DNA from: Alphaproteobacteria bacterium | GTDB lineage: Bacteria > Pseudomonadota > Alphaproteobacteria > JAJTHO01 > CANGYM01 | Length of the DNA: 64,000 nt | Direction: 5' to 3' | NCBI GenBank assembly: GCA_044375675.1 | Contig: JBILMD010000001.1 | Location: 126,396-190,395, forward strand | Shown here: positions 1 through 64,000 of the stretch, piece after piece | How the letters are laid out: each line of letters opens with the position of its first letter | How positions within the stretch are numbered: the first letter of the stretch is position 1 | The notes under the pieces: generated by a model | The model's input: the letters and a program-made list of their open reading frames with translations, nothing else | Told to the model about the DNA's origin: nothing | Databases searched by the model: none | Translations under genes and position numbers: made by a program

Positions 1-331
1 CGTAGTTAAATTCACAAAAGGTGGCAATCTCTTCGGCGCTGCCTGGCTCTTGCTGGCCAAAATCATTGCTGGGCACCCCGATGATCACAAAACCGCGATC
101 TTTATAGCGCTGATAAAGGTCCTCCAGACCTTTGTACTGGGGGGTAAATCCACATTTGGATGCTGTATTCACAATCAAAATCACCTTGCCTTGATAGGCG
201 GACAGCGGCATGGGATCTTCCCCCATCAGGGCTTTGAATGAAAAATCATATGCGGTTTTATCCGGACCCGCTTGGGCTGAGCCCCATCCAAACAATGCCA
301 TAAAGACAACACCCCAAAAGAATTTAACCAT
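1..331 (-). CDS. Glutathione peroxidase family protein. Partial: 3' end runs off the window start.
   Basis: Reverse-strand translation from ATG at 331 gives a signal-peptide-like N-terminus, then ...YQGKVILIVNTASKCGFTPQYKGLEDLYQRYKDRGFVIIGVPSNDFGQQEP, the Gpx/BtuE active-site Cys region. It is absent from the ORF track because no stop falls inside the window. Confidence 0.7.
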   Translation of the reverse strand, partial: MVKFFWGVVFMALFGWGSAQAGPDKTAYDFSFKALMGEDPMPLSAYQGKVILIVNTASKCGFTPQYKGLEDLYQRYKDRGFVIIGVPSNDFGQQEPGSAEEIATFCEFNY

Positions 332-350
332 AACAGAACTTAACCTTAAC

Positions 351-1049
351 CTAGGCTTTCATTTTTGGCCGCACGCGGGACAACCCCCCATCCACGGCCA
401 GCACCTGTCCGGTAATCCAATTATTGGTGGGATCCAGCAGAAATACAATGGCGCGGGCGATATCTTCGGGTTTTCCCAGCCGACCCAGCGCATGCATGGC
501 CTCAGAGACCCTCCGCGAGGTTTCATTGCCCGTCAGCGCGGCGGTAAGGGGTGTTTCAGTAAGGCCAGGGGCCACGGCATTCACACGGAGATTCTGCCCC
601 GCATAGGTGGCGGCTGCTGACAACGTCAGGCCAAGGATGCCGGCTTTGGCCGCGGCAATCGCTTCATGATTGGCCAACCCTTCCATGGCTGCGGCGGAGG
701 AGATCAGCACCACCGCCCCCCCCTTGTTCATGAATTTTCCCGCCGCACGCACGGTGGCAAATGCGGTTGTCAAAGAAGCATCAATAACCGCCTGATACTG
801 CTCTTTGCTGGTGATGTGCGCCGATTTCAAAAACAGGGAACCGCTGCAATTCACAACACCATCTATGTCCCCCGCTTGCTTGAACACGGCCTCCACAGCC
901 TGAAAATCCGTGGCATCCAAGATGGCATCGGGTGTGATTTTGGATGTATCCCGCGCCGTGGTCCATACAGTATGCCCCGCCTGTTTCAGCAGGCAAACCG
1001 TTGCTTGCCCTATGCCGCTGCTGGCGGCAATCACTAAAAAATGTGCCAT
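351..1049 (-). CDS. Short-chain dehydrogenase/reductase (SDR) family oxidoreductase
   Basis: N-terminal Rossmann motif ASSGIGQA, SDR-like length and composition. Confidence 0.8.
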   Translation of the reverse strand: MAHFLVIAASSGIGQATVCLLKQAGHTVWTTARDTSKITPDAILDATDFQAVEAVFKQAGDIDGVVNCSGSLFLKSAHITSKEQYQAVIDASLTTAFATVRAAGKFMNKGGAVVLISSAAAMEGLANHEAIAAAKAGILGLTLSAAATYAGQNLRVNAVAPGLTETPLTAALTGNETSRRVSEAMHALGRLGKPEDIARAIVFLLDPTNNWITGQVLAVDGGLSRVRPKMKA

Positions 1050-1115
1050 GGTTATATCCTTGCATTTTCTGAAAAATCATAGTAGAGATTAAGCTCTTCG
1101 TAAAGGGCCTTCCTC

Positions 1116-1631
1116 ATGAAAATAAAAGATCGCGTCGAGTTCAAAAGCAAGCCCCCTGTCCTGTCTTTTGCTGAAACGGACAAAGTGATTGATGCCGTTA
1201 GGGCGATGTCAGAAAAAAACTACGGCGCAAGTGTTGTTGTGGATTCTGACAACAGGCCTGTTGGGATTGTGACAGAACGGGATTTCATGCGGCGACTCTT
1301 GGCCAAAGGGTTGGATGCCAACACAACCCCCTTGAGTGACATTATGACACGCGATCTAAAACTCGCATCCACAGAGGATACCGTGGTTGACTGGTTGCGC
1401 ATCATGTCAAACGAGCGTTTTCGTCACCTGCCCGTGATTGATGAGCAAGGTAAACTGATCAACCTGATGTCACAGGGTGATTTTGTTTCCTACACTTGGC
1501 CCCAACTTCTTAACCGCGCCAAAGAAACCCTCACCAAATCCTTTATGGAGCGTTTTCATCTCCATTTGATTTTGGCAGGGGTTATGATTTACAGCATTCT
1601 GGTCCTGATGATTGTTATGAATGCACAGTAA
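1116..1631 (+). CDS. CBS-domain protein with C-terminal hydrophobic segment
   Basis: Tandem CBS-like segments (GIVTERDF..., HLPVIDEQGKLINLMSQGDF) and a hydrophobic C-terminus. Confidence 0.65.
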   Translation: MKIKDRVEFKSKPPVLSFAETDKVIDAVRAMSEKNYGASVVVDSDNRPVGIVTERDFMRRLLAKGLDANTTPLSDIMTRDLKLASTEDTVVDWLRIMSNERFRHLPVIDEQGKLINLMSQGDFVSYTWPQLLNRAKETLTKSFMERFHLHLILAGVMIYSILVLMIVMNAQ

Positions 1632-1731
1632 CAAGGGTTCTTTAAAAATAAAATTTTCCAGCGTGATGGCTCCCACGCATGGACAAAAGAAGCTTGCTAA
1701 GACCTCTCAATGACCTCTCCACAATCCTCTG

Positions 1732-2202
1732 CTATACAAACACCACCTTAACCACCTCATACCCCTTAACCCCACCAGGGGCGGGGACTTCGATGTAATC
1801 GCCCACGGCTTTGCCCATCAGGGCGCGGGCGAGGGGGGCGGTGCTGGACAGGCGGCCTTGGGAAAGGTCTGCCTCTTCCATGCCCACAATGTGATAGGTG
1901 GTTTCTTTGCCGTCATCATCCGCCACCGTCACTGTGGCACCAAAGGTTACGGTATCGCCCGAAAGTTTTTTGGGATCCACGATTTCCGCGCGGCTGATTT
2001 TGCCCTCTAGGTCCTTAATCCGCGCCTCAATAAACCCCTGACGTTCGCGGGCGGCGTGGTATTCGGCGTTTTCTTTCAAATCGCCGTGCTCTTTGGCCTC
2101 GGCAATGGCGGCGATGACGGCGGGGCGCTCTTCGGTTTTCAGGGTGCGCAGCTCCACCTGCAATTTTTCATAACCCGGCAGGGTCATGGGGTATTTTTCC
2201 AT
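1732..2202 (-). CDS. greA: Transcription elongation factor GreA
   Basis: [13 protein letters not shown]...[24 protein letters not shown]...[10 protein letters not shown] matches the GreA N-terminal coiled coil and C-terminal FKBP-like domain from memory. Confidence 0.95.
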
Positions 2203-2219
2203 AACAAAGATTCCTTGTG

Positions 2220-3608
2220 TTAAAAATGAATAACACGACCCATGGCGTCCAGCGTGGCCTCGTGCATCATTTCCGATAACGTGGGGTGGGGGAATACGGT
2301 ATGCGCCAAATCCAGCTCTGTCAACTCCCCATTCATGGCAATGACAAAGCCCTGAATCAGCTCGGTGACTTCTGCCCCGATCAGGTGGGCCCCCAGCAAT
2401 TCACCCGTTTTGGCATCATAGATGGTTTTGATCAACCCTTCCGGCTCGCCCAGCGCAATGGCTTTGCCGTTGCCCATAAAGGGAAAACGGCCCACTTTCA
2501 ACGTATGGCCCGCCTCTTTGGCCTTGGCCTCGGACAGGCCCACACTGGCGACCTGCGGCATGGTATAGGTACATCCGGGAATTTTGGCGCGGTCCATGGG
2601 GTGAACATCGGGCTGGCCTGCCAGATTTTCCACACAAACCATGGCCTCGTGCGAAGCCTTGTGCGCCAACCACGGGCCCGCGGTGACATCCCCGATGGCG
2701 TAAACGCCGGCCTCGTCCGTTTTCAAATACCCGTCGGTGACGATGTGGCCCCGATCCAGACGAATTTTGGTTTTGTCCAAACCGATGGTTTCCGTGTTCG
2801 GCACAATGCCCACCGCCATAATGACGCGATCCACGGTCAGGGATTCTGTTTTTCCCGCTTTTTCAAAGGTCAGCGTGACATTATCCTTACCCTTATCCAA
2901 TTTGGTCAGCTTGGCGCCCACGTGGATGGTCATGCCCTGTTTTTCAAAGGTTTTTTTGGCCAGACCGGAAATCTCTGCATCCTCAGCCGGCAGGATACGG
3001 TCCATAGCCTCAATCACTGTAACCTTGGATCCCAAGGTGTTGTAAAAACTGGCAAACTCCATCCCAATGGCGCCGGATCCCACAATGGCGAGGGTTTTGG
3101 GCAGGGTGTCCTGAACCATGGCCTCGCGGTAGGTCAAAACCAATCGTCCATCCGGTTCAAACCCCGTCAACACGCGGGCCCGGGCGCCGGTGGCCAGAAT
3201 GATATGCTTCGCCGTGAGGGTTTGTTCTTTATCACCCTTCACCAAAACTTTTCCCCCGCCCAGCAGGGACCCATGGCCCGTGATGACCTCAACCTTATTT
3301 TTTTTCAGCAAATGGGCGATGCCGCCCGATAATTGTTTTGCCACGCCGCGGGATCGGGCCACGATGGCGGGCATATCAACCTTCACGTCGGCAACGCTCA
3401 GGCCGTAATCCTTGGCATGTTTGATGTGATGATACATTTCCGCGGAACGCAACAAAGCCTTCGTCGGGATGCACCCCCAGTTCAAACAAATGCCCCCCAG
3501 ATGGGTGGATTCCACCACCGCGGTTTTCAAACCCAGCTGATTGGCCCGAATGGCCGCCACATAGCCCCCCGGGCCACCCCCGATAACAATCACATCATAG
3601 TTACTCAT
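2220..3608 (-). CDS. lpdA: Dihydrolipoyl dehydrogenase (E3). True start taken at the internal Met that begins [16 protein letters not shown].
   Basis: FAD-binding GGGPGGY motif, redox-active [10 protein letters not shown] disulfide and HAHPT interface motif. ATG verified at 3608. Confidence 0.95.
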
Positions 3609-3682
3609 ACCATGCCTTTTCTTTTTGCGTGTTCGTGCCCCGTACCTTGCCACGGTTTTTCAGGGGAGGGAAGGGGGAACAA

Positions 3683-4036
3683 TCACTCTGATTTTCCTTG
3701 CAGCAAAACCTGTAGCTGTTCCAACAAAGCGGGGATGTGCAACAGAGCAACACTTAAAACAACCTCGTGGGCGATATCATCATAACCATGGGCCAGATGA
3801 TTCCTCATGCTGATGATTTTTTGCCAAGGAATTTGGGGATTTTGCTCTCTCAAGGGGGCACTGACGCGGGTGGCGGCTTCACCAAAAACATGAATTAAAC
3901 GTTGTAAAATCAATGCCGCATCAGAATCATCTTCAATACCATCCTTTCGGTAACGTTCCAATGTTTCCCCTATACGACGGCCAAAGCGGATCATATCATA
4001 CAGGGCGACGCGATCATCCCGCTGGCTTTCCCTCAT
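3683..4036 (-). CDS. hepT: HepT-like HEPN toxin (DUF86), pair 1
   Basis: R-x4-HxY HEPN motif (RNHLAHGY). Overlaps the upstream NTase gene by 4 nt. Confidence 0.8.
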   Translation of the reverse strand: MRESQRDDRVALYDMIRFGRRIGETLERYRKDGIEDDSDAALILQRLIHVFGEAATRVSAPLREQNPQIPWQKIISMRNHLAHGYDDIAHEVVLSVALLHIPALLEQLQVLLQGKSE

Positions 4037-4332
4037 AAAAACCGCACATCCTTCATAACATTTTCCTCTAAATAGGGGTTTTTGGCGATTTTTTGACGAA
4101 AAGAAAACCGCACAGGCAGGCCCGTCCGCAGGCTGAGGTCCTGCTCGGCATCCAAAAGATCAAAAAACGTAAACGGGGCGGTATAATCTATCAGGATATC
4201 CAAATCACTCCGCTCATCCGCATCGCCGCGGGCATAGCTGCCAAAGACGCCCATTTCTGTGATGGGGTATTTGGCCATCAAATCGCGTTTGGCGTCCTGC
4301 AAAATGGGCAAAAGGTCGTTGAGTGTTTTCAT
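4033..4332 (-). CDS. mntA: MntA-like minimal nucleotidyltransferase antitoxin, pair 1
   Basis: GS-x9-RG...D-x-D NTase fold motif (GVFGSYARGDADERSDLDIL). Confidence 0.8.
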   Translation of the reverse strand: MKTLNDLLPILQDAKRDLMAKYPITEMGVFGSYARGDADERSDLDILIDYTAPFTFFDLLDAEQDLSLRTGLPVRFSFRQKIAKNPYLEENVMKDVRFL

Positions 4333-4345
4333 GGGTATGCTGTTG

Positions 4346-4702
4346 TTACCAATTCAGGCCTTTGTCTTTCAAAAACATTTCTAATGCTGCAATCATGGGC
4401 GGCAGATGATCGATGACAATACGCCATACCAAAGGATTTTCAATTTCATCATAATCATGGGCAATCACGTTGCGGCATCCAATGATTTGAACCCACGGAA
4501 TATCCGGCAAGAGGGTTTTGGTTGGACCATCAACCTTTTTCGCCGCTTCACCAATAATTTGTACCGCGTGAAGCAAGGCAAATCGCCGAAGCTGATCTTC
4601 GAAATACGTGTCTTGTGTATACGGGGCAGCAAAACCCACCGCAGCGCGGGCATGATCCAACATATCCACCAGATATTGCGTGCTATCGTTCTGCCCCCTC
4701 AT
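4346..4702 (-). CDS. hepT: HepT-like HEPN toxin (DUF86), pair 2. Divergent from pair 1.
   Basis: RNVIAHDY HEPN motif. 4-nt overlap with the upstream NTase gene. Confidence 0.8.
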   Translation of the reverse strand: MRGQNDSTQYLVDMLDHARAAVGFAAPYTQDTYFEDQLRRFALLHAVQIIGEAAKKVDGPTKTLLPDIPWVQIIGCRNVIAHDYDEIENPLVWRIVIDHLPPMIAALEMFLKDKGLNW

Positions 4703-4998
4703 AAATAAACAGCCTCCTGCAAAATGCGGGGGGCCAGAAAGCGTTTTAGGCGGTTTTTGTTGACCAAATCCACGGTGGGAATGCCTGTTTTGTTCTGTAA
4801 ATACAGCTGAATATCCACGATATCAAACAGGGAAAAACCATGGGTATCCATCACATACAGAATATCCAAATCACTCCGCTCATCCGCATCACCGCGGGCG
4901 TAGCTGCCAAAGACGCCCATTTCTGTGATGGGGTATTTGGCCATCAAATCGCGTTTGGCGTCCTGCAAAATGGGCAAAAGGTCGTTGAGTGTTTTCAT
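4699..4998 (-). CDS. mntA: MntA-like nucleotidyltransferase antitoxin, pair 2. Start taken at the internal Met MKTLNDLL. The annotated N-terminal extension merely translates a repeat element.
   Basis: First 47 residues identical to pair-1 MntA, then divergent. NTase motif present. ATG verified at 4998. Confidence 0.75.
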   Translation of the reverse strand: MKTLNDLLPILQDAKRDLMAKYPITEMGVFGSYARGDADERSDLDILYVMDTHGFSLFDIVDIQLYLQNKTGIPTVDLVNKNRLKRFLAPRILQEAVYL

Positions 4999-5555
4999 GG
5001 GTATGCTGCTGACCAACCGTCCCCCAACTTTGCCACGGTTTGGGGGGGCAGGGAAGGGGATTTTTTCAACACAACCCTTTTTCGCCTCCACCCCAAAAAA
5101 ATTTCATAAAATTCTTGACGCATATATATATATATATTAAATTAAATGTTCACCCATAGCATTGCCACAATCCCGTGGATAAGATGCTTGGGCCTCACAA
5201 AGGTGAACCATGACCAACCGTCAACCGACGATGCCTGCCATAATCGCTCAGGCGATTTCCGGACAATTCGTTCGACTTCCCATCAAAATCAGAATTTTTC
5301 TGATTCTTGGCGGATCTGCAGCTTTGCTGCTTCCCCCAGCTTTGTATTTTAACAAAGCTATAATCCAATGGATGGCACCTATCGCCGAATCTCGACGTAT
5401 CTGCACCCAGAATGGGGGAAGAAACGCTATGGGACCAGATGAATTTCTCCATCCCCTATGGCTAAAATCTAGCGGATGGTGCAACTTCTCCAGCATCACT
5501 GGCCGCAATGCTGCGTGGGAATGGGATGTGAAAAACTGGAAGCCCTGAGACCACA

Positions 5556-5571
5556 CCCCCCCTCGGGGGGG
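5556..5571 (-). terminator. C7-TC-G7 perfect hairpin just downstream of the rpoB stop
   Basis: CCCCCCCTCGGGGGGG palindrome 30 nt past the rpoB stop. There is no clear U-run, so an intrinsic-terminator call is tentative. Confidence 0.3.
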
Positions 5572-5601
5572 TTACCCAGACCCCTACTCCTCGAGAGAAG
5601 A

Positions 5602-8600
5602 TTACTCTTCAAACGAGGGTAGGGGCTTTCTGGTTTCTTGGGCCTGCAGGTAATCGCTTTGTTTCAGCTCGATGTTCAATCCCAAGGCGCGGATTTCTTT
5701 GATCAATACGTTAAAGGACTCAGGGATACCGGTTTGGAACGTGGCATCGCCCTTGACGATGGATTCGTAAACCTTGGTCCGGCCGGCCACGTCGTCGGAT
5801 TTGATGGTCAGCATTTCCTGCAGAGTATAGGCGGCGCCGTAGGCTTGCAGGGCCCAGACCTCCATCTCCCCAAAACGCTGGCCCCCGAATTGGGCCTTTC
5901 CACCCAGCGGCTGCTGCGTCACCAAACTGTACGGCCCAATGGACCGCGCGTGAATTTTATCATCCACCAAATGGTGCAGTTTCAGCATGTACATATAGCC
6001 CACGGTTACGGGACGATCGAACCTTTCCCCCGTGCGGCCATCGTACAGCATCACCTGACCGGATCCATTCAGGCCCGCTTTTTCCAGCATCTCAACAATC
6101 TCGGCTTCTTTCGCGCCATCGAAAACCGGCGTGGCCATGGGCACACCCTTTTTCAGGTTGTGGCAGAGTTCCTTCAGGTCATCCCCATTCATGGCGTCGA
6201 TTTCGCCCTGCGTTTCGGTATCGGGGTACAGGGTTTTTAGGTGCGCTTTGACCTCTTTCTGCCCCTTGTCCTTATCCAGAGACGCAATCATCTGCGCCAC
6301 CTGACGGCCCAAACCGCCTGAGGCCCAGCTGAGGTGGGTTTCCAAAATCTGGCCCACGTTCATACGCGAGGGAACCCCCAGCGGGTTTAACACGATATCC
6401 ACCTGCGTGCCGTCCTCAAGAAACGGCATGTCCTCCAGCGGCATGATGCGGGACACAACCCCTTTGTTCCCGTGACGACCGGCCATTTTGTCCCCAGGTT
6501 GGATTTTGCGCTTCACGGCGACAAAGACCTTAATCATCTTCATCACGCCCGGTTGCAAATCATCCCCGCGCTGCAGTTTGTCGACCTTATCGTTAAATCT
6601 GGCGTTGATTTCGCGCAGGCTGGCTTCAAATTCCTGATTCAGGGTGGCGATGCGGTCCATGACCACGGCATCCTGAATCACAATTTTGGACCATTGGTTT
6701 TTGGGCATGGCATCCAGCGCGGCAGCATCCAAAGCCTGTCCGCGTTTGGCGCCTGTGGCTTTTTCCACAACCTGCCCCGCCAACCAAGAGGCCAGACGGT
6801 CATAATAGCTGGTTTCAATGATCCGGCGCTGCGTATCCCGCTCCCGCGCCAGGGCATCAATGCCGGCTTGCTCCAGCGCCACGGCCCGCTCGTCCTTGTC
6901 AATGCCGGTGCGGGAGAAAATCCGCACCTCAACCACCGTCCCCGTCACCCCGGGCGGCAGGCGCAGGGATGTGTCGCGCACATCGCTGGCTTTTTCCCCG
7001 AAAATGGATCGCAGCAGTTTTTCTTCGGGTGTGGATGGGGTTTCCGCCTTGGGCGTCACTTTTCCAACCAAGATATCCCCGGGCTTCACTTCCGCCCCGA
7101 CATACACAATACCGGCTTCATCCAGATTGCGCAGGGCCTCTTCGCCCACATCCGGAACATCGCGGGTGATGTCTTCCTGACCCAGCTTGGTATCGCGGGC
7201 CATGACCTCGAACTCTTCGATGTGAATGGATGTGAAAACATCATCGCGCACAATGCGCTCGGATAGCAGAATGGAATCCTCGAAGTTATACCCATTCCAC
7301 GGCATGAACGCACACAACACGTTGCGTCCCAAGGCCAATTCGCCCAAATCAGTGGACGGTCCATCGGCGATGATGTCACCTTTTTTGATGCCATCGCCCA
7401 CCTTCACCACCGGTTTCTGGTTGATGCAGGTGTCTTGGTTGGATCGCTGGAATTTCCGCAGGTTGTAGATGTCTACCCCAACGCCCGTGGCGCCGTCGTC
7501 TGTTTTCAAAACAATACGCTCTGCATCCACACGGTCCACGATCCCATCGCGGCGGGCCACAACAACCACACCGGAATCACGGGCCACAACGGCCTCCATG
7601 CCTGTCCCCACCAAGGGGGCCTCGGACCGCAGCAACGGCACGGCCTGACGCTGCATGTTGGATCCCATCAGGGCGCGGTTGGCATCGTCATTTTCCAAAA
7701 ACGGAATCAGCGACGCCGCCACAGACACCAGCTGCTTTGGTGAAACGTCAATGTAATCAATGTCTTCACGGCGGGCCAAAATGAACTCACCGGCTTTGCG
7801 GCAGGTGATCAGCTCGTCGGCAAAACCGCCCTGATCATTCAGGGCCGCGTTGGACTGGGCAATGGTGTAACGGCTTTCTTCCAGCGCCGACAGGTAATCC
7901 ACAACAAGGGATACCTTGCCGTCAATGACTTTGCGGTAAGGGCTTTCGATGAACCCATAGCGATTGATGCGCGAAAAGGTCGCCAAAGAGTTAATCAGAC
8001 CGATGTTCGGCCCCTCTGGCGTTTCAATGGGACAAATCCGGCCGTAATGGGTGGGGTGAACGTCCCGAACCTCGAACCACGCCCGCTCCCGCGTTAATCC
8101 ACCAGGGCCCAAGGCCGAAAGACGGCGTTTATGGGTAATTTCCGACAAAGGATTGGTCTGGTCCATAAACTGGGACAACTGCGAGGATCCAAAAAACTCC
8201 TTCACCGCCGCCACAACAGGCTTGGCATTCACCAGATCATGGGGCATGGCTGTTTCCAGCTCCACCGCGCCCATGCGCTCTTTAATGGCCCGCTCCATCC
8301 GCAGCAAACCCAAACGGTACTGATTTTCAATCAGCTCGCCCACCGAACGCACACGACGGTTGCCCAAATGGTCAATATCATCCACTTCGCCGCGGCCATC
8401 TTTCAGATTGATGATGGTGCGAACAATTTCAACAATATCCTCTTTCTCCAAAACCCGAACGGTGTCCGGCGCATTCAGACCCAAACGGGCATTCAGCTTC
8501 ACACGACCCACGGCGGAGAGATCATAGCGCTCTTCATCGAAAAACAGGCTGTTGAACAGGGCTTCTGCGGCCTCATATGTGGGGGGCTCGCCTGGGCGCA

Positions 8601-9792
8601 TGACGCGGTAAATGTCTGCCAACGCCTCTTCGCGGCAATAGTTTTTATCGGCCATCACCGTGTTCAAAATGTGGGGGCCATATTTAATATAGTCGATGTC
8701 CAGCAGGAAAAGGTCCTTGAGTCCTTTTTCGGCCACCAATTCCAACACAGAGGCATCCACCTCCTGACCCGCATCGGCCAGAACAATCCCCGTGTTTTCA
8801 TCAATGATATCCAGCGCCAGAAACCCACCGATCAATCCTTCTGGGCTGACGAAGATGGCGGAAAAGTTTTCCTTCTCCAGCTCTTTCATCAGGCGCGGCG
8901 TCATTTTGGTGCCGGCGGGCAGGCGAACTTCACCCGTTTTGGCGTCCACCAGATCATGAATCAACTTCACCCCGCGCCATTTTTCAGGCACGAAGGACGT
9001 CTGCCATCCGCCCTTGCAAACGGTGTAGTGCGTGTGGGTATAAAAGGTGTTAAGGATATCCAGCGCCGACAGTCCCTGCGCCTCGTAAGGCGCCAAAGGA
9101 CCCTGAGCCCGCTTTTTCGCCGTAGCTTCATTATCCAAACACATCAAAAACGTTGTCACCGGCAATTTACGGCGGCGATCAATACGCACATACAAAATGT
9201 CTTTGGCATCAAATTCAAAATCCAGCCACGACCCGCGGTAGGGGATCACACGGGCATTGTAAAGATATTTTCCCGACGCATGGGATTTCCCATTGTCATG
9301 ATCAAAAAACACACCAGGGGATCGGTGCATCTGCGACACAATCACCCGCTCGGTCCCGTTCACCACAAACGTCCCGTTTTCCGTCATCAGGGGAATGTCC
9401 CCGACGTAAACCTCTTGTTCCTTAATGTCGCGGATGGAGCGGACCCCTGTGTCCTCATCCAAATCCCACACCACCAGACGCAGAGTCAAACGCAGGGGGC
9501 ACGCAAAGGTAATCCCGCGCTGCTGACATTCCTCAACATCATATTTGGGCGCGTCAAAGTCATACGACACATATTCCAGCTGCGCCCGATTGGCATAATC
9601 CGCGATGGGAAAAATGGACTGAAACACCTCGTGCAGGCCGACCCGCAAACGCTCGGCGTGGGGAATATCCATCTGCAGAAAATGGGCACACGAATTCCGC
9701 TGCACCTCAATCAAGTTCGGCATGTCCACAACTTGGGGGATCTTTCCAAAACTCTTACGAAGACGTTTGCGCGAAGTGAACGAAGCAGCCAT
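5602..9792 (-). CDS. rpoB: DNA-directed RNA polymerase beta subunit
   Basis: 1396-aa product with N-terminus [19 protein letters not shown] and conserved RpoB blocks throughout. ATG at 9792 preferred over the GTG at 9804. Confidence 0.97.
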
Positions 9793-9962
9793 ACGGGTAA
9801 ACACTCTCTAAAAATCACAACAAAGAGGGAAGGGGGGACAGGCCCAAACAGATCCAAAAAAAGAAAAACGCATAGAACCCAAAGGGCACGCCTGTCAAAA
9901 CGATGATACGACACACGTTATGACACAGTCGCGCCCTTTGGGCAACACGTTTTAATGGCCGT

Positions 9963-10343
9963 CTACTTAATGTCGACTTTGGCGCCAGCGGCTTCGACTT
10001 TTTTCTTAATGTCTTCCGCTTCTTCTTTTTTCACGGCTTCCTTGATGGGCTTGGGGGCTGCTTCAACCAAGTCTTTGGCTTCTTTCAGACCCAGACCCGT
10101 GATGGCGCGAACTTCCTTGATCACGTTGATTTTGTTGTCACCGGCAGCGACCAAAATCACATCAAACTCTGTTTTTTCCTCAACGGCAGCAGCCTCGCCG
10201 CCACCAGCAGGGGCAGCCGCCACAGCCACAGGCGCGGCCGCAGACACACCCCATTCGTCTTCCAGTCTTTTGGCCAGCTCAGCAGCCTCCAGAACCGTCA
10301 AAGCGGAAAGATCTTTAATCAAAGCGTTCAATTTATCAGACAT
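9963..10343 (-). CDS. rplL: 50S ribosomal protein L7/L12
   Basis: [33 protein letters not shown]..., Ala-rich hinge, and a C-terminal domain ending [18 protein letters not shown]. Confidence 0.97.
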
Positions 10344-10376
10344 AAAAAACTCCTATAGATGGTCTGAGAGGGAAGG

Positions 10377-10886
10377 TTACTTTTTGCTGTAGGCTGACAA
10401 AAGCCGCGCCAGCTGCGCAGCCGGTGCCTGAACAACACCTGCAATTTTTGTGGCGGGGGCCTGAATCAGGCCGATCAACATACTCCGCAGAACATCCATG
10501 GACGGCAGCTTGGACAGGGTGCGCACATCCTCGGCGGACAACAAACGGCCATCCATAACAGCGCTGAGAACCTGAAGCTGGTCCGGAAATTTCTTTTCTT
10601 CATCCACCAGAACCTTGCACAGGCCAACGGGATCCTGACCCGTCACAACGGCGGTGCGGCCCACGAACGATGACGTTAAAACCTCGCACGCTGTTCCCTG
10701 AACGGCCAGACGATACAGGGTGTTTTTGGACACCTGCAGCGACCCACCAGCATCCCGCACGGCGCGACGCAGAGCCAAAGAATTGGCCACTTTATAATCG
10801 GTTTTTTTCACCACAATCACCATGGGGGCAGAAGACACAGCCTCTTTCACGGCGGCAATATAGGCAGGCTTTTCTGAACGTAACAT
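10377..10886 (-). CDS. rplJ: 50S ribosomal protein L10
   Basis: L10-like sequence beginning at the internal Met MLRSEKPAYIAAVKE (ATG verified at 10886). The upstream extension in the ORF track is probably untranslated leader. Confidence 0.9.
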   Translation of the reverse strand: MLRSEKPAYIAAVKEAVSSAPMVIVVKKTDYKVANSLALRRAVRDAGGSLQVSKNTLYRLAVQGTACEVLTSSFVGRTAVVTGQDPVGLCKVLVDEEKKFPDQLQVLSAVMDGRLLSAEDVRTLSKLPSMDVLRSMLIGLIQAPATKIAGVVQAPAAQLARLLSAYSKK

Positions 10887-11173
10887 AACTTTCCCCAAAC
10901 AAAACACGCACTTAAAAAAAGAAGCAGGGGAGGGGACAAAACCACAGCAAAGGCACCCAACAACGGGGCGCTTTTTAGGGGCTTTGATCAACATCTCGTG
11001 CGGGCTTTACGCTTTTAAACTTTTAAAAACACCAGCAGTCTGCAACGTTTTTTCAAAAACAGGAACGCTACATAGCACAGCGGGGCAGGGGAGCGCAAGG
11101 GGGTTTTTTACAATATTGAGAAAAAATGAGCGCTATCGTCCAGCAATGAAAAGGATGGGAAGTGTGATCATTT
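10887..11173 (-). promoter_or_regulatory. Candidate L10 autoregulatory leader / promoter region
   Basis: About 290 nt of untranslated sequence upstream of rplJ. A structured L10(L12)4-binding leader is expected here in bacteria generally. The structure itself was not verified. Confidence 0.3.
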
Positions 11174-12055
11174 TTAATTCAGGTTTGGGCTGCCTTTTTG
11201 GTCGCGAATATATTTGATGAATCCATATAAGTTTTCCGCATCTAGCCCATGCAACATTAAGCGAAACCCTGCTTCGAGCGTTGAAAATGGAACCATGGGG
11301 TGCTTGTTGTTCACGAGACCCATGATGAATTGCTTGTCCAACATCTTGGCGATATAGACAGCCATGGTTTCGTCCAACTGCAGAGAGTTGCTGGCACGTT
11401 CAAAGGCTTCGTTCGAAAGAAACACACCAAACAAGGGCGTATAAATTTCGATTGCGCTCTGTAGATCAAGAAAATTGTGCCATGTATCAGACAACGAGTC
11501 TATTTCCGAATCGAAATCATAAATCGCTGAAAAATCAATTTTATCAAGGGGAATAGGCTGGATAGATTTATTGTTCTTTTGCAAATAAGCACTGAGTTCT
11601 ATGATAAAATTATAAATGTTCAAATCGTGCTGAACAAACATGTTGTTTTTAAAGTCATCTATAATTCTCGGTTTTAAGGGATGGGATGTTAGCTGTCCCT
11701 CTGCAAGGTTATCATTCAAGAATCTAAGAATTTGGCTGCCTATATGAAAGTGGCGCATGATAAGATAATTTGCATCCTTGTTCACGAAATTTTTCATGCC
11801 CCATGCGATCAGGCAGTGTAATGTTTTGGGCGATGTTAATGCGTTGGGAATTAAAATACGCACTAGCCTGACTAAGGCGATAGACAAGCGTGCAAGTGGC
11901 CGAATGATCGGCAGAAGAAACGTGCGCGATCTTGTGCCGTTATTACGGAGCAGGGCTTCTTTTGCCGGTTGATCGAAAAAGGTGCTCTGATCCAAGGCCA
12001 AAGCCAACCAAGGATCGGGGTTGTTCAGGTCGTGAAGCTTGGCATCAAAAGACAT
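11174..12055 (-). CDS. Hypothetical protein of 293 aa, third gene of the KAS-III/HO-fold operon
   Basis: Long ORF, AT-richer than flanks. Its start overlaps the stop of the upstream gene (ATGA). No recognisable motif. Confidence 0.5.
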   Translation of the reverse strand: MSFDAKLHDLNNPDPWLALALDQSTFFDQPAKEALLRNNGTRSRTFLLPIIRPLARLSIALVRLVRILIPNALTSPKTLHCLIAWGMKNFVNKDANYLIMRHFHIGSQILRFLNDNLAEGQLTSHPLKPRIIDDFKNNMFVQHDLNIYNFIIELSAYLQKNNKSIQPIPLDKIDFSAIYDFDSEIDSLSDTWHNFLDLQSAIEIYTPLFGVFLSNEAFERASNSLQLDETMAVYIAKMLDKQFIMGLVNNKHPMVPFSTLEAGFRLMLHGLDAENLYGFIKYIRDQKGSPNLN

Positions 12056-12720
12056 TACGTGTTTCCCAACTCTTCCATTTGCAGCCTATACAGTCGAGCC
12101 GTGACTTTGGCGGTCTTGATAATATTTTTCCCCATATTCGGTATATCAAGAATACCTGATTGCAGCGTTTTGCTGAACTCTTCCATGTGCTCATCATCAT
12201 GCGCGGAATGATACGTAAGAAAAGCCACCTGTTTATCTTCAAGATTCAATTGCTCCTGAATACTTTTTCCCCACTGACCGGCTTTCTTCTGGCCCAGCCC
12301 TTCAATAATGAACATAGCACCTAACAGGCGAAAAGGATTTGGCTGGCTTGCATGCTGGTACATATAGGCATGTAGCGCCTCCGAACCTATGTTTTTTTCT
12401 GCGCCGCGAATTTCTTCAAGCGTGCCACCTAAAGAAATATAACTTTCTTCAAGCATGCGGTAATCTTTGTGTTCTGTAATCGCATGCTTTAAAAAAACCG
12501 AGCGTTGTTCGAGATATTCTTCATCAATACTGGAAGCGGCGCGAGCAATCCACCGCGAACCTTCTACAACCTGCTGACGGTGGTTGACCAGAAGCATTTT
12601 ATAATCCTCAAGCTGGAATTTCTTGCGGTTAATTTTATCAATCAAAGGGACCGTATCAAGGATTGTATCAAAATCAGTCCAGACCTTGAGCAGCCCGCGC
12701 ATTACTTCTTCACTTTTCAT
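12055..12720 (-). CDS. Heme-oxygenase-fold (TenA/PqqC/CADD-like) putative iron-containing redox enzyme
   Basis: About 220 aa with spaced E/H-rich helices (FLKHAITEHKDY, IIEGLGQKK, FLTYHSAHDDEHMEE), reminiscent of HO-like diiron enzymes and TenA. Family assignment is tentative. Confidence 0.5.
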   Translation of the reverse strand: MKSEEVMRGLLKVWTDFDTILDTVPLIDKINRKKFQLEDYKMLLVNHRQQVVEGSRWIARAASSIDEEYLEQRSVFLKHAITEHKDYRMLEESYISLGGTLEEIRGAEKNIGSEALHAYMYQHASQPNPFRLLGAMFIIEGLGQKKAGQWGKSIQEQLNLEDKQVAFLTYHSAHDDEHMEEFSKTLQSGILDIPNMGKNIIKTAKVTARLYRLQMEELGNT

Positions 12721-12734
12721 TACCTCACCTTTCG

Positions 12735-13859
12735 TTATACGACCTCTAGTAACATCAATCCGTTCAATCCTCGCCCGCTTTCTGGTACATGACAGAGAAT
12801 TTTCTCGCCTGATTTCAGCTTCCCGCTATAAAATAGCTCCTCAAGCATTATTAAGATAGAGGCCGTTCCTGTATTGCCCTTACTGTACAGGTTGCTGAAC
12901 CATTTTTCTTCATCTATCATTGCGCCGGCCTTTTTAAGCAACGCAATTGTTTCTTCACGCAGCGAGTGCGAGGAATAATGGCAGCATAAATGATCAATTT
13001 GGTCGAGCACAATTTTCTTTTGATCTATCAGATCTAAGTAATGAGAAATCCAGACAGGGATCATTCTTTTTAACAAATGAAAATCCTGCGCTAGGACAAA
13101 GGCACCTTCGGAAAAAGCCGCTGCGGGGCTGAGAAAACTGCTCCAAGGTTCAATCCTATCGTCAGTGCGGACACCGCCTGCTAGCATGCAGGTATCAAAT
13201 CTGTCGGCGTAAGAGCGTATGTCAATCCAGCATATTTTTAGAGATATATGGCGCGTGTTTGCCTTGCTGCCAAGCATCGCGGCCCCTGCACCATCAGACA
13301 AGGTAAACCGAAGAAAGTCTACTTCGTAAGGTAAATATCCAAGCTCTTTCACTTGTGCGGTATCTTCATAGAACCCCGGTCTGAAGTAGCGACTGGCGAA
13401 TTCGCTACCTGATACGGCGGCACAATCATGCTCGTTCGCTTTAATCTGTGTGTATACTGATTTTACAGCCATGAGAACACTGGCGCATACGCTTTGGAAG
13501 CTGGCGATTTCAATTGGGGGAAGCTTCAGATTCGCATGAACATGGGATGCCAAACCCGGCACCAGAACATCACCCAATGTTGCCGATGTGGCCAGATAAG
13601 TAATGTCATTTAGGTTAGCCTCTGATTTCCTCAGGGCTTCCTGTATGGCGATAGCAGCCATATCCGCGCTGCCGTATTGCTGAACTCCATTATCATCCAG
13701 CGCATAATAACGTGTTTTTATTTTATTTTGGCGCAAGGCGGTGCTACGGAAACGCGATGGCTTGCCGTGAATGCATCCCAGATAATTTTCCATTTGGCTA
13801 TTTGGTATGGGCTGGCCGGGCAGAAAAATGCCAAGACTGTTAATGAATACATCCCTCAT
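12735..13859 (-). CDS. 3-oxoacyl-ACP synthase III (FabH/KAS III)-like condensing enzyme
   Basis: FabH-like N-terminus, active-site Cys in SVCASVLMAV, His in HYSSHS, and Asn in GNTGTASI. Confidence 0.75.
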   Translation of the reverse strand: MRDVFINSLGIFLPGQPIPNSQMENYLGCIHGKPSRFRSTALRQNKIKTRYYALDDNGVQQYGSADMAAIAIQEALRKSEANLNDITYLATSATLGDVLVPGLASHVHANLKLPPIEIASFQSVCASVLMAVKSVYTQIKANEHDCAAVSGSEFASRYFRPGFYEDTAQVKELGYLPYEVDFLRFTLSDGAGAAMLGSKANTRHISLKICWIDIRSYADRFDTCMLAGGVRTDDRIEPWSSFLSPAAAFSEGAFVLAQDFHLLKRMIPVWISHYLDLIDQKKIVLDQIDHLCCHYSSHSLREETIALLKKAGAMIDEEKWFSNLYSKGNTGTASILIMLEELFYSGKLKSGEKILCHVPESGRGLNGLMLLEVV

Positions 13860-14010
13860 GAAAGCTCTTTTCGATTTTTTCGATTTTCAGAGAATCCGGC
13901 GATCAAATGTTACAAGCCTACTCAATTCTCAACTCTTTTTGAAGTGATTCCGTAAAGGTTAGAAACGTGGTTCCATAGAGGGGCTTGAAACTCTGTCGAA
14001 GGAGGCCTCT

Positions 14011-14637
14011 ATGGAACTGGAAAATCGTATCATCGCCATTTATCTGCGCATAGAAGAAATTTACAAAGACCTCACGGCCTTGCGCCCCAAACGCAAACGC
14101 GTCTTTAAAAAACACGCCAAACCCTGGCTGTACGGCATGAAACCCGCCGCCCCAGGCCACCTGATCCAAATCGACCATATGACTGTCAGAAAAAATGTCA
14201 TAACAATCAAACACTTCCAAATGTACGACCACGTCACCAAAACCATCCTCGCCGAGGTGTATAGCAACGCCACCAGCCGATCCGCAAAAAAATTTCTGCG
14301 TAAAATCAAAGAGGAACTCCCGTTTGCCATCGTGTCCATCCAGGTCGACGGCGGGTCCGAATTCATGGCCGAGTTCGAAGAAGACTGCCATGCCCTCGGC
14401 ATCGCTCTGTTCGTCCTGCCCCCCAAAAAACCCTAGTATAACGGGGGTGTCGAGCGCGGAAATCGCATCTTTAAAGAAGAATTCTACGCCAAAGCCGCCT
14501 ATGATTCCCTCGGACACTGCCGCGCCCTCCTCAAAACCGCCGTCCACAAATACAACACTTACCGCCCACATTATGCCTTGAAAGGATCCACACCCTCCGC
14601 GTATACAAAAACCATCCTCCTCAAGGACGCCGCTTGA
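14011..14637 (+). pseudogene. DDE (rve-type) transposase remnant: N-terminally truncated, with an in-frame amber stop at 14434-14436
   Basis: ...GHLIQIDHMTV...IQVDGGSEFMAEFEE...PKKP*YNGGVERGNRIFKEEFY...YRPHYAL. DDE integrase-core motifs split by TAG in the same frame. A GGAGG RBS lies upstream of the ATG at 14011. Confidence 0.7.
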
Positions 14638-14702
14638 TCACCATATCTGTCTCAAATGGGGTGAACTCATACACAAAAAAATCCTAGCATCCCCCCCAAA
14701 AT

Positions 14703-14751
14703 CTGTTACCTGTTACCTGTAATCTGTTACCTGTTACCTGTTACCTGTATG
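14703..14751 (+). repeat. Heptanucleotide tandem array (CTGTTAC)x7, two units degenerate. The last unit contains the argB ATG.
   Basis: ctgttac ctgttac ctgtaat ctgttac ctgttac ctgttac ctgtATG read directly from the sequence. Confidence 0.9.
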
Positions 14752-15666
14752 AAAGAAACCCACCCCCTGCGCGATGTGAACCCTGTGGCGGCCGCCAAGG
14801 CCAGCACGCTGTCCGATGCTTTGCCCTATATGCGCCAGTATGCGGGGCGCACCGTGGTCATTAAATTTGGCGGCCATGCCATGGGGGAGGAAAGCCTGAC
14901 CGAGGCCTTTGCCCGTGACATTGTCCTGATGAAACAGGTGGGCATGAACCCCGTGGTGGTCCACGGCGGCGGTCCCCAGATTGGCGCTATGTTAGAGCGT
15001 TTGAAAATCAAAAGTGAATACATTGACGGCCTGCGTGTCACCGATGCCGCCACGGTGGAGATCGTGGAAATGGTGCTGTGCGGATCCATCAACAAAAGCA
15101 TCGTCAGCGCCATCAACAGGGCAGGGGGCCACGCCGTGGGCCTGTCCGGCAAGGACGGCCAGTTGATTGAGGCCCGCAAGCTGCGCCATCGCCCCACACA
15201 AAAAACGGATTCCAACATTGAACGCCTGCTGGACTTGGGCTTTGTGGGGGAACCGACCTTTGTCAACCCCCACGTTCTGGACGTTCTGGCTGAATCCGAC
15301 ATCATTCCCGTCATTGCGCCCATTGGGATGGACCCAAACGGCCAGACCTATAACATCAACGCCGACACCGCCGCCGGTGCCATTGCTGAGGCCATGGAGG
15401 CCACGCGCCTGCTGCTGCTGACCGATGTGGTGGGGGTTTTGGACAAAGACAAAACCTTGCTGCCCAAAATCACCCTGAGCCAAGCCCAAAAAATGATCGA
15501 AAACGGCACCATCACCGGCGGCATGATTCCCAAAATCCAAACCTGCCTGCACACCATATCCCGCGGTGTCGGCGCGGCCGTCATCCTAGATGGCCGCATT
15601 CCCCACGCCCTGCTGCTGGAAACCTTCACCTCAGAAGGGGCTGGGACGATTATTATGGAGGGGTAG
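14749..15666 (+). CDS. argB: Acetylglutamate kinase
   Basis: [25 protein letters not shown]...[10 protein letters not shown]... matches the ArgB amino-acid-kinase fold from memory. Confidence 0.95.
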
Positions 15667-15702
15667 GGGAGAGTTGTTCTCGCCCCCCCCTTCACAAACT
15701 CC

Positions 15703-16137
15703 TCACGACCCCTTTTTGGCCATCAGATCCCGAATTTCCGTGAGCAAGACCTCTGTTGGGGTGGGGACGGCTGCGGCGGCCTCTTCCTCTTTTATCACTT
15801 TGCTTTTCAGTTTATTGACCTGTTTGATCAAAACAAAAACGGCAAAGGACACAATCAAAAACTGAATCACCGCATTCAAAAACTTACCATAGGCGATGGG
15901 ACTGGCCCCTGCATCTTGGGCGGCCTTCAGGGTGGTGTAGACTTGATCCCCTGACAGGGCCACAAAAAAGTTTGAAAAATCAATGCCACCAATCAAAACC
16001 CCCAGCGGCGGCATCAAAATATCATTCACGAGTCCATTGACCACAGCCGTAAAGGCAGTCCCAATAATAATCCCCGTCGCCAGATCAATCATATTGCCAC
16101 GGGCGATGAAGGTTTTGAATTCTTTAAAGAAAGACAT
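15703..16137 (-). CDS. mscL: Large-conductance mechanosensitive channel
   Basis: MSFFKEFKTFIARGNMIDLATGIIIGTAFTAVVNGLVNDILMPP. ATG verified at 16137. Confidence 0.9.
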   Translation of the reverse strand: MSFFKEFKTFIARGNMIDLATGIIIGTAFTAVVNGLVNDILMPPLGVLIGGIDFSNFFVALSGDQVYTTLKAAQDAGASPIAYGKFLNAVIQFLIVSFAVFVLIKQVNKLKSKVIKEEEAAAAVPTPTEVLLTEIRDLMAKKGS

Positions 16138-16531
16138 AGACACAAACCCCATAATGAAAAAAAACCATCTTAGGGGATTTTGACAGGGTGGCAAGGCAAA
16201 ACGTTGGGGCAAAAAGTAAAACCACAAAGACAACACTATAATATAGTCACAAGCTATTGTTTTTAAATAGTTTTTTTGAAAAAGTGTGCCATAAAAAGAA
16301 AGCGCTAACCTTAACAGGGTGGAACGCAGGTTTATATCGCGGGCATCCCCCCCACAGAGCCCCCAACCTCTTTTTCCCCAGTGTTCTCCACGCAAGCGAT
16401 TTGCCTTTCACTGTTGATACAGCACCCCACCAACCAACCCACGCCCCCCCCATTGGTTCATCGCACCGTACGTAGGCACGCCCCCCCCTGCTGCAGATTT
16501 CTTATTTGTCATAATATAGCTTATAGGACTT

Positions 16532-16927
16532 TTAGATGGGCTTGTTTTCGTGGGATTCCCAGTCCGTCACCAGCATATCCAAGTCCACATTCAATACTGT
16601 GGCCGCGCGGCACAAAACGGTAACCGAACCCCTTTTTTTTCCCGATTCGATTTCAGCCAAATAAGAACGAGAAATCCCCATACCCGCCGCCAGAACCCGC
16701 TGCGTCAGGCCCCGATGGGTCCGATACACCTTAACAGGCGATGCGCCGTCCACGATGCTTTTGATCAATGCGGCGGGGAAAAACTCTTCGTCTCGTTTTT
16801 TGGCATCATCATAAAGGGAAATGTCATCTACGTACTGCGCTTTTTCCAGTAATCTTTGGTAAAAATCCAATGGAATCAAAGCGTAAGGGCGTCCATTTTT
16901 TTGAATAATTTCATCGGTGATCATCAT
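16532..16927 (-). CDS. XRE-family HTH antitoxin (HigA-like)
   Basis: HTH_XRE segment LTQRVLAAGMGISRSYLAEIESGKKRGS. Its start overlaps the stop of the upstream RelE-like gene by 4 nt. Confidence 0.75.
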   Translation of the reverse strand: MMITDEIIQKNGRPYALIPLDFYQRLLEKAQYVDDISLYDDAKKRDEEFFPAALIKSIVDGASPVKVYRTHRGLTQRVLAAGMGISRSYLAEIESGKKRGSVTVLCRAATVLNVDLDMLVTDWESHENKPI

Positions 16928-17190
16928 TTATAAACGTCTCCTCTGGTATCCAGCTCCATAACCAAAATCAGGAGCTGTCCATCGTTAATCTCAAAAATCA
17001 CACGCCAATCCCCTACGCGCAAATGATACCCCTCTCGACCCACAAGTTTTTTTACACCACTGTGGGCGTAAGGATCCACCGCCATAGCCTCCAACTTTGA
17101 TACAATGCGATGCGCCAAAGACTTTGGTAAACGCATCAGACGCTTTTGAACGGTTTTGGAATAGGATAATTGATACATATAGCGTAGCAA
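16924..17190 (-). CDS. RelE/ParE-family toxin encoded upstream of its antitoxin (HigB-like arrangement)
   Basis: 88 aa. C-terminus YHLRVGDWRVIFEINDGQLLILVMELDTRGDVYK is typical of RelE/ParE. Confidence 0.8.
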   Translation of the reverse strand: MLRYMYQLSYSKTVQKRLMRLPKSLAHRIVSKLEAMAVDPYAHSGVKKLVGREGYHLRVGDWRVIFEINDGQLLILVMELDTRGDVYK

Positions 17191-17205
17191 ATAGCGACCA
17201 AAATG

Positions 17206-18297
17206 TCAAACATTAAACAAAAAATGCATCACATCCCCGTCTTGAACCCCGTATTCTTTGCCTTCGGTGCGGAGTTTTCCGGCGTCGCGGGCGGCGGCTT
17301 CTCCCTTACATAGTATATAGTCGTTATAGGCGATGGTTTCAGCGCGGATGAACCCTTTTTCAAAATCAGTGTGGATTTCACCGGCGGCCTGTGGGGCTTT
17401 GGCCCCGCGGCGCAGCGTCCATGCGCGGGCTTCCTTGGGCCCCACCGTAAAAAACGTCATTAACCCCAACAGGTCATAACTGGCGCGAATCAGACGGCTC
17501 AGGCCCGATTCTGACAGGCCCAACTCGGTTAGGAAAACGTCCTTTTCATCCTCGGGCAGCTGGGCGATTTCCGATTCAATGGCGGCGGCAATCATCACCA
17601 CCCCACTGCCCTGCCCTGTTGCAAAGTGTTGTACTTTTGTCACAAATGCGTTGCCGGTGGTGGCCTCGGCCTCCCCCACGTTGGCCACGTACAACACGGG
17701 TTTTCCTGTAATCATCTGTAAATCATGGAAAAAATTATGGGCTTTCAGGTCGTCTGGGATGGTGCGGGCGGGTTTGCCCTGCCCCAAAGCCACCAAAACG
17801 GCCGAGAGAACCGCCTCCGCCTCTTTGGCGTCCTTGTCCCCTGATTTGGCCAGTTTGGCGATTTTCACCTGATGTTTTTCGGCGCGTTCCAGATCGGACA
17901 GCATCAATTCCGTTTCGATGGTGTCGATATCCCGCAGGGGGTCCACCGATCCGTCAACGTGCGTCACATCGCCGTTTTCAAAACAGCGCACGACGTGGAT
18001 GATGGCGTCAACCTCCCGGATGTGGCTCAGGAATTGGTTGCCCAGCCCCTCCCCTTTGCTGGCGCCCTTCACCAGACCGGCGATGTCCACAAAGGTGATT
18101 TGCGTGGGAATCATTTTCTGGGACCCCGCCAGCTGGGCCAACGTCGCCAGCCGGCTGTCCGGCACACCCACTTTGCCCTGATTGGGCTCGATGGTGCAAA
18201 AGGGATAATTGGCCGCCTCCGCCGCCTGCGTTTGCGTTAAGGCATTAAAAAGCGTGGATTTTCCCACATTGGGCAGACCGACAATGCCGAGTTTCAT
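17206..18297 (-). CDS. ychF: Ribosome-binding ATPase YchF
   Basis: [22 protein letters not shown]-loop, and a C-terminal TGS-like domain ([16 protein letters not shown]). Confidence 0.95.
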
Positions 18298-18404
18298 ACA
18301 TAAAACCACTTTTTCCTAAAAAAATGCAACCTACCATACCCCATGATTTATTATATAAAAAATTTCTGTTACACTGGCGCAAACATCACAGGCCAAGCCA
18401 CCCC

Positions 18405-18851
18405 ATGGATCAAAAACCCCGCTGGATCTATCGTTTTGACAATTACAAACGCGCTTTTGGCTTGCTGAGAGAGGCCATTGAAACCATGGACACACGGGAT
18501 TTGACCCAACTGGAAAAAGAGGGGGTCATCCAACGCTTTGAATACACATGGGAATTGGCGTGGAAAGTCCTGAAAGATTATCTGGAATACGAAGGGGTTT
18601 CCCTGGATAAAATCACCCCCGCATCCGTCATTCGCGCTGCCTTTGAGGCAAAAATCATCGCGCATGGGGAACACTGGATGCAGGCACTGGATGCCCGAAA
18701 CAAAATGTCCCATGTTTATGATATGAAAACATTTGACGATACGATTCGTGATATTCAAAAAACCTATTTAGCCCTGCTTGATGATTTGCATGTATCGATG
18801 TTGGACAATGCCCTCAAAAACCACCATGGTTTTGGGTCTGGCGATGCGTGA
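18405..18851 (+). CDS. HI0074-like nucleotidyltransferase substrate-binding HEPN protein
   Basis: Family signature RFEYTWELAWKVLKDYLEYEGV. ATG at 18405 preferred over 18324. Confidence 0.7.
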   Translation: MDQKPRWIYRFDNYKRAFGLLREAIETMDTRDLTQLEKEGVIQRFEYTWELAWKVLKDYLEYEGVSLDKITPASVIRAAFEAKIIAHGEHWMQALDARNKMSHVYDMKTFDDTIRDIQKTYLALLDDLHVSMLDNALKNHHGFGSGDA

Positions 18852-19164
18852 TCATGGCTTAACCCATCAGCAGTTGCACATTATCGGGGAAACGCTGCGT
18901 CCTTTTGCCGATAAAATCACCACTGTGGGTTTGTTTGGGTCTCGGGCCACGGGAACGTACCGCGACAATTCCGACATTGATTTGGTTTTATACGGCCCCC
19001 TAAGCGCAGCCGATATTGATCGCATTTACACACGTTTTGAAGACAGCGCGTTGCCCATCAAGGTGGACGTCGCTGCTTTTGATCTGATCGACCACCCGCC
19101 GTTAAAACAACACATCGCCGCGGTGATGCGGCCGTTGGAGGTTGGGGGGGGACAAATCCCTTGA
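18844..19164 (+). CDS. HI0073-like minimal nucleotidyltransferase
   Basis: GLFGSRATGTYRDNSDIDLVL NTase motif. 8-nt overlap (ATGCGTGA) with the HEPN gene. A G8 tract lies near the 3' end. Confidence 0.7.
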   Translation: MRDHGLTHQQLHIIGETLRPFADKITTVGLFGSRATGTYRDNSDIDLVLYGPLSAADIDRIYTRFEDSALPIKVDVAAFDLIDHPPLKQHIAAVMRPLEVGGGQIP

Positions 19165-19188
19165 CTGTGTGTAAAAATTGTATTATTT

Positions 19189-19782
19189 ATGGGTTTTTAT
19201 TTAGATGTGGTATCGAGGATTTCTATTATGGTTAAAAGACCTGACCTTGCTAAAAGCCTATTTGAAAATGGGGCCTTTCCCGAAAATCTTTACCCAGATT
19301 TGTACGTTACTACCTCTGAAGCGGAACTACTAAAAAAGATATACGATTTACAAGATGCTGCTTTTTTAGAACAAATTCGAATTCACACAAATACCCCCAA
19401 CACTGTCATAGATATCACCCTTCAAAAGTGTGGAGAATATGACGGAGCTGTGTATAAACTTGATTATCTATTATCTCAGGATAAAAACTTTGCAAACTCC
19501 ATAAAAACTATCGATCCTTTTCAAGCTAAAAGACTTATCGATGGTATCCAAAGCAGTAGTGACAAAGCAACAGATCTGTTACCGATTGGCGACTTAATCC
19601 ATTATGTTGTCACTATCCTAAGAACCCAAAGCACCGACCCAACCATACAAAGTCTTTTTGTACAAACAGCACATGACTGCGGAATGACCACTCAAAGTTT
19701 TGATGAATTTTTCAGAGCTAATCTCAACACCTACGTTACTAATGTCCAACAATCGCAAACCAACCCAGAACAAGGTGGGTAA
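19189..19782 (+). CDS. Hypothetical protein (AT-rich orphan)
   Basis: Long ORF with distinctly lower GC than its neighbours. No recognisable motif. Confidence 0.35.
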   Translation: MGFYLDVVSRISIMVKRPDLAKSLFENGAFPENLYPDLYVTTSEAELLKKIYDLQDAAFLEQIRIHTNTPNTVIDITLQKCGEYDGAVYKLDYLLSQDKNFANSIKTIDPFQAKRLIDGIQSSSDKATDLLPIGDLIHYVVTILRTQSTDPTIQSLFVQTAHDCGMTTQSFDEFFRANLNTYVTNVQQSQTNPEQGG

Positions 19783-19794
19783 CCACACACACCC

Positions 19795-20556
19795 TCACCC
19801 CCTCACCCCCACCCCTGCATCCCTTAAAAACCGTTTGGCCTCGGCCAGACCTGTGGTGCGGTCGTGAAAGATTGAGGCGGCCAGAACGGCGGCGGCGTGA
19901 CCGCTTAGGATACCATCCGCCAGATGCTGCAATGTGCCCACCCCGCCAGAGGCAATGACGGGAATCCCGATGCTATCGGCCACGGCGCGGGTGAGCGTGA
20001 TATCATACCCCGACAATGTCCCATCGCGGTCCATACTGGTGAGGAGGATTTCTCCGGCCCCCAGACGCTCCACCTGCTGCGCCCACGCCACAACGTCCAG
20101 CCCCGTGGGGGTACGGCCGCCGTGGGTGTAAACCTCGTGCCCCCCCTGCCCTGCCCGTTTTCGGGCGTCAATGGCCACCACGATGCACTGATTGCCGAAA
20201 CGGCGGGCGGCCTCTGAAATAAGCTCAGGATTCTGCACCGCCGATGTGTTGATGGACACCTTGTCCGCGCCGGCGTTCAGCAGGGCCCGCACATCCGCCG
20301 CCGTGCGCACACCGCCCCCCACAGTCAGGGGGATAAAGCACGTTTCCGCCGTGCGGGCCACAATGTCCAGCAGCGTCCCCCGATTTTCCACCGAGGCTGT
20401 GATGTCCAAAAAACACAGCTCGTCCGCGCCCTGATCGTTGTAATACCGCGCCAATTCCACGGGATCGCCCGCATCGCGCAGGCCCACAAAGTTCACGCCC
20501 TTCACCACACGGCCGTCTTTGACATCCAAACAGGGAATGATCCGGCTGGCCAGCAT
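19795..20556 (-). CDS. hisF: Imidazole glycerol phosphate synthase cyclase subunit
   Basis: [47 protein letters not shown]. Confidence 0.95.
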
Positions 20557-21284
20557 CAGATCTGGCCCGTGATTGTCAGACAGCGGGCCACGTCCACGTG
20601 CCCCTCATAAATCGCCCGTCCACAAATCACGCCGTCGATGTTGGGATGGTTCAAATCCACCAGGGCCTGCAGGTCGGCCTCGCTGGACAAACCGCCAGAG
20701 GCAATGATGGGAATCTTCACCGCATCCGCCAACTCTGCCGTGGCCTGACGGTTCACCCCCATGCCCATGCCATCGCGGCGAATGTCCGTGAAAATAATGC
20801 CGGCCAGCGGCAGCATCTCAAACCCTTTGGCCACGTCCAGTGTTAAGGCCGTGGATTGCTTTTTCCACCCGTGCGTGGCCACGCGGCCATCGCGGCTGTC
20901 CAACGCCACCACAATTTTCCCGGGCCATCGCCGCACCACACTGTCCAAAACATCAGGATTCGTCAGGGCCATGGTGCCCACCACCACACGGGCGGCGCCG
21001 GCATCAAACCATTCCTGAACATCGCGCAGGGTGCGAATGCCGCCCCCCACCTGTACCGACAATTTTGTGCGGCGCACAATTTCCCGCATCAGGCGGGCTT
21101 GATGGGGGATGCCCTCCACCGCGCCCTCCAAATCCACCACGTGCAGCCACGTGGCCCCTTGCTCCTCAAAAAATGCGGCTTGATCGGGGGGATAGCGGTG
21201 ATACACGTCGGCCTGCTCCAAATCGCCTTGGCGCACACGGACGCAGTGACCATCTTTGATATCAATAGCGGGGTAAAAAATCAT
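20556..21284 (-). CDS. hisA: ProFAR isomerase
   Basis: [28 protein letters not shown]... (ATG verified at 21284). The ORF-track N-terminal extension is rejected. Confidence 0.9.
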
Positions 21285-21910
21285 GGTTCCCATTGTATGA
21301 AGTTTTGCAAAAGACGCAATCCCACCGGCCCACTTTTTTCGGGGTGGAACTGAACGCCCAAAATGTTCCCCTGCCCCACCGCCGCCGCCAAGGGGCCGCC
21401 GTGATCCACCGTGGCCAAAACCGTTTGGGGATCTGTGGGGGTGATGTGGTAACTGTGGACAAAATACACAAAGGCCCCCGCAAAGGACGCATCCAACACA
21501 GGATGATCCCGCGCCACCGTCAGGGTGTTCCATCCCATGTGGGGGATTTTCAAACCTTCGGCTTTGGGGATCGCCGCGACCTCGCCGGCAATCCATCCCA
21601 AACCGTGGTGCAGGCCATGTTCATACCCCACACGGGCCAGCAACTGCATCCCGACACAAATCCCCAGAAAGGGAACCTTGTTTTTCCTAACGGCCTCTGA
21701 CAGCGCCCCCAACACCCCGGGCCTGTCCAACAATCCCTGCATACACGCCCCAAAAGCCCCCACCCCTGGCAAAACAATGCGGCGGGCCGCCAGAATTTCC
21801 TCTGGGTCCGAGGTCACCACCACCCGATCCTGTGGATGGGACACGGCCAACACAGCCTTGTGCACAGAGTGCAGGTTGCCAGATTCGTAATCAATTATGG
21901 CGCAGGACAT
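21281..21910 (-). CDS. hisH: Imidazole glycerol phosphate synthase glutamine amidotransferase subunit
   Basis: MSCAIIDYESGNLHSV... with the GAT triad context (GICVGMQ, HPE). Overlaps hisA by 4 nt. Confidence 0.95.
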   Translation of the reverse strand: MSCAIIDYESGNLHSVHKAVLAVSHPQDRVVVTSDPEEILAARRIVLPGVGAFGACMQGLLDRPGVLGALSEAVRKNKVPFLGICVGMQLLARVGYEHGLHHGLGWIAGEVAAIPKAEGLKIPHMGWNTLTVARDHPVLDASFAGAFVYFVHSYHITPTDPQTVLATVDHGGPLAAAVGQGNILGVQFHPEKSGPVGLRLLQNFIQWEP

Positions 21911-21944
21911 GGTGGTGCGTGGTGCGTGGTGCGTGGTGAGTCAT
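21891..21944 (-). promoter_or_regulatory. 17-codon His-codon-rich uORF (MTHHAPRTTHHHVLRHN) overlapping the hisH start out of frame, built partly from a (CACCACG)3 heptamer array
   Basis: Minus-sense read: ATG ACT CAC CAC GCA CCA CGC ACC ACG CAC CAC CAT GTC CTG CGC CAT AAT TGA. The hisH ATG lies inside it in the +1 frame. Confidence 0.4.
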
Positions 21945-22045
21945 CACTGGTAACAGGTCTGGGGGGGGAAATAAAGGGGGGTGGGAACATCTTTACGGGT
22001 TATCAGGGTTTATGGTATAAATTATAAACATATCAGGGTGATTGT

Positions 22046-22300
22046 ATGCACGTTCGTTTTGCCGAGGTTGATGAAAACTTTATTGCAGAGGCTGTGCGTT
22101 CGGGATTTTATGCCAACGCCACGGAGCTTGTGCGTGATGCTGTCAGGCGTCTTCGGGAAAACAATGCCCTGCATCATCCCTTTTATCAGGCCATTATGGA
22201 CGGACTTCAGGATATCGAAAACGGCCACACACAACCCCTGACCCCCGCATTGATGAACACCCTGAAAACGCAGGGGTACCAAGACGCCAATGAAGATTGA
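22046..22300 (+). CDS. parD: ParD-family antitoxin
   Basis: VRFAEVDENFIAEAVRSGFYANATELVRDAVRRL is ParD/RHH-like. Confidence 0.8.
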   Translation: MHVRFAEVDENFIAEAVRSGFYANATELVRDAVRRLRENNALHHPFYQAIMDGLQDIENGHTQPLTPALMNTLKTQGYQDANED

Positions 22301-22580
22301 ACTTTCTGCCCGTGCCCAAGGGGATATCCGGAGCATTGCGGCATACACCCGCAAAACTTACAGCCTGAACCAAGCGGATCGCTATATTGATGCCCTGTAC
22401 CAGATGATAAAAAAAATCGCGGACCAGCCAGGGCTGGGGCATGTTCGTCCCGATATGCCCATGACCTGCAAGGCCATCTCCTGCAACAGGCATGTCATTG
22501 TTTACACTATCAGAAACAATACACTCTATGTGGTGCGTGTTCTGCATGATCAATTTGATTTCAAAAAACACGACCTCTAA
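22290..22580 (+). CDS. parE: ParE/RelE-family toxin
   Basis: 96 aa, ParE-like (AQGDIRSIAAYTRKTYSLNQADRYIDAL...LYVVRVLHDQ). Overlaps parD by 11 nt. Confidence 0.8.
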   Translation: MKIELSARAQGDIRSIAAYTRKTYSLNQADRYIDALYQMIKKIADQPGLGHVRPDMPMTCKAISCNRHVIVYTIRNNTLYVVRVLHDQFDFKKHDL

Positions 22581-22675
22581 CCCCCCCCAACTTTTTTATG
22601 CCCCTCCCCCCACCCTCCCCTTGTTTTTCTTAACAACTCTCTTTATATTGATTTTGGATTAGGGGCGCATCGATC

Positions 22676-23620
22676 ATGGGACAACATCGTCCACTTTGTA
22701 TTTTGGGTTCAGGGGCAGCGGGCTATACGGCGGCGATTTATGCCGCGCGGGCCAATTTGCCGCCTTTGCTGTTTTCGGGATCTCTGCCTGGGGGGCAGCT
22801 GACCATCACCAACGATGTGGAAAATTATCCTGGCTTTGCGGATGTGATTCAGGGCCCTTGGTTGATGGAGCAAATGAAGCAACAGGCGAGGCACGTGGGC
22901 ACCACCATTATTCCTGAAACCATCGTTCAGGTGGATTTGCAGGCCAACCCCAAAACCTTGGTGGGGGATTCCGGCGAAACCTATACCGCCGATGCCATTA
23001 TTATTGCCACGGGGGCCCAGGCCAAATGGCTGGGGATCCCGGGGGAAGAGGCCTTTATGGGCCAAGGCGTATCCGCCTGCGCCACGTGTGATGGATCGTT
23101 TTTCAAAGATGTCCCCGTGGCCGTCATCGGGGGGGGCAACACCGCCGTTGAGGAAGCCCTGTACCTAACCAACCACGCCAGCCATATCACCCTGATTCAC
23201 CGCCGCGACCAGCTGCGGGCTGAGAAAATTCTTCAGGATCGCCTGCTTGCGCACCCGAAAATCTCAGTCCTGTGGAACCACGGCACCGAAGAAATCTTGG
23301 GCAGCCAAGTGGGCGTCACGGGATTAAAACTGCGCGATCTGAAAACAAACAAAGAAAAAATCCTAGAGGTTGAGGGGGTTTTTGTGGCCATCGGGCACAA
23401 ACCCGCCACCGATATGTTTCAGGGGCAGCTGCCTAAGGATGATTACGGCTATTTATTGCATCACCCCAACAGCAGCAAAACCGATGTTATGGGCGTTTTT
23501 GTCGCGGGTGATGTGTGTGATCCCGTGTATCGCCAAGCCATCACCGCCGCCGGCATGGGATGTATGGCGGCTTTGGACGCTGTGCATTATTGTCAGTCTT
23601 TGCCACAAAAAAAACCCTAA
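22676..23620 (+). CDS. trxB: Thioredoxin reductase
   Basis: ILGSGAAGYTAAIYAARANL and the redox-active CATCDG motif. Confidence 0.95.
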   Translation: MGQHRPLCILGSGAAGYTAAIYAARANLPPLLFSGSLPGGQLTITNDVENYPGFADVIQGPWLMEQMKQQARHVGTTIIPETIVQVDLQANPKTLVGDSGETYTADAIIIATGAQAKWLGIPGEEAFMGQGVSACATCDGSFFKDVPVAVIGGGNTAVEEALYLTNHASHITLIHRRDQLRAEKILQDRLLAHPKISVLWNHGTEEILGSQVGVTGLKLRDLKTNKEKILEVEGVFVAIGHKPATDMFQGQLPKDDYGYLLHHPNSSKTDVMGVFVAGDVCDPVYRQAITAAGMGCMAALDAVHYCQSLPQKKP

Positions 23621-23625
23621 GCTCT

Positions 23626-23862
23626 ATGAAACGCTTTGATACGATTTTGTTGTTTTTGCTGGTGTCGGGCCTGTGGGCTTGGGCCATCAATTATTTTTCC
23701 TATTCCCAGCGGGCGGAATCGCAGGATTTTTATTACGAAGTCAAAGAGGCCATCAACAACTGTTCCGTGTTTGGGCGGGTGATTGAGGATTTTTACGGCG
23801 CCCACCGGCTGGAGGCCAAAATCGACTGCGGCCCCACCTGGATTGACTCGGGGGAGCAATAA
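23626..23862 (+). CDS. Small membrane-anchored protein, paralog A
   Basis: N-terminal TM helix, then EAINNCSVFGRVIEDFYGA. Confidence 0.4.
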   Translation: MKRFDTILLFLLVSGLWAWAINYFSYSQRAESQDFYYEVKEAINNCSVFGRVIEDFYGAHRLEAKIDCGPTWIDSGEQ

Positions 23863-23864
23863 TC

Positions 23865-24116
23865 ATGACGCTACTGAAACGCATCACGTTGGTTTTGTTT
23901 GTGGCTTTGTTGTGGGGGTCCTTTTTCTGGCACGTGGGTCAGGTGCAAAAGGCCGCATCCAACACGCCCCTGATCAACAACATCCGCCGCGCCCTGAATG
24001 AATGCGTGGTGCGGGGCCGGTTGACCAACGAATTTGATGGCAATGCCCAGTTCATTAACCTGAATTCCCGCATTGTCTGCAACCTGCAGGGGGGCAGGGT
24101 TGCCCCCAGCCGCTAA
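23865..24116 (+). CDS. Small membrane-anchored protein, paralog B
   Basis: N-terminal TM helix, then RALNECVVRGRLTNEFDGNAQ. Same Cys-containing core as paralog A. Confidence 0.4.
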   Translation: MTLLKRITLVLFVALLWGSFFWHVGQVQKAASNTPLINNIRRALNECVVRGRLTNEFDGNAQFINLNSRIVCNLQGGRVAPSR

Positions 24117-24151
24117 AGGCTGGCTGGTCCCCATCCCACCCTGAAACCCAG

Positions 24152-25096
24152 ATGACCACCATTGCCTTTTATCATAACGCCCGCATTCCCTATACGCCCG
24201 ATGATTTGGGGCGCCCGACCATCAAGGGCATGGAATCCTCGGTCCTGCAATGGGCGGCGGCCCTGAGAAAGGCCGGCCATACCGTGCGCCTGCACCTGCC
24301 CCAGAGTGTCGCCCCCCTGCCCTATCCTGATGTGACGCTGTATCCCTTAACCGACACCACCCCCGCCGATGTGGCCGTGGCCCTGAATGAACCTGATGTG
24401 CTATGGCGCGTCCCCGCAAAGCGCAAATTTTTGTGGCTGCACAATGTTTTGCCGCTGGAAAAGGCCCTGCGCAAAGGCCGCCTGTGGCCCCTGATCCGCA
24501 TGCAGATGCCCGTGATTGTCAGCAGCCACTGGCACGCCCGAACCCTGTCCCCGCTGCTGCGCTGGCACGGGGTCCATGTGATGCCGCTGGGGATTGCCGA
24601 TGCCTTTACGCACCATCCCCGCACCGCAGCCCCCGCCCCGCACGTGGGGTATATCACCCATCCGTACCGCGGGTTGGATCCTTTTTTTGCCCTGTGGACC
24701 CAGCGGATTTTGCCCCACTGTCCAGCGGCGCAGCTGCACCTGTACGGCCCTAAAACCCTGAATCACCCCAGCGTGGTGCATCATGATGCGGTGGGGTGGG
24801 ATCAACTGCCCGATATTTTGGGCCGCCTGCGCTGTGTGGTGTTTCCGTGGGATAAACCGGAAACCTTTTGTCTGGCCGCCGGCGAAGCCCTGACCACCGG
24901 AACCCCCGTCATCAGCTATGCCGTGGGGGCCATCCCCGAGCATGCGGGCGTCACCGCCGTGACCACGCCGCAGGCCTTTGCCGACACCACCTTGGCCTAT
25001 CTGACAAACGATGCCCTGTGGATGACCACCCACACCGCCCTATCCCCCCTGCCCCGCCCCCGCTGGACCCATCATGATTTTTTTCATGGTGTGTGA
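24152..25096 (+). CDS. Glycosyltransferase, GT-B fold (group 1 / GT4-like)
   Basis: C-terminal E-x7-E-like nucleotide-sugar motif (LAAGEALTTGTPVISYAVGAIPE). Confidence 0.65.
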   Translation: MTTIAFYHNARIPYTPDDLGRPTIKGMESSVLQWAAALRKAGHTVRLHLPQSVAPLPYPDVTLYPLTDTTPADVAVALNEPDVLWRVPAKRKFLWLHNVLPLEKALRKGRLWPLIRMQMPVIVSSHWHARTLSPLLRWHGVHVMPLGIADAFTHHPRTAAPAPHVGYITHPYRGLDPFFALWTQRILPHCPAAQLHLYGPKTLNHPSVVHHDAVGWDQLPDILGRLRCVVFPWDKPETFCLAAGEALTTGTPVISYAVGAIPEHAGVTAVTTPQAFADTTLAYLTNDALWMTTHTALSPLPRPRWTHHDFFHGV

Positions 25097-25174
25097 AAAC
25101 TATCACATTTTTAAAGAAAAAAGGGGTATATTATACAATGATACAATCAACCGTAATGGACAACGGGTGGGGAT

Positions 25175-25819
25175 ATGGGTGGTGAAACACAGTTGGAAAC
25201 ATCTTACTGGCAGCTCACCGAGAAGATGAACAAAACACTCAATCGGTTTTTAAAACAACATCAGGATACTGACGACATAGATGATTGTACTTCGTCTATT
25301 TTGCATGCCTTTATTGCTAAAATATTATGTTCCAAAACTTTACTAAAAACCTACCCCCGCCAACCCATTGCACCGGATGAAATAGGCACATTAAGCTCAG
25401 AAGAACAAGCTGACCTACATGATACAGCAACGCACATCGCAACCCGCATAAAAGAACTTATTCTACAACAAGATATATGTCTTAAAAGTTTTCAATACAT
25501 AAGAGAGTCGGACGATACAAAATGCATAATAGAATATGATGAACCAGAACCTGAAACCAAAGACAAAATACAAAATCTTTTAGATAATAACGAGTTACGC
25601 GACCTCTGGACTCTTTTAACAAATTTACAACCTTATGTATTACACGCCCCTCCTAACCCCCATTTCCAAATAAATGAATCCTCTTTAATCTTATCTATTT
25701 TGATGTCATTAGATATTTTTGAAGGCATGACAAAAGATCAACCTCAAGAAACACAAACAACACATCCTGTACCGGAATTGGCAAAATTTTTAAAAACCTA
25801 CCACCAACGAACCGCCTAA
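25175..25819 (+). CDS. Hypothetical protein (AT-rich orphan, acidic)
   Basis: Long ORF, low GC. No recognisable motif. Confidence 0.35.
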   Translation: MGGETQLETSYWQLTEKMNKTLNRFLKQHQDTDDIDDCTSSILHAFIAKILCSKTLLKTYPRQPIAPDEIGTLSSEEQADLHDTATHIATRIKELILQQDICLKSFQYIRESDDTKCIIEYDEPEPETKDKIQNLLDNNELRDLWTLLTNLQPYVLHAPPNPHFQINESSLILSILMSLDIFEGMTKDQPQETQTTHPVPELAKFLKTYHQRTA

Positions 25820-25892
25820 AAAAAATCCCCCGTGACCACCCACCCACCCGTGTGGTAGAGTCTGTTTTTTTCAATGGTAGAGAACGTTCATC

Positions 25893-26753
25893 ATGTCGGT
25901 CATTTTGGATGGAAAGGCCTTGGCGGCGCTGCGCAAGGATGCGCTGAGGGTGCAGGTCCTGCAATCGGGGCTAAAGGTTGGTTTGGCTGTGATTCAGGTG
26001 GGGGATAACCCTGCCAGCCGTGTGTATGTCAATCACAAAATACGGGCCTGCGCCGATGTGGGCATGCAATCGTTTAAACATCATTTGCCCGAAACCACCC
26101 CCCAAGCGGATCTGGTGGCCCTGATCCAATCCCTGAACCATGATCCTGATGTGCATGGGATTTTGGTGCAGCTGCCGCTGCCTTCTGCCTTGGACACCGA
26201 TGCGGTGTTGGCGGCCATTGATCCGGCCAAGGACGTGGACGGCCTGCATGTTCAAAACGCCGGCCGCGTGTTTTTGGGGGATACGGGGGGGCTGGTGCCC
26301 TGCACCCCGCTGGGCTGTATGATGCTGCTGGATCATTATCTGGCGGATGTGCCGCTGCGGGGCAAACACGCGGTGGTGTTGGGGCGGTCCCGTTTGGTGG
26401 GGCGGCCGGTGGCGTCGCTGTTGTTGCAACGGGATTGCACCGTGACCATCGCCCATTCAGCCACGCAAGACCTGCCCGCGTTGGTAGGGACTGCGGATAT
26501 TCTGGTGGCGGCCATTGGTAAACCCTGCTTCGTCCCCCTGTCGTGGGTGAAAGAGGGGGCCATTGTGCTGGACGTGGGCATTAACCGCACCGATCAGGGG
26601 ACGTTGGTGGGGGATGTGGATCTTGATGGGGATACCGCGAAACTCTGCGCCTATACCCCCGTGCCTGGGGGCGTGGGGCCCATGACGGTGACGTGTCTGC
26701 TGCTGAACACCTTTAAGGCCGCCGTGGCCCTGCATGGCCGCACATTCGATTGA
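25893..26753 (+). CDS. folD: Bifunctional methylene-THF dehydrogenase / methenyl-THF cyclohydrolase
   Basis: ILDGKALA...NPASRVYVNHKIRAC...GILVQLPLP...VVLGRSRLVGRPV. Confidence 0.95.
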   Translation: MSVILDGKALAALRKDALRVQVLQSGLKVGLAVIQVGDNPASRVYVNHKIRACADVGMQSFKHHLPETTPQADLVALIQSLNHDPDVHGILVQLPLPSALDTDAVLAAIDPAKDVDGLHVQNAGRVFLGDTGGLVPCTPLGCMMLLDHYLADVPLRGKHAVVLGRSRLVGRPVASLLLQRDCTVTIAHSATQDLPALVGTADILVAAIGKPCFVPLSWVKEGAIVLDVGINRTDQGTLVGDVDLDGDTAKLCAYTPVPGGVGPMTVTCLLLNTFKAAVALHGRTFD

Positions 26754-27646
26754 TGGTTATGTCCCTATCGTACCGTTTGACCCTGATCAACACCGTGGAT
26801 GGCGTTTCCCCAAAGGACGCCCAGCGCGCGGCGACCTTTCTGAACACCGCCCCCCCCCACCCCTTTGGCGAAGGCCGCGCGGTGGATGTGCTTTACACCC
26901 CCGATGCCCCCACCGATGCCATGGCCTTGGCCACTGCTGTTCGGGATCTCTGGGGGGATCATCCCACGCCGTTTGATCTGTGTGTTCAAGATGCGGCGGC
27001 GCCCCGCCAAAAACGCCTGTTGCTGTCGGATATGGATGCCACCATTGTGGCCGAAGAATCGCTGGACGTTCTGGCCGATTATGCCGGCTGCGGCGAGGCC
27101 GTGGCCACCATCACCGCGCGGGCCATGCGGGGGGATCTGGATTTTCACGCCGCTCTGCGGGAACGTGTGGCTCTGCTGCGGGGGCAACCTGCCACGCTGA
27201 TTGATCGGGCTCTATCGGATATGACCCTGTCCGCGGGGGCCAGCGATTTGGTGACAACCATGCGGGGCTGGGGGGCCAAAACCATCCTGATTTCCGGCGG
27301 ATTCACCCCCTTTACCCAGCACGTGGCCGCTGTGGTGGGCTTTGATGACGCGGTGGGCAACACCTTGGGCCTTCATGATGGGCACTTCACGGGCGACGTT
27401 CTGGGCCCCATCGTGGATAAACACGTCAAACAGCAAACCCTGCTTGAGCAGGCGAGTGCCCTTAACCTCTCCCCCGCCGATACCTTGGCCGTGGGGGATG
27501 GGGCCAACGATCTGCTGATGCTGCAGGCCGCCGGCCTCGGCGTCGCCTATCGCGGCAAGCCCCTGCTGAAACAATCCATGCCCACGTGGGTGGACATCAG
27601 CGATCTAACCGCACTGCTGTATATGCAGGGCTGGGGCAACAAATAA
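26750..27646 (+). CDS. serB: Phosphoserine phosphatase (HAD family)
   Basis: HAD motifs LLLSDMDATIV, ILISGGFTP and AVGDGANDLLM. Confidence 0.85.
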   Translation: MMVMSLSYRLTLINTVDGVSPKDAQRAATFLNTAPPHPFGEGRAVDVLYTPDAPTDAMALATAVRDLWGDHPTPFDLCVQDAAAPRQKRLLLSDMDATIVAEESLDVLADYAGCGEAVATITARAMRGDLDFHAALRERVALLRGQPATLIDRALSDMTLSAGASDLVTTMRGWGAKTILISGGFTPFTQHVAAVVGFDDAVGNTLGLHDGHFTGDVLGPIVDKHVKQQTLLEQASALNLSPADTLAVGDGANDLLMLQAAGLGVAYRGKPLLKQSMPTWVDISDLTALLYMQGWGNK

Positions 27647-27657
27647 ACCCCGCATCA

Positions 27658-27727
27658 TTTTTTTTCCCAAAACACAAAAAAATGTGACAAATGGCACGGC
27701 ACGGCACGGCACGGCATAATGGGAGGG
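27658..27727 (+). promoter_or_regulatory. Repeat cassette copy 1: T-run + CCCAAAACACAAAAAAATGTGACAAATG + (GGCAC)4 + GGCATAATGGG
   Basis: Read directly. Contains a TGTGAC -35-like or CRP-half-site-like element and a CATAAT -10-like element separated by the pentamer microsatellite. Confidence 0.5.
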
Positions 27728-27781
27728 TAAACTCAACAAAAAAGTAAACCTTTTTGTTGTCCACACCTGAGGCCCAAACAA

Positions 27782-28096
27782 ATGGCTGTCTACATCGTAA
27801 CGGGAGAAATCCCTTCAAACGAACCAACGATCACCCCAGAAAGGATAATTTGTGATAGTAATGTCACTCCTCTCTTAATGCTTATAAAAGAAGAGTTTTG
27901 TAAGATTCCCCCATCCGCAGAACAAAGGCTTCTGTGTCTTTGTTTGCCATATAAATCAACCCTACCAAAGTACACACATTGGTACACAACCATTAATGTG
28001 TGCCAAAAAAGTGAGATGAGGATAGTTTGTCCAAGTCCCACCTTTGGCCTTCAGAGCAGGACTTCAAAATCCTGTCCAGAAATCTGTTTAATATAG
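27782..28096 (+). CDS. Small Cys-rich hypothetical protein (104 aa) downstream of cassette copy 1
   Basis: ORF follows the cassette and a 5'-UTR hairpin (27733-27758). AT-rich. No recognisable motif. Confidence 0.3.
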   Translation: MAVYIVTGEIPSNEPTITPERIICDSNVTPLLMLIKEEFCKIPPSAEQRLLCLCLPYKSTLPKYTHWYTTINVCQKSEMRIVCPSPTFGLQSRTSKSCPEICLI

Positions 28097-28199
28097 CAAA
28101 AACGCTTCACGATAATGATGATGGTAGCGATCCATACAGGATGGATCGCCATAAGAAGTTGATAAAGCTTCCTATTATTTTCGGTGAGTGATGAGTAGA

Positions 28200-28223
28200 G
28201 AGAGGCCCCCCACGGGGCCTCTC
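28200..28223. terminator. Bidirectional hairpin GAGAGGCCCC-CCAC-GGGGCCTCTC between convergent genes
   Basis: 10-bp perfect stem. The same CACGGGRCCTCTCC module recurs at 31384 and 32522. Confidence 0.4.
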
Positions 28224-28239
28224 CCCAACCCCTCCCCCC

Positions 28240-28683
28240 CTACGCCGCCGTAGACTTCTTCCCCAAAACCGCTCTGTCGATAATCTCCTCCAGCGCTATT
28301 GAGGAATCGCATTTGCGCAAAATCCCCCCAAAGGATAACACGCCGGAAACCTTGCCCCCCCGCATCACCACCAAACGGCTGACATCGTGGCGATGCATGA
28401 CATCGGCGGCCTTTTGCAGGGACTCTGTCTCTTCAACGCTGCAAACCTTGGGGGTCATGCATTCCTTAACAGTCACATCGGATGGTTTTCGATTGTCCAC
28501 AACACCCCGCAAAACAATATCGCGGTCTGTTAAAATGCCCAGAAGATGGTCTGTGGTACCCACGGGCAACATCCCACAATCGATTCTTTTCATGACCTTG
28601 GCGGCCTCGGCCAAGCTGGCCTCTGGACTGATAAAAACAGGTTGATCCACCATCACGGATTTTATGGTTGTTTTGTGCATCAT
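28240..28683 (-). CDS. CBS-pair domain protein
   Basis: Two CBS motifs (GILTDRDIVLRGV, VSGVLSFGGILRK). Confidence 0.7.
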   Translation of the reverse strand: MMHKTTIKSVMVDQPVFISPEASLAEAAKVMKRIDCGMLPVGTTDHLLGILTDRDIVLRGVVDNRKPSDVTVKECMTPKVCSVEETESLQKAADVMHRHDVSRLVVMRGGKVSGVLSFGGILRKCDSSIALEEIIDRAVLGKKSTAA

Positions 28684-28904
28684 GCTGATCTCCTTTGAAT
28701 GAGAATAAAGTTATATTTTACAACACACCCCAACCGTGCTACGTTTTCTGTATAAAAAATTTGATTTTCATCAAATCCATAAAAATATTTTTTGATAGAA
28801 TGATGGATATACTATAGTTATGTTTTGACTATGGTTTTTGGCACCCAACCAAAATGACCTGACACGCGCTTTCTATGAATCCTAAAAAAACCTAGAGTAT
28901 CGCC

Positions 28905-29642
28905 ATGTCCATTCCCCATGATTTCCTGAAAACCCTTCCGTTGTTTGCTGATTTTACAGGGCAAGAGGTCGCGCTGTTAGAGACAAAATGTCGCTTGCGA
29001 ACCTATGAAGAAAAACAAATCCTTTTTACCCAAGGGGATTCTATCACGTCCCTTTATGTCATGTGTCAGGGGACCCTGCAAATTTTTCGCGATACCCAAA
29101 CGGGGCACGAGGTCACCACAGACATCCTGATTGCGGGGGATCTTTTGGGGGCGGACGATATGCTAAATGCCGTGGAATCCCATACATCCAGCGCCAAAGC
29201 CGTGGATAAAACCATTCTGATTGACATTCCGGCACCGTGGGTCAGGCAGAGTTTAAAAAATTTCAATGGCTTGGGCGAACACCTTTTGGAATATGTCTCC
29301 AAACGCCTGCACCAGGCCCAAACGGAAATGGAACAACGCATCACCATGACTGCCCCCCAATTGATTGCCTGTTATTTGCAGCGGCTTTGCTTTTTGTATG
29401 GCTTTGATCCTGGGGGGTTTGATTTGCCCTATAAAAAAACCCTCATTGCCTCGCGATTGGGGATGGCCCTAGAAACCTTTTCCAGGGCCCTGGAAAAACT
29501 TTCTGAACATGGCATCATCGTTTCAGGCCATCATGTTTCCATCCATTCCCATGAAAAGGCTGAAAAATTTTCATGCTCAGAGTGTTCTGCAAACGACATT
29601 TGTGAAAACCATCACGCGCTGAGAAAAAAAAGCAGCCTTTGA
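28905..29642 (+). CDS. Crp/Fnr-family transcriptional regulator with a C-terminal Cys cluster
   Basis: N-terminal cNMP-binding-like domain, HTH TLIASRLGMALETFSRALEKL, and a C-terminal CSECSANDIC. Confidence 0.8.
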   Translation: MSIPHDFLKTLPLFADFTGQEVALLETKCRLRTYEEKQILFTQGDSITSLYVMCQGTLQIFRDTQTGHEVTTDILIAGDLLGADDMLNAVESHTSSAKAVDKTILIDIPAPWVRQSLKNFNGLGEHLLEYVSKRLHQAQTEMEQRITMTAPQLIACYLQRLCFLYGFDPGGFDLPYKKTLIASRLGMALETFSRALEKLSEHGIIVSGHHVSIHSHEKAEKFSCSECSANDICENHHALRKKSSL

Positions 29643-29768
29643 TGCACGTCAAATCTTTTCCAAAGCAGCCATGATTTAAACAAGCCATGCGGCTCTACCC
29701 AAGCAGACCAAAAACCGCTTGGGTCGGGTTGTGTTTGTTTCCCTGCAAAAAAGAAAGGACCTTTTGTT

Positions 29769-30443
29769 ATGACATCCGTTTTTTTTCCTCACTTGCGTGC
29801 CAGTGCCCCTTGGTGGGATTCCTATGTAACCATGCAACAGACGTGGAACGATTTAACACGCCAGGCTTTTTCTATGGTCCCCTCCCCTTTGGGATGGACA
29901 GATGAGGCCGATGTTTTTCGTGCCACACAACGGGCGGCAGAGCGCTTGCTCAGCGATGCCTTTAACACTACACAATCGTCCTTGCCTTGGATCCAAAAGG
30001 GACAGCTGATGCCCTCGCTTGACATCACAGAAACAGACAAAGCCTTTGCTTTGCGTGTAGAGCTGCCTGGCATTGCCACAGATGATGTGGATGTGTCCAC
30101 AAAGAATGGATCCCTGATTGTGCGGGGGGAAAAGAAAGCCGAGCAAACACAGGACAACGCATCCTGTCTGCGCCGCGAATGCACCTATGGGTCTTTTGAG
30201 CGCGTTGTGGCCCTGCCCAAAGAGGCAGACCTGAACAAAGCCGAAGCCACCTTCAAAAACAACGTTCTCACCATCCAAATTCCCAAAACGACCAAGGCCG
30301 CAGAAACCGCTGTGAAAATCCCTGTACAGCAAGAAAAGGGGTCCCCTTCGACACCTGTGGGCATCAAAACCGAAGGCACACACAGCTTGGGCCAACACAC
30401 ACAGGGCGCGGGTCAGTCGGCCCCCGCCAAAAAGATCGCGTAA
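29769..30443 (+). CDS. Hsp20/alpha-crystallin small heat-shock protein. Start uncertain: 29769, 29832 and an internal Met are all possible.
   Basis: Alpha-crystallin domain PSLDITETDKAFALRVELPGI...GSLIVRGEKK...GSFERVVALP...ATFKNNVLTIQIPK. Confidence 0.8.
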   Translation: MTSVFFPHLRASAPWWDSYVTMQQTWNDLTRQAFSMVPSPLGWTDEADVFRATQRAAERLLSDAFNTTQSSLPWIQKGQLMPSLDITETDKAFALRVELPGIATDDVDVSTKNGSLIVRGEKKAEQTQDNASCLRRECTYGSFERVVALPKEADLNKAEATFKNNVLTIQIPKTTKAAETAVKIPVQQEKGSPSTPVGIKTEGTHSLGQHTQGAGQSAPAKKIA

Positions 30444-30474
30444 CGGTTAAGGCGTAACTGTTAAGGAGAGTACG

Positions 30475-30987
30475 ATGAATAAGCTCCACCAGGAAACGCG
30501 CGTTGTGGTCGCGGACGCTGTCCGCGCCCGCTTTTTCCGCGTATCCCCCCCCGAATTTCGTTTCGAAGAGTTCCATTCCGACATGGCCCAGCATGTTCCG
30601 CAGTCGGCGCACAGCACCCTGACCGAAGATTCTGAAGATCTGGTGTCGCTTCAGGGGCGGACAACATCGGCCTCGCGTGGGGATATGGGGCGCAGCCATG
30701 AATCGGCGTCCCCAACGCGGCATGTCATCGAATCGCGCAGCACGGACCAGGACTTGGACCGCACAGCCTTTGCCCAGCGGATCGTGAATCATTTGGAACA
30801 ACAGTTTCGCAATCATCGCTTTGATCGTCTGGTGCTGGTCATGCCCAGCCGCATGTTGGGGGAGGTCCGCCGGTATCTCCCAAAACCCCTGCAATCTATC
30901 CTGACCCACGAACTGGATCACGAATGGACCCCCCTGCCCACCAGCGATATCCAAGATCGCCTCAGGGACACCTTGGGCCACCTTTAA
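30475..30987 (+). CDS. Host-attachment-protein family (PF10116-like) protein
   Basis: N-terminal VVVADAVRARFF and C-terminal FDRLVLVMPSRMLGEVRRYLPKPLQ match my memory of this alphaproteobacterial family. A 250-aa ORF on the opposite strand is rejected. Confidence 0.6.
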   Translation: MNKLHQETRVVVADAVRARFFRVSPPEFRFEEFHSDMAQHVPQSAHSTLTEDSEDLVSLQGRTTSASRGDMGRSHESASPTRHVIESRSTDQDLDRTAFAQRIVNHLEQQFRNHRFDRLVLVMPSRMLGEVRRYLPKPLQSILTHELDHEWTPLPTSDIQDRLRDTLGHL

Positions 30988-30995
30988 AAAAACAG

Positions 30996-31073
30996 TTTTT
31001 TTTCCAAAAACACAAAAAAATGTGACAAATGGCACGGCACGGCACGGCACGGCACGGCACGGCATAATGGGGG
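30996..31073 (+). promoter_or_regulatory. Repeat cassette copy 2 with (GGCAC)6
   Basis: Same cassette as copy 1. The pentamer occupies 31031-31060. Confidence 0.5.
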
Positions 31074-31107
31074 CTCTTTCACAAAGTCCAACAAGGACTT
31101 TTTTCAC

Positions 31108-31362
31108 ATGGATCAAGAAGCAATTCTTGCCTTACTGCGAGAAAAAATCACCTCAACCCTAGAAAACATTCACAGGGATGGACGGGTGATTATTTTTTAC
31201 AGGACCCCAAAAATGGAGTGGTCAGCAAACACTGTATTTACCCAACGGTTTTTACAAAACCAAGCTCAGCTTATGGCCTCCCATATACGGGAAGGTCAGA
31301 CGCTGACCGTGGAATACTCTCACGAGGGTTTTTTTCCTGAGATCACACTTACGGTTTCCTGA
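31108..31362 (+). CDS. Small hypothetical protein (84 aa) downstream of cassette copy 2
   Basis: ORF starts 7 nt after the 5'-UTR hairpin AAAGTCC-aacaa-GGACTTT (31083-31101). Followed by a hairpin at 31371-31394. Confidence 0.35.
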   Translation: MDQEAILALLREKITSTLENIHRDGRVIIFYRTPKMEWSANTVFTQRFLQNQAQLMASHIREGQTLTVEYSHEGFFPEITLTVS

Positions 31363-31414
31363 ACAGCAAGGAGAGGTCTCCCACGGGACCTCTCCCCCGC
31401 CCATGCCTGTTTCC

Positions 31415-31693
31415 CTATGATTTCACAACAGGTGTAAAATCGGACCATTGTTCAATGCGAAAGGCCCGAATGTCCCGCACGGATTTTTGAAACCATTCCC
31501 GCGAGCGCAGCCCCTGAATAGCCATAAACAAAATCGCCATGTTTTCATTTTCTGTGACGTACAGACTGCCTTGAACACGGTGAAAGCCATGCTCGCCCAA
31601 AACGGCCCCAATTTCTGTATAGGCCTGCGATACCCCTTTGGGATGATATTTTTCCGCATCCGCAACAACCAAATCAAAGGCAACGGCGTACAT
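31415..31693 (-). CDS. vapD: VapD-family (Cas2-like) endoribonuclease
   Basis: MYAVAFDL...QGSLYV...WFQKSVRDIRAFRIEQWSDFT closely matches my memory of H. influenzae VapD (MYAIAFDL...QGSVYV...WFKKSVRDIRAFKV). Confidence 0.8.
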   Translation of the reverse strand: MYAVAFDLVVADAEKYHPKGVSQAYTEIGAVLGEHGFHRVQGSLYVTENENMAILFMAIQGLRSREWFQKSVRDIRAFRIEQWSDFTPVVKS

Positions 31694-31695
31694 GA

Positions 31696-31986
31696 CTAAG
31701 GTGCCTCTGGATCGTCATTCAAATGGGTCCAGCGGTATTCTGTTTTTTCCCCCGTTTCCACCACCGTGATTTCCACCATCCAATCATCATCCCCCCATGG
31801 GCGCACAACAGGACCCACCTGATACTTGGGACCAAACGGCCCAAAGCTTTTGATTTTACCCGTGGGCACAACAGGGACAGCATGGATCATGGGGGATAAA
31901 AACCTCTTGAAAACAGCATCATCATCCCACAACAGATGGGTTTTTGTCAAGGAATCCATCAACAGGGAACCCCCACCCCGCCCCAT
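31696..31986 (-). CDS. Hypothetical VapD partner (about 96 aa). Possible antitoxin or VapX analogue.
   Basis: Its stop lies 2 nt before the vapD start. Start taken at ATG 31986. The ORF-track N-terminal extension is just translation of the GGCAC repeat. Confidence 0.45.
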   Translation of the reverse strand: MGRGGGSLLMDSLTKTHLLWDDDAVFKRFLSPMIHAVPVVPTGKIKSFGPFGPKYQVGPVVRPWGDDDWMVEITVVETGEKTEYRWTHLNDDPEAP

Positions 31987-31996
31987 GACACAAAAA

Positions 31997-32078
31997 TTTT
32001 TTTCCCAAAACACAAAAAAATGTGACAAATGGCACGGCACGGCACGGCACGGCACGGCACGGCACGGCATAATGGGGG
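31997..32078 (+). promoter_or_regulatory. Repeat cassette copy 3 with (GGCAC)7
   Basis: Same cassette. The pentamer occupies 32031-32065. Lies in the divergent region between the vapD-partner gene and a small plus-strand ORF. Confidence 0.5.
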
Positions 32079-32112
32079 CTGTTTCATAAAGTCCCAAGGA
32101 CTTTTTCAGCCA

Positions 32113-32358
32113 ATGGCTACCTCAAAAGAGTACATCCTCGGTCAGCTTCAGACACTTTGTCCTGATGCCGGTCGGGGTCAGGAGTTCTCCCTTTATACAA
32201 CCATAGGACTAGGATCTTCCGGACCTCGAAGGGTTTCTTCCTGTCTGAGCTACCTGGCCTCTTGCGCCTATAATGACCAGAATCAAGCGGCGAGCTCAGA
32301 AGCCAAAGTTCGGGATATTAGACGTGAAGGAGATAACATACTCATAACAATTCTCTGA
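32113..32358 (+). CDS. Small hypothetical protein (81 aa) downstream of cassette copy 3
   Basis: ATG at 32113, preceded by the 5'-UTR hairpin AAAGTCC-caa-GGACTTT (32088-32104). Three hairpins follow the stop. Confidence 0.35.
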   Translation: MATSKEYILGQLQTLCPDAGRGQEFSLYTTIGLGSSGPRRVSSCLSYLASCAYNDQNQAASSEAKVRDIRREGDNILITIL

Positions 32359-32460
32359 TGATCGATGATCAAGAAGCAGGGCCCCAAAAAAGCCCTGCTT
32401 TCCGTATAGACCGACTCAGACCCAATCGGGAATCTGAGTCGGCAGGGGGATCATGTGACA

Positions 32461-32486
32461 GGGGGCCGTTGGCCCCCCTTTTTTTT
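32461..32486 (+). terminator. Intrinsic terminator GGGGGCC-GTT-GGCCCCC + T8
   Basis: Perfect 7-bp GC stem, 3-nt loop and a T8 run. Third of three consecutive hairpins after ORF 32113-32358. Confidence 0.55.
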
Positions 32487-32527
32487 CCCAAAACACAAAA
32501 AAATGTGACAAATGGCACGGCACGGGG
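32479..32527 (+). repeat. Repeat cassette copy 4: truncated, (GGCAC)2, no CATAAT. Fused to the GGGGCCTCTCC module.
   Basis: T8 + CCCAAAACACAAAAAAATGTGACAAATGGCACGGCACGGGGCCTCTCC. Confidence 0.6.
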
Positions 32528-32537
32528 CCTCTCCTTC

Positions 32538-32572
32538 CCTGTCACCTGTCACCCGTCACCTGTCACCTGTCC
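32538..32572 (+). repeat. Heptanucleotide array (CCTGTCA/CTGTCAC)x5, imperfect, abutting the rplY stop
   Basis: cctgtca cctgtca cccgtca cctgtca cctgtcc. One base different from the argB array unit CTGTTAC. Confidence 0.85.
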
Positions 32573-32576
32573 CCCC

Positions 32577-33176
32577 TCACTCCCCCGCTTCTTCCGCAGT
32601 GCCGCTCTTCGGTGCGACGATGGTGGCCAAGGTAAAGTCACGGTCAGTGATGGTCAACGTCACGCCCTCTGGCAGGGTCAGGATGCTGGATTTGATGGCA
32701 TCCCCGATTTTGGCATTCAGCAGATCAATTTCAAAGTGCGATGGGATTTTGCTGGCGTAACACAGAACCTCCACCGTGTGGCGCACGACGTTCAGGACAC
32801 CGCCGGCCTTTAGCCCGCGGCATTTGTCGGTGTTGGTTAAATGCAGGGGCACGGAAACCTTGATTTTGGTTTTGTCCGTCACGCGCATGAAATCCACGTG
32901 GATGGGTTGGTCTGTGACGCGGTTAAACTGAACGGCCTTGGGCAGGGCGCGGATGGGGCGGCCCTGATCGGGGGTCAATTCATACACAGTGGCGTAAAAG
33001 GATTCGTTGTGCAATCCGGCCATCAAATCCCGAATATCCAAAGAAAAGGTGACATTGTCATCCCCACCCCCATAAACAACACCCGGAACGCGGCCGGTGG
33101 TGCGCAAACGGTACATGGCATTTTTGCCCGTTTCGGTGCGGGTGGTGACGGGAATGGTGCGGGCGGTGGAACTCAT
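32577..33176 (-). CDS. rplY: 50S ribosomal protein L25 / general stress protein Ctc
   Basis: L25/Ctc N-domain ([11 protein letters not shown]...LHLTN) with a long C-terminal Ctc-type extension. Confidence 0.9.
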
Positions 33177-34117
33177 GATTTAACTCCTTCAAATAAACTC
33201 GATACGGAACGGTCTTCTGCAATACGAACCATGGCCTCCGCCAGCAGCGGGGCCATGGTCAATTGACGAATTTTTTCAGCATGACGCACATCATCTGTGG
33301 CCACGATACTATCGGTTATCACCAAATTTTCAAGAGGAGATTCCATCACCCGTGCCACGGCACCCCCCGACAAAACCCCATGGGTGACATAGGCGGAAAC
33401 ACTCCGCGCCCCCTGATTCATAATGGCCACCGCCGCGTTGCACAGCGTGCCCGCCGAATCCACAATATCATCCACCATAATGCAATGGCGATCCCGAATA
33501 TCCCCGATGATGTTCATCACCTCAGACATACCGGCTTTTTCCCGCCGTTTGTCAATAATGGCCAAATCGCCGCCCAGACGCTTGGCAATGGCCCGCGCCC
33601 GCATCACACCGCCCACATCGGGGGAAACAATCACGGGGGACCGGTTTGCAAAGGTGCGCTGAATGTCCTCAACAAACACCGGTGCGCTGTACAAATTATC
33701 GGTGGGAATATCGAAAAACCCCTGAATCTGACCGGCATGCAAATCCAGCGTCAACACACGGCTGGCGCCCGCCACGGTGATCAGGTTGGCCACCAGCTTG
33801 GCGGAAATGGGGGTACGGGGGCCGGATTTGCGATCCTGACGGGCATAGCCAAAATACGGAATCACGGCCGTAATGCGCTGTGCCGATCCGCGGCGCAGCG
33901 CATCGATCATCACCAGCAATTCCATCAAATGATCATTGGCCGGATAGGATGTGGGCTGGATGACAAAAACGTCCTGACCGCGCACATTTTCATGAACCTC
34001 AACAAAAATTTCCATATCGGAAAAACGCTTCACCGAGGCCTGTGTCAAAGACACGCCCAGAATCGCGGAGATATTGTCCGCCAGCGGTCGATTCGCGTTG
34101 CAGGTTAAAATTTTCAT
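33173..34117 (-). CDS. prs: Ribose-phosphate pyrophosphokinase
   Basis: [21 protein letters not shown]...[14 protein letters not shown]...[12 protein letters not shown] verified at 34117. Confidence 0.95.
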
Positions 34118-34194
34118 GAAGGAAACGTTAAGGCTTGCCAAAGGGCATCGTTTATACCAAATTATGCAGCAATGTAAATCCCTGATTTTAAACC

Positions 34195-34773
34195 ATGCGC
34201 TGTGTTTTTGTTGGTCTTGGCAATCCCACTGCCGCATATGCCCTGCACCGTCACAATGCGGGGATGATGGTGGTTGATGCCCTGCATGCCCTTTTGCGGG
34301 CCCCCGCGTGGCAGACCAAGCACCATAGCCTGATCAGCCGCACCGCCGACGGCCTGATGCTGGTCAAGCCCCAAACCTATATGAACCGGTCCGGTCTGGC
34401 CGCTTATGACGTGTTAACGTTTTACAAAAAAACCCCCGATCAACTGGTTGTCTTTCACGACGATTTGGATCTGCCGCTTGGGAAAATAAAAATCAAGGTG
34501 GGGGGCGGCCATGGGGGGCATAATGGCCTTAGAGATCTGGACCGCCTCCTTGGCCCCGATTATCTGCGGGTGCGCTTGGGCATCGGGCGCCCCGTGCATA
34601 AAACCCAGGTTCACGACTATGTGCTCAGTCCCTTTGCGCCGGATGAAATCCCCGCGCTTAAAACCATGATCCAAACGCTGGAAACCCACGTGGGGGATCT
34701 GCAACATCTGGCCCTCAGCCAGATTCAGGCGCGGCTGGGGGAAAAAAACGCACAGGTTATCCACACCCCCTAA
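34195..34773 (+). CDS. pth: Peptidyl-tRNA hydrolase
   Basis: VFVGLGNP...HNAGMMVVD...GGHNGLRDL. Confidence 0.9.
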
Positions 34774-34921
34774 AAAAAGCCAAAATCCCCAGAAACACCG
34801 CATAATCGCCAAGGCGTATATTTGTTTTTCTATAAAAAACAATGACTTAAAGATAGAAGAAAAAAATCCCACAAAAGCAAGGGTCGCTTTTCAAAGTCCT
34901 TTTTTCTCAAGACTCTTTTAA

Positions 34922-34942
34922 TTATCCACAGACTTATCCACA
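34922..34942 (+). promoter_or_regulatory. Two perfect tandem DnaA boxes (TTATCCACA) 12 nt apart, in an AT-rich convergent intergenic region
   Basis: TTATCCACAgacTTATCCACA read directly. Matches the DnaA-box consensus TTATNCACA. Confidence 0.45.
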
Positions 34943-34945
34943 GGC

Positions 34946-35725
34946 CTAAACGGGAACGACGGCGTTTAAACCAGAAGCGGGATAGCCCCAATAATAGCCC
35001 TGCTGCAAAAACAGACCTTTGGCACAAAAGGCCTGACACTGTGGCTTTGTTTCCACACCCTCGATGATCGGCATCGCGCCGTAATCATGGGCCAAATCCA
35101 GCAAATCTGAAAATTTACCCCTGTGATGGGGGCTTTTGTGCAGATCCATGGTCAGATGACGGCTGATTTTTAAATAATCCACAGAAAAATCAAAGCCTTT
35201 AAGACGGTCCTGCAAACAGGAAAACGGCACCTGATCCACATCATCCAAAGCCAGACGCACCCCCATGGACCGGATGTGCCGCAAACGATCACAGGCCTCT
35301 GGCGAGAGTGAAAAATTGCGCGTTTCCGTCACTTCGAGAATCAGGCGGGATAACCCATCGGGGCATGCTTTGGCCCCCTCATAAAACCGCAGAACCCAAC
35401 GGGGATCATCCAAGGAAAGGCACGAAACATTAAAACTGAGGTTTAAACAAGGATGTTCAGCCAGCGCCTTAAACACCATGGATAAACTCTCCGCATCCAT
35501 GGCGGCAATCGAGCCATCGGCTTCGGCCTTGTTGACAAAGGGGGTTGGGGGAAAAACCTCTCCATCATCCCCCACAAAACGCAGCAAAGACTCATAAAAC
35601 AAAATATGTGATGCCGAGGCATCCACAACTGGCTGATAATAAATATTTTTTTTGAACGTTAAAGCCATTTCTTCACAAACACCCTGATCCCATAATTCCC
35701 CGTTTTCCTGCAAATCCCAATTCAT
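34946..35725 (-). CDS. Stand-alone EAL-domain protein. Several motifs degenerate: ESL for EAL, DDVD for DDFG.
   Basis: YYQPVVD, ESLLRF, EVTE, DDVDQVP, IIEGVE, QGYYWG. Confidence 0.7.
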   Translation of the reverse strand: MNWDLQENGELWDQGVCEEMALTFKKNIYYQPVVDASASHILFYESLLRFVGDDGEVFPPTPFVNKAEADGSIAAMDAESLSMVFKALAEHPCLNLSFNVSCLSLDDPRWVLRFYEGAKACPDGLSRLILEVTETRNFSLSPEACDRLRHIRSMGVRLALDDVDQVPFSCLQDRLKGFDFSVDYLKISRHLTMDLHKSPHHRGKFSDLLDLAHDYGAMPIIEGVETKPQCQAFCAKGLFLQQGYYWGYPASGLNAVVPV

Positions 35726-35956
35726 TAAGCCCCCTTAAAAAAAATCCGGACCAGACAAAACCAACATATATTACAATAAAAAACAAAAAAATGCTAAAAT
35801 TTTTTTGTTTTGGGAAAATCAAACCAAAAGCGTATCTTAAATGCAACAGCATGACGCACTTTCACAAAAAATCGTAAAAAAGAGTGGCGTTAACCTTTTA
35901 TCAACCTTGATATAGTTAACATCACATCAACAAAAACGATAACCCAAGAGGACATT

Positions 35957-36703
35957 ATGCGTATTCTGCTAATCGAAGATGATGCCGACACCGCCCGCGC
36001 CATTAAAGAAATTCTGCGTCAAAACAACTATGTGGTTGACACCACGGGCTCTGGTGAAGAGGCCCTGGAAATCATTAAAATCTATCTGGACATGTATGAT
36101 CTGGTGATTTTGGATTTGATGCTGCCCGACATTCGGGGCTCAGAGGTCATTCGTCGCCTGCGTGCCGCCAAAATCAACGTTCCCGTTTTGGTGCTTTCTG
36201 GACTTAATGAAACAAGTGAGAAAGTGAATCTTTTGGGTTTTGGTGCCGATGATTACCTAACCAAACCTTACGAAAAAAATGAACTTTTGGCCCGTGTCGG
36301 CGCCATCATTCGTCGCGCCCATGGACATGCTCAGGAACTGATTCGTGTGGGCAAACGTCTTGTCATTGATCTTAAAAACAAAGTGGCTATGGTGGATGAA
36401 CAGCCCCTGCCTATCTCCAACAAAGAATACGCCATCTTGGAGCTTCTGGCCGTTCGTCAAGGCACAACGATCACCAAAGAAATGTTTTTGAACCACCTTT
36501 ACGGGGGCCTTGACGAGCCTGAACTGAAAATCGTGGACGTTTTTGTGTGCAAGCTGCGCAAAAAACTTACCCAAGCCACCAACGGAGAAAAATACATCGA
36601 AACCGTATGGGGACGTGGCTACGTCCTGCGCAATCCTGAAGCTTCACAAAAAGAAACAAAGGGAACAAAACAAGTTTTCAATGCACAACTGGAAACTGTT
36701 TAA
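35957..36703 (+). CDS. ctrA: Cell-cycle master response regulator CtrA (OmpR family)
   Basis: Near-colinear with my memory of Caulobacter CtrA (MRILLIEDD...LDLMLPD...TKEMFLNHLYGG(L/M)DEPELKI(V/I)DVF(V/I)CKLRKKL...YIETVWGRGYVLR). Confidence 0.93.
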   Translation: MRILLIEDDADTARAIKEILRQNNYVVDTTGSGEEALEIIKIYLDMYDLVILDLMLPDIRGSEVIRRLRAAKINVPVLVLSGLNETSEKVNLLGFGADDYLTKPYEKNELLARVGAIIRRAHGHAQELIRVGKRLVIDLKNKVAMVDEQPLPISNKEYAILELLAVRQGTTITKEMFLNHLYGGLDEPELKIVDVFVCKLRKKLTQATNGEKYIETVWGRGYVLRNPEASQKETKGTKQVFNAQLETV

Positions 36704-36924
36704 CCTTTTTCTTAACCGTTTCTGGGCCAGCGCTCCCCCTTCCTGTACATCCTCAAGGGGCACAAAAATAACAAAAAACGTCCCCATCATCCATGGGGGT
36801 GTACGGGACATGCTGGCCCAGTTTTTTAATTTTTTCTTTTCCAGGGGCCCCTTAACCTTTTTTTCAACTTTGGCCTTTACCATGAAACTTATATTTCACC
36901 CTATTTTTCTTTCTAGGAGGCTCC

Positions 36925-37257
36925 ATGACGATAGGCCAAAACGCCTACGAGGCACCCGAACTTGTTCCCGACAAATTTTCTCACAAAGACGCCTTTTTAT
37001 ACAAAGAGCTTTGCTATAAAACCAAAGCCTTTGCCGAACAACTCGCCGGATCCATGAATTTAATGGATGAAAAACGTGCGGATTATGTTTTATCCATTTT
37101 AGAAACCATGGTTTTTTACCCCAATGATGATGCTTTGGTGGATCGCGCCCTTTGCGATTTGTACCATTCCGGGGTGATGGAAGGCCGCGAACCCATCAAA
37201 CATATGCTCAGCACAGCCAAACACGAGGCCCGCGCCCGTCTGGCCGCTGGTTTTTAA
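36925..37257 (+). CDS. Hypothetical small protein (110 aa)
   Basis: Strong AGGAGG RBS 8 nt upstream. No recognisable motif. Confidence 0.4.
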   Translation: MTIGQNAYEAPELVPDKFSHKDAFLYKELCYKTKAFAEQLAGSMNLMDEKRADYVLSILETMVFYPNDDALVDRALCDLYHSGVMEGREPIKHMLSTAKHEARARLAAGF

Positions 37258-37292
37258 CGGGATTGCCCCAAGGCGTCACTCTGATAAAGACG

Positions 37293-37772
37293 TCACTGAT
37301 AGGAAATGCCGCCCAAATAATCCCCGCTCATGATCCGGCCCAACACCTTCATGACGGGGATGTTTTGACGCGCAGACTCCGGCGGTGTTCCCGATGTCCG
37401 ATTGCCCGACACCAGACGACCCACCATGACATTGTTTAACCCAATGGGCTGATTCACGGGCCCTGTAAACATTATGGTTTCTGGGGCCCGAATGACTTGA
37501 TAACAGGACCAGCCCCCCCGTCCCCAGCGCGAACAGAACAAATGATCCTCACTGACTGTCCACACACCCGATTCGGGCTTTTTCCCGACACGTTCATAAA
37601 ACGTGATGCCTCTGGGATCAAAATACTGGGTGCTCACCTCTTGATCGGCCCGCCATATCATGGAATACCCCGACAAAGCGGTGATAATGTCATCGCGGTT
37701 TAATCGGGTATCGGCCAGCGCCGCCGTCGATGCCCATAAAGATACTCCACAAAAAATAATCATCCGTTTCAT
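37293..37772 (-). CDS. Hypothetical secreted protein
   Basis: Signal peptide MKRMIIFCGVSLWASTAALA (ATG verified at 37772). Confidence 0.4.
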   Translation of the reverse strand: MKRMIIFCGVSLWASTAALADTRLNRDDIITALSGYSMIWRADQEVSTQYFDPRGITFYERVGKKPESGVWTVSEDHLFCSRWGRGGWSCYQVIRAPETIMFTGPVNQPIGLNNVMVGRLVSGNRTSGTPPESARQNIPVMKVLGRIMSGDYLGGISYQ

Positions 37773-37846
37773 AAAACCTTCACGTTTATGCCTTAGGCGT
37801 GATAACACTGTGTTACCACAAAAACCCTCAAAAAGAAATAACGCCT

Positions 37847-38332
37847 ATGCGCACAGGGATTTACGCGGGATCTTTTGATCCGGTCACCATGGGGCACGTT
37901 GATATTATGCGCCGCGCCAGCACCCTGGTGGATCGTTTAATTATCGGCGTTGCAGAACACAACAGCAAAGAGCGGTTTCTTTTTACATCCCAGCAGCGAT
38001 GCGATTTTATCAAAGACCACATTCATTTCCCCGCCGATGTTCAGGTGATTTCTGGACTGTTGGTTGATTTTGCCAAAGAAAACAAGGCCAATGTCCTGTT
38101 TCGCGGCCTGCGCGTGGTGGCCGATTTTGATTATGAACTGCAAATGGCCATGATGAATACGCGCTTGGCACCGGATATTGAGACGGTTTTTCTCATGGCC
38201 TCAGAAAAACATCAATTCATCGCCTCGCGTCTGGTTAAGGAAGTGGCCCGTCTGGGCGGAAATATTGACAGCTTTGTGCCCCCTGGGGTTGCCGAGGCCC
38301 TGAGAAAAGCCTACGCCAATCGCCCTGCGTAA
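37847..38332 (+). CDS. coaD: Phosphopantetheine adenylyltransferase
   Basis: GIYAGSFDPVTMGHVDIMRRA. H/TxGH nucleotidyltransferase motif. Confidence 0.9.
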   Translation: MRTGIYAGSFDPVTMGHVDIMRRASTLVDRLIIGVAEHNSKERFLFTSQQRCDFIKDHIHFPADVQVISGLLVDFAKENKANVLFRGLRVVADFDYELQMAMMNTRLAPDIETVFLMASEKHQFIASRLVKEVARLGGNIDSFVPPGVAEALRKAYANRPA

Positions 38333-38390
38333 GGATCTTGCCCCCCTTAAAAAACTCTGCTACATAATCTTTCCTTTTGTTCCTACAGCT

Positions 38391-38984
38391 ATGGCGGAGA
38401 ATGACGTTATGGATATCCGAGTTTCCGGTCACCAAATCGATATTGGCGAGGCCCTGAAAACCCACGTGGAAACCACCATTGCCAAAATTAACCAGACCTA
38501 TCTGGACCGTGCCATCAGCTGTCACGTTGTTTTTTCCCGCCGCAACCACTTGTTTACAACGGATGCGACCTTGCTTTCGGGGACAGGCAGCGGGATTGTC
38601 ATTAAGGGCACTGGGGAAGACGTCGATGTTTACCGCGCCTTTGATCAGGCCGCAGAACGCCTGAAAAAACAGCTGCGCCGCTACAAACGCCGCCTGACCG
38701 ATTATCACAAATCCCAAGGGGATGCCGCCCCTGCCCTGCTGGGAAAATCCTATATCATGCAGGCAGAGGAAGAGGTGGATGAGCTGGTGGATGCCAACGA
38801 AGGCCACCCTGTCATCATCGCAGAAACCCCCCACCACATTGAAACCATGGACGTAAAGGACGCCGTTATGCGTCTGGATCTGGCAGGGGAAACGGTGTTT
38901 TTCTTTAAAAACATCAAAAACAACCGCATCAATGCCGTGTTTTCCCGAAAAGACGGCCATATTGGTTGGCTGGACGTCGCCTAA
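38391..38984 (+). CDS. hpf: Ribosome hibernation promoting factor, long form. Start could instead be 38409.
   Basis: Sigma-54-modulation-protein fold (IRVSGHQIDIGEALKTHVE...) plus the long-HPF C-terminal dimerisation domain. Confidence 0.85.
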   Translation: MAENDVMDIRVSGHQIDIGEALKTHVETTIAKINQTYLDRAISCHVVFSRRNHLFTTDATLLSGTGSGIVIKGTGEDVDVYRAFDQAAERLKKQLRRYKRRLTDYHKSQGDAAPALLGKSYIMQAEEEVDELVDANEGHPVIIAETPHHIETMDVKDAVMRLDLAGETVFFFKNIKNNRINAVFSRKDGHIGWLDVA

Positions 38985-39418
38985 AGGAATCCAGCGTTAT
39001 GGACCATACCCCCCTCTCCGCTTTCCCCACCACCCCCTATTCGGTGCATGTGTGTTTGGATGAGGGTAAAAATCTCTCTGAATCCTTGGCCCATCATCTG
39101 AAAGGGCAAAGCCACTCTTTGGCAGACGCTTTCCAAGAGTGGATTGATTTTGCTCTGGAAACAGATCATGCCTCTGTCATGCAGCTGCCTTTGTTGTGCC
39201 TGAGCTATGATCACGTTTGCGTCATGCGCCGCGGGGGACGTGTGTTTGTGATTTATGCCCACCCCTATCATGACCGCGCCCATGTCGCGGGGGTCATTTG
39301 CCATCTGAATCACCGCATTCATCACGGACCCCATGCTCTGGTTTTAAAAAACAGCACCTGCGAAAACCGCATCCGCACCGTTTTTGACCCCGCCACGTCT
39401 TTGGCAGAGGCAGCCTGA
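38966..39418 (+). CDS. Hypothetical His/Cys-rich protein, sited where ptsN usually follows hpf
   Basis: HPYHDRAHVAGVICHLNHRIHHGPH, and no PtsN H-motif. Confidence 0.35.
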   Translation: MAGRRLKESSVMDHTPLSAFPTTPYSVHVCLDEGKNLSESLAHHLKGQSHSLADAFQEWIDFALETDHASVMQLPLLCLSYDHVCVMRRGGRVFVIYAHPYHDRAHVAGVICHLNHRIHHGPHALVLKNSTCENRIRTVFDPATSLAEAA

Positions 39419-40149
39419 TGCCCACAAAAACCGCCATGGTTTTGCTGATTGGGGACGAATTGCTGTCTGGCCGCACAACAGACAAAAACCTTTCCGTCAT
39501 CGCGCAAAAGCTGGGTGAAAAGGGGATTGCCGTGATCGAGGCCCGCGTTCTGGCCGATAACGCCGATGTGATTGTGGACACGCTGCGGGAATGGTCCCCC
39601 CGCGTTCATTACGTTTTAACCACCGGCGGCATCGGCCCCACCCATGATGACATCACGGCATCCTGCGTGGCGCAGGCTGTGGATCGTCCCTTTGTCCGTC
39701 ACCCTGGTGCGGAGGCCGCCCTGCGTGCCTATTACAAACCCGAAGATTTAAACGAAGCCCGCCTGTCCATGGCCGATATGCCGCAGGGGGCGGATTTGAT
39801 CCCCAACCCCGTCACGGGGGCCCCTGGCTTTTTTATCAACAACATTTTTGTCATGGCGGGCGTGCCCAGCATCATGGGGGCCATGCTGGATTTTGTGTTG
39901 GATCATCTGACCCCAGGGGCGGTTATCCACAGCCAAACCCTGACCACAACCCTGATGGAGGGGGAAATGGCCCATGCGCTCTCCGCTGTTCAGGATCACT
40001 ATCCCGACGTTAAAATCGGCAGCTATCCCCATTTTCAGGCCAACAAACGCGGCGTCAGTTTGGTGTTAAGGGCCACCGATGCCCATCGCCTGAATCAGGC
40101 CGCCGCCGCGCTTGAGGCCACCTTAAACGCCCTACGGCCCCCCCAATGA
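39418..40149 (+). CDS. CinA-N-like molybdopterin-binding (MoCF-biosynthesis domain) protein
   Basis: MVLLIGDELLSGRTTDKNLSVIAQKL...TTGGIGPTHDDIT. Confidence 0.75.
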   Translation: MPTKTAMVLLIGDELLSGRTTDKNLSVIAQKLGEKGIAVIEARVLADNADVIVDTLREWSPRVHYVLTTGGIGPTHDDITASCVAQAVDRPFVRHPGAEAALRAYYKPEDLNEARLSMADMPQGADLIPNPVTGAPGFFINNIFVMAGVPSIMGAMLDFVLDHLTPGAVIHSQTLTTTLMEGEMAHALSAVQDHYPDVKIGSYPHFQANKRGVSLVLRATDAHRLNQAAAALEATLNALRPPQ

Positions 40150-40493
40150 AAACCACGATCTTGGTGCGGGGCCTCGATCTATCCTGCCTAATCGGGATCT
40201 TGGACCACGAACACACAACCCCCCAGCGCATCCGTGTTTCTGTGGAACTGACCCTGAAAACCAACGATCCCGTTTCTGTTTTGGGGGATTCGTTATGTTA
40301 TATGGATGTTCAAAATGTTATCCGCAGCCTTACCCAAACCCACGTAGCCTTGGTGGAACATCTGGCCAATGCCGTGGTGGATCATTATAGAGGCGATCCC
40401 CGCGTTGCGTCTGTGGTGGTTGAGATTTTAAAGCTGGATGTAGCCCCCCATGCTCAGGGGGTTGGCGTGCGCGTGTCCTCTGGGTCATCATGA
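40146..40493 (+). CDS. folB: Dihydroneopterin aldolase
   Basis: ILVRGLDLSCLIGILDHEHTTPQRIRVSVEL. Confidence 0.85.
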   Translation: MKTTILVRGLDLSCLIGILDHEHTTPQRIRVSVELTLKTNDPVSVLGDSLCYMDVQNVIRSLTQTHVALVEHLANAVVDHYRGDPRVASVVVEILKLDVAPHAQGVGVRVSSGSS

Positions 40494-41350
40494 ACCGCCG
40501 CCCATTGATTATGGGGATTGTCAACATCACGCCGGATTCTTTTTCGGGGGATGGTCGCGTGGATCCACGCGCCGCCGTGGCCCACGCGGAATCTTTGCTT
40601 CGGGACGGTGCGGATTGTCTGGATATCGGGGCCTACAGCTCCCGCCCGGGCGCCCCTTTTGTGGATCAGGGCACGGAATTATCGCGGCTTTTGCCCGCGC
40701 TTTCGTTGATTCGCCGCACGGTGTCATGCCCCCTGTTTGTGGATACGGCCCGCCCTGCCGTGGCCAGAGCCGCCCTTGATCTGGGCATTCAGGGCATCAA
40801 CACCATCGAGGGGCTTTCTATTCCTGCAGCGTTGTGGGATGTCCTTGCCGATTATCCCACAGCCAGCGTGATTATCATGCACAATCCCCTGCCCTTATTA
40901 TCCCCTGACCAAAAAAACGAGGGCCCCTGCCCCCCATCCCATCCCCCACATGTTTATCCCAAAGGGGTCATGACGCATGTTCGGGATGATCTGAAAACCG
41001 TCGTTGAAAACAGCCCCCTGCACCCTGCACGCATTCTGCTGGATCCTGGGGTGGGCTTTGGCAAGTCGGCGGCGGATAATTTTGCCCTGATTCAGGGCAT
41101 CGGGGCCCTCAGCACCCTTGGGCATCCCGTTGTTTTGGGGGTTTCGCGCAAATCGTTTTTGGGCTCTGTGGTCAAAAAAGAAGCCCCAGAGCGGATTTAC
41201 GCCGGTCTGGCGGCCATGCTGTTTGCGGCCCCCCATGTGGCCATGATCCGCACCCACGATGTGGGAGCTCTGGCCGATGGGCTAAAAGTCAGGGAAGCCT
41301 TGGAACAATCAAAAATTGAACCATCCGACTTCCCCAACATCACACCCTAA
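40490..41350 (+). CDS. folP: Dihydropteroate synthase
   Basis: IMGIVNITPDSFSGDG...DIGAYSSRPGA...DPGVGFGKS. Confidence 0.9.
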   Translation: MNRRPLIMGIVNITPDSFSGDGRVDPRAAVAHAESLLRDGADCLDIGAYSSRPGAPFVDQGTELSRLLPALSLIRRTVSCPLFVDTARPAVARAALDLGIQGINTIEGLSIPAALWDVLADYPTASVIIMHNPLPLLSPDQKNEGPCPPSHPPHVYPKGVMTHVRDDLKTVVENSPLHPARILLDPGVGFGKSAADNFALIQGIGALSTLGHPVVLGVSRKSFLGSVVKKEAPERIYAGLAAMLFAAPHVAMIRTHDVGALADGLKVREALEQSKIEPSDFPNITP

Positions 41351-41880
41351 AATTTCAGATCAATGCTTGTTAGTTTTTCATCCAACGCGCTCAGCACATC
41401 TTGGGTAATGTCCATGTTGCTGTCTGTCATCACCAGAACGCTGCTTCTGGGCAAAACCAACGTGTAGTTTTTTTCCTTAGCAATGCCAGAAATCACAGTC
41501 ATGGTCTGGGTTTGCAGGGTTTCCATGGCGGTTGAAAACGCCTTGTCTAGGCTATTTTTCTTGCCGCGCATGTTGGTTTGCAGCTTGCCCAAATCATTCT
41601 CAAACGCCTTGCGTTTTTCAGCATAGGCATCGGGGGACAAAACCGAACGATCCCGCGCCAAAGCATCTTTCGCATCGGAAAGTTTCTTTTGCTGGGATTC
41701 CAGATCCTTTTTGTACTCATCCTGCTTTTTGTTCATTTGCTGCTTGATCGAGGCCCCTGCTTTGGACGACTGCAAGATCACCTTCAAATCCACAACGGCT
41801 ACGGATTTCAGCTCTTGGGCCGACGCCACCGACGTCAGGGATACCAACAGCAATAACGAGAAAAACAATACGCGCATCAT
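41347..41880 (-). CDS. OmpH/Skp-family periplasmic chaperone
   Basis: Signal peptide, then a Lys/Gln-rich coiled-coil. Confidence 0.75.
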   Translation of the reverse strand: MMRVLFFSLLLLVSLTSVASAQELKSVAVVDLKVILQSSKAGASIKQQMNKKQDEYKKDLESQQKKLSDAKDALARDRSVLSPDAYAEKRKAFENDLGKLQTNMRGKKNSLDKAFSTAMETLQTQTMTVISGIAKEKNYTLVLPRSSVLVMTDSNMDITQDVLSALDEKLTSIDLKF

Positions 41881-41990
41881 TCATCCTTTATGGTCAAATC
41901 TTGTTTAAAAAAGACAGCGGACACTTTGGCCCCGCCACCCCTACCAAGGGTCTTACGGAAAACCCTGCGATTTGGCAAGAGAAATCCGCA

Positions 41991-42728
41991 TCACCCATCA
42001 TACCTAACCCCCACCAATGTCAGCCCTTGGGGGGGGCGCGTGGTCCCCGCCAGACGGCGGTCTCCTGTGATCAGGGCCTGATTCAACCCCTCCAGCGTTT
42101 TGTGCCCCCGCCCGATATCCAGCAGCGTGCCCACCATAATCCGCACCTGATTGTGCAGGAACGATTTTGCAGCAAAATGGATATGCATCTCATCCTCCAG
42201 CGTCTCAATACGGACCTCATCCAAGGTTTTCACGGCGCTGGGGGCCTGACATGCGGCGCAGCGAAAGGCGGAAAAATCATGCTGCCCCACCAACGCCTGC
42301 GCGGCGGCCTGCATCGTGGCCATATCCAGCGGGCCGGCATAATGATCCACCTGATGGGCCCGCAGGGGGCTGGGGGCCGTGCGACGCAAAATCCGGTAAC
42401 GATACCGCCGCTGGGTGGCGGAAAAACGGGCGTGAAAAGTCTCCGGCACACCCTCCGCCGACAGCACCGCTACGGGCCATGGCCGCAGATGGGCATTGAC
42501 CCCATGCACAAACGCCCGCAGCGGCAATCCATCATGATCCAGATGAATGACCTGACCACTGGCATGAACCCCCGCATCGGTGCGGCCGGCGGCATGAATG
42601 ATTTTATCCTGTCCCGTGAGTTTTTTCAGCGCATCCTGCAAAACCCCCTGAACCGTCACGGCGTTGGGTTGATCCTGCCAACCGGCAAAGGGCGTGCCGT
42701 CGTATTCCAAAACCAACTTAATGCGCAA
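41991..42728 (-). CDS. truA: tRNA pseudouridine(38-40) synthase
   Basis: MRIKLVLEYDGTPFAGWQ...AAGRTDAGVHASGQV. Confidence 0.9.
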   Translation of the reverse strand: MRIKLVLEYDGTPFAGWQDQPNAVTVQGVLQDALKKLTGQDKIIHAAGRTDAGVHASGQVIHLDHDGLPLRAFVHGVNAHLRPWPVAVLSAEGVPETFHARFSATQRRYRYRILRRTAPSPLRAHQVDHYAGPLDMATMQAAAQALVGQHDFSAFRCAACQAPSAVKTLDEVRIETLEDEMHIHFAAKSFLHNQVRIMVGTLLDIGRGHKTLEGLNQALITGDRRLAGTTRPPQGLTLVGVRYDG

Positions 42729-43620
42729 GGAGTTGCCCCTTGGTCAGCGGAAACCCTTTCAGAAAATCTGCCGTTTTCATTACCGTTTTTCCACTGCGCT
42801 GAACCAATGTGGGACGCAGCGCTTGCTCGCCGCAGGCCACCAAAAACTGATTGTCCAAAATCATCCCGCAGCGGCCAAAGGTATTGACCACCTCAGCATC
42901 CAAAACTTTGATCCGCTCGCCTTTGTATTCTGTCCACGCCCCGGGTGCGGGGGCAAAGGCCCGAATCACGCGCAGCAACTCACTGGCCGGACGGGCCCAA
43001 TCCAAACGCATGGTGTCCTTATCCACCTTGGCGGCATATGTGGCGGCGGCATCCTCTTGGGCAGCGGGCGTCACCGTTTTGAAATGATCCAGCGCATACA
43101 CAATGGCCTTCGCCCCTGCTTTGGACAGCTGATCCAGCAGCTGGCCCCCCGTGGTTTTGTCGGTGATGGGCACGGTGACGGTATGAATGACGGGCCCTGT
43201 ATCCAAACCGGCCTCCATCATCATAATGGATACACCTGTTTCTTTATCCCCCGCCATGATGGCCCGCTCAACAGGGGCGGCCCCACGCCAACGGGGCAAC
43301 AGGGACGCATGGATGTTCAAACACGGGGCCACATCCAAAACCTTTTGGGGCAAAATCAATCCGTACGCCGCCACCACAATGGCCTCAGGTTTATAGGCTT
43401 TCAGGGCCTTAACCGTGTCCGCATCCCGAAAAGATACCGGCGTTTCCACAGGAATGTGATGATACTGCCCCCAAAGAGACACGGGCGAGGGCTGCACGGC
43501 CTTTCCCCGACCGGCGGGACGGGGGGGCTGCGTGTACACGGCCACAACGGTGTGTTGTTTGTGCAACGCTTCCAGCGCGGGCAACGCAAAGGACGGGGTT
43601 CCCATAAACACAACGCGCAT
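42718..43620 (-). CDS. fmt: Methionyl-tRNA formyltransferase
   Basis: MRVVFMGTPSFALPALEAL...HASLLPRWRGAAP (ATG verified at 43620). Confidence 0.9.
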   Translation of the reverse strand: MRVVFMGTPSFALPALEALHKQHTVVAVYTQPPRPAGRGKAVQPSPVSLWGQYHHIPVETPVSFRDADTVKALKAYKPEAIVVAAYGLILPQKVLDVAPCLNIHASLLPRWRGAAPVERAIMAGDKETGVSIMMMEAGLDTGPVIHTVTVPITDKTTGGQLLDQLSKAGAKAIVYALDHFKTVTPAAQEDAAATYAAKVDKDTMRLDWARPASELLRVIRAFAPAPGAWTEYKGERIKVLDAEVVNTFGRCGMILDNQFLVACGEQALRPTLVQRSGKTVMKTADFLKGFPLTKGQLLAH

Positions 43621-43705
43621 ACCGTGAACCTTTTTTCTTTCGGGATTGATCTGTGGCAAAGAGTCTTTTATACACGAAAGACATGGGGCCAAAAATAGAA
43701 AAAAT

Positions 43706-44686
43706 ATGTCACGCACCACCTGGGCAACTGTCCTTCTTACGGCCCTTGTGGGATTGTCATCATTCGGCCTGATGGCGCGGTGGATGTACGAACACCGCAT
43801 TGGCACATTAAAAGAATCCGTCGTCGTCATCCCCAAAGGGGCCTCTTTTCAAAACGTTGTGGACCTGTTATCCCACCACAATGCCTTGGCTTACCCCTTC
43901 TTTTTTTATGTTTCAGAGGGGCTTTTGGAACACCACCGGTTTTACCCCTCAGGGGAATTTCTGATTCCGGCGGGGTTAACGTATCAGGAGCTCAGCGTTT
44001 TTTTGCGCCGCGCCAAACCCCTGCAACATCCCATTCGGGTTCTTGAGGGCACCACCGTCGCCGGCGTTTTGCAACATTTAAATGATCATCCTTTGTTGGT
44101 GGGCCAGATTGACGGAGCGCCCGCCGAAGGCACTCTGTTTCCCGAAACCTATTACGTTTCCCGCGGGGAAAACCGGCAGCAGCTGTTAAACCGGATGCAG
44201 GCCATGATGACAAAACAACTCTCCACCCTTTGGGACAAACGCACCCCCGATTTGCCCCTGAAAACCGCTGAGGAAGCCATGATTCTGGCTTCTATTGTTG
44301 AAAAAGAATCGGGGGGAAAAGACGATCAAACCTACGTGGCCAGCGTGTTTTTGAATCGGTTAAACGCCGGCATGCCCCTGCAGGCCGATCCCACCATCAT
44401 TTATGCCCTCAGCGGGGGCAGCGGCCGCCTAAACCGCCCCCTGAACCGCCAAGATTGGACGCTCCAAAGCCCCTATAACACCTACCTTCAAACAGGCCTG
44501 CCCCCCTCCCCCATTGCCATCCCCAGCTTGGATGCCTTGCGGGCCGTCCTGAATCCCATCACCACCCCCTATTATTATTTTGTGGCCGATGGAAAGGGGG
44601 GGCACATCTTTTCCACCTCTCTAAGCGATCACAACCGCCACGTTCGGGCGTTTTACCGCACGAAAAAAGAAGCCTCTGCCCCATGA
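43706..44686 (+). CDS. mltG: Endolytic murein transglycosylase MltG (YceG-like)
   Basis: N-terminal TM helix, then the YceG-like domain (...ASIVEKES...DPTIIYAL...). Confidence 0.85.
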   Translation: MSRTTWATVLLTALVGLSSFGLMARWMYEHRIGTLKESVVVIPKGASFQNVVDLLSHHNALAYPFFFYVSEGLLEHHRFYPSGEFLIPAGLTYQELSVFLRRAKPLQHPIRVLEGTTVAGVLQHLNDHPLLVGQIDGAPAEGTLFPETYYVSRGENRQQLLNRMQAMMTKQLSTLWDKRTPDLPLKTAEEAMILASIVEKESGGKDDQTYVASVFLNRLNAGMPLQADPTIIYALSGGSGRLNRPLNRQDWTLQSPYNTYLQTGLPPSPIAIPSLDALRAVLNPITTPYYYFVADGKGGHIFSTSLSDHNRHVRAFYRTKKEASAP

Positions 44687-44751
44687 TCCATCCTGCGATA
44701 GCTTGATCTTAACCGTCTTTGGGGTATAGATTATAAAAAAAGGATGATCTC

Positions 44752-45486
44752 ATGACCGCCCCCTACAAACGGATTCTTCTGAAACTCTCCGGCGAAGCCC
44801 TGATGGGCCCTGGGCAGTACGGGATTGACACCGACACGCTGGCCCGCATTGCCCGTGACGTGGCCGAGGTCCGCCAGACCGGCACCGAGGTGTGCATGGT
44901 CGTGGGGGCCGGTAACATTTTTCGGGGCATGTCCGGCGCCGCCGCGGGGATGGACCGCGCCACCGCCGATTATATGGGTATGCTGGGCACGGTGATGAAT
45001 GCGCTGGGATTGCAAAGTGTTTTAGAGGCCCACGGAATGCAAACCCGCGTTCAGTCCGCCATTCCCATGGCCTCAGTCTGTGAACCCTATATCCGCCGCC
45101 GCGCCATACGCCACATGGAAAAAGGACGGATTGTCATTTTTGCCGCCGGCACTGGCAACCCCTTTTTTACCACCGACACGGCGGCCGCCCTTCGCGCCGT
45201 GGAAATGTCCTGTGATGCAGTGGTTAAGGCCACCAAAGTCGATGGCATTTATTCCGCCGATCCCAAAAAGGACAAAAATGCCCAGCACCACCGCCATTTG
45301 ACCTATTTGGATGTTCTGGCCCGTGACCTGCGGGTGATGGATGCCTCCGCCATTTCTCTTGCGCGGGAAAACAATATCCCTATTATTGTGCTTTCAATTG
45401 AAAAAGGGGGGAACTTGGCCGGCGTTCTGCGCGGCGAAGGGCTCTTTACCATTGTCCAAGAAGAAAAGGAAAACGTAACATCATGA
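44752..45486 (+). CDS. pyrH: UMP kinase
   Basis: [14 protein letters not shown]...[10 protein letters not shown]. Confidence 0.95.
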
Positions 45487-46028
45487 GCGGCGATATTGAA
45501 AAACGCATGCAGGGGTCAGTGGAATCCCTGAAAAAAGAATTTTCAGGTCTTCGCACCGGACGGGCCTCGGCGTCTCTGCTTGAGCCCGTAACGGTAGAAA
45601 TCTACGGCAGCCGCATGACCCTGTCTCAGGTGGCCAGCGTGTCCGTCCCAGAATCCCGTTTGCTGGTGGTTCAGGTGTGGGATCATGGCAGTGCCCCCGC
45701 TGTGGAAAAAGCCATCCGTGATGCCGGACTCGGCCTGAATCCTGGGCGCGAAGGGGCCACCATTCGCGTGCCAGTGCCAGAACTGAATGAAGAGCGCCGC
45801 AAAGAACTGATCAAAGTGGCCGGAAAATACGCCGAAAGCGCCCGCATCGCCATTCGCAACATCCGCCGCGACGCCATGGACGATGTGAAAAAACGCGAAA
45901 AAGACGGCCATATTTCTGAGGACGATGTCACCAAACAAAACAAAGACATCCAAACCACCACCGACAAACACATCAAACAGGTGGACGATATGCTAACCCA
46001 GAAAGAACACGACATAAAAACCGTTTAA
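45483..46028 (+). CDS. frr: Ribosome recycling factor
   Basis: RRF-like sequence throughout. 4-nt overlap with pyrH. Confidence 0.95.
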
Positions 46029-46055
46029 CTTATTGTTCTTGAGAGAACTTTCTGT

Positions 46056-47465
46056 TCAAACGGCAACAGCCTTTTCAACATCCGCATAGCCCACCACCGT
46101 GCGGTTACGGCCTGCATGTTTGGCTTGGTACAGGGCCACATCGGCGGCCTTGATCATTTGGTCACGGGTAAAGGTTTCTTTGTCCGTTCCAGAAACCGTC
46201 ACACCAATGCTGATGCTGATGGTCATGGTGCCCCCCTGAATCAGGGAAAAAACTTTGTTTTCCACCGCGCGGCGCAACCGCTCGGCGATTCTAAGGCCCG
46301 TCCCCAAAGTGGCATTGTCAACAACCACAACGAATTCTTCCCCCCCCAAACGCGCCACCAGATCACTGTCGCGGGTGCTCATCTGCAGCAATCGGGCCAT
46401 TTCCACCAAAACCTTGTCCCCCTGATCATGCCCAAAGGTATCGTTGATGGATTTAAAATGATCAATATCAATGATCATCAAACACGAAGACCGCCTCTGT
46501 CCTGATTCCATCTGCAGCAAAGCATCAAGGTGGGCGTTAAAATAACGGCGGTTATAAAGTTTGGTCAACTCGTCCGTCAAAGACAAATCCATGGATTTTT
46601 CATGCGAAAGCCGCAGCAGTTTCTGATAAAGAAGGCGCTTGGCTTGTGTGCGAATACGCAGGCGGATCTCGTTGGGCTCGATGGGCTCTAAAATATAATC
46701 ATTCACGCCAATATCCAGCGCCTTGGCCAGTAAATTTTCCCTAAGATCCTGAGAAATCATAACAATAGGCAAATGACGCGTGGCTGGACTGCTGCGGATC
46801 TGCGAACATAAACGCAAAGTCTCTTCCCCATGAAATATCAGCGGCACCAAAGCCATATCATACTTGCGCGTATCCAAGGCCTTCGAAAAAGAGTCCATAC
46901 TGGTGAAAAAAGAGAGGTTGTGTTTATCCACACTCAAAAAACTCTCTATTTTTTCACGCAACACATCATCCTCCATCAGGCATGCCATGCGCACGCCGTG
47001 GATCTGATCATCGGTGGGAAAGGCCACCAGCTGTTCCTCAGGGATCCCCAATCCCGAAGAGGCCATGCGCTGAATTTTGAGGCTGTCCATCAAAACCTTT
47101 AGGCGAATCAACGACCGCACACGGGAAAGCAGCTGCAAATCCTGCACGGGTTTGGTTAAAAACTCATCTGCGCCTGCTTGAAGGCCGCGAATTCTATCCT
47201 TAAGCTCACCAAGGGCCGTCACCATAATCACGGGAATATGCGCGGTTTTTGGGTTTTTTTTCAAAATTTCACAAACCTGATACCCATCCATGTCCGGCAT
47301 CATCACATCCAGAAGAATGATGTCCGGCGGCTGTTGATTCACCAGATCCAGGGCTTTCTGACCGGATGTGGCGGTGCTGACATCAAAATATTCCGAAGCC
47401 AGCTTGGCCTCCAAAACCCCCAGATTGGCCACCCGATCATCCACAATAAGAATACGGCCCGTCAT
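46056..47465 (-). CDS. pleD: PleD-like REC-REC-GGDEF diguanylate cyclase response regulator
   Basis: Two receiver domains and a C-terminal GGEEF motif (RLGGEEFVVV). Confidence 0.9.
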   Translation of the reverse strand: MTGRILIVDDRVANLGVLEAKLASEYFDVSTATSGQKALDLVNQQPPDIILLDVMMPDMDGYQVCEILKKNPKTAHIPVIMVTALGELKDRIRGLQAGADEFLTKPVQDLQLLSRVRSLIRLKVLMDSLKIQRMASSGLGIPEEQLVAFPTDDQIHGVRMACLMEDDVLREKIESFLSVDKHNLSFFTSMDSFSKALDTRKYDMALVPLIFHGEETLRLCSQIRSSPATRHLPIVMISQDLRENLLAKALDIGVNDYILEPIEPNEIRLRIRTQAKRLLYQKLLRLSHEKSMDLSLTDELTKLYNRRYFNAHLDALLQMESGQRRSSCLMIIDIDHFKSINDTFGHDQGDKVLVEMARLLQMSTRDSDLVARLGGEEFVVVVDNATLGTGLRIAERLRRAVENKVFSLIQGGTMTISISIGVTVSGTDKETFTRDQMIKAADVALYQAKHAGRNRTVVGYADVEKAVAV

Positions 47466-47866
47466 AGCTTGATCCCGTGATGGTTGGAAACATCTTGGCC
47501 TGCACCTGCAAAAGAATTAACAATACTCAACATGGCGTTCATATCCACAGGTTTTGTCATATATCCATGAAAACCCTTGTCTTTGGCAAGATGCTGTTCC
47601 TCAGCATGGGCGCACGCCGTCACTGCAATCACGGGAATGGTGGCAGAAAAGGGATCTTGTTTCAAAAGCTCCATAACATCAAAACCCGAGATATCCGGCA
47701 ACTGAATGTCCAGCAAAATCAAAAAAGGCCGCCATTCCTGCACCCAGGATACCACATTTAAACCACTGTGAAGATTTTTTGTGGTATAACCATGAACTGT
47801 CAGGAAATCAGCCAAAAGCTTATAATTTAAGCGATTGTCCTCAATGATAAGAATCATTTTGTTCAT
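47462..47866 (-). CDS. divK: DivK-like single-domain response regulator
   Basis: ILIIEDNRLNYKLL...LLDIQLPDISG...MTKP. 4-nt overlap with pleD. Confidence 0.9.
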   Translation of the reverse strand: MNKMILIIEDNRLNYKLLADFLTVHGYTTKNLHSGLNVVSWVQEWRPFLILLDIQLPDISGFDVMELLKQDPFSATIPVIAVTACAHAEEQHLAKDKGFHGYMTKPVDMNAMLSIVNSFAGAGQDVSNHHGIKL

Positions 47867-48051
47867 AAAGCGTTCATTTCAAAGCAATTTTGTCTACATC
47901 TAAAGCCTTTCCCTAAACTCTACACCAAAGACCGTTACTTTTTCATTGCGAACACAACGCCGGAACAATGTTTTTTTCAGGGGCGTGCATTTTTTCAAGA
48001 TTTTTTTAGGATCTTGCGCCTGCGCGGATCCTCGCCTATGAATCAAAGGGA

Positions 48052-49602
48052 TTGTTTAAGCACGAGATCCACCCCATGGTCCCAGCCAACCCCGCGCACC
48101 AAGACGAATCCATCGCCATGGGCGATTGGCGGCGTTTGTTTTTGGCCTTCAGCCCCACGGGCGAACCCTATACCACCAAAGGGGATATTCTCAGCATCCT
48201 GTCCAAAAACGGCATTCATAAAAAAGATAACCGTATTCAGGATTTGATTGAGGCCCTAGAGGCCTACACCACAAAAGAGCCCATAGATTTTGAAACCTTC
48301 CGATCCTTGGCCGGACGTCATGTCTATTTGCTGCAACGCGCGGCGCAGGGCGGCTTTATTATCCCTGATTTTTCAGGATTTACGGATCATATTGCCCAGA
48401 TTTATCAGGATCTTTTGTCCATCAACACTGGCGATGTGGCCCGTTATATCCCCCAACTGGCCAGAGTGGACCCCAAATATCTGGGCATCAGCGTTTGCAC
48501 AGTGGATGGACAAACGTTTGATATTGGGGATACGGATGTGGGTTTTTGTGTGCAATCCACCTGCAAACCCGTGACCTATTGCATTGCGCTGGAGGACGTT
48601 GGCGAAGACACAGTCCACGCCCACGTGGGCCGCGAACCCAGCGGGCAAAATTTTAACGCCATTACACTCAACAGCAAAAACCTGCCCCATAACCCCATGA
48701 TCAACGCGGGATCCATGGTGTGTGCATCCCTGATTCGCCCCCAACAACCGCTGGCGGATCGTTTTGATGCCATTTTATCCGTCTGGCAAAGGTTGTGCGG
48801 CGGCGTGCGCCCGGGATTCAACAGCTCGGTGTATCATTCTGAAAAGGAAACAGCCGACCGCAACTTTGCACTGGCGTATTTTTTAAAGGAAGTGGGGGCC
48901 TTCCCCAGCGGCACAGATATTCATCAAACCTTGGATCTGTATTTTCAGTGTTGCTCTATTGAGGTCACAACCAAAGCCATGGCCACCCTGGCCGCAACCT
49001 TTGCCGGCGCAGGTGTGTGCCCCATGACGGGGGAGCGCGTGCTGTCCCCAGCATCCGTAAAACATGGCTTATCCCTGATGTTATCCTGCGGCATGTATAA
49101 TTTTTCGGGGGAATTTGCCTTTACTGTGGGCTTGCCAGCAAAATCGGGGATTTCCGGCGTGATTATGCTGGTGGTGCCGGGGGTAATGGGCATCACCATT
49201 TGGTCCCCCCGTCTGGACCCTTTGGGCAACAGCGTGCGGGGGGTGGCATTTTGCGAAAAGCTGGTGTCGCTTTACAATTTCCATAATTTTGACGGGGTGG
49301 GGCCCGCGTCCGAAAAAACGGATCCCCGTCTGCACGCCCATCAGGAAAAACAATACTTGGCCCTTTCCCTGATTCTGGCCAGCAGCCAAGGGGATCTGGA
49401 CGAGGTCAAACGCCTGATGGCCCGCGGGGCATCCCCCAATGTTCCCGATTATGATGGACGCACGGCCCTGCATTTGGCCGCGGCAGAGGGACGGCAAGAG
49501 GTCGCCCGTTATCTGTGCCGTCTGGGGGCCAGTTTGGATGTGCGGGATCGTTTTGGGCGCACCCCGCGCGAAGAAGCCGCTGCTTCGGGAATCACCCTGT
49601 GA
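48052..49602 (+). CDS. glsA: Eukaryote-type (kidney-type) glutaminase: EF-hand-like N-domain, glutaminase domain, C-terminal ankyrin repeats
   Basis: [13 protein letters not shown]...[25 protein letters not shown]...[15 protein letters not shown] parallels my memory of human GLS (FVIPDFMSFTSHI...[25 protein letters not shown]). C-terminal ANK repeats ([13 protein letters not shown]...). Confidence 0.85.
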   Translation: [516 protein letters not shown]

Positions 49603-50306
49603 AGCCCCGCCACGTGGCCATCATCATGGACGGCAATGGCCGATGGGCTCAGGCCCGTGACCTGCCCCGCAGCCATGGCCATCGGGCGGGCCAAGACGCC
49701 GTCAAAAAAGCCGTCACCTACGCCGCCGAAGTGGGTATCCCCTATCTTACGCTTTATTCCTTTTCCGAAGAAAACTGGCACCGCCCGCCCGAGGAAATCG
49801 AGGCCCTGATGACCCTGCTGGTGCAGGCCCTGAGCACCGAAACAAACTGGATGGTCCGCAACGGGATTCGCCTGAACATCATCGGCGCCACGCACAAATT
49901 TTCCCAAACCGTGCAGCAATCCTTGAACCATGCCATGGCAGAAACGGCAACCGGAACACGCCTGACCCTCACCCTTGCCCTCAGCTATGGGGGTCGGCAG
50001 GACATTTTGCAGGCTGTGGAAACCATCGTTAACGAAAACAAAAATGCTGCACTGACGCAGGATTTTTTTGCGCAGCATTTATACACCAAAACCCTGCCCG
50101 ATCCCGATATCATCCTGCGCACGGGCGGGGAATACCGGCTGAGTAATTTTTTGCTGTGGCAATCGGCTTATAGCGAGCTGATCTTTATGGATGTGCTGTG
50201 GCCGGATTTTTCTGAGGATCAGTTTGCAGAGGCCCTGACCCTTTTTGCCGGTCGCCAGCGACGCTATGGCCGCGCGGATGCATCACCGCCGGAGGCCACC
50301 CCATGA
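49599..50306 (+). CDS. uppS: Undecaprenyl-diphosphate synthase (GTG start overlapping the glsA stop)
   Basis: PRHVAIIMDGNGRWA...LTLYSFSEENWHRP...LWQSAYSEL. Confidence 0.9.
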   Translation: MKPRHVAIIMDGNGRWAQARDLPRSHGHRAGQDAVKKAVTYAAEVGIPYLTLYSFSEENWHRPPEEIEALMTLLVQALSTETNWMVRNGIRLNIIGATHKFSQTVQQSLNHAMAETATGTRLTLTLALSYGGRQDILQAVETIVNENKNAALTQDFFAQHLYTKTLPDPDIILRTGGEYRLSNFLLWQSAYSELIFMDVLWPDFSEDQFAEALTLFAGRQRRYGRADASPPEATP

Positions 50307-50911
50307 AGGATCGTCTGCTGGTGGCGCTGGTGTTAATGGGGATTGTGGTGGGGGCGTTTGCTTTGCACGTGTTTTTTCTGTTGCCGCTCTTGGTGTGCGC
50401 CTTGGGGTTTTGGGAATGGTTGCCGTTATCCAAAAACCCGTCTTGTGCCCCGTGGCTGCGTACTGCGGTTCCGGTGGTGTTTTTTGTGATTCCCGCTGTG
50501 AGTTTTTTGGGGCTGGGGGATGCGCAGGCATTGGTGTTGGTGATTGTGGTGGCCCTGACCGATACTTTGGCATATCTCGTGGGTCGTCGGTATGGCCGCC
50601 GTAAATTGGCCCCCAGCATCAGCCCAGGCAAAACGTGGGAGGGGTTTTTGGGGGCGATTGTCTTGGCCCCCACAGTCGTGGCGCTGGGCCTAACCCTTTT
50701 TCAGGGGCCGCCGCTTTTTGCCTTTTCCAGTCTGGTGATTCTGGCCCTTTTATCCCAAATGGGCGATTTGATGGAATCAAAACTCAAACGTCATCTGAAC
50801 ATTAAGGACACAGGGACCTTGCTGCGGGGGCACGGCGGCATTATGGACCGCGTGGATGGATTCATTCTGGCCGCGCCGATGGCGTGGCTGTTGTCGGGTG
50901 TTTTATCATGA
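50303..50911 (+). CDS. cdsA: Phosphatidate cytidylyltransferase (short form)
   Basis: C-terminal CdsA signature SPGKTWEGFLG...DTGTLLRGHGGIMDRVDG. Confidence 0.8.
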   Translation: MKDRLLVALVLMGIVVGAFALHVFFLLPLLVCALGFWEWLPLSKNPSCAPWLRTAVPVVFFVIPAVSFLGLGDAQALVLVIVVALTDTLAYLVGRRYGRRKLAPSISPGKTWEGFLGAIVLAPTVVALGLTLFQGPPLFAFSSLVILALLSQMGDLMESKLKRHLNIKDTGTLLRGHGGIMDRVDGFILAAPMAWLLSGVLS

Positions 50912-52053
50912 CGATAAAAAAACGTGTCACCATACTCGGATCCACAGGATCCGTGGGACAAACCGCGCTGCGGTTGATGGCGGATCACCCTGATGATTTC
51001 GACATCTTCGCCCTGGTGGCGGACAGCAACGTTGACCTTTTGGCCCAAGACGCCCGCCGCTTTGGGGCGACATTTGCCGTTTTGGCCGATCCCCTGCGGT
51101 ATAATGATTTGAAAAACGCCTTGGCCGGATCCCCCGTTCAAGGGGTTTGCGGGGATGCCGCCATTGCCCAAATCTGCGCGGAACCCGTTGATATTGTCAT
51201 TGCGGCCATTTCGGGATCTGCGGGCTTGGTGCCCACGTACACGGCCTGTCAGAATGCCCGCGTGGTGGGGATTGCCAACAAAGAATCCCTGGTTTGCGCC
51301 GGATCATGGATTATGGAATCCGCGGCGCGTCGGGGCGCGCGCATTGCGCCGCTGGATTCGGAACATCACGCCCTGTCCTGTTTGCTGCGGGGGGTGCCCG
51401 CGGATCAAGTGAAAACCCTTGTGTTGACGGCCTCGGGCGGCCCCTTTCGCACCCGCCAAGACCTGCGCCATGTCACCCCTGCAGAGGCCCTGCGCCACCC
51501 CACGTGGTCCATGGGGAAAAAAATTTCTGTGGATTCCGCAACCTTGATGAACAAGGGGCTGGAGCTGATCGAGGCCTGCATTCTGTTTGGTGTTGAGGAA
51601 TCCCGCATAGAAACCCTGATTCATCCCGAATCCATCGTTCATGGTCTGGTGACGTGCAAAAACGGCGGGACGCTGGCCCATCTGGCCCCTGCCGATATGC
51701 GCTATCCTTTGCGGGATGCGTTGTTTGATGAACAGCGGGACCTTTTGGCGCCCTTATCCTTTCAACAGGGACTCAGCCTGACTTTTGAACCGGTGGATCA
51801 CAAACGCTTTCCCGCCATCACGCTGGCGCGGGCCGCTTACCGCGAAGGTCAGGCCGCCTGTATCGTTTTGAATGCCGCCAACGAATGCGCGGTGCAGGCG
51901 TTTTTAGAGGGAAACCTGAGTTTTCTGGGCATTTCCAGCGCAGTGGAAGAGGCCCTGACCCGCCACCACACGCAAACCATCACAACGCTTCAGGATGTTC
52001 TTGCATTGGATCAGGAAGTCAGGCAGACTGCAAAAAAAACCCCGTTTAGGTGA
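50908..52053 (+). CDS. dxr: 1-deoxy-D-xylulose 5-phosphate reductoisomerase
   Basis: VTILGSTGSVGQTAL...PLDSEHHAL. Confidence 0.95.
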   Translation: MTIKKRVTILGSTGSVGQTALRLMADHPDDFDIFALVADSNVDLLAQDARRFGATFAVLADPLRYNDLKNALAGSPVQGVCGDAAIAQICAEPVDIVIAAISGSAGLVPTYTACQNARVVGIANKESLVCAGSWIMESAARRGARIAPLDSEHHALSCLLRGVPADQVKTLVLTASGGPFRTRQDLRHVTPAEALRHPTWSMGKKISVDSATLMNKGLELIEACILFGVEESRIETLIHPESIVHGLVTCKNGGTLAHLAPADMRYPLRDALFDEQRDLLAPLSFQQGLSLTFEPVDHKRFPAITLARAAYREGQAACIVLNAANECAVQAFLEGNLSFLGISSAVEEALTRHHTQTITTLQDVLALDQEVRQTAKKTPFR

Positions 52054-52060
52054 TCGGACT

Positions 52061-53167
52061 ATGGACTTTTTGCTGCAATACGATGCGATTGCGTTTATTT
52101 TGGTTCTAACCTCCCTGATTTATGTGCACGAGCTGGGACATTATGTCGTGGCCCGTATGAACGGCGTTCGGGTCGAGGTCTTTTCCATAGGCTTTGGCCC
52201 CGAAATTTACGGATGGCGCAACAAACATGGCACCCACTGGAAAATTTCCCTGATACCCTTTGGCGGGTATGTCAAAATGTTCGGGGATACCAACATTGCC
52301 AGTGCCCCCATGGGTACGGACGATGGCATGACGGCCGAGGAAAAAAAGGTCGCCTTTCCCTATAAAAAACTTCACCAACGGGCCGCTGTGGTGGCCGCCG
52401 GACCCATTGCCAATTTTTTGTTTGCCATTGTTGTGTTTGTGGGCGTTTACGCCACGCTGGGTCAGGTATATGCCCCCCCCGTGGTGGGTGATTTTACCGA
52501 TGATTCCGCCGCCAAGGGCCATCTTCAGGTGGGAGACCGCATTGTGTCCATCAATGGTAAGGCCATTGAAAGCTTCTCTGACATCCAGAACATGACCCGT
52601 CTTTATGATCGGCCAGAGCCCATGATCATTACCTATGAACGTCAGGGCGTTCAAAACACCGTGTCCATCCAACCGCGACGCGAAAAAATCACCGACAATC
52701 TGGGCCAAACTAGCCAGATTGCCCTTTTGGGCATCACCACCAACGAAAGCGACCTCAGGGATTTACCCTTGCATCGGGCCGTTCCTGCCGCCTTCGAGGA
52801 TACATGGGCCATCGTCACAGGCACCATGACGGGGTTATGGCAAACCATCACCGGCGTGCGTTCGGTCAAGGAACTGGGTGGCCCCGTTCAAATTTATCGC
52901 ATTTCTGAAAAGGTGGGCGAGCAAGGCATCATCGCTTTGGTTATTTTTGCGGCACACCTATCCATCAGCCTTGGCCTGATCAATTTGCTTCCGGTACCCG
53001 CCTTGGACGGCGGCCATTTGGTGTTTTATTTTTTTGAGGCCCTTTTGGGAAAACCCCTGCCCCAAAAAGCCCAAGAAATCGGGGCCTTCGCCGGCGTCGC
53101 CATGATTTTGATGCTGGTGGTTGTGGTCACTTGGCATGATGTCCAGAGGATTCTGCAAGCCGGATAA
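52061..53167 (+). CDS. rseP: RIP zinc metalloprotease RseP (site-2 protease)
   Basis: HELGHYVVAR HExxH motif, a PDZ-like middle domain, C-terminal TM helices. Confidence 0.9.
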   Translation: MDFLLQYDAIAFILVLTSLIYVHELGHYVVARMNGVRVEVFSIGFGPEIYGWRNKHGTHWKISLIPFGGYVKMFGDTNIASAPMGTDDGMTAEEKKVAFPYKKLHQRAAVVAAGPIANFLFAIVVFVGVYATLGQVYAPPVVGDFTDDSAAKGHLQVGDRIVSINGKAIESFSDIQNMTRLYDRPEPMIITYERQGVQNTVSIQPRREKITDNLGQTSQIALLGITTNESDLRDLPLHRAVPAAFEDTWAIVTGTMTGLWQTITGVRSVKELGGPVQIYRISEKVGEQGIIALVIFAAHLSISLGLINLLPVPALDGGHLVFYFFEALLGKPLPQKAQEIGAFAGVAMILMLVVVVTWHDVQRILQAG

Positions 53168-53304
53168 AGGTTTGCCCATCCAGTGTGGCCCAAGGGCAAC
53201 AGGGGGCGCCTTCTCTCCCACCCATGATGTTTTCGGGGTAGACCGGTTTCCTTGGGGATGGTAAACCCATAGCCGTGGATTGTGTTTTGAAACGGAGTTA
53301 TGGG

Positions 53305-55581
53305 ATGCCTGTGCGATTTGTTTTTTGCTTTCTGGTGTTGGTTGCTTTTTGGGCGACATCAGCCACAGCCGCAACGGTCAAATCCATCACTGTTAAGGGC
53401 AACGAACGCATTCAGGAATCCACCATTCGCGCCTATATCCCCCTGCAAACGGGGCAGCCTTTCAACCAGTCCGATATGGATCGCGCCCTGAAAGAACTCT
53501 ATGAAACCGGCCTGTTTTCGGATGTGAACATCACGGATGACCAGGGCAACCTTCGTGTCGTTGTTTCCGAAAACCCCATTTTGAACGAGGTTGTTTTCGA
53601 AGGGAATGACGCCCTGTCCGATGATGTCATCAAACAAGAGCTCACCCTGAAATCCCGTGATGTGATCACCGCAGGGAAGGTGAAGCAAGATGTGGACCGG
53701 CTGCAAAAACTGTATCAGCGCAAAGGTTTTTATGGCGCCCAGATCGAGGCCGAGTATATCAAAAAAGACCAAAATCGCGTGGACTTGGTGTTAACCTTTA
53801 ACGAGGGGACAAAAACCACAATTTCCCGCATTACCTTTGTGGGCAATCGTTTTTTTAGCCAAGACACCTTGCGCTCTGTGATCACATCACGGGAATCGGC
53901 GTGGTATCAGTTTCTTTCCAGCACGGACATTTATGATCCGGACTTGGTGACCTATGACGAACAACAATTGACCCAGCATTACCGCAACAACGGGTTTATG
54001 GATTTCCGCGTCACATCCGTGGATGCCACGTTATCCAAAGACCGAAAGCAATTTTCGCTGACCTTTTTTATTGAGGAAGGCACACGCTACACCATTGGCA
54101 ACGTTGATTTTAAAAGCGTGTTTAAGGATATCACCCCCGATGACCTGAAACCCCTTCTGGTTTTTGAATCCGGCGATGTTTTTCGCCAGAAAGATATTGA
54201 TGCCTCTGAATCCGCTTTGGTGGATTTTTTGGGGTCCCGCGGCTATGCCTTTGTGGATATTGATCCTATGTTTGCCCCCCGAGACGTTAATAAAGAGACC
54301 GGTGAAGGGGTGGTGGATGTGACCTTCTCCCTGAAAGAGGGGCGCCGTGTCTATATCGAACAGATCAACATCATTGGAAACGTGCGCACATTGGACAAAG
54401 TCGTGCGCAGAGAATTAACCTTTGCCGAAGGGGACCCCTACAACGCCATCAAAATTCGTGAATCGGAAAAAAACATCCGTAACTTGGGGTACTTTAAAAC
54501 CGTTAAGTTTGATATTAAAGAGGGCTCCACCCCCGATCAAAGCATCATTAACATTGAAATTATGGAACAACCCACAGGGGAGCTGTCTCTGGGTGCCGGT
54601 TTTTCATCCACAGAATCCGTATTGGCGGATATTCGGTTAAGAGAGCGGAATTTTTTGGGGCGGGGACAGGATGTTCGGGCCTCAGCCTCTTTGTCCGGCA
54701 AGCGGCAACAGGTGGATTTGGGGATTGCCGACCCGTATTTTCTGGATCGTAAACTTTACGGCGGACTGGATTTCCAAAACTTGGTTCGTGACTTTCAGGA
54801 CGAAAGCTCCTACGACGAAGAACGCTTGGGCGGCCGTGCCACCTTGGGGTTTGATCTGGGGCCGGATTTAAACCAGCGCGTATTTTATTTTGCCAACAAT
54901 GTCAAAATCAGCGATGTCGATGAGGATGCCTCTCGGTTCATCAAGGATCAAGAAGGGGAATTTCTAACCTCAGGCGTGGGAACCCGCTTTACCTATGACA
55001 AACGGGACAACCGCATTGAACCCAGCGAAGGGTATATGACCTATTATGAAGCCAACTTTGCCGGTGTTGGCGGCGATGTGGATTATTTGCGCAATGAAAT
55101 TGGGGCGGTGAAATACTGGCCCCTTTATGAAAAAGACTGGGTGCTCAGCACCGAGGCCGACACAGGGTATGTGTTTGATTATTCCGGCGGTGATGTGCGC
55201 ATCAATGACCGATTTTTTCTGGGTGGCGGCCGTTTGCGGGGGTTTGAATTGGCGGGTATTGGTCCCAGAGACAGCACCACAGAGGATGCCCTGGGGGGAC
55301 AATATTACGCACGGACATCTGCAGAATTGCGCTTTCCCTTGGGATTGCCTGAGGAACTGGGCCTGAGCGGGGTTTCCTTTATCGATGCAGGGGTTTTAAG
55401 TGACGCCGTGGATCAGGGGCCCGAGGTTCAGGACGATAACAGCATCCGCGCGTCAGGTGGCGTGGGATTGGCGTGGCGCTCTCCTTTTGGTCCCGTCAGC
55501 ATTGATTATGCCATTCCCTTTGCCAAAGAAGATTACGACCAGGAAGACCGTTTCCGCTTTAATTTTGGCACCCAGTTTTAG
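53305..55581 (+). CDS. bamA: Outer-membrane protein assembly factor BamA
   Basis: Signal peptide, POTRA repeats (SITVKGNERIQESTIRAYIP...), and a C-terminal beta-barrel ending ...RFRFNFGTQF. Confidence 0.95.
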   Translation: MPVRFVFCFLVLVAFWATSATAATVKSITVKGNERIQESTIRAYIPLQTGQPFNQSDMDRALKELYETGLFSDVNITDDQGNLRVVVSENPILNEVVFEGNDALSDDVIKQELTLKSRDVITAGKVKQDVDRLQKLYQRKGFYGAQIEAEYIKKDQNRVDLVLTFNEGTKTTISRITFVGNRFFSQDTLRSVITSRESAWYQFLSSTDIYDPDLVTYDEQQLTQHYRNNGFMDFRVTSVDATLSKDRKQFSLTFFIEEGTRYTIGNVDFKSVFKDITPDDLKPLLVFESGDVFRQKDIDASESALVDFLGSRGYAFVDIDPMFAPRDVNKETGEGVVDVTFSLKEGRRVYIEQINIIGNVRTLDKVVRRELTFAEGDPYNAIKIRESEKNIRNLGYFKTVKFDIKEGSTPDQSIINIEIMEQPTGELSLGAGFSSTESVLADIRLRERNFLGRGQDVRASASLSGKRQQVDLGIADPYFLDRKLYGGLDFQNLVRDFQDESSYDEERLGGRATLGFDLGPDLNQRVFYFANNVKISDVDEDASRFIKDQEGEFLTSGVGTRFTYDKRDNRIEPSEGYMTYYEANFAGVGGDVDYLRNEIGAVKYWPLYEKDWVLSTEADTGYVFDYSGGDVRINDRFFLGGGRLRGFELAGIGPRDSTTEDALGGQYYARTSAELRFPLGLPEELGLSGVSFIDAGVLSDAVDQGPEVQDDNSIRASGGVGLAWRSPFGPVSIDYAIPFAKEDYDQEDRFRFNFGTQF

Positions 55582-55838
55582 GGCATCCTGCTTAATTTTC
55601 GAATGGCCTCCTCTAACGGCCCCCTTGGGCTGGCTTTCTGTTCACAAAACAGGAAACAGATCCTCCTGCTCCTCACTTTTGAATACCCTTTTTTTGTGGC
55701 CCCACCCCCGCTACACCCCCTAAGAGTGTTGATGTCTTTTTTTAAGAATCACCCAACCCTTAACGGTTTTTTAAGGAAACTTCGTTCATGATACGAGCAA
55801 GAAACAAAAAAGATCCAAAAAAAAAGATGTGACGCGCC

Positions 55839-57299
55839 ATGAAAAAAAGTGTTGTACTTTTGGGGTTCTATCTGTGGGGGGCGCATAGTGCCAACGCGGA
55901 ATCCTTGGATGGTTTTTTTCAGGATCAGGCACCTGCCCAGCAACCTGCTTCCCAAGACACCCCCAGCGACGATACCCCGAAAACTGTGGCCAATAACGGC
56001 CCCACGGTGATCAAGCCGCAAGTTTTGTATTTGGAGGATTTAAATCCCCCTGAAAAACCCAAAGTCAACCCGCCCGCAGCCACATCTACCCCCGCGGCCA
56101 GCCTAGAGGCAAAAGCGAAAACGCCCTCCGCGGCTGAGCCCTCAGCCACCCCCGTGGCCTTGCCACCCCCCCCCCTTACCCCCGCCAAACCAACGGCAGG
56201 GGCGGCCTCTGGTGCAGGAAAAATCAAAAAAGAGCCTTTGCCCAAATCCACTGCGCAGACCCCAAAAGCCGCCCCTGTGGCCCCTGCTGCCGCTGCGGCC
56301 GCCGCCCCAACGCAGGCCCCCGTTGTACAAAAATCATTCATTCAGAGCCGATCCACACGGGCAGAAGAGACACAAAACAATCTTCCCGAATCTTCCCAAA
56401 CCCTGTCGTCTTTTCAGGAACAGCATCAGGGACAATACGCCCCGTTTGCCACGCAAACCTCTCGTCAGCAGGCCGCCCACAGTCTGGTGACACAGGCCAA
56501 AAACGAAGGCCGCACGTATCCCGCCGGTCTTGATCCCTTTGTTATTGAATTTGACCAGACTTTCGCTGTTTTATCCCCCAACCGCGCCATTCGGGATCTG
56601 TACAAAACCGCCACCATCACGCTACCCACTGTGGAAGATCCGTCCCCATTGTCCTTTAACGCCACCCCCACGATGCCCGCCGCCCCTGTGGTGACCCTTG
56701 CGACGCCTGCGCCAATTCAGGCCGTCACAGCCCCCGAAACTGAAACAGAAAAAACCCCTGATATCCAGATGTCTCCCCAGCCCGTGGTTGACGCAGTGCC
56801 CGAAACACCCCAAAAACCCATGGAATCAACCAAAGAGGTTGCCGCCCTGGCCCCCGAAACCCCAAACACCCTTGTCTTAGAGGACACCGCCCCGACCAGA
56901 ACCGAAACGCCCCGTCTGGCGGACCGCGAAGGCCCCACGACCTTGGCCACGGTTATGGTGCCAGAAACGGCGGAAATGCTGGATAATAAAACAAAAGCCC
57001 TGCTGGATCAGGTGGCCGCCGCGTATCATGACGGCAGCCTCAGGGTCATTCAGATTACCGGATACGTCAACACCCGCTCTGGCCAAAATGAAGATGTTCG
57101 GGGCTATACCCACATTCAATCCTTGGGTCGCCGCGGTGCTGCCTTGGTGGTGGATTATTTAAAGGGGAAAAACGTCCCTGAATCCGCCATGGCCTACCGC
57201 ATTATCCCCACCAGCACCATTGCACTTCAGAATCCGTTTTATGCCTCTCTTTCCACCGAAAACACCCTGCGGCTGGATATTGTGGGCGGGCGGTCGTAA
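55839..57299 (+). CDS. Secreted Pro/Ala-rich protein with a C-terminal OmpA-like domain
   Basis: Signal peptide, roughly 350 aa of low-complexity P/A/T-rich sequence, then an OmpA-C-like tail (SLGRRGAALVVDYLKGKNVPESAM). Contains a C9 tract. Confidence 0.6.
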   Translation: MKKSVVLLGFYLWGAHSANAESLDGFFQDQAPAQQPASQDTPSDDTPKTVANNGPTVIKPQVLYLEDLNPPEKPKVNPPAATSTPAASLEAKAKTPSAAEPSATPVALPPPPLTPAKPTAGAASGAGKIKKEPLPKSTAQTPKAAPVAPAAAAAAAPTQAPVVQKSFIQSRSTRAEETQNNLPESSQTLSSFQEQHQGQYAPFATQTSRQQAAHSLVTQAKNEGRTYPAGLDPFVIEFDQTFAVLSPNRAIRDLYKTATITLPTVEDPSPLSFNATPTMPAAPVVTLATPAPIQAVTAPETETEKTPDIQMSPQPVVDAVPETPQKPMESTKEVAALAPETPNTLVLEDTAPTRTETPRLADREGPTTLATVMVPETAEMLDNKTKALLDQVAAAYHDGSLRVIQITGYVNTRSGQNEDVRGYTHIQSLGRRGAALVVDYLKGKNVPESAMAYRIIPTSTIALQNPFYASLSTENTLRLDIVGGRS

Positions 57300-57304
57300 A
57301 AACT

Positions 57305-57727
57305 TTACCCCCTCGGATCCCACCAATCCGGTGCGATTTCCCTTAAGGGGCCGGTGACAAAGGGACGCTCGTGCAGCAGCGGGTGGGGAATCGTTAAATC
57401 AGGGTCCGATACCATCAACTGTCCGTAATACAAAATATCAATGTCCAGCGTGCGGGGGCCATTGGGGGATGTGCGGCGGCGGCCGGCCTGATGTTCCAGC
57501 TGTTGACACGCCCAAAGCAGGGCACGCGGGCCCAACGTAGTTTCCCCCCGCACAACGGCGTTGAGAAATCGGGGCTGGTTCACATCATACATGGGATCCG
57601 TGTCCCAGAAAGAGGACACCTGAACGTTGGTGCAAAAATGCCGGATGCTACGCACAGCACCGTTCAAATAGGCCTCGCGGTCCCCCTGATTGCTGCCCAG
57701 ACCCAAAAAAACCGTAACGGGCGTCAT
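57305..57727 (-). CDS. folK: 6-hydroxymethyl-7,8-dihydropterin pyrophosphokinase
   Basis: VFLGLGSNQGDRE...GPRTLDIDILYYG. Confidence 0.9.
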   Translation of the reverse strand: MTPVTVFLGLGSNQGDREAYLNGAVRSIRHFCTNVQVSSFWDTDPMYDVNQPRFLNAVVRGETTLGPRALLWACQQLEHQAGRRRTSPNGPRTLDIDILYYGQLMVSDPDLTIPHPLLHERPFVTGPLREIAPDWWDPRG

Positions 57728-58473
57728 ACCGTAAAAATTTCATGCCCGCTGGCGGTCACGCCCAAAGTGTGTTCAAACTGCGCCGATAACTTACGATCCT
57801 GCGTAATGGCTGTCCAGCCATCGGATAACACTTTCACCCGCCACGTGCCGACGTTGATCATGGGCTCGATGGTGAAAAACATGCCTTCTTCCAGACGAAC
57901 GCCCTCGCCTTTGCGGCCATAATGCAAAACACTGGGGGCATCGTGAAACACCTTTCCGATCCCGTGCCCGCAAAAATCCCGCACCACAGAAAAGCCAAAG
58001 GACTCTGCGTAGGACTGAATGGCATACCCAATATCCCCCAAATGCGCCCCGGGTTTGACCTGATCGATGCCGCGCATCAGGCATTCGTACGTGACCTCCA
58101 CCAATTTTCGCGCCTGCCCCTTGGGCTTTCCCACCATGTACATCCGCGAGGTATCCCCATACCACCCATCCACAATCACCGTCACATCAATGTTGATAAT
58201 ATCGCCATTGTTCAAAACTTTATCGGCTGATGGGATCCCATGGCACACGACATGATTGACCGATGTACAAATGGATTTGGGAAACCCTTTGTAATTTAGG
58301 GGGGCGGGGATGGCCCCGCGCTGAACAATATAATCATGACACAGCCCATTCAGGCGTTCCGTGGACACCCCCTCATCCACAAAATCCCCAATATAATCCA
58401 ACACCCGCGCCGCCAGATGGCCCGCGCGGCGCATGCCCTCAAAATCCTCAGGGCTGTGATAGTTTATCACCAT
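57724..58473 (-). CDS. map: Methionine aminopeptidase type I
   Basis: Conserved metal-ligand context (DIINIDVTV...DGWYGDTS...HGIGK...FTIEPMI). Confidence 0.95.
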   Translation of the reverse strand: MVINYHSPEDFEGMRRAGHLAARVLDYIGDFVDEGVSTERLNGLCHDYIVQRGAIPAPLNYKGFPKSICTSVNHVVCHGIPSADKVLNNGDIINIDVTVIVDGWYGDTSRMYMVGKPKGQARKLVEVTYECLMRGIDQVKPGAHLGDIGYAIQSYAESFGFSVVRDFCGHGIGKVFHDAPSVLHYGRKGEGVRLEEGMFFTIEPMINVGTWRVKVLSDGWTAITQDRKLSAQFEHTLGVTASGHEIFTV

Positions 58474-58615
58474 AACCGTCCTAACATTAAACCGATACCC
58501 TAAGGCTACACGATCCCTCTTGATTTTGCAAAGGCGCGTGTTTTAATGGGCCTTGGGTATGGGAACATTCATGCCTATCACAAACAACCCTGATTTTTTT
58601 GGGAGCTTTCCTTTT

Positions 58616-58834
58616 ATGACCATCAAAACCCTTTTCCTCTCCACAACTTTGGCCGCGCTGATCATCGTGGCTGCGGCGTCCTCAACGTTGGCCAGCGACC
58701 ACGAACACGATCACGCGGCGCCTGCCTCCACAGCAACAGCCCCTGCAACCCCCGCTGAAGACGCCAAAAAAGCCCACGATCACAAAGATCACGACAAAGA
58801 TGACCACGACGAAGACAGCAAGAAAAAAGACTAA
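58616..58834 (+). CDS. Small secreted His/Asp-rich protein
   Basis: Signal peptide, then HEHDH...HDHKDHDKDDHDED. Confidence 0.45.
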   Translation: MTIKTLFLSTTLAALIIVAAASSTLASDHEHDHAAPASTATAPATPAEDAKKAHDHKDHDKDDHDEDSKKKD

Positions 58835-58865
58835 ACACCCTTTGCCTTTCGCATTGTTGTTCAGG

Positions 58866-58892
58866 GGGCCGGCGCTGCGTCGGCCCTTTTTT
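58866..58892 (+). terminator. Intrinsic terminator GGGCCG-gcgctgcgt-CGGCCC + T6
   Basis: GC stem followed by a T-run, downstream of the His-rich ORF. Confidence 0.5.
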
Positions 58893-58993
58893 ATTTATTT
58901 TTGTTGCTTTTTAAGGCTTTCAGCGTTAGGGCTTAAGGCTTAGGGAAAAACTTAACCCTTTTTTCGTGATTTTGTTTTTAGTTTACAGGTATT

Positions 58994-59212
58994 ATGGCCA
59001 AAGAAGATCTGATTGAATTCAATGGAACGGTGGAAGAAGTTCTGCCCAACGCCATGTTTCGCGTTAAACTGGATAACGACCACAAAGTTTTGGCCCACAC
59101 ATCGGGCAAAATGCGCAAAAACCGTATCCGCATCATGGCGGGGGACCAAGTCACTGTGGAAATGACCCCCTATGACCTTTCCAAGGGGCGCATTACCTTC
59201 CGATTTAAATAA
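58994..59212 (+). CDS. infA: Translation initiation factor IF-1
   Basis: [47 protein letters not shown]... is the canonical IF-1. Confidence 0.97.
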
Positions 59213-59218
59213 AGGTCT

Positions 59219-60037
59219 ATGGATCAGATGCCTTTGTCTATGTCCCACCTTTTTTGTCTGACTCTTTTGATGGTGACCTTCGGTGGCCTCGCCTCCGCGC
59301 AGGAGCCCATTTCTTTAGGCACCGTCACCCCCCCTCGCGCGGCGGCTTCCGCTTCCCCCGCCTCCCTTATGGACCTGCAAGACAAACTCACCACCCTTGA
59401 AAGCAGCCTGCAGGCCCAAACCCAGCAGATCGAAGACTTGCAAAAAACCGTTCAAACCCTCGAGCAAAAATTAGCCCAACCCCCCGAATCTGCCGCCCCA
59501 ACAGAAAACGAAACAGCCACCGCCCCAGACACTACACCAGACAATACACTAGATGTATCTCCAGAAAACGATGCGGCGGAATCCTCAGATGAAATTTCCC
59601 CTGCCTTTGGGCAGGCAAAGCCCTCCCAACCTTTGGAATCAACTGCGGATGCCACCCCTGCGCAGGCCGACCCCTACCAAACCGGCATCGACGCCCTGAA
59701 ACAGGGGCAGTATGCTAAGGCACGGGACCATTTCACCACCTTTATCGCAAACAATCCTGAGGATAAACTGGTCCCCAACGCCTATTACTGGATGGGCGAG
59801 GCGTATTATGCCGAGGGCAATTACCGTAAATCCGGCGAAACGTTTTTAAAAAGCTTTCAGGATTATCCGGACAGCCCCAAAGCCCCTGACAGCCTTCTGA
59901 AACTTGGTCTTTCTTTGCAATCCGCCAAACAAAACAAGCAAGCCTGCCAGAGCTTTGATGAACTTTTACGCCGCTACCCAAAGGCCAACCCGACCATCAT
60001 CCAACGGGCTAAGCGTGCCAAAGCCTCCTGCGCCTAA
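59219..60037 (+). CDS. YbgF/CpoB-like Tol-Pal associated TPR protein
   Basis: Signal peptide, a coiled-coil (LQDKLTTLESSLQAQTQQIEDLQKTVQTLEQKL), and C-terminal TPR repeats. Confidence 0.65.
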   Translation: MDQMPLSMSHLFCLTLLMVTFGGLASAQEPISLGTVTPPRAAASASPASLMDLQDKLTTLESSLQAQTQQIEDLQKTVQTLEQKLAQPPESAAPTENETATAPDTTPDNTLDVSPENDAAESSDEISPAFGQAKPSQPLESTADATPAQADPYQTGIDALKQGQYAKARDHFTTFIANNPEDKLVPNAYYWMGEAYYAEGNYRKSGETFLKSFQDYPDSPKAPDSLLKLGLSLQSAKQNKQACQSFDELLRRYPKANPTIIQRAKRAKASCA

Positions 60038-60055
60038 GAGGTATCATTAAGGGCT

Positions 60056-61252
60056 ATGCTTCCGCCCCTTACCTTTCTGCCCTCTGCCCGCCAAATGGCG
60101 GTGGCCCTGTCGGGGGGTGTGGACAGCTTTGTGACGCTCCATCATATGCGGCGCTCTGTGCCGCAGGGGACGGTGATTACCGCCCTTTACACCAACCACC
60201 ACCAACGGGCCGCGTCTGATCTGGAATCCCGTGTGATTCAGGGGTGGTGCCAAAACTTGGGGGTTCCGTTTTACAGTCTGGATTTGGACACCCCGCCCCA
60301 TAGCGATGCCGCAACGCTGCGGCGGGCACGTTATCGCGCCATGATCACATGGTGCCATGCCCATCACCATCCGGTTTTGATCACAGGACACCACAGCGAT
60401 GACCAAAACGAAACCTTCCTGATTGCGGCGCAGCGCGGCAGCGGCGTGGATGGCTTGGCTGGTATGCGCCCCATCCACGTATGGTGGGGCATTCAGGTGG
60501 TGCGCCCCTTGCTGATGGTGCCCAAGGACCAGATTGTGGCCGAAGCCCGAACCCTAGGCCTGCGCTGGATCGAGGACCCCAGCAATGCCAAAATGGACTT
60601 TTTGCGGAATCGGTTGCGGGCGGCTTTGCTGGACACGCCCCATCATTTGGAAACCACCTTGGGGGCTTTGACGGCTGCCCGTGATTACTTTGACCGCAAT
60701 GTTGACACGTTTTTTCGCCAGCATGTTCAGATTTTCCCCGAAGGCTACCTGACTCTGCCCTACCCCGCCTTGGTTTCTCAAGACGGCGAAATTGCCCGTC
60801 GTATTTTGAAACAGGCGCTGCGCCTGATCAGTGGAAAAGCCGTTGATCCCCGCTTTGCCCGCCTGAGCCGCGCCACATGGGCCCTGTATCAGGCCCCCAA
60901 ACAAACCCTCAGCCTGCATGGCTGCATCATCACCAGCACACCCGAAAAAATCCTGATTTACAGAGAAGCCAAAGCCATAGACCCCACCCCCCTGCCCGCA
61001 GATCAACCCCATTTGTGGGATCAACGGTTTTTCTGTCAGGCCCATGAACCCGATGCCTATTGGTCTGCCTTGGGCACCGAGGGGTATGAACGCATCCGCC
61101 CCCACCTCAAGGCCACCCAGCGCCCCCTGCGCTACGCCGTGGCCCTGACACAACCCGCCCTGTGGTCCAAGCAAGATCATCGCGTTCTGGCCGCCCCCAC
61201 GTTACACTATGAACCGGACGAGCGGTCCTTGCGGGTGTTTTTTTTAACTTAG
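60056..61252 (+). CDS. tilS: tRNA(Ile)-lysidine synthetase
   Basis: PP-loop MAVALSGGVDSFV. Confidence 0.85.
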   Translation: MLPPLTFLPSARQMAVALSGGVDSFVTLHHMRRSVPQGTVITALYTNHHQRAASDLESRVIQGWCQNLGVPFYSLDLDTPPHSDAATLRRARYRAMITWCHAHHHPVLITGHHSDDQNETFLIAAQRGSGVDGLAGMRPIHVWWGIQVVRPLLMVPKDQIVAEARTLGLRWIEDPSNAKMDFLRNRLRAALLDTPHHLETTLGALTAARDYFDRNVDTFFRQHVQIFPEGYLTLPYPALVSQDGEIARRILKQALRLISGKAVDPRFARLSRATWALYQAPKQTLSLHGCIITSTPEKILIYREAKAIDPTPLPADQPHLWDQRFFCQAHEPDAYWSALGTEGYERIRPHLKATQRPLRYAVALTQPALWSKQDHRVLAAPTLHYEPDERSLRVFFLT

Positions 61253-61260
61253 ACAGGGCC

Positions 61261-61716
61261 TTAGGGGGACATTTCTCCAAAGCAACCCTCCCGCGCCCGT
61301 GCCAGCACAATCCCCACACTCACCGCCAGATTCAGGGACCGCATCCCTGCCTGCATGGGAATGACAATGCGTTCATGGGCCGCTTGGTGCACATGATCCG
61401 GCACGCCCGCGGATTCTGATCCAAACAGCAACACATCATCCGCTTTGTAATCCAGGGCATAATAGGGCACCGCCCCCCGCGTGGTGGCCAGCACCAACCG
61501 CCGATTGCCCAAATTTTGGCAAAACACATCCCACGTTTGCCGCTGATAATCCAGATGATCCGCATAATCCATCAGACTGCGGCGGAGTTTTCGATCGTCC
61601 AGCACAAACCCCAAAGGTTCAATCAACACCAGCGGCACCCCAAAACAAACACACGTCCGCATAATGGACCCCGTATTTTGGGGGATGTCTGGTTGGTATA
61701 GGGCGAGGGTGGGCAT
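61261..61716 (-). CDS. trmL: tRNA (cytidine/uridine-2'-O)-methyltransferase, SpoU family
   Basis: LALYQPDIPQNTGSIMRTC...LLFGSESAG...RSLNLAVSV. Confidence 0.85.
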   Translation of the reverse strand: MPTLALYQPDIPQNTGSIMRTCVCFGVPLVLIEPLGFVLDDRKLRRSLMDYADHLDYQRQTWDVFCQNLGNRRLVLATTRGAVPYYALDYKADDVLLFGSESAGVPDHVHQAAHERIVIPMQAGMRSLNLAVSVGIVLARAREGCFGEMSP

Positions 61717-61722
61717 GAAGGA

Positions 61723-62499
61723 TCACGTCATAAACTGCTCATTCAAAATCCGCTCTTCCAGATTGTGTTCGGGGTCAAAGAGCAGGTGCAGACGGCGGTT
61801 GCGTTCCTCATGAATAAAAACACGCACGATGTCGCGGACCTCCACCGAATCCGCCACGGCACTGACAGGGCGTTTGTGGGGGTGGATAGGTTCCACAACA
61901 ATGCAGGCCGTATGGGGCAAAATGGCCCCCCGCCAGCGCCGCGGCCGAAAGGGACTGATTGGCGTCATGGCCAGCAAATCAGCCCCCAAGGGCAAAATGG
62001 GCCCCGACGCCGACAGGTTATAGGCCGTACTGCCCGCCGGCGTCGTCACAATCAATCCATCACACACCAATTCCGGCAAACGCACCACGTCATCAATGCT
62101 GATGCGCAGTTTGGCGGCTTGGCGCGTTTCCCGCAGAAAGGAAACTTCGTTGATGGCCAGAGCCTCAAAAATTTCCCCATCCACCGTTTCGGCCTGCATA
62201 TTCAAGGGATGCAGGATCACGTCCTGCGCGCGCTTTAGCCGTTCAAACAATCCATCGCGGGCATAGGTATTCATCAGAAACCCCACGGTGCCCCGATTCA
62301 TGCCGTAAATTTTTTTGTTTTTTTTCATGGTTTTATGCAGCGTTTCCAGCATAAAACCATCGCCGCCCAAAACAACAATCACATCGGCCTCGGCGGGGCT
62401 GACAAAGGTGTAATGGGCCATCATGTCCCGCGCCGCCTGCTGTGCATCGGGCGTGCGTGATGCCAAAAGGGCCAAAGCGGGGCAATCAGGCAGCATCAC
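61723..62499 (-). CDS. nadK: NAD kinase
   Basis: GGDG motif (VLGGDGFML), NE/D motif, TPAGSTAY. Confidence 0.9.
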
Positions 62500-64000
62500 G
62501 TCACCACCCGCATCACATCATGAATGGTGGATTGGGACCGCAAGGCTGCCAAAATCGATTGCAAATGATCCTGATTCCGCACATCCAGATCCAGCATGAT
62601 GGAATAAAAATCATTCTGACGCTCGGTGATTTTTAAATTGTTAATGTTGGACTGATTTTGTCCGATGATATTACACAAACTGCCCAAAATGCCAGGTTTG
62701 TTTTCCAAAATCACCCGAATACGGGCCACGTACTGCCCCTGATCCCCAGACGATTCGGGATCCCACGACAGCGGCAACAGGCGGTCCATGCTGCCGTCCA
62801 TAAAGGGCTTGAGGTTGGGACAATCGGATGTGTGAATGCTGACCCCCTTGCCCGTTGTCACCAAACCGATGATGCGATCCCCGGGCACCGGATGGCAACA
62901 TTTGGCATAATGAATGGCCATGCCTGGGATCAATCCCACAACCGGCAATTTATGCCCACTTTTTTTCGGGGCCACTGTTGTTTTGGGCAGGCTGAGGCGG
63001 GCCTCTTTTTCCGTTTTTTCCTGATGCACGATTTCGGGGTGCAGGGTCAACAAAACCTCGCGGCAGGTCATATCGCCACTGCCGATGGTGGAAAACAGAT
63101 CCTCTGTGTTTTTCAATTTGTGATGTCCACTCAGTTTGGGCAGGGCCTCGGTGAGTTGATAGAGGGAAACGGATTTCCCGTAATCTTTCAGCGTGCGCTC
63201 CCACATGGCCTCGCCCAATTTTTTGTATTCGCCTTGGCGTTTTAAACGAACATAGCGGCGAATGCGGGATTTGGCTTTGGCACTGACAACGAACTGTTCC
63301 CATGCGGGGCTGGGTTCCCTCTCCTTTTGGGTGATGATTTCGATTTGATCCCCGTTTTTCAAAACGGTATTCAGGGGGACCAACCGGCCATTGACACGGG
63401 CCCCGCTGCAATGATCCCCGACTTTGGTATGCACAGCGTAGGCATAATCCACCGGCGTGGCCCCGCGGGGCAGCACCATCAAATCGCCGGCGGGGCTGAA
63501 ACAAAACACCTGATCCTGAAACATCGCAATTTTGGTGTGTTCCAGAAACTCCTCGGGGGAGGACGCATTTTCCATGACCTCCAGCAATTCCCGCAACCAG
63601 CGGTAATTGTGCTGTTCTTTTGTCTGCTGCTTGTAAACCCAGTGCGCGGCAATCCCCAGCTCGGCCACTTCGTGCATGGCTGTGCTGCGGATTTGAATTT
63701 CAACCCGCATGTTTTTGGGGCCAATGACCGAGGTATGCAGCGAACGATACCCGTTTAATTTGGGCACGCTGATGTAATCTTTAAATCGACCCGGAATAAT
63801 CTGGTATTTGCTGTGAATCACCCCCAGCGCGGCGTAACAGTTGGGCGTGCTGTCCACAATCAACCGAAACGCCACCAGATCCGTCAATTGATCAAAGGAC
63901 AAATCCTTTTTTTGCATCTTCATCCAGATGGAATAGGGCTTTTTTTCCCGCCCCTGAATGCGGACGTTCAGGCCCGCTTCTGCCATATCCTGTTTCAGCT
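62496..64000 (-). CDS. spoT: Bifunctional (p)ppGpp synthetase/hydrolase, RelA/SpoT (Rsh) family. Partial: N-terminal part lies beyond the window end.
   Basis: Synthetase-domain block (RxKxxxSIxxKM-type [12 protein letters not shown]), TGS and ACT-like C-terminal regions. Overlaps the nadK start by 4 nt. Confidence 0.9.

Follow-up and report, generated by a model that had tools for sequence, protein, structure and literature searches.

A cassette containing a variable (GGCAC)n tract was found to be a real element under constraint in a clade of uncultured freshwater Alphaproteobacteria. Its arrangement places the cassette at the 5' end of a self-contained module for a small gene, of which, judged from its anatomy, it is probably the promoter.

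Cassette copies and their surroundings

A sequence-only reading of the window (the whole 64-kb stretch of DNA analysed here) had described four copies of an element made up of T7-8, an A-rich block ending in AAAAAATGTGACAAAT, (GGCAC)n and GGCATAATGGG, with n = 4, 6, 7 and 2. All four were recovered, at 27658, 30996, 31997 and 32479, against a chance expectation of 0. The 34-mer AAAACACAAAAAAATGTGACAAATGGCACGGCAC had exactly four matches (27669, 31007, 32007 and 32490), all on the + strand, as compared with 0.00 expected from shuffles, and GGCACGGCAC occurred 15 times (0.28 expected), each time within one of the four copies. Repeat numbers were called by Tandem Repeats Finder and by regular expression; GGCATAATGGG lay directly 3' of the tract in copies 1-3. 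The features are as follows.

27658..27723, +: cassette copy 1, straight after the serB stop; T8 (27658-27665), A-rich block to 27692 ending in the invariant AAAAAATGTGACAAAT, (GGCAC)4 (27693-27712), GGCATAATGGG (27713-27723)
27734..27759, +: leader hairpin of module 1, CAACAAAAAAGT..ACCTTTTTGTTG
27782..28191, +: cargo 1, frameshifted pseudogene (104-aa ORF 27782-28096 plus 54-aa ORF 28027-28191)
28200..28224, no strand: 3' module hairpin of module 1, GAGAGGCCCC-CCAC-GGGGCCTCTCC, separating cargo 1 from the CBS gene that converges on it
28240..30987, no strand: core block, a lineage-conserved context outside the cassette system, with the next five features
28240-28683, -: CBS gene (Pfam)
28761-28774: FNR box TTGATTTTCATCAA
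28905-29642, +: Crp/Fnr gene (Pfam)
29769-30443, +: Hsp20 gene (Pfam)
30475-30987, +: Host_attach/baeRF12 gene (Pfam)
30996..31071, +: cassette copy 2, straight after the Host_attach stop; T8, CCAAAAACAC variant, AAAAAATGTGACAAAT, (GGCAC)6 (31031-31060), GGCATAATGGG
31083..31101, +: leader hairpin of module 2, AAAGTCC-AACAA-GGACTTT
31108..31362, +: cargo 2, 84-aa lineage-restricted protein
31371..31395, no strand: 3' module hairpin of module 2, GAGAGGTCTC-CCAC-GGGACCTCTCC
31415..31959, -: toxin-antitoxin-like pair, VapD/Cas2-like (31415-31693) and DUF5397 (31696-31959)
31971..31996, no strand: 26-nt block CCCCACCCCGCCCCATGACACAAAAA, abutting the T-run of cassette copy 3
31997..32076, +: cassette copy 3; T7, CCCAAAACAC, AAAAAATGTGACAAAT, (GGCAC)7 (32031-32065), GGCATAATGGG
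32088..32104, +: leader hairpin of module 3, AAAGTCC-CAA-GGACTTT
32113..32358, +: cargo 3, 81-aa lineage-restricted protein
32376..32486, +: spacer between modules, containing three hairpins, at 32376-32398, 32411-32442 and 32461-32478
32479..32534, +: cassette copy 4, a module that has been emptied; complete upstream block plus (GGCAC)2 (32514-32523), fused to half a hairpin
32538..32572, +: (CCTGTCA)n heptamer array, adjoining the rplY stop

Pfam confirmed the gene families previously named for the island, Crp/Fnr, Hsp20, Host_attach/baeRF12 and VapD (Cas2-like), and also identified CBS and DUF5397. The 104-aa ORF had been described as a small ORF; it is the front portion of a frameshifted pseudogene, whose intact homologue (P0011) has 135 aa, and a 1-nt deletion near 28046 leaves the remainder to continue as the 54-aa ORF. 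Cargo 2 was represented by 8 clusters among 5.8 billion proteins (dN/dS 0.25-0.6), with no match to a known family or fold, and cargo 3 by 2 homologous clusters (dN/dS 0.33-0.44). The leader stem-loops were present at all three positions and do fold, yet with z-scores of only -0.1 to -1.5 relative to shuffles; that of module 2 overlaps a likely Shine-Dalgarno sequence, AAGGA, ∼10 nt 5' of the ATG.

A recurring hairpin module had been proposed at three places. It holds for 28200 and 31371, but at 32522 the right half alone is present (CACGGGGCCTCTCC, 32521-32534), joined directly to the repeat; the fusion of copy 4 to this half lies at CACGG, and the copy is without a -10, leader or cargo. The hairpin at 32461-32478 and the T8 that follows it (32479-32486) form a canonical intrinsic terminator, the T-tail of which doubles as the cassette T-run. 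Within the mosaic the VapD/DUF5397 pair can be swapped: relatives have a zeta-toxin pair at its position. The CCCCACCCCGCCCCATGACACAAAAA block was found upstream of two unrelated toxin-antitoxin operons and repeats part of CCCAAAACACAAAAA from the cassette. The heptamer array is present as reported, and its copy number varies among strains; its TGTCAC is the reverse complement of the cassette GTGACA.

The cassette is conserved and heads exchangeable modules

Outside the window, the cassette was found in at least four species-level metagenome-assembled genomes and in more than 15 metagenome assemblies, many of them from lakes. Public data yielded 33 distinct intact copies. The 16 nt 5' of the tract showed no variation across 31 distinct copies, some of which had been retrieved by protein look-up and not by DNA pattern, while the synonymous divergence of the cargo reached dS ∼1.2.

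The modules share one order: a terminator or T-run, the A-rich block ending in AAAAAATGTGACAAAT, (GGCAC)n, GGCATAATGGG, a leader of ∼30 nt whose hairpin overlaps the ribosome-binding site, a lineage-restricted ORF of 80-135 aa, and a conserved GC hairpin, GGAGAGGCCCC-CAC-GGGGCCTCTCC. At least 14 unrelated cargo families lie behind the same cassette. Their dN/dS values of 0.25-0.62 reveal purifying selection, and the cargo genes are real.

The portability suggested by the window was borne out in relatives, where the same cargo occupied different slots and diverged backbones, and where copies lay at other chromosomal sites. Identical cargo was found on backbones 6-10% diverged, with the junction within the cassette, and one locus (L030) is a recombinant of copies 2 and 3 from a sample that also holds the parental arrangement. 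The slots are a few hot spots between core genes, namely serB|CBS, Host_attach|rplY and further sites in relatives. Comparison of these loci showed, as read from their junctions, that modules have been swapped, deleted and relocated between slots and strains by recombination inside the shared cassette.

The cassette might instead be mainly a recombination site with a CACGG core, used by a dedicated recombinase or through template switching, tract length being a by-product. The CACGG core is common to all tract unit junctions and to the loop of the 3' hairpin, every module junction maps within the cassette, and in the emptied module CACGG is the precise point at which (GGCAC)2 meets the hairpin, a junction that recurs in six sequence variants in different contexts. 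Left-arm and right-arm hairpin variants occur in all four combinations, and the 3' hairpin is present only with modules, not genome-wide. However, no integrase or transposase was found in the window flanks or the fetched loci, and a deletion remnant (L049) has its junction elsewhere. Homologous recombination of 70-100-nt direct repeats together with microhomology deletion accounts for all of the observations, and a recombination site leaves the -10-like box and the fixed distance to the ATG unexplained. We regard this explanation as improbable.

Variation in tract length

Tract length was indeed variable, as had been claimed: n ranged from 2 to 14 in the 33 distinct intact copies, orthologous loci included, with a mode of n = 5 (10 copies). 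At the locus joining Host_attach to the 84-aa ORF, n was 6, 4 and 3 in copies whose cargo was 100% identical over 300 nt, and 2, 5, 6 and 8 in more diverged family members; where Host_attach is followed by the MDQSS cargo, n was 14, at least 11, and 4. One locus (L007) had expanded a variant unit to (GGTAC)7. When both 300-nt flanks were 100% identical across independent assemblies, n was always identical as well (n = 6 and 7), and four identical-flank pairs agreed (L012 and L013, L020 and L021, L031 and L032, L034 and L035). Assembly consensus thus gives no sign of rapid switching within clones. Many of the differences in n go together with recombination events, and the unimodal distribution around 5 could reflect mutational equilibrium instead of selection.

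Promoter-like anatomy

Each copy lies behind a terminator or T-run and is directed at the downstream ORF, with CATAAT ∼38-44 nt 5' of the start codon, in agreement with the promoter-like character first ascribed to it. In most copies the ATG lies 45-51 nt 3' of GGCATAAT, and homology among unrelated modules ends 3-5 nt past CATAAT. This hexamer has 5/6 consensus positions, and its sole variant, CATAGT, retains A at position 2 and T at position 6. We read GGCATAATGGG as holding the -10 (CATAAT) and a G-rich discriminator, together with the start region.

The sequence-only reading went further, proposing a switch in which TGTGAC is the -35, CATAAT the -10 and the tract their spacer. With this hexamer, or the better GTGACA, as the -35, only n = 2 would be ON and longer tracts OFF. 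GTGACA matches TTGACA, and CATAAT matches TATAAT, at 5/6 positions; n = 2 occurs in three distinct intact copies (L012/L013, L017 and L034/L035), and vlhA offers a precedent for a majority-OFF gene family. The geometry does not fit this switch. TGTGAC and CATAAT are separated by 5n+6 nt (GTGACA and CATAAT by 5n+5), that is by 26, 36 and 41 nt in the intact window copies 1-3; a usable spacer arises only at n = 2 (16 nt from TGTGAC, 15 nt from GTGACA), and 17 nt is reached at no n. Moreover, the model would leave 30 of the 33 distinct intact copies OFF, and many of these would need 3-12 steps to reach ON. A tract of two units slips poorly, so that the switch would not be reversible, and the cargo is under purifying selection at all n. 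Such a switch is very unlikely.

A good -35 was lacking 16-18 nt from CATAAT; ATGGCA or ACGGCA, within the tract, came closest. In two viral contigs, which are related and come from one sample, TGTGACAWWTGGCMC directly abuts a perfect TTGACA, three times altogether, and one of these occurrences is identical to the cassette over 25 nt. The upstream block is thus apparently a promoter-upstream element elsewhere. With its FNR-type ETFSR helix and a TTGAT-N4-ATCAA box of its own, the Crp/Fnr regulator of the island is not the obvious reader of the block.

The viral arrangement also bears on a reading in which the promoter lies in the T-run and A-rich block (TT(G/C)CCA as -35, a 16-17-nt spacer, ACAAAT as -10), so that (GGCAC)n would form the mRNA 5' end and act at the RNA level, possibly as a two-tier G-quadruplex or through a short upstream ORF from AAATGG. 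A TT(G/C)C(A/C)A hexamer does lie 15-17 nt 5' of ACAAAT in all variants, an ATG opens at the tract start, and TAATG in GGCATAATGG makes a stop-start overlap. Against this, in the phages the block lies 5' of the -35 and does not serve as a -10; ACAAAT shares only 3/6 positions with TATAAT, and the A that is critical at position 2 is missing. The upstream ORF changes frame with n, to no consistent outcome, an Rfam search was without matches, and cassette folding was not unusual (z = -1.4). A transcribed tract is very improbable.

Alternatively, the cassette could be a promoter in which the microsatellite is a neutral passenger, with the -10 and local context sufficing and n reflecting only slippage or unequal recombination. 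At n ≥ 5 the 23 nt 5' of CATAAT are identical for any n, leaving the core promoter unchanged; n is stable within clones and smoothly, unimodally distributed, and purifying selection acts on cargo at every n. Yet neutral microsatellites in bacteria usually decay by point mutation, whereas this tract is kept, almost always pure, in every intact copy in at least four species. It adjoins the 16-nt invariant block and controls the distance from block to -10, and the phage promoters hold the block at a fixed position relative to the -35. A neutral tract is unlikely, if a reasonable contender.

Comparison with known systems

Classic spacer tracts, such as Haemophilus hifA/B (TA)n, the homopolymers of Neisseria opc and porA and the poly-A of Mycoplasma hyorhinis vlp, hold the -35/-10 spacer near 17 nt. 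They resemble the cassette in having a simple-sequence repeat in the promoter region that differs in length between strains, but the candidate hexamers here are 5n+5 or 5n+6 nt apart (26-41 nt in the window). Integron cassettes and superintegrons likewise form strain-variable arrays of small, mostly ORFan genes and toxin-antitoxin pairs with a hairpin-forming 3' element. Here, in contrast, there is no intI integrase and no attI, the 25-nt 3' hairpin is without attC R/L boxes, and every module has its own predicted promoter, which most integron cassettes do not. Phage morons, placed between other genes, are autonomous units of promoter, gene and terminator, and the Correia elements of Neisseria are small, dispersed repeats that supply adjacent genes with promoters. 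The upstream block also occurs in a phage promoter region, but the modules lie in core chromosomal slots and not in prophage, and have neither terminal inverted repeats nor target-site duplications.

The earlier statement that no equivalent had been described was too strong, as the vlhA (GAA)n and nadA (TAAA)n promoters are close functional analogues (PMC6258824; PMC2791445). In the multi-copy vlhA (pMGA) family of Mycoplasma gallisepticum, the same promoter region precedes each gene, with highly conserved sequence on either side of a variable (GAA)n tract ∼40 nt 5' of the start site; the number of repeats varies among paralogues and strains, and activity is thought to require 12 (PMC6258824). 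The cassette shares the common promoter-like region per gene, the variable tract between conserved flanks and the differences in n among paralogues and strains. It differs in its pentanucleotide unit (vlhA has a trinucleotide), in serving at least 14 unrelated small ORFan families instead of one paralogous lipoprotein family, in the conserved 3' hairpin of modules that move between slots and strains, and in its host, an environmental alphaproteobacterium and not a pathogen. At nadA of Neisseria meningitidis, (TAAA)n lies upstream of the core promoter and gives periodic expression levels, altering the spacing and phasing of NadR operators, IHF and RNA polymerase contacts, not the -35/-10 spacer (PMC2791445). 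The proposed likeness is a repeat outside the -35/-10 spacer that would shift a distal element; nadA is one locus with known regulators, as compared with many copies and a 5-bp step here.

A proposed role for the repeat

With moderate confidence, we consider the best explanation to be a portable module whose cassette is a promoter with n-dependent spacing of the upstream block relative to the -10. The block would be an activator or UP-type element needing a position beside the -35, and the tract would set the distance from this invariant element to the -10. Slippage or unequal exchange would change tract length, and with every unit the block would move 5 bp, or half a turn of the helix, so that promoter output would change in an on/off or graded manner, as with (GAA)n at vlhA or (TAAA)n at nadA and not as in a -35/-10 spacer switch. 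The best tract length is predicted to be n = 5, with the dyad GTG-N8-CAC near -41.5 and 22 nt from block to CATAAT; the window copies with n = 4, 6 and 7 would thus be one or two slips away from it. Unlike classic contingency genes, the cargo genes do not obviously encode surface or host-interaction proteins. By analogy with vlhA and nadA, the repeat probably tunes or switches the expression of each module.

The cassette and its copies in the window

The cassette consists of a T-run, an A-rich block with an invariant end, a (GGCAC)n tract (n being the number of units) and the −10-like hexamer CATAAT. The 64-kb window contains a 34-mer, AAAACACAAAAAAATGTGACAAATGGCACGGCAC, in exactly four copies, always on the + strand (27669, 31007, 32007 and 32490), where shuffled sequences lead one to expect no occurrence. 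The sequence GGCACGGCAC is found 15 times against 0.28 expected, and is confined to the same four copies. Tract coordinates were obtained with Tandem Repeats Finder and by direct reading.

Tracts of the four cassette copies in the window
27693-27712, + strand, copy 1, (GGCAC)4, followed by GGCATAATGGG
31031-31060, + strand, copy 2, (GGCAC)6, followed by GGCATAATGGG
32031-32065, + strand, copy 3, (GGCAC)7, followed by GGCATAATGGG
32514-32523, + strand, copy 4, (GGCAC)2, followed by GGGGCCTCTCC

The four repeat copies that the sequence-only reading had described in the island between serB and rplY are therefore real, and its placement of the leader stem-loops, of two full hairpin modules (28200-28224 and 31371-31395) and of a heptamer array (32538-32572) was confirmed. 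It had counted three hairpins; two are complete, while the third consists of a right half only. Pfam returned the gene identities it had proposed, Crp/Fnr, Hsp20, Host_attach/baeRF12 and VapD (Cas2-like), together with CBS and DUF5397. The cassette is a real, conserved and well-delimited feature, and its original description was accurate.

Conservation of the cassette beyond the window

A 20-mer scan of species-representative genomes revealed eight true copies in four MAGs of uncultured freshwater 'Alphaproteobacteria bacterium'. One metagenome scan gave ten further loci, and look-ups of proteins encoded beside cassettes gave about 30 more contigs (ENA, JGI and Logan assemblies). The samples from which the loci come include ERZ27272050, ERZ27272066, ERZ28593278, ERZ28593577 and ERZ28593665, JGI 3300034118, 3300042542, 3300042958, 3300045061, 3300034063 and 3300034071, and SRR27430920 and SRR10955843. 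Three matches with a single GGCAC and no cassette features (L009, L016 and L018) were discarded as due to chance. After removal of duplicates there were 33 distinct intact copies (that on contig L055 included) and 7 degenerate ones, so that the element is present well outside the window, in the four MAGs and in metagenome loci. The host is an uncultured freshwater alphaproteobacterium, and the chromosomal context is a core one (rpoB, bamA, spoT, pleD).

Conservation was assessed by anchoring on a tract followed by GGCATA alone, which did not force the upstream sequence. The 16 nt 5′ of the tract, AAAAAATGTGACAAAT, were invariant in 31 distinct copies with n ranging from 2 to 14; GGCATA(A/G)TG on the 3′ side was nearly invariant across these copies, and the 10 nt separating the T-run from the A-run were variable. 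The same 16-nt invariance was observed in L023, L025, L030, L031, L034, L036, L038, L050, L051 and L055, loci that had been found via protein look-ups and not selected by DNA pattern. Cargo genes at the same loci had diverged to a dS of up to about 0.8-1.2 while the block stayed invariant, and the block is therefore under constraint or continually homogenised, in at least four species-level genomes.

Length polymorphism of the (GGCAC)n tract

The number of units varied widely between copies, with a mode at n = 5.

Unit number among the 33 distinct intact copies
n = 2, 3 copies
n = 3, 3 copies
n = 4, 5 copies
n = 5, 10 copies
n = 6, 4 copies
n = 7, 2 copies
n = 8, 2 copies
n = 9, 3 copies
n = 14, 1 copy

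One additional array reached the end of its contig with at least 11 units. Arrays were almost always pure, the exceptions being a first unit GACAC in three loci and a (GGTAC)7 array in L007; expansion of the latter variant is a signature of slippage.

At the slot after the Host_attach gene that holds the cargo ORF84, tracts of n = 6, 4 and 3 preceded cargo that was 100% identical over 300 nt, and more diverged orthologues had n = 2, 5, 6 and 8. Where the same slot holds the MDQSS cargo, arrays with 889 nt of flank in common had n = 14 and n ≥11, and n = 4 was seen beside a flank that was 97% identical, with 55/55 downstream positions identical. These differences at orthologous loci make the tract the fastest-changing feature of the cassette. 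When both 300-nt flanks were 100% identical across independent assemblies, n was always identical, and the assembly consensus, which cannot show minority alleles, gave no sign of rapid switching within a clone. The proposal that the cassette is phase variable is thus supported only in so far as tract length is polymorphic between strains at the same locus. Many contigs break at arrays, for which multi-copy repeats alone account. A rival reading is that the tract is a neutral passenger within a promoter.

Module architecture and cargo

The cassette is the 5′ part of a larger module that comprises a terminator or T-run, the cassette, a leader of about 30 nt, a small cargo ORF and a 3′ hairpin. 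The T-run with which every intact copy starts either forms the tail of a terminator (for example GGGGGCCGTTGGCCCCCC-T8, 32461-32486) or lies just after the stop codon of a gene. In most intact copies the ATG of the downstream ORF is situated 45-51 nt after GGCATAAT, and in every one the hairpin GGAGAGGCCCC-CAC-GGGGCCTCTCC follows 5-40 nt past the stop codon of the cargo ORF. In the 64-kb window the hairpin motif is found only at 28202 and 31373, both of them module ends.

Cargo positions of the window modules
27782-28191, cargo 1, behind copy 1
31108-31362, ORF84, behind copy 2
32113-32358, ORF81, behind copy 3
32479-32534, copy 4, emptied of cargo

The cargo ORFs, of 80-135 aa, fall by BLASTP into at least 14 mutually unrelated families, and had no match in Pfam, PHROGs or PADLOC. 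A profile comparison of ORF84 with ORF81 detected no relationship (probability 0.3%). In a set of 5.8 billion proteins the ORF84 family amounts to only 8 clusters. When 1.84 billion representatives were searched exhaustively with a profile, nothing came back but the family itself and spurious repetitive proteins; ORF81 has two homologous clusters. With dN/dS values of 0.25-0.62, ORF84 and ORF81 evolve as proteins. The AlphaFold model of ORF84 (pLDDT 72.7) has a helix-strand-strand-helix-strand-strand order, and a search with it for structural neighbours yielded none that was significant. Cargo 1, uncalled by gene callers, is a decayed copy: relative to P0011, an intact homologue of 135 aa, a 1-nt deletion near 28046 splits the gene into ORFs of 104 and 54 aa, and the 104-aa ORF that had been taken for a small gene is a pseudogene.

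Rfam gave no match at E ≤1 in 27000-33500 and none at gathering score across the whole window. The folds of leader and cassette were not exceptional, and a known RNA family was rejected as the identity of the element.

Exchange of modules between slots and strains

BLAST of related loci against the window, together with gene tables, revealed a conserved backbone of three blocks, folD-serB, CBS-Crp/Fnr-Hsp20-Host_attach and rplY-prs-pth, with variable slots after serB and after Host_attach. The first slot held five different cargoes among strains; between Host_attach and rplY the number of modules ranged from 0 to 3, and in some strains a VapD/DUF5397 or zeta-toxin pair was present as well. The suggestion that the cassette is portable was borne out, the same cargo occurring in different slots and on diverged backbones, and cassettes at other chromosomal sites in relatives. 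The ORF84 family lies behind Host_attach in the window and before CBS in L036, ORF81 before rplY in the window and directly behind serB in L015 and L038, and the P0011 family behind serB in the window and beside vapD in L055. Elsewhere in relatives, cassettes were located between ligA and an ABC permease gene, beside a rhodanese gene and near rpsA/ihfB.

In L023 and L025 the cargo was 100% identical to that of the window over 300 nt, against only 90-94% for the upstream genes, which places the junction within the cassette. L030 is a recombinant in which the copy-2 upstream variant is joined to the copy-3 tract and cargo, and was found in the same sample as the parental arrangement. Copy 4 is an emptied module: its upstream block and (GGCAC)2 run, through a CACGG microhomology, directly into the right half of the hairpin, after which come TTCC and the heptamers. 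This CACGG junction recurs in six sequence variants and several contexts. In a less probable reading, recombination around a CACGG core would be the main role of the cassette. Site-specific recombination at CACGG is weakened, however, by a remnant in L049 (1228-1318: Host_attach, T7-CCCAAAACACAAAAAA, 15 nt, 3′ hairpin, vapD) that has lost everything from TGTGAC through nearly all of the cargo by a different junction, and by the absence of a recombinase from the window flanks and the 8-11-kb related loci. The island-flanking genes there are folD, serB, CBS, crp/fnr, hsp20, host_attach, rplY, prs, pth, an EAL gene and a response regulator. Homologous recombination between repeats of 70-100 nt, together with microhomology deletion, is sufficient for the exchange of modules, although a dedicated mechanism is conceivable.

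Two further observations concern this region. A common 26-nt block, CCCCACCCCGCCCCATGACACAAAAA (window 31971-31996, L031 2055-2080, L006 397-422), separates the T-run of the cassette from the point where one of two unrelated divergent TA operons starts (DUF5397-VapD in the window, the zeta-toxin pair in relatives), and may be a shared piece of divergent promoter. In L005, L007 and L008, unrelated sequence takes the place of an AT-rich (32-44% GC) ORF of 214 aa with no Pfam match (25175-25819) that lies upstream of folD, making this a further strain-variable slot.

The cassette as a putative promoter

CATAAT matches TATAAT at five of six positions about 40 nt before the ATG, and its sole variant, CATAGT, keeps the two critical positions. 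Similarity among unrelated modules stops 3-5 nt past the hexamer, where a G-rich stretch is followed by the leader of about 30 nt with its ribosome-binding site. This resembles the anatomy of a −10 box and the ensuing transcription start, and it is plausible that the cassette is a promoter.

The way in which the tract might act is not the one first suggested, a switch in the spacing of a −35 hexamer TGTGAC and CATAAT, for which the geometry is wrong. These hexamers are 5n+6 nt apart, which gives 26, 36 and 41 nt in the window copies and not 16-18 nt; GTGACA, a better match (5/6) to TTGACA, lies 5n+5 nt from CATAAT. A usable spacing arises only at n = 2 (16 nt for TGTGAC, 15 nt for GTGACA), and a spacer switch confined to n = 2 is formally possible. 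The sole result of a promoter consensus scan was ATGGCA-18-CATAAT, in the n = 4 copy. In another rival reading, a weak promoter within the A/T block would make the tract part of the transcript. A switch in an upstream reading frame or by translational frameshift, starting from an ATG at the beginning of the tract, was rejected, the frame outcome being inconsistent across n.

At n ≥5 the interval from −35 to −13 is the same repeat whatever n, and the one thing that the tract can therefore alter is how far the upstream block lies from the −10 hexamer, each unit shifting the block by half a helical turn. Within the block, TGTGACAAATGGCACG is a dyad of CRP geometry, GTG-N8-CAC. On the assumption of a transcription start 7 nt downstream of CATAAT, the centre of the dyad falls at −(16.5+5n), or −41.5 at n = 5 and −61.5 at n = 9, which correspond to the class II and class I activator positions that are canonical for CRP/FNR promoters. 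In two phage contigs, both from one sample, TGTGACAWWTGGCMC is joined directly to a perfect TTGACA, with three instances in total (L040 1540-1670, IMGVR_UViG_3300035670_000058; L054 5900-5920). L040 has 25 nt of identity with the cassette, and its GTGACA/GTCACA palindromes overlap one another in the manner of an operator region. From the end of the block to the −10 position there are 23 nt in the viral promoters and 5(n−1)+2 nt in the cassette, which is 22 nt at n = 5.

On the strength of the CRP-geometry dyad and the phage block before TTGACA, we propose that the upstream block would be an activator- or UP-type element whose position is set by tract length, with a predicted optimum at n = 5, the modal value. 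The candidate protein-binding site in the cassette is AAAAAATGTGACAAATGGCAC. The Crp/Fnr protein of the island is not an obvious reader of the block, because its ETFSR recognition helix is FNR-type and a perfect FNR/FixK box, TTGATTTTCATCAA (28761-28774), stands before its own gene, between the divergent CBS and Crp/Fnr genes; its binding to TGTGA-N6-GCACG is unlikely on the same grounds. This protein has no N-terminal Cys cluster, and its C-terminal tail is Cys/His-rich.

A variation on the −10 hexamer was seen in the leader of the ORF123 module, where a second CATAAT lies 16 nt after the first (L003 2090-2120). In L031 (751-780) both boxes of this leader have become CATAGT, in parallel or by conversion.

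Comparison with known elements

A sigma-54 promoter has the form TGGCAC-N5-TTGCW, with GG and GC exactly 10 nt apart. In the cassette, TGGCACGGCACGGCA puts GC one nt too close in every register of the 5-nt repeat, and this identity was rejected. The sequence GCATAATG resembles the XerC arm of dif, but no inverted XerD arm follows after a 6-nt spacer. An integron was rejected, there being no IntI tyrosine recombinase beside the array. Integron attC sites, of 57-141 nt with R″/L″-L′/R′ boxes, lie at the 3′ ends of promoterless cassettes; in contrast, the 3′ element of the modules is a 25-nt perfect hairpin lacking a GTTRRRY core, and a promoter-like cassette is part of every module. MITE or Correia-type elements were discounted, as no inverted repeat links the ends of cassette or module and the flanks are not duplicated, and so were REP/BIME-type palindromes, given the restriction of the hairpin to module ends.

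The closest analogue in function and architecture is the vlhA family of Mycoplasma gallisepticum. Many genes of this family are preceded, about 40 nt before the start, by a (GAA)n tract of variable length with conserved sequence on either side, and their activity is tied to one repeat number (PMC6258824). In meningococcal nadA a repeat alters the spacing of distal promoter elements (PMC2791445). As in vlhA, the flanks of the cassette repeat are conserved whatever n. Unlike vlhA, the genes behind it are at least 14 unrelated ORFan families and not one paralogous antigen family. The cassette differs from both systems in its pentanucleotide unit, in the conserved 3′ hairpin that bounds each unit as a module, in the exchange of modules between slots and strains, and in its host, an uncultured freshwater alphaproteobacterium. 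No account of the element came to light when the full-text literature was searched for promoter tracts of GGCAC or of pentanucleotides in general.

Other repeats and genes in the window

A (CTGTTAC)x6.6 array (14703-14748) runs right up to the ATG (14749) of an amino-acid kinase (argB-like) gene. Its unit and that of the (CCTGTCA)n array next to rplY, which differs in copy number between strains, are members of one family; the pattern has 9 matches against 0.16 expected. GTGACA/TGTCAC hexamers recur around the modules (window 32538-32572 and 32453-32463; L012, L034): the cassette core contains them (TGTGACAAAT), as do the (CTGTCAC)n heptamer arrays and, ahead of the inter-module terminator, reversed heptamers (GGTGACAGGTAACAGG). 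They could mark a common DNA-binding protein.

Between lpdA and rpoB (3683-5000, − strand), inspection of translations pointed to two tandem TA-like pairs of HEPN-like and nucleotidyltransferase (MNT) genes; the two MNT genes have a common 154-nt repeat (4192-4345 and 4858-5011, 97% identical). The C-terminal extension of a glutaminase (48052-49602) weakly matches an ankyrin-repeat Dot/Icm effector model (AnkY/LegA9, E = 1.3e-7), which may hint at interaction with a eukaryotic host.

Significance of the modules

To our knowledge, repeat-driven promoter switching has been encountered almost only in host-adapted pathogens (Neisseria, Haemophilus, Mycoplasma), where it controls surface antigens. 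Here, an arrangement of conserved flank, hypervariable tract and conserved flank is a multi-copy portable unit placed before unrelated ORFans in uncultured lake Alphaproteobacteria, and the cassette doubles as the junction for module exchange between strains. It is conceivable, though we judge it rather unlikely, that cassette and 3′ hairpin make up an unrecognised integrase-free gene-cassette system, in which modules are exchangeable units with a pentanucleotide switch and provide free-living freshwater Alphaproteobacteria with a changing, stochastically expressed library of lineage-specific small proteins. Such a system would represent contingency-locus behaviour outside host-adapted pathogens. 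With TA modules as neighbours and a promoter element in common with phages, its small proteins might serve interactions with phages or competitors.

Should expression indeed depend on tract length, stochastic bet-hedging by simple repeats would reach free-living plankton, and the function of flexible-genome ORFans would gain a handle in the form of a defined element, a predicted ON state at n = 5 and a candidate protein-binding site. Even with a neutral tract, the module is a clean case of short promoter and terminator sequences organising gene replacement in hot spots.

Follow-up and report, generated by a model that had tools for sequence, protein, structure and literature searches.

A candidate redox-responsive FNR-like regulator and portable promoter-like GGCAC-repeat cassettes, probably separate systems, in one island of a freshwater alphaproteobacterium

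In the recognition helix of CRP an Arg reads the G of TGTGA, and in that of the FNR type a Ser reads the T in TTGAT. E. coli-type FNR holds a [4Fe-4S] cluster by the N-terminal cysteines C16, C20, C23 and C29 together with C122. To our knowledge, within the Crp/Fnr superfamily a C-terminal Fe-S sensor has been characterised only in Bacillus Fnr. Promoters of Neisseria and Haemophilus carry repeats (TA repeats of hifA/B, homopolymers of porA and opc, TAAA of nadA) in which slippage alters the spacing of promoter elements. We know of repeat-driven switching being documented almost exclusively in host-adapted pathogens.

The [4Fe-4S] cluster of Bacillus Fnr is held by a C-terminal C-x2-C-x4-C and an aspartate, Asp141 (PMC3520743). 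In the vlhA genes of Mycoplasma gallisepticum a variable (GAA)n lies in a highly conserved 5' region, and the repeat number is thought to gate transcription (PMC6258824).

The DNA analysed here is a stretch of 64 kb from an uncultured freshwater alphaproteobacterium, referred to as the window. A hypervariable island between serB and ctc is the site of both a Crp/Fnr-family regulator module and small cassettes with a GGCAC repeat. All sequences compared were metagenomes or MAGs. A first-pass annotation had proposed that the regulator binds the cassettes, which would make the island a self-contained regulon. Judging from the sequences, we consider it the better-founded view, held with some reserve, that the island contains two separate things, a regulator module with FNR boxes and slippage-tuned portable promoter cassettes that are not targets of the regulator.

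The regulator module and its FNR boxes

Apart from the cassettes, the island has the following genes and sites.

28240-28683, minus strand: gene of a CBS-pair protein (CBS, E 5e-23), divergent from the regulator gene
28761-28774, unstranded: perfect FNR box TTGATTTTCATCAA in the divergent promoter of the CBS and regulator genes, kept in L021-23, L028 and L033-34
28905-29642, plus strand: gene of the Crp/Fnr-family regulator, 245 aa, with the helix LETFSRAL (residues 189-196) and conserved Cys 156, 162, 224, 227 and 233
29639-29652, unstranded: second FNR box TTGATGCACGTCAA, core TTGA-N6-TCAA, one mismatch, overlapping the regulator stop codon and kept in orthologous loci
29769-30443, plus strand: Hsp20/alpha-crystallin gene (domain match)
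30475-30987, plus strand: Host_attach / baeRF family 12 gene (domain match)
31415-31962, minus strand: VapD-like gene (31415-31693) and DUF5397 gene (31696-31962), a passenger pair in the island
32538-32580, plus strand: (CCTGTCA)n heptamer array 3' of the scar cassette, abutting the ctc stop codon and strain-variable

The product of 28905-29642 has the two parts of a Crp/Fnr protein, an N-terminal beta-barrel of the cNMP-binding type (PF00027, E 2.7e-13) and a C-terminal Crp-type HTH (HTH_Crp_2, PF13545, E 1.2e-9) in Pfam. A family profile run against the six-frame translation matched no other ORF, which confirmed the first-pass annotation in that this is the only Crp/Fnr-family gene of the window and lies inside the island. 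The top NCBIfam matches were FtrB and Fnr, each under its cut-off, and none of the curated NCBIfam models reached its cut-off. The closest solved relative was DNR (E 3.5e-46), with ETFSR identical in the aligned helix (PETFSR in DNR). An AlphaFold2 model of the regulator (pLDDT 87.9) gave TM-scores of 0.80-0.86 against holo-FNR and also matched CRP and GlxR structures. The helix LETFSRAL shows the E--SR pattern of the FNR/FixK/DNR class; E190, T191, F192, S193 and R194 each reach at least 90% conservation among 59 aligned homologues (E190, S193 and R194 to this degree or invariant). The R-E--R pattern of CRP is absent from the helix, where Leu precedes the Glu and Ser takes the position of CRP Gly184. 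By sequence and model the protein looks like an FNR/DNR-like dimeric transcription factor of the oxygen- or redox-sensing type.

TTGAT-N4-ATCAA boxes, as bound by this class, are present at the putative target promoters including that of the regulator itself. Only three TTGA-N6-TCAA cores occur in the 64 kb, and two of the three flank the regulator gene. Both boxes are retained in orthologues at 80-89% identity. Given the -10-like TAGAAT at 28796-28801, the first box would be centred at about -41 for the regulator gene. The second precedes hsp20 and the host-attachment gene, with 117 nt between it and the start of hsp20. The loci of five homologues (38-51% identity, five other lineages) had 18 boxes with at most one mismatch in 45 kb, nearly all of them intergenic, with three in a row upstream of the regulator gene in L038, and these five loci were devoid of cassettes. 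Neighbouring genes in homologue loci encode CBS, Host_attach, Usp and PhaC proteins, P-type ATPase, N-ATPase and Ack/Pta. In Bradyrhizobium the same gene classes are microoxia-induced or FixK2-dependent (PMC6515984).

Most likely, the regulator controls neighbouring stress genes through classic FNR boxes. It would bind TTGAT-N4-ATCAA, with the box at 28761 serving the regulator gene and the divergent CBS gene and the box at 29639 serving hsp20 and the host-attachment gene; both boxes and the genes served would form a small low-oxygen/stress module. The regulon would then be reassigned: the partners of the regulator would be the CBS, Hsp20 and host-attachment genes of a conserved low-oxygen/stress module rather than the cassettes.

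Cysteines of the regulator as a candidate sensor

The C-terminus of the regulator, FSCSECSANDICENHH, contains three cysteines spaced C-x2-C-x5-C. C224, C227 and C233 show at least 90% conservation in the 59 aligned homologues, as do C156 and C162, which sit in the helix before the HTH. Thus the description of an atypical regulator with a C-terminal Cys motif holds. The N-terminal Cys cluster of enterobacterial-type FNR is absent from the translation, the first 60 residues of which contain C29 and C54 only. The C-terminal motif is plausibly a metal or redox sensor, as had been suggested in place of an N-terminal cluster, and Bacillus Fnr provides a precedent (PMC3520743). By analogy with that protein we infer that the cysteines of the regulator may hold an O2- or redox-labile Fe-S cluster or act as a thiol switch.

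In the literature library searched, no alphaproteobacterial Fnr with cysteines at its C-terminus was described. The regulator may represent a new alphaproteobacterial subfamily of FNR-like proteins with a conserved C-terminal Cys motif, and the sensor position that it would have in common with Bacillus Fnr may reflect independent or shared evolution.

The GGCAC cassettes and their repeat number

Four cassettes of the window have TGTGACAAAT(GGCAC)n in common, at 27683, 31021, 32021 and 32504, with 4, 6, 7 and 2 GGCAC units. Their features are as follows.

27658-27725, plus strand: cassette 1, promoter module directly after the serB stop codon; T8, CCCAAAACAC, A7, TGTGACAAAT (27683-27692), (GGCAC)4 (27693-27712), GG, CATAAT (27715-27720)
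27782-28096, plus strand: cassette 1, ORF of 104 aa with no family match; leader atypical
28200-28223, plus strand: cassette 1, 3' end hairpin GAGAGGCCCC-CCAC-GGGGCCTCTC
30996-31073, plus strand: cassette 2, promoter module; T8, A-tract, TGTGACAAAT (31021-31030), (GGCAC)6, CATAAT (31063-31068)
31083-31101, plus strand: cassette 2, leader hairpin AAAGTCC-N5-GGACTTT with a 7-bp stem; SD-like AAGGA 8-10 nt before the ATG
31108-31362, plus strand: cassette 2, ORF of 84 aa; lineage-restricted family, predicted alpha-beta-beta-alpha-beta-beta fold
31370-31395, plus strand: cassette 2, 3' end hairpin GGAGAGGTC-N8-GACCTCTCC
31997-32078, plus strand: cassette 3, promoter module; T7, A-tract, TGTGACAAAT (32021-32030), (GGCAC)7, CATAAT (32068-32073)
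32113-32358, plus strand: cassette 3, ORF of 81 aa
32461-32534, plus strand: cassette 4, 'empty' or scar; terminator hairpin (32461-32477), T8, A-tract, TGTGACAAAT (32504-32513), (GGCAC)2

AATGTGACAAATGGCAC occurs exactly four times in the window, always on the plus strand (27681, 31019, 32019 and 32502), with 0.41 occurrences expected, and GGCACGGCAC 15 times with 0.28 expected. The units of the (GGCAC)4-7 arrays between TGTGACAAAT and CATAAT are 100% identical, and the arrays stand 37-43 nt or more ahead of an ATG. The motif CACGGGnCCTCTCC is confined to the island. In the scar cassette, which has neither CATAAT nor an ORF, the repeat and the 3' half of the end hairpin (GGGGCCTCTCC, 32524-32534) are fused at CACGG. 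With their GGCAC repeat of variable length, the cassettes have the look of portable promoter-and-leader modules. In order, each would comprise the T-tract of a terminator, an A-tract, TGTGACAAAT, (GGCAC)n, CATAAT as the -10-like element, a start region rich in G and a short leader hairpin bearing the SD, followed by a different small ORF each time and closed by a GGAGAGG...CCTCTCC hairpin. As a structure the leader hairpin was ordinary, with z-scores of 0 to -0.9. Searches with Rfam covariance models gave no hit in the window at the gathering threshold and, in the island, none even at E<=1. The word GTGACAG, considered as a protein-binding site common to cassettes and heptamer arrays, was dropped (6 occurrences against 3.9 expected, not significant).

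The collections yielded 28 distinct complete cassette copies, in which n ranged from 2 to 9 and was most often 5 (9/28 copies). In every complete copy CATAAT or CATAGT lies 37-43 nt upstream of an ATG with AAGGA or GGAG in front of it; the scans required TGTGACAAATGGCACGGCAC, the conservation of which was thus partly imposed by the search. The cassette ORFs had no match in Pfam, and hhalign showed no similarity between their families. The family of the 84-aa ORF comprised only 8 clusters, all in this lineage, and its AlphaFold2 model (pLDDT 72.7) had no fold match in the PDB (all E-values > 0.09).

Cassettes are also present in the serB-ctc island of L005, which lacks the regulator, and singly elsewhere on the chromosome, after ligA or near uvrC, ruvA and hisB. 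This speaks against a self-contained regulon, even though islands without the regulator could have a copy of it elsewhere in the genome. That the regulator of the island binds TGTGA-N6-GCACG in the cassettes is in our view very improbable. It is true that regulator gene and cassettes occur together in the window and in L021, L028, L033 and L003/L008, that the left half-site TGTGA is perfect and that the site would be centred at -41.5 at n=5. Yet the helix L-E-T-F-S-R is devoid of the G-reading Arg of CRP and has the Ser that reads the T of TTGAT, in six lineages the regulator gene is bordered by FNR boxes, with no such box in or near any cassette, cassettes are missing from the homologue loci, and cassettes exist apart from the regulator module. 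The complete TGTGA-N6-GCACG has two mismatches to TGTGA-N6-TCACA, and 24 sites of this quality were found in the window against 23.5 expected. Chance could account for the resemblance to a CRP site, but by no means for the cassette as a whole.

The cassettes are mosaic: one and the same upstream flank occurs with different leaders and ORFs, and the other way round. In our preferred reading as portable promoter cassettes, the conserved module would also provide the homology for the exchange, loss or gain of cassettes. The mosaicism would likewise suit a module that, as integron attC does, serves above all for recombination in cassette exchange and has an incidental repeat; the scar, in which the repeat joins the loop of the end hairpin at CACGG, and the arrays of small ORFs in one orientation would agree with it as well. 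We hold this to be improbable: the module read as sequence has no attC-like imperfect palindrome and no GTTRRRY core, the scar always has n=2 and looks like one old event, and ordinary homologous recombination over ~75 bp would suffice. Furthermore, a domain scan that covered the longer ORFs (about 145 aa or more) in 0-46 kb of the window detected no recombinase. Plasmid, phage and viral collections gave no match, and an origin as a mobile element was rejected.

Repeat number varies where the downstream gene does not. Upstream of a 100% identical 84-aa ORF from different assemblies n was 6, 4 or 3, and in the family of the 81-aa ORF it was 7 or 5. The cassettes show two marks of a repeat-driven phase-variable promoter, a perfect short tandem repeat in the 5' regulatory region and a copy-number polymorphism at the same locus between near-identical strains. 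Because n differs upstream of an identical ORF, the comparison suggests tuning by slipped strands. The unimodal distribution of n could, on the other hand, reflect neutral repeat dynamics rather than selection. Under slippage tuning, slipped-strand mispairing would alter the number of 5-bp repeats, each unit would shift the upstream element by half a helical turn relative to the -10, and transcription would be tuned or switched by this shift.

The type of promoter was examined by the spacing to CATAAT. At 16-18 bp from it no acceptable -35 was found except ATGGCA at n=4. With GTGACA as -35 of a sigma-70 promoter the spacer is 5n+5 and never 16-18, and n=4 alone gives ATGGCA-18-CATAAT. For sigma-54, TGGCAC matches the -24 element perfectly, but in every register the GC that follows is one base short of GG-N10-GC, and this promoter type was rejected. 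EcfG-type and RpoH-type promoters had no convincing second element on either strand.

If transcription starts 7 nt after CATAAT, the centre of TGTGA-N6-GCACG lies at -(16.5+5n), which is -41.5 for n=5. A Crp/Fnr-family activator might act at the n=5 site, conceivably the regulator itself with relaxed specificity. Because n=5 puts the site at -41.5, a different activator of the CRP type (R-E--R), encoded elsewhere, has to be weighed. It would bind the GTG-N8-CAC core of TGTGACAAATGGCAC, and (GGCAC)n would set the distance to the -10, the promoter being ON at n=5 (-41.5, class II), perhaps at n=9 (-61.5, class I), and otherwise OFF. The formula for the centre fits this idea, as do the commonest repeat number of 5, the lack of a -35 element, which is typical of class II promoters, and the A/T tracts immediately 5' of the site, to which the alpha-CTD would bind. 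At 25092 a perfect CRP palindrome with class II-like geometry hints that such a factor exists. Nevertheless we regard it as rather unlikely. The right half-site is poor (GCACG, in some copies ACACG), no gene of the CRP type is present in the window, and the mode at 5 can arise neutrally. Sites with at most one mismatch to the CRP consensus numbered 2 in the window against 1.7 expected; a CRP regulon in the window was rejected on this count.

The repeat might instead be coding, like CTCTT of Neisseria opa. The ATG inside CAAATGGCAC would be the start codon, and n would set the frame into the downstream ORF. The 5-nt unit is no multiple of 3, the TAA inside CATAAT closes the frame when n is divisible by 3, and in cassette 3 (n=7) the frame from 32029 enters the 81-aa ORF in frame. 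But only 3/28 cassettes have an in-frame fusion and in 19/28 a stop precedes the main ORF, leader lengths shift by 1-2 nt through changes in T-runs regardless of frame, the main ORFs have an ATG of their own with AAGGA or GGAG 7-10 nt upstream, and no promoter-like -10 precedes the ATG in CAAATGGCAC. A translational switch therefore has very little probability.

Taken together, we tentatively put forward, well short of calling it probable, that the (GGCAC)n modules are undescribed contingency loci of free-living freshwater Alphaproteobacteria. They would be portable promoter-gene cassettes switched by the repeat, in which a CRP-type site is moved with each 5-bp step and is ON at -41.5 or -61.5, and would be shuffled by recombination inside the promoter module. 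If this were true, strains would have specific sets of stochastically expressed small proteins without assigned function. Repeat switching in free-living plankton, if shown, would widen the range of organisms in which stochastic switching matters.

Relation to known systems

With FNR of E. coli or A. fischeri, FixK2 of B. diazoefficiens and DNR of P. aeruginosa the regulator has in common the two-domain fold, the E--SR helix and TTGAT-N4-ATCAA boxes at its own and neighbouring promoters. It differs from FNR by the missing N-terminal Cys cluster; further differences are the C-terminal extension with C-x2-C-x5-C and the conserved C156 and C162. A haem-type pocket is a feature of DNR, and the relation of the regulator to DNR is a likeness of sequence, ETFSR included. 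Like Fnr of B. subtilis and B. cereus, it has sensor cysteines, in its case candidate ones, in a C-terminal extension, three in each protein but with the spacing C-x2-C-x4-C in Bacillus Fnr. Unlike Bacillus Fnr, it is alphaproteobacterial and in sequence closest to DNR-like proteins. Its neighbours (CBS, Hsp20, host attachment, Usp, PhaC) resemble the microoxic FixK2 regulon of B. diazoefficiens (PMC6515984).

The cassettes resemble class II CRP/FNR-dependent promoters in the TGTGA half-site, the absence of a -35, the A/T-rich upstream region and the centre at -41.5 for n=5, but the right half-site matches 3/5 positions and the likeness does not exceed chance. Integron arrays likewise have small, unrelated ORFs that all face one way, a repeated separator element and strain-variable content. 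In contrast to integrons, no attC-like structure was seen in the module and no intI among the longer ORFs scanned in 0-46 kb, each cassette has a promoter-like module of its own, and the arrays lie between housekeeping genes. The promoters of Neisseria and Haemophilus likewise have a variable repeat in or just upstream of the core promoter; in the cassettes, however, it is a pentamer, no -35-like hexamer has a 17-bp spacer at any n, and the same module precedes many unrelated genes. The vlhA genes, like the cassettes, are a multigene family with a conserved 5' region and a short repeat ~40 nt upstream of the start, the number of which differs between orthologues or strains. They encode surface lipoproteins, whereas the cassettes encode small proteins that matched no family and have no evident signal peptide. 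The cassettes differ from vlhA in the 5-bp unit, half a helical turn, and in the alphaproteobacterial freshwater host, and they appear to set a portable promoter, together with a pentamer of variable copy number, ahead of many different small genes of an uncultured bacterium.

Cassette sites and their likeness to CRP sites

AATGTGACAAATGGCAC occurs four times in the window (0.41 expected), always on the + strand (27681, 31019, 32019 and 32502), and each copy is directly followed by perfect GGCAC units (n = 4, 6, 7 and 2). The first-pass annotation had described the cassette sequence, the single Crp/Fnr-family ORF and its C-terminal motif correctly. With respect to a CRP site, TGTGA-N6-GCACG has two mismatches; 24 sites of this quality were found in the window against 23.5 expected, i.e. 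chance level. The cassette itself is non-random, yet its resemblance to a CRP site is not beyond chance.

CRP palindrome counts in the window were at chance level as well. The stop codon of a glycosyltransferase ORF is the site of a perfect palindrome, TGTGAAAACTATCACA (25092-25107); a low-GC ORF without family match (25175-25819) begins 83 nt further downstream. Given TATTAT (25129-25134), the palindrome would be centred at about -41.5. A near-copy with 14 of 16 positions identical (29601-29616) lies within the regulator gene and codes for C-E-N-H-H. Because this copy is not conserved in the orthologue of the related locus L003, it is probably a codon coincidence.

The regulator and its predicted targets

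The regulator (ORF 28905-29642) contains cNMP_binding and HTH_Crp_2 domains, and a six-frame translation searched with a profile built from its family yielded no further member in the window. Its closest solved relative by sequence was P. aeruginosa DNR (E 3.5e-46), which shares the ETFSR motif in the aligned helix. The AlphaFold2 model (pLDDT 87.9) gave TM-scores of 0.80-0.86 on superposition with holo-FNR. The approximately 80 homologues all belong to uncultured Alphaproteobacteria or Rhodospirillales; when 59 were aligned, the recognition helix residues E190, T191, F192, S193 and R194 proved at least 90% conserved.

According to established work on CRP/FNR specificity, an E--SR helix recognises TTGAT-N4-ATCAA, and CRP reads the G of TGTGA through an Arg preceding the Glu. 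The corresponding position of the regulator is Leu. Only three TTGA-N6-TCAA cores exist in the window, two of which flank the regulator gene:

28761-28774, perfect FNR box TTGATTTTCATCAA, divergent CBS/regulator promoter region
29639-29652, FNR box TTGATGCACGTCAA, upstream of hsp20 and a host-attachment gene

The centre of the first box would be near -41, given TAGAAT at 28796-28801. Both boxes are retained in orthologues of 80-89% identity (L021-23, L028, L033-34). Five homologue loci of 38-51% identity, from which cassettes are absent, contained 18 FNR boxes in 45 kb, nearly all in intergenic promoter regions, with one between every regulator gene and its divergent neighbour. At locus L038 three consecutive boxes lie upstream of the regulator gene. 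The neighbours in homologue loci are CBS, Host_attach, Usp, PhaC, P-type ATPase, N-ATPase and ack/pta genes, classes that are microoxia-induced in Bradyrhizobium, several via FixK2 (PMC6515984). Judged by sequence, FNR boxes TTGAT-N4-ATCAA are most likely the target of the regulator. A second CBS-pair gene (1116-1631) adjoins lpdA-like and SDR genes and has no FNR box nearby.

No FNR box was found within or beside any cassette. In the related locus L005, whose serB and ctc are 97-99% identical, the island measures 2 kb and holds three cassettes but lacks the regulator module, and related MAGs carry lone cassettes after ligA or close to uvrC, ruvA or hisB. Thus the proposed binding of the regulator to the cassettes is not supported by its Leu-E--SR helix, by the flanking FNR boxes or by the cassettes that occur without it. 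The island as a self-contained regulon was not borne out either; the boxes flanking the regulator gene and the neighbouring gene classes point to the CBS-regulator-hsp20-host attachment module as the self-contained unit, with predicted wiring by FNR boxes.

The regulator ends in FSCSECSANDICENHH. Conserved to at least 90% in the 59 homologues, C224, C227 and C233 make up C-x2-C-S-x4-C, usually followed by x2-H; C156 and C162 in the helix preceding the HTH reach this level too. An N-terminal Cys cluster is lacking in the regulator. In Bacillus Fnr a C-terminal extension with C-x2-C-x4-C and an Asp ligate a [4Fe-4S] cluster (PMC3520743). Because this C-terminal Cys sensor offers a precedent, the suggestion that the C-terminus senses a metal or redox state appears reasonable. 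The Cys architecture is unusual though not without precedent, and the regulator represents a new variant, at subfamily level, of a known kind.

Cassette layout and recombination

In scans of public genomes and metagenomes the cassette module was restricted to a few MAGs and contigs of freshwater Alphaproteobacteria; it was not found in plasmid, phage and viral collections. The layout was constant across 33 distinct copies:

T7-9 tract, often doubling as the U-tract of the terminator upstream
short C/A-rich stretch, then A7 tract
TGTGACAAAT, then (GGCAC)n
GGCATAAT or GGCATAGT, then GGGGG
one of several leaders; hairpin AAAGTCC..GGACTTT with AAGGA common
ATG 37-43 nt downstream of the -10-like hexamer
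ORF of 80-127 aa, differing between cassettes
3' hairpin GGAGAGG..CACG..CCTCTCC, often present, only in these islands

The end-hairpin motif CACGGGnCCTCTCC occurs in the window three times, in the island only and always on the + strand (28200-28223, 31370-31395, 32524-32534), and nine related loci also have it at the 3' ends of cassettes. Cassette proteins had neither Pfam nor fold matches nor detectable similarity between families, and there was no Rfam match. A recombinase was not found among the longer ORFs scanned in 0-46 kb of the window; the neighbours are housekeeping genes. VapD-like and DUF5397 genes lie within the island (31415-31962), and the corresponding position in a related strain is taken by a Zeta_toxin/AAA_33 gene (L021, 3900-4499); the island therefore gathers toxin-antitoxin-like passengers.

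Among 28 complete copies n was 2 (two copies), 3 (five), 4 (five), 5 (nine), 6 (three), 7 (one), 8 (two) and 9 (one). Four assemblies have n = 6, one has n = 4 and a further one n = 3 upstream of the ORF for an identical 84-aa protein, which indicates that the array changes faster than its surroundings. At L008 (7377-7440) (GGCAC)2 is followed by (GGTAC)7, an expansion of a variant unit, and a degenerate array, GACAC-GGCAG-GGCAC (L021, 3212), may be a 'locked' state.

Among strains, one and the same upstream flank (serB end, host-attachment end or DUF5397 side) is combined with differing leaders and ORFs. Thus the cassettes appear to recombine at the conserved module. In the fourth, scar cassette, a hybrid, CACGG marks the fusion of the module's 5' half (n = 2) with the end hairpin's 3' half; neither a -10 nor an ORF is present, and four other strains carry the same scar. 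This cassette is followed by a variable heptamer array, (CCTGTCA/CTGTCAC)n (32538-32580), which abuts the ctc stop codon and differs in copy number and CTGTAAC/CTGTCAC mix among strains (L005, L009, L010, L016).

L003 (about 2020-2050) and L021 (3168-3200) have a complete terminator hairpin, gcgggggacaacagcccccgcatca plus T8, of which the serB-side flank, ccccgcatca plus T8 (27646-27665), represents the 3' half. This cassette boundary seems to bear a further recombination scar. A short repeat also precedes an acetylglutamate-kinase-like ORF (14749-15666), the second such repeat in the 5' region of a housekeeping gene: the heptamer array (CTGTTAC)x6.6 (14703-14748) leaves a single base before the ATG, and its unit is similar to the CTGTCAC heptamer beside the scar cassette. 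Between rplJ and the argB-like gene, a low-GC block (11174-14571; 0.42-0.46) carries DUF6999, Haem_oxygenase_2-like and KAS-III-like ORFs and could represent a small accessory gene cluster for biosynthesis.

Possible function of the cassettes

CATAAT is the sole good -10 candidate in the cassette, and no -35 was found 16-18 bp from it except ATGGCA at n = 4. The spacer from GTGACA to CATAAT is 5n+5, so the array is not a simple spacer switch. Every 5-bp unit, half a helical turn, would displace TGTGACAAAT and the A/T-tract block with respect to the -10. With a presumed transcription start 7 nt past CATAAT, TGTGA-N6-GCACG would be centred at -(16.5+5n), hence at -41.5 when n = 5, the modal value, and at -61.5 when n = 9. 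Activators of class II and class I classically occupy these positions, which keeps alive the possibility that a CRP-type factor, distinct from the island's FNR-type protein, reads the site. Sigma-54, ECF and RpoH promoter readings were rejected because of wrong spacing.

Alternatively, the ATG in CAAATGG might begin translation through the repeats. At 32029-32358 its frame does pass through (GGCAC)7 and continues into the 81-aa ORF, but only 3 of 28 cassettes fit, and both the SD-like motifs and the leader lengths, which are indifferent to frame, speak against this reading. With n divisible by 3 the frame ends at the TAA inside CATAAT.

The closest described analogue of the cassettes is the vlhA family of M. 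gallisepticum, in which a (GAA)n repeat of variable length, some 40 nt ahead of the start, lies between conserved flanks and differs in unit number among orthologues (PMC6258824). We favor the view that the cassettes are a predicted new variant of repeat-containing promoters, which merits follow-up.

Follow-up and report, generated by a model that had tools for sequence, protein, structure and literature searches.

Glutaminases that join an EF-hand-like domain, a catalytic domain and ankyrin repeats are described from mammals, and our literature search for characterised bacterial ankyrin-glutaminases found only mammalian work. In the mammalian enzymes one lysine (GAC Lys320, GLS2 Lys253) is involved in phosphate activation and filaments, and a GLS2 K253A mutant is described whose filaments are constitutively active and need no phosphate (PMC13142944). 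The bacterial enzymes E. coli GlsA1/YbaS and GlsB/YneH and B. subtilis YbgJ are single-domain proteins. The three-domain architecture reportedly moved from bacteria to eukaryotes and not the reverse, as Pasquali et al. are said to have concluded in 2017. Gene order provides the other points of reference for the locus studied here: the proteobacterial pyrH-frr-(dxr)-uppS-cdsA-rseP-bamA-skp cluster, and the Caulobacter operon in which divK is followed by pleD.

We analysed a window of 64,000 nt from an alphaproteobacterial contig, in which a three-domain glutaminase gene and a divK-pleD pair lie between frr and uppS. We give a probability of about 80% to the reading that the enzyme is a bacterial glutaminase A of ordinary kind and vertical descent, captured once at the frr|uppS junction, with divK-pleD relocated later. 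What is peculiar to one lineage is the gene order; the enzyme type itself was already known. The organism and all its relatives are known only from MAGs or metagenome contigs.

The open reading frames and domain searches define the interrupted block gene by gene. On the plus strand, pyrH (44752-45486; UMP kinase; Pfam AA_kinase, 124.9 bits), the first gene of the block and 5' of frr in nearly all related loci, precedes frr (45483-46028; ribosome recycling factor; Pfam RRF, 214 bits). Next come pleD (46056-47465) and a divK-like gene (47462-47866), both on the minus strand, and the plus-strand glutaminase gene gls (48076-49602, with an alternative TTG start at 48052), which was identified by Pfam, NCBIfam, a PDB match and an AF2 model searched with Foldseek. 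The usual 3' neighbour of frr, uppS (49599-50306, plus strand; undecaprenyl diphosphate synthase; Pfam Prenyltransf, 274 bits; TIGR00055, 263 bits), is thereby shifted 3.5 kb away. It overlaps by 4 bp a short cdsA (50303-50911, plus strand; 202 aa; Pfam CTP_transf_1, 156 bits), whose match covers only profile positions 123-260 of 264. The remaining plus-strand genes were assigned from their reading frames: dxr (50908-52053) also from its translation, with its ATG at 50908 overlapping the cdsA stop and DXP_reductoisom domains on the dxr gene call of relative L005; rseP (52061-53167; M50 site-2 protease) with Peptidase_M50 and PDZ domains in relatives; and bamA (53275-55581), the last gene of the block, with POTRA and Omp85 domains in relatives.

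The frr-uppS junction is normally tight, as the initial annotation had held. Among 80 metagenomic frr loci, with Frr mostly 58-67% identical, the gap was 19-151 bp in all but one locus showing both genes, and none of the other sampled frr-uppS loci had a detected gls at the junction. On these comparisons, and with the same block in E. coli, the ancestral state is frr followed directly by uppS, and the gene order bears out that divK-pleD and gls interrupt an otherwise conserved junction in the window.

The link between gls and uppS is the fixed part of the new arrangement. Read directly, the gls TGA (49600-49602) overlaps the GTG at 49599 that opens uppS, giving GTGA (MKPRHVAIIMDGNGRW), exactly as first noted. 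This overlap is invariant in five lineage members, and all members share a C-terminal truncation ending ...SGITL. The order frr-gls-uppS, whose frequency in relatives had been raised as a question, or at least gls-uppS, is found in every close relative: where gls is 73% identical or more, it adjoins uppS in 11 of 11 loci, whereas the 74 more distant gls loci include no such case. The lineage so defined consists of uncultured freshwater alphaproteobacteria from the Rimov reservoir, Lake Mendota and 'GROS21' metagenomes. From the invariant GTGA, the proposed co-transcription of gls with uppS is judged likely, as is translational coupling. The same overlap suggests that gls would be translated as the first cistron of a tightly packed gls-uppS-cdsA-dxr-rseP(-bamA) operon.

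DNA on the 5' side of gls varies, and this junction has been rearranged repeatedly within the lineage. Relatives L001-L003 (gls 73% and RpoB 88% identical) have a frr-gls gap of 3 bp without divK-pleD. The window order recurs in L005-L010, L089 and L092, although in L009 a further 6 kb separates divK from gls, and L011 has different DNA 5' of gls. The divK-pleD pair occupies the frr|gls junction only in the sub-lineage of the window; relatives carry it beside thrC and ndk (L088) or rpmG (L090), and a REC gene followed by pleD is found in L088, L089 and L090. L088 reads thrC-divK-pleD-ndk, with PleD 77% identical, and comes from the same sample as the gls contig L004 (85% identity). The shared sample and matching divergence suggest that the two belong to one genome, and the sister sub-lineage probably keeps the pair in this setting. 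Both gls and divK-pleD were inserted, as had been proposed, probably in two separate events of different ages.

We infer the direction and order of these events from the sequence comparisons. In the ancestor of the freshwater lineage, gls would have been captured once between frr and uppS, an event that may have cut the last ankyrin helix and created the GTGA stop/start overlap. Later, in the window sub-lineage only, the genome's own divK-pleD would have moved into frr|gls in opposite orientation, apparently a shift of two native genes within the genome. Signs of a mobile element or horizontal island were not found: the locus has no tRNA, IS element or flanking repeats of note. Scanning all of the window for tRNAs and Rfam families gave no hits, and so neither an rRNA for taxonomy nor a tRNA insertion site, and a repeat search for IS-like or att-like borders and flanking repeats around the inserted genes returned only short, chance-level matches. 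GC3 values of gls (0.61) and pleD (0.58) lie inside the host range (0.56-0.74 in neighbouring genes), and divK alone is low (0.45).

The relocated pair comprises a clear pleD and a putative divK. PleD has the REC-REC-GGDEF architecture of a diguanylate cyclase response regulator and scores 507 bits against NCBIfam NF007135 (cutoff 474). Its translation 'RDSDLVARLGGEEF' carries GGEEF as the GG(D/E)EF motif and RDSD as the RxxD site five residues upstream. Outside the lineage its closest homologues are alphaproteobacterial, at 45-53% identity. The neighbouring gene, which overlaps pleD by 4 bp, encodes 134 aa with one REC domain (Pfam Response_reg, 77.8 bits); no DivK-specific model reached its cutoff (NF045717, 48.6 bits against 160), and the name DivK is given by context only.

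Candidate regulatory sequences flank the pair. A hairpin at 46021-46063 spans the 27-nt spacer of the convergent frr and pleD stops (RNA fold -12.6 kcal/mol, z = -2.75 against shuffles) and may be a bidirectional terminator, of which it is weak evidence because a scan for consensus terminators missed it. Immediately 5' of gls, a promoter-like block (48003-48049, plus strand) contains TTGCGC (48014-48019), 17 nt and TATGAA (48037-48042). By alignment it is conserved in the window and in L007, L008, L009, L010 and L011, though DNA further 5' differs, and this conservation points to a putative promoter. A generic sigma-70 scan did not pick up the TTGCGC-17-TATGAA motif, and in the generic search for promoters and terminators the totals did not exceed those expected from shuffled sequence. 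The block was also read as a sigma-54 site, a reading rejected because its GG-to-GC spacing is wrong. On the proposed scheme, divK-pleD relocation would have uncoupled pyrH-frr, ending at the small hairpin, from gls-uppS, now presumably driven by the conserved motif.

The glutaminase has three domains, as the initial annotation described. Pfam searches place EF-hand_14 (PF17959) at residues 29-105 (27.9 bits, cutoff 23.7), the serine-dependent Glutaminase domain (PF04960) at 127-413 (370 bits), and Ank, Ank_2, Ank_4 and Ank_5 above their cutoffs at 440-513; the protein also passes TIGR03814 (315 bits, cutoff 255). Catalytic residues Y132, S169, K172, N218, E264, N271, Y297 and Y349 (516-aa numbering), which include the Ser-x-x-Lys pair, are all conserved. 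The enzyme, which would be cytoplasmic, is predicted from its conserved active site to hydrolyse L-glutamine to L-glutamate and ammonium. It starts about 20 residues ahead of the helical bundle, and reading the sequence revealed no hydrophobic signal-like stretch at its N-terminus. An AlphaFold model (pLDDT 83.7; N-terminal helices at 15-113 in 508-aa numbering) superposes by Foldseek on near-full-length human KGA (8gwr, 5uqe) over 489-494 columns with TM 0.73-0.78. Two details of the earlier description needed adjustment. The size of 516 aa holds from the TTG at 48052, but every relative conserves the ATG at 48076 (508 aa), and their gene calls begin there. The kidney-type layout is not quite full: the last ankyrin repeat is truncated and its final helix missing, leaving 2.5 repeats in total, and the C-terminus is 14-25 aa shorter than in every homologue outside the lineage.

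This architecture is widespread among bacteria. GTDB species genomes that encode it number at least 579 and span more than 10 phyla, with carriers including Streptomyces, Micromonospora, Salinispora, Sphingomonas, Flavobacterium, Aureivirga and Saonia; many of the genera are cultured and free-living. The best 120 matches, from sources including Planctomycetota, Myxococcota, Nannocystis, Streptomyces and Thiodiazotropha, all have Glutaminase and Ank and almost all EF-hand_14, and bacterial three-domain homologues are plainly annotated 'glutaminase A'. Against these bacterial homologues the window protein is 50-58% identical, compared with 45-50% against eukaryotic GLS, and it ranks 76th of 82 bacterial sequences by similarity to eukaryotic GLS. 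It therefore falls among the ordinary ankyrin-glutaminases of free-living bacteria, an outcome that the initial annotation had named as counting against its own proposal.

Phylogeny of the glutaminase agrees. In a simple neighbour-joining tree with Kimura distances, the lineage forms a clade with 100% bootstrap nested among alphaproteobacterial MAG sequences, and its sister clade lacks a eukaryote in 85 of 100 bootstraps. Bacterial monophyly has a bootstrap of only 32%, and the lineage is long-branched. GLS2 was taken from PDB 8t0z, which has Ala at residue 253 and so appears to be the K253A mutant; the tree is unaffected. An alphaproteobacterial gls as direct ancestor of mitochondrial GLS was considered and found no support: in this tree the eukaryotes diverge basally among the three-domain enzymes, and the most eukaryote-like bacterial sequences are members of Myxococcota, Acidobacteriota and Bacteroidota.

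That the glutaminase is eukaryote-derived or a host-interaction protein, its ankyrin repeats marking a host-associated lifestyle, is very improbable and already largely refuted. The strong colinear similarity to animal enzymes that had been noted is real: residues 41-510 of the window protein align with human GLS2 and GLS, scoring about 464 bits (E. coli YbaS, 191 bits), with 44-46% identity through all three domains. Its ankyrin region weakly matches Legionella Dot/Icm Ank effectors (30 bits against a cutoff of 600), some neighbours in the tree are labelled 'Rickettsiales' or 'Chlamydiales' MAGs, and the sister clade includes a eukaryote in 15 of 100 bootstraps. Against this stand the at least 579 species genomes with free-living phyla and genera, the closer identity to bacterial homologues, the low rank in eukaryote-likeness, a gls GC3 typical of the genome and the N-terminus lacking a signal-like stretch. 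Moreover, the window encodes hisA/hisF, argB, folB/folP, folD and prs, with histidine, arginine and folate biosynthesis represented, unlike the pattern of a reduced symbiont, and the best named matches of RpoB are free-living Rhodospirillales at about 70% identity. Because the three-domain enzyme is common in free-living bacteria, the locus is better read as a lineage-specific quirk of gene order than as pointing to a eukaryotic source or a host-associated life. A chimera made in assembly or binning is more improbable still, to the point of being negligible. Every relative is a MAG or metagenome contig and divK GC3 is noticeably below its neighbours, but several lakes, projects and assemblers independently yielded the identical frr-pleD-divK-gls-uppS order, in L005, L006, L007, L008, L010, L089 and L092.

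Selection on the gls-uppS linkage itself is unlikely, yet deserves more weight than either of these. Glutamine hydrolysis would then be expressed together with, and coupled in translation to, production of the envelope lipid carrier, phospholipid, isoprenoid precursors and outer membrane; it might serve as a source of glutamate or D-Glu for peptidoglycan, or match the growth of the envelope to nitrogen status. Neither the GTGA overlap nor the adjacency of gls and uppS varies in a lineage whose identity has fallen to 73% in gls and 88% in RpoB, the linkage was kept despite at least three different rearrangements immediately 5', and the promoter-like block travels with gls. Elsewhere the linkage is missing, with none of 74 gls loci of other bacteria near uppS or frr and no gls in the other sampled frr-uppS loci, and conservation may be passive, since tight overlaps, once formed, are hard to break. 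We know of no biochemical link of glutaminase with the UppS, CdsA or Dxr reactions. A real regulatory link of glutamine/nitrogen status, or of glutamate supply, to envelope-precursor synthesis is correspondingly doubtful; if true, the precursors concerned would be undecaprenyl phosphate, CDP-diacylglycerol, MEP-pathway isoprenoids and BamA.

A single capture of an ordinary bacterial glutaminase A, followed by relocation of divK-pleD, has modest implications. Kidney-type architecture, with its ankyrin repeats, is common in bacteria and should not be taken to indicate a host-associated life or transfer from eukaryotes to bacteria, contrary to what had first been supposed. The locus would show cleanly, and in a datable form, how an operon is remodelled in uncultured freshwater alphaproteobacteria, with a gene captured by stop/start overlap and a native regulator pair then relocated. 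Beyond annotation it matters little, and the finding is ordinary.

Compared with known gene clusters, the window has the same genes in the same orientation as the proteobacterial cluster of E. coli and metagenomic loci. It departs from them in the 3.5-kb interruption at frr|uppS, the short cdsA and the position of skp (41347-41880), upstream of bamA on the other strand instead of downstream. Its regulator pair likewise follows the Caulobacter type, a single-REC gene and then an overlapping REC-REC-GGDEF gene, at a different site, the frr-gls junction.

Compared with known glutaminases, the window enzyme is 44-46% identical to mammalian KGA/GLS and GLS2 (PDB 5uqe, 8gwr, 8szl) over about 490 aligned positions, and the equivalents of Tyr249, Ser286, Lys289, Asn335, Glu381, Asn388, Tyr414 and Tyr466 are identical. 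Unlike the mammalian enzymes, it lacks a mitochondrial presequence or long N-terminal extension, has Ser instead of Asp as the first residue of the EF-hand-like loop, differs in the 11 residues of the activation loop (mammalian GLRFNKLFLNE), and, of the three ankyrin repeats that KGA has, lacks the last helix of the third. Ala replaces the Lys320/Lys253 lysine; the bacterial consensus here is Glu (64 of 82 sequences, with Ala in 14). By this lysine and the missing extension it is not a mammalian-type mitochondrial GLS/GLS2, and the natural Ala could interest enzymologists of phosphate-independent or filament-forming glutaminases. The single-domain E. coli and B. subtilis enzymes share its catalytic fold and residues at 35-37% identity, without the EF-hand-like and ankyrin domains. 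Bacterial three-domain glutaminase A (Streptomyces, Micromonospora, Sphingomonas, Flavobacteriia, Myxococcota, Planctomycetota) has the same architecture at the 50-58% identity given above, and differs in its longer C-terminus; the GTGA overlap with uppS belongs to the window lineage alone.

An ORF map and domain scans bore out the proposed gene order, in which a divK-pleD pair and a glutaminase gene (gls) separate frr from uppS. pyrH (44752–45486, +) and frr (45483–46028, +) are followed by pleD (46056–47465, −), a divK-like single-receiver gene (47462–47866, −), gls (48052/48076–49602, +) and uppS (GTG start at 49599, to 50306, +), then by cdsA (50303–50911), dxr (50908–52053), rseP (52061–53167) and bamA (53275–55581). 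PleD passes its NCBIfam equivalog profile (507 bits, cutoff 474) and carries GGEEF and RxxD motifs. Reading the sequence confirmed that the gls stop overlaps the uppS start, with TGA and GTG sharing the GTGA at 49599–49602. The annotated gls length of 516 aa stands if counted from TTG 48052, but the conserved start is ATG 48076, which gives 508 aa.

The premise that frr and uppS are normally adjacent holds. Across 80 metagenomic frr loci (Frr mostly 58–67% identical), the two genes lie 19–151 bp apart wherever both are visible, with one exception. The usual order there is a complete pyrH-frr-uppS-cdsA-dxr-rseP-bamA block; E. coli has the same block, but dxr has moved. The only other sampled frr locus with an interrupted junction, L162 (7537–8876), is an independent insertion: its 1.37-kb gap encodes two small Cys-rich proteins of 114 and 125 aa with signal-peptide-like N-termini.

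Linkage of gls to uppS is restricted to one lineage of uncultured freshwater alphaproteobacteria (gls at least 73% identical) and is universal within it. At 74 loci in other bacteria, where gls identity is no higher than 56%, neither frr nor uppS occurs within 10 kb of gls. Lineage loci L005–L010 and L089 share the order of the window, and the short contig L092 preserves its frr-pleD-divK part. Three others (L001–L003) read pyrH-frr-gls-uppS, without divK-pleD and with only 3 bp between frr and gls, while L004 and the Lake Mendota locus L011 retain gls-uppS, L011 having different DNA upstream of gls. The GTGA overlap is unchanged in five members, the most distant included. All members end in SGITL, 14–25 residues short of every outside homologue and without the last ankyrin helix, so that the final repeat of gls is truncated. 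Lineage-wide linkage, an invariant overlap and a common short C-terminus together argue that gls joined the 5′ end of uppS in one ancient event.

The divK-pleD pair is younger than gls at this site. It is absent from the junction in lineage members including L001, a GROS21 metagenome locus. L088, from the same sample as L004, has the order thrC-divK-pleD-ndk-pirin, with a PleD 77% identical to that of the window, and in L090 a more distant PleD (51%) adjoins rpmG. Because the closest PleD homologues belong to the lineage but sit at another locus, the comparison indicates internal relocation rather than foreign acquisition. GC3 is ordinary for pleD (0.58) and lower for divK (0.45), and searches for tRNAs, IS elements and flanking repeats found none. 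The junction upstream of gls is unstable. In the Rimov reservoir MAG locus L009 (gls 91% identical), about 6 kb of extra DNA (3359–9378) lies between divK and gls, marking the same junction as a recurrent insertion site. Its translations read as an RNR beta subunit, a HigB/HigA-like toxin-antitoxin pair, IlvD (dihydroxy-acid dehydratase), a coiled-coil protein with tandem EIKRLESQxKEGFDHVQL repeats and a small membrane protein.

Candidate expression elements flank divK-pleD. A block of about 45 bp directly upstream of ATG 48076 is kept in every lineage locus, even where the DNA beyond it differs. It contains TTGCGC-17 nt-TATGAA (48014–48042), a putative promoter for the overlapping or closely spaced genes gls-uppS-cdsA-dxr-rseP. 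Between frr and pleD, the 27-nt spacer can form a modest hairpin (−12.6 kcal/mol, z = −2.75), a candidate terminator for both convergent transcripts. As a generic promoter and terminator scan called neither, we treat both roles as hypotheses drawn from sequence. Conserved adjacency is the one observation in favor of a functional coupling between gls and envelope biogenesis, which we consider unlikely.

The glutaminase has the three-domain layout of kidney-type enzymes, as the initial annotation described. Pfam finds EF-hand_14 (27.9 bits, cutoff 23.7), a Glutaminase domain (370 bits) and four ankyrin families over cutoff. Residues 41–510 are colinear with human GLS2 and GLS at about 464 bits, compared with 191 bits for E. 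coli YbaS, consistent with the similarity to animal GLS claimed earlier. An AlphaFold2 model (pLDDT 83.7, pTM 0.77) best matches near-full-length human KGA (8gwr, 5uqe) over 489–494 columns, at 44% identity and TM 0.73–0.78; the domains of KGA are described in PMC11224379. The catalytic set is complete, with equivalents of human Y249, S286, K289, N335, E381, N388, Y414 and Y466. The EF-hand-like loop begins with Ser, where most homologues have Asp.

This layout, which the initial annotation took as a possible sign of inter-domain transfer, is not eukaryotic. A protein-database search with gls returned thousands of matches; all of the top 120, from Planctomycetota, Myxococcota, Nannocystis, Streptomyces, Thiodiazotropha and "Rickettsiales" MAGs among others, combine Glutaminase and Ank, nearly all with EF-hand_14. 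Scanning one genome per GTDB species confirmed at least 579 loci, the best 80 of which include cultured free-living Streptomyces, Micromonospora, Salinispora, Sphingomonas, Flavobacterium, Aureivirga, Saonia and Flagellimonas, as well as Acidobacteriota, Gemmatimonadota, Melainabacteria and Margulisbacteria. In a neighbor-joining tree (89 sequences, 461 columns, with E. coli GlsA1/GlsB as the root), the window gls and its close relatives form one clade (100% bootstrap) among alphaproteobacterial MAG sequences within the bacterial radiation, and human GLS, GLS2 and three EukProt sequences branch earliest within the three-domain group. This tree is crude, with 32% support for bacterial monophyly and a eukaryote entering the sister clade of the long-branched lineage in 15 of 100 replicates, so we added a tree-free identity test. 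The window gls is 55–58% identical to its best bacterial homologues versus 45–50% to eukaryotes. It comes 76th when 82 bacterial sequences are ordered by their mean identity to eukaryotic GLS, with Myxococcota, Acidobacteriota and Bacteroidota members at the top. Its GC3 (0.61) falls within that of neighboring genes (0.56–0.74). The protein is an ordinary representative of the glutaminase A subfamily, which is widespread among bacteria. Pasquali et al. reportedly proposed in 2017 that eukaryotes inherited the multidomain architecture from bacteria.

Nothing supports the host association also read into this layout. Rimov reservoir and Lake Mendota MAGs match the source, an uncultured alphaproteobacterium, at 91–98% gls identity. 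The RpoB of this bacterium shares 88% identity with that of a GROS21 relative; no other match exceeds 73%, and the best ones with a name (about 70%) are free-living Rhodospirillales. The window also encodes hisA/hisF, argB, folD, prs, folB/folP and a SerB-like HAD hydrolase, a gene set unlike that of a reduced endosymbiont. On reading the sequence, we saw no hydrophobic signal-like stretch at the gls N-terminus.

Further observations concern other genes of the window. Two features point to more rearrangement around the block: skp/ompH, downstream of bamA in E. coli and L001, here lies 12 kb upstream on the opposite strand (41347–41880, −) beside truA and fmt, and bamA is followed by a 486-aa protein that is rich in Pro and Ala and matches no Pfam family (55839–57299, +). 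CdsA, 198–202 aa in all lineage members, has 202 aa in the window and covers only the C-terminal half of CTP_transf_1 (positions 123–260 of 264); the E. coli gene has 858 bp (about 285 aa). At other frr-uppS loci, cdsA matches often begin 300–400 bp past uppS, suggesting a longer N-terminus there. Elsewhere, a cluster of three genes at 11174–13859 (−) adjoins rplJ (10377–10994) in the rpoB region, unexpected company for ribosomal-protein and RNA polymerase genes; it encodes a DUF6999 protein (345 bits), an iron redox enzyme of Haem_oxygenas_2 type and a KAS III-like protein (ACP_syn_III_C). A 230-aa MscL ORF with a TTG start (15703–16395, −) carries its domain at residues 89–225, so either the true start is further downstream or it has an unusual N-terminal extension of about 88 aa.

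The enzyme differs from its human counterparts at a regulatory position. In the human enzymes, GAC K320 / GLS2 K253 gates phosphate activation, and replacing this lysine by Ala gives a constitutively active enzyme that forms filaments (PMC13142944). The equivalent residue in gls is Ala203 (516-aa numbering); other bacterial members have Glu (64 of 82), Ala (14) or Gly (4). By analogy with the human mutant, we expect a phosphate-independent enzyme. What sets this case apart is the apparent capture, in one lineage, of a common bacterial glutaminase by the uppS operon, and the later, probably internal, move of the native divK-pleD pair to the same site.
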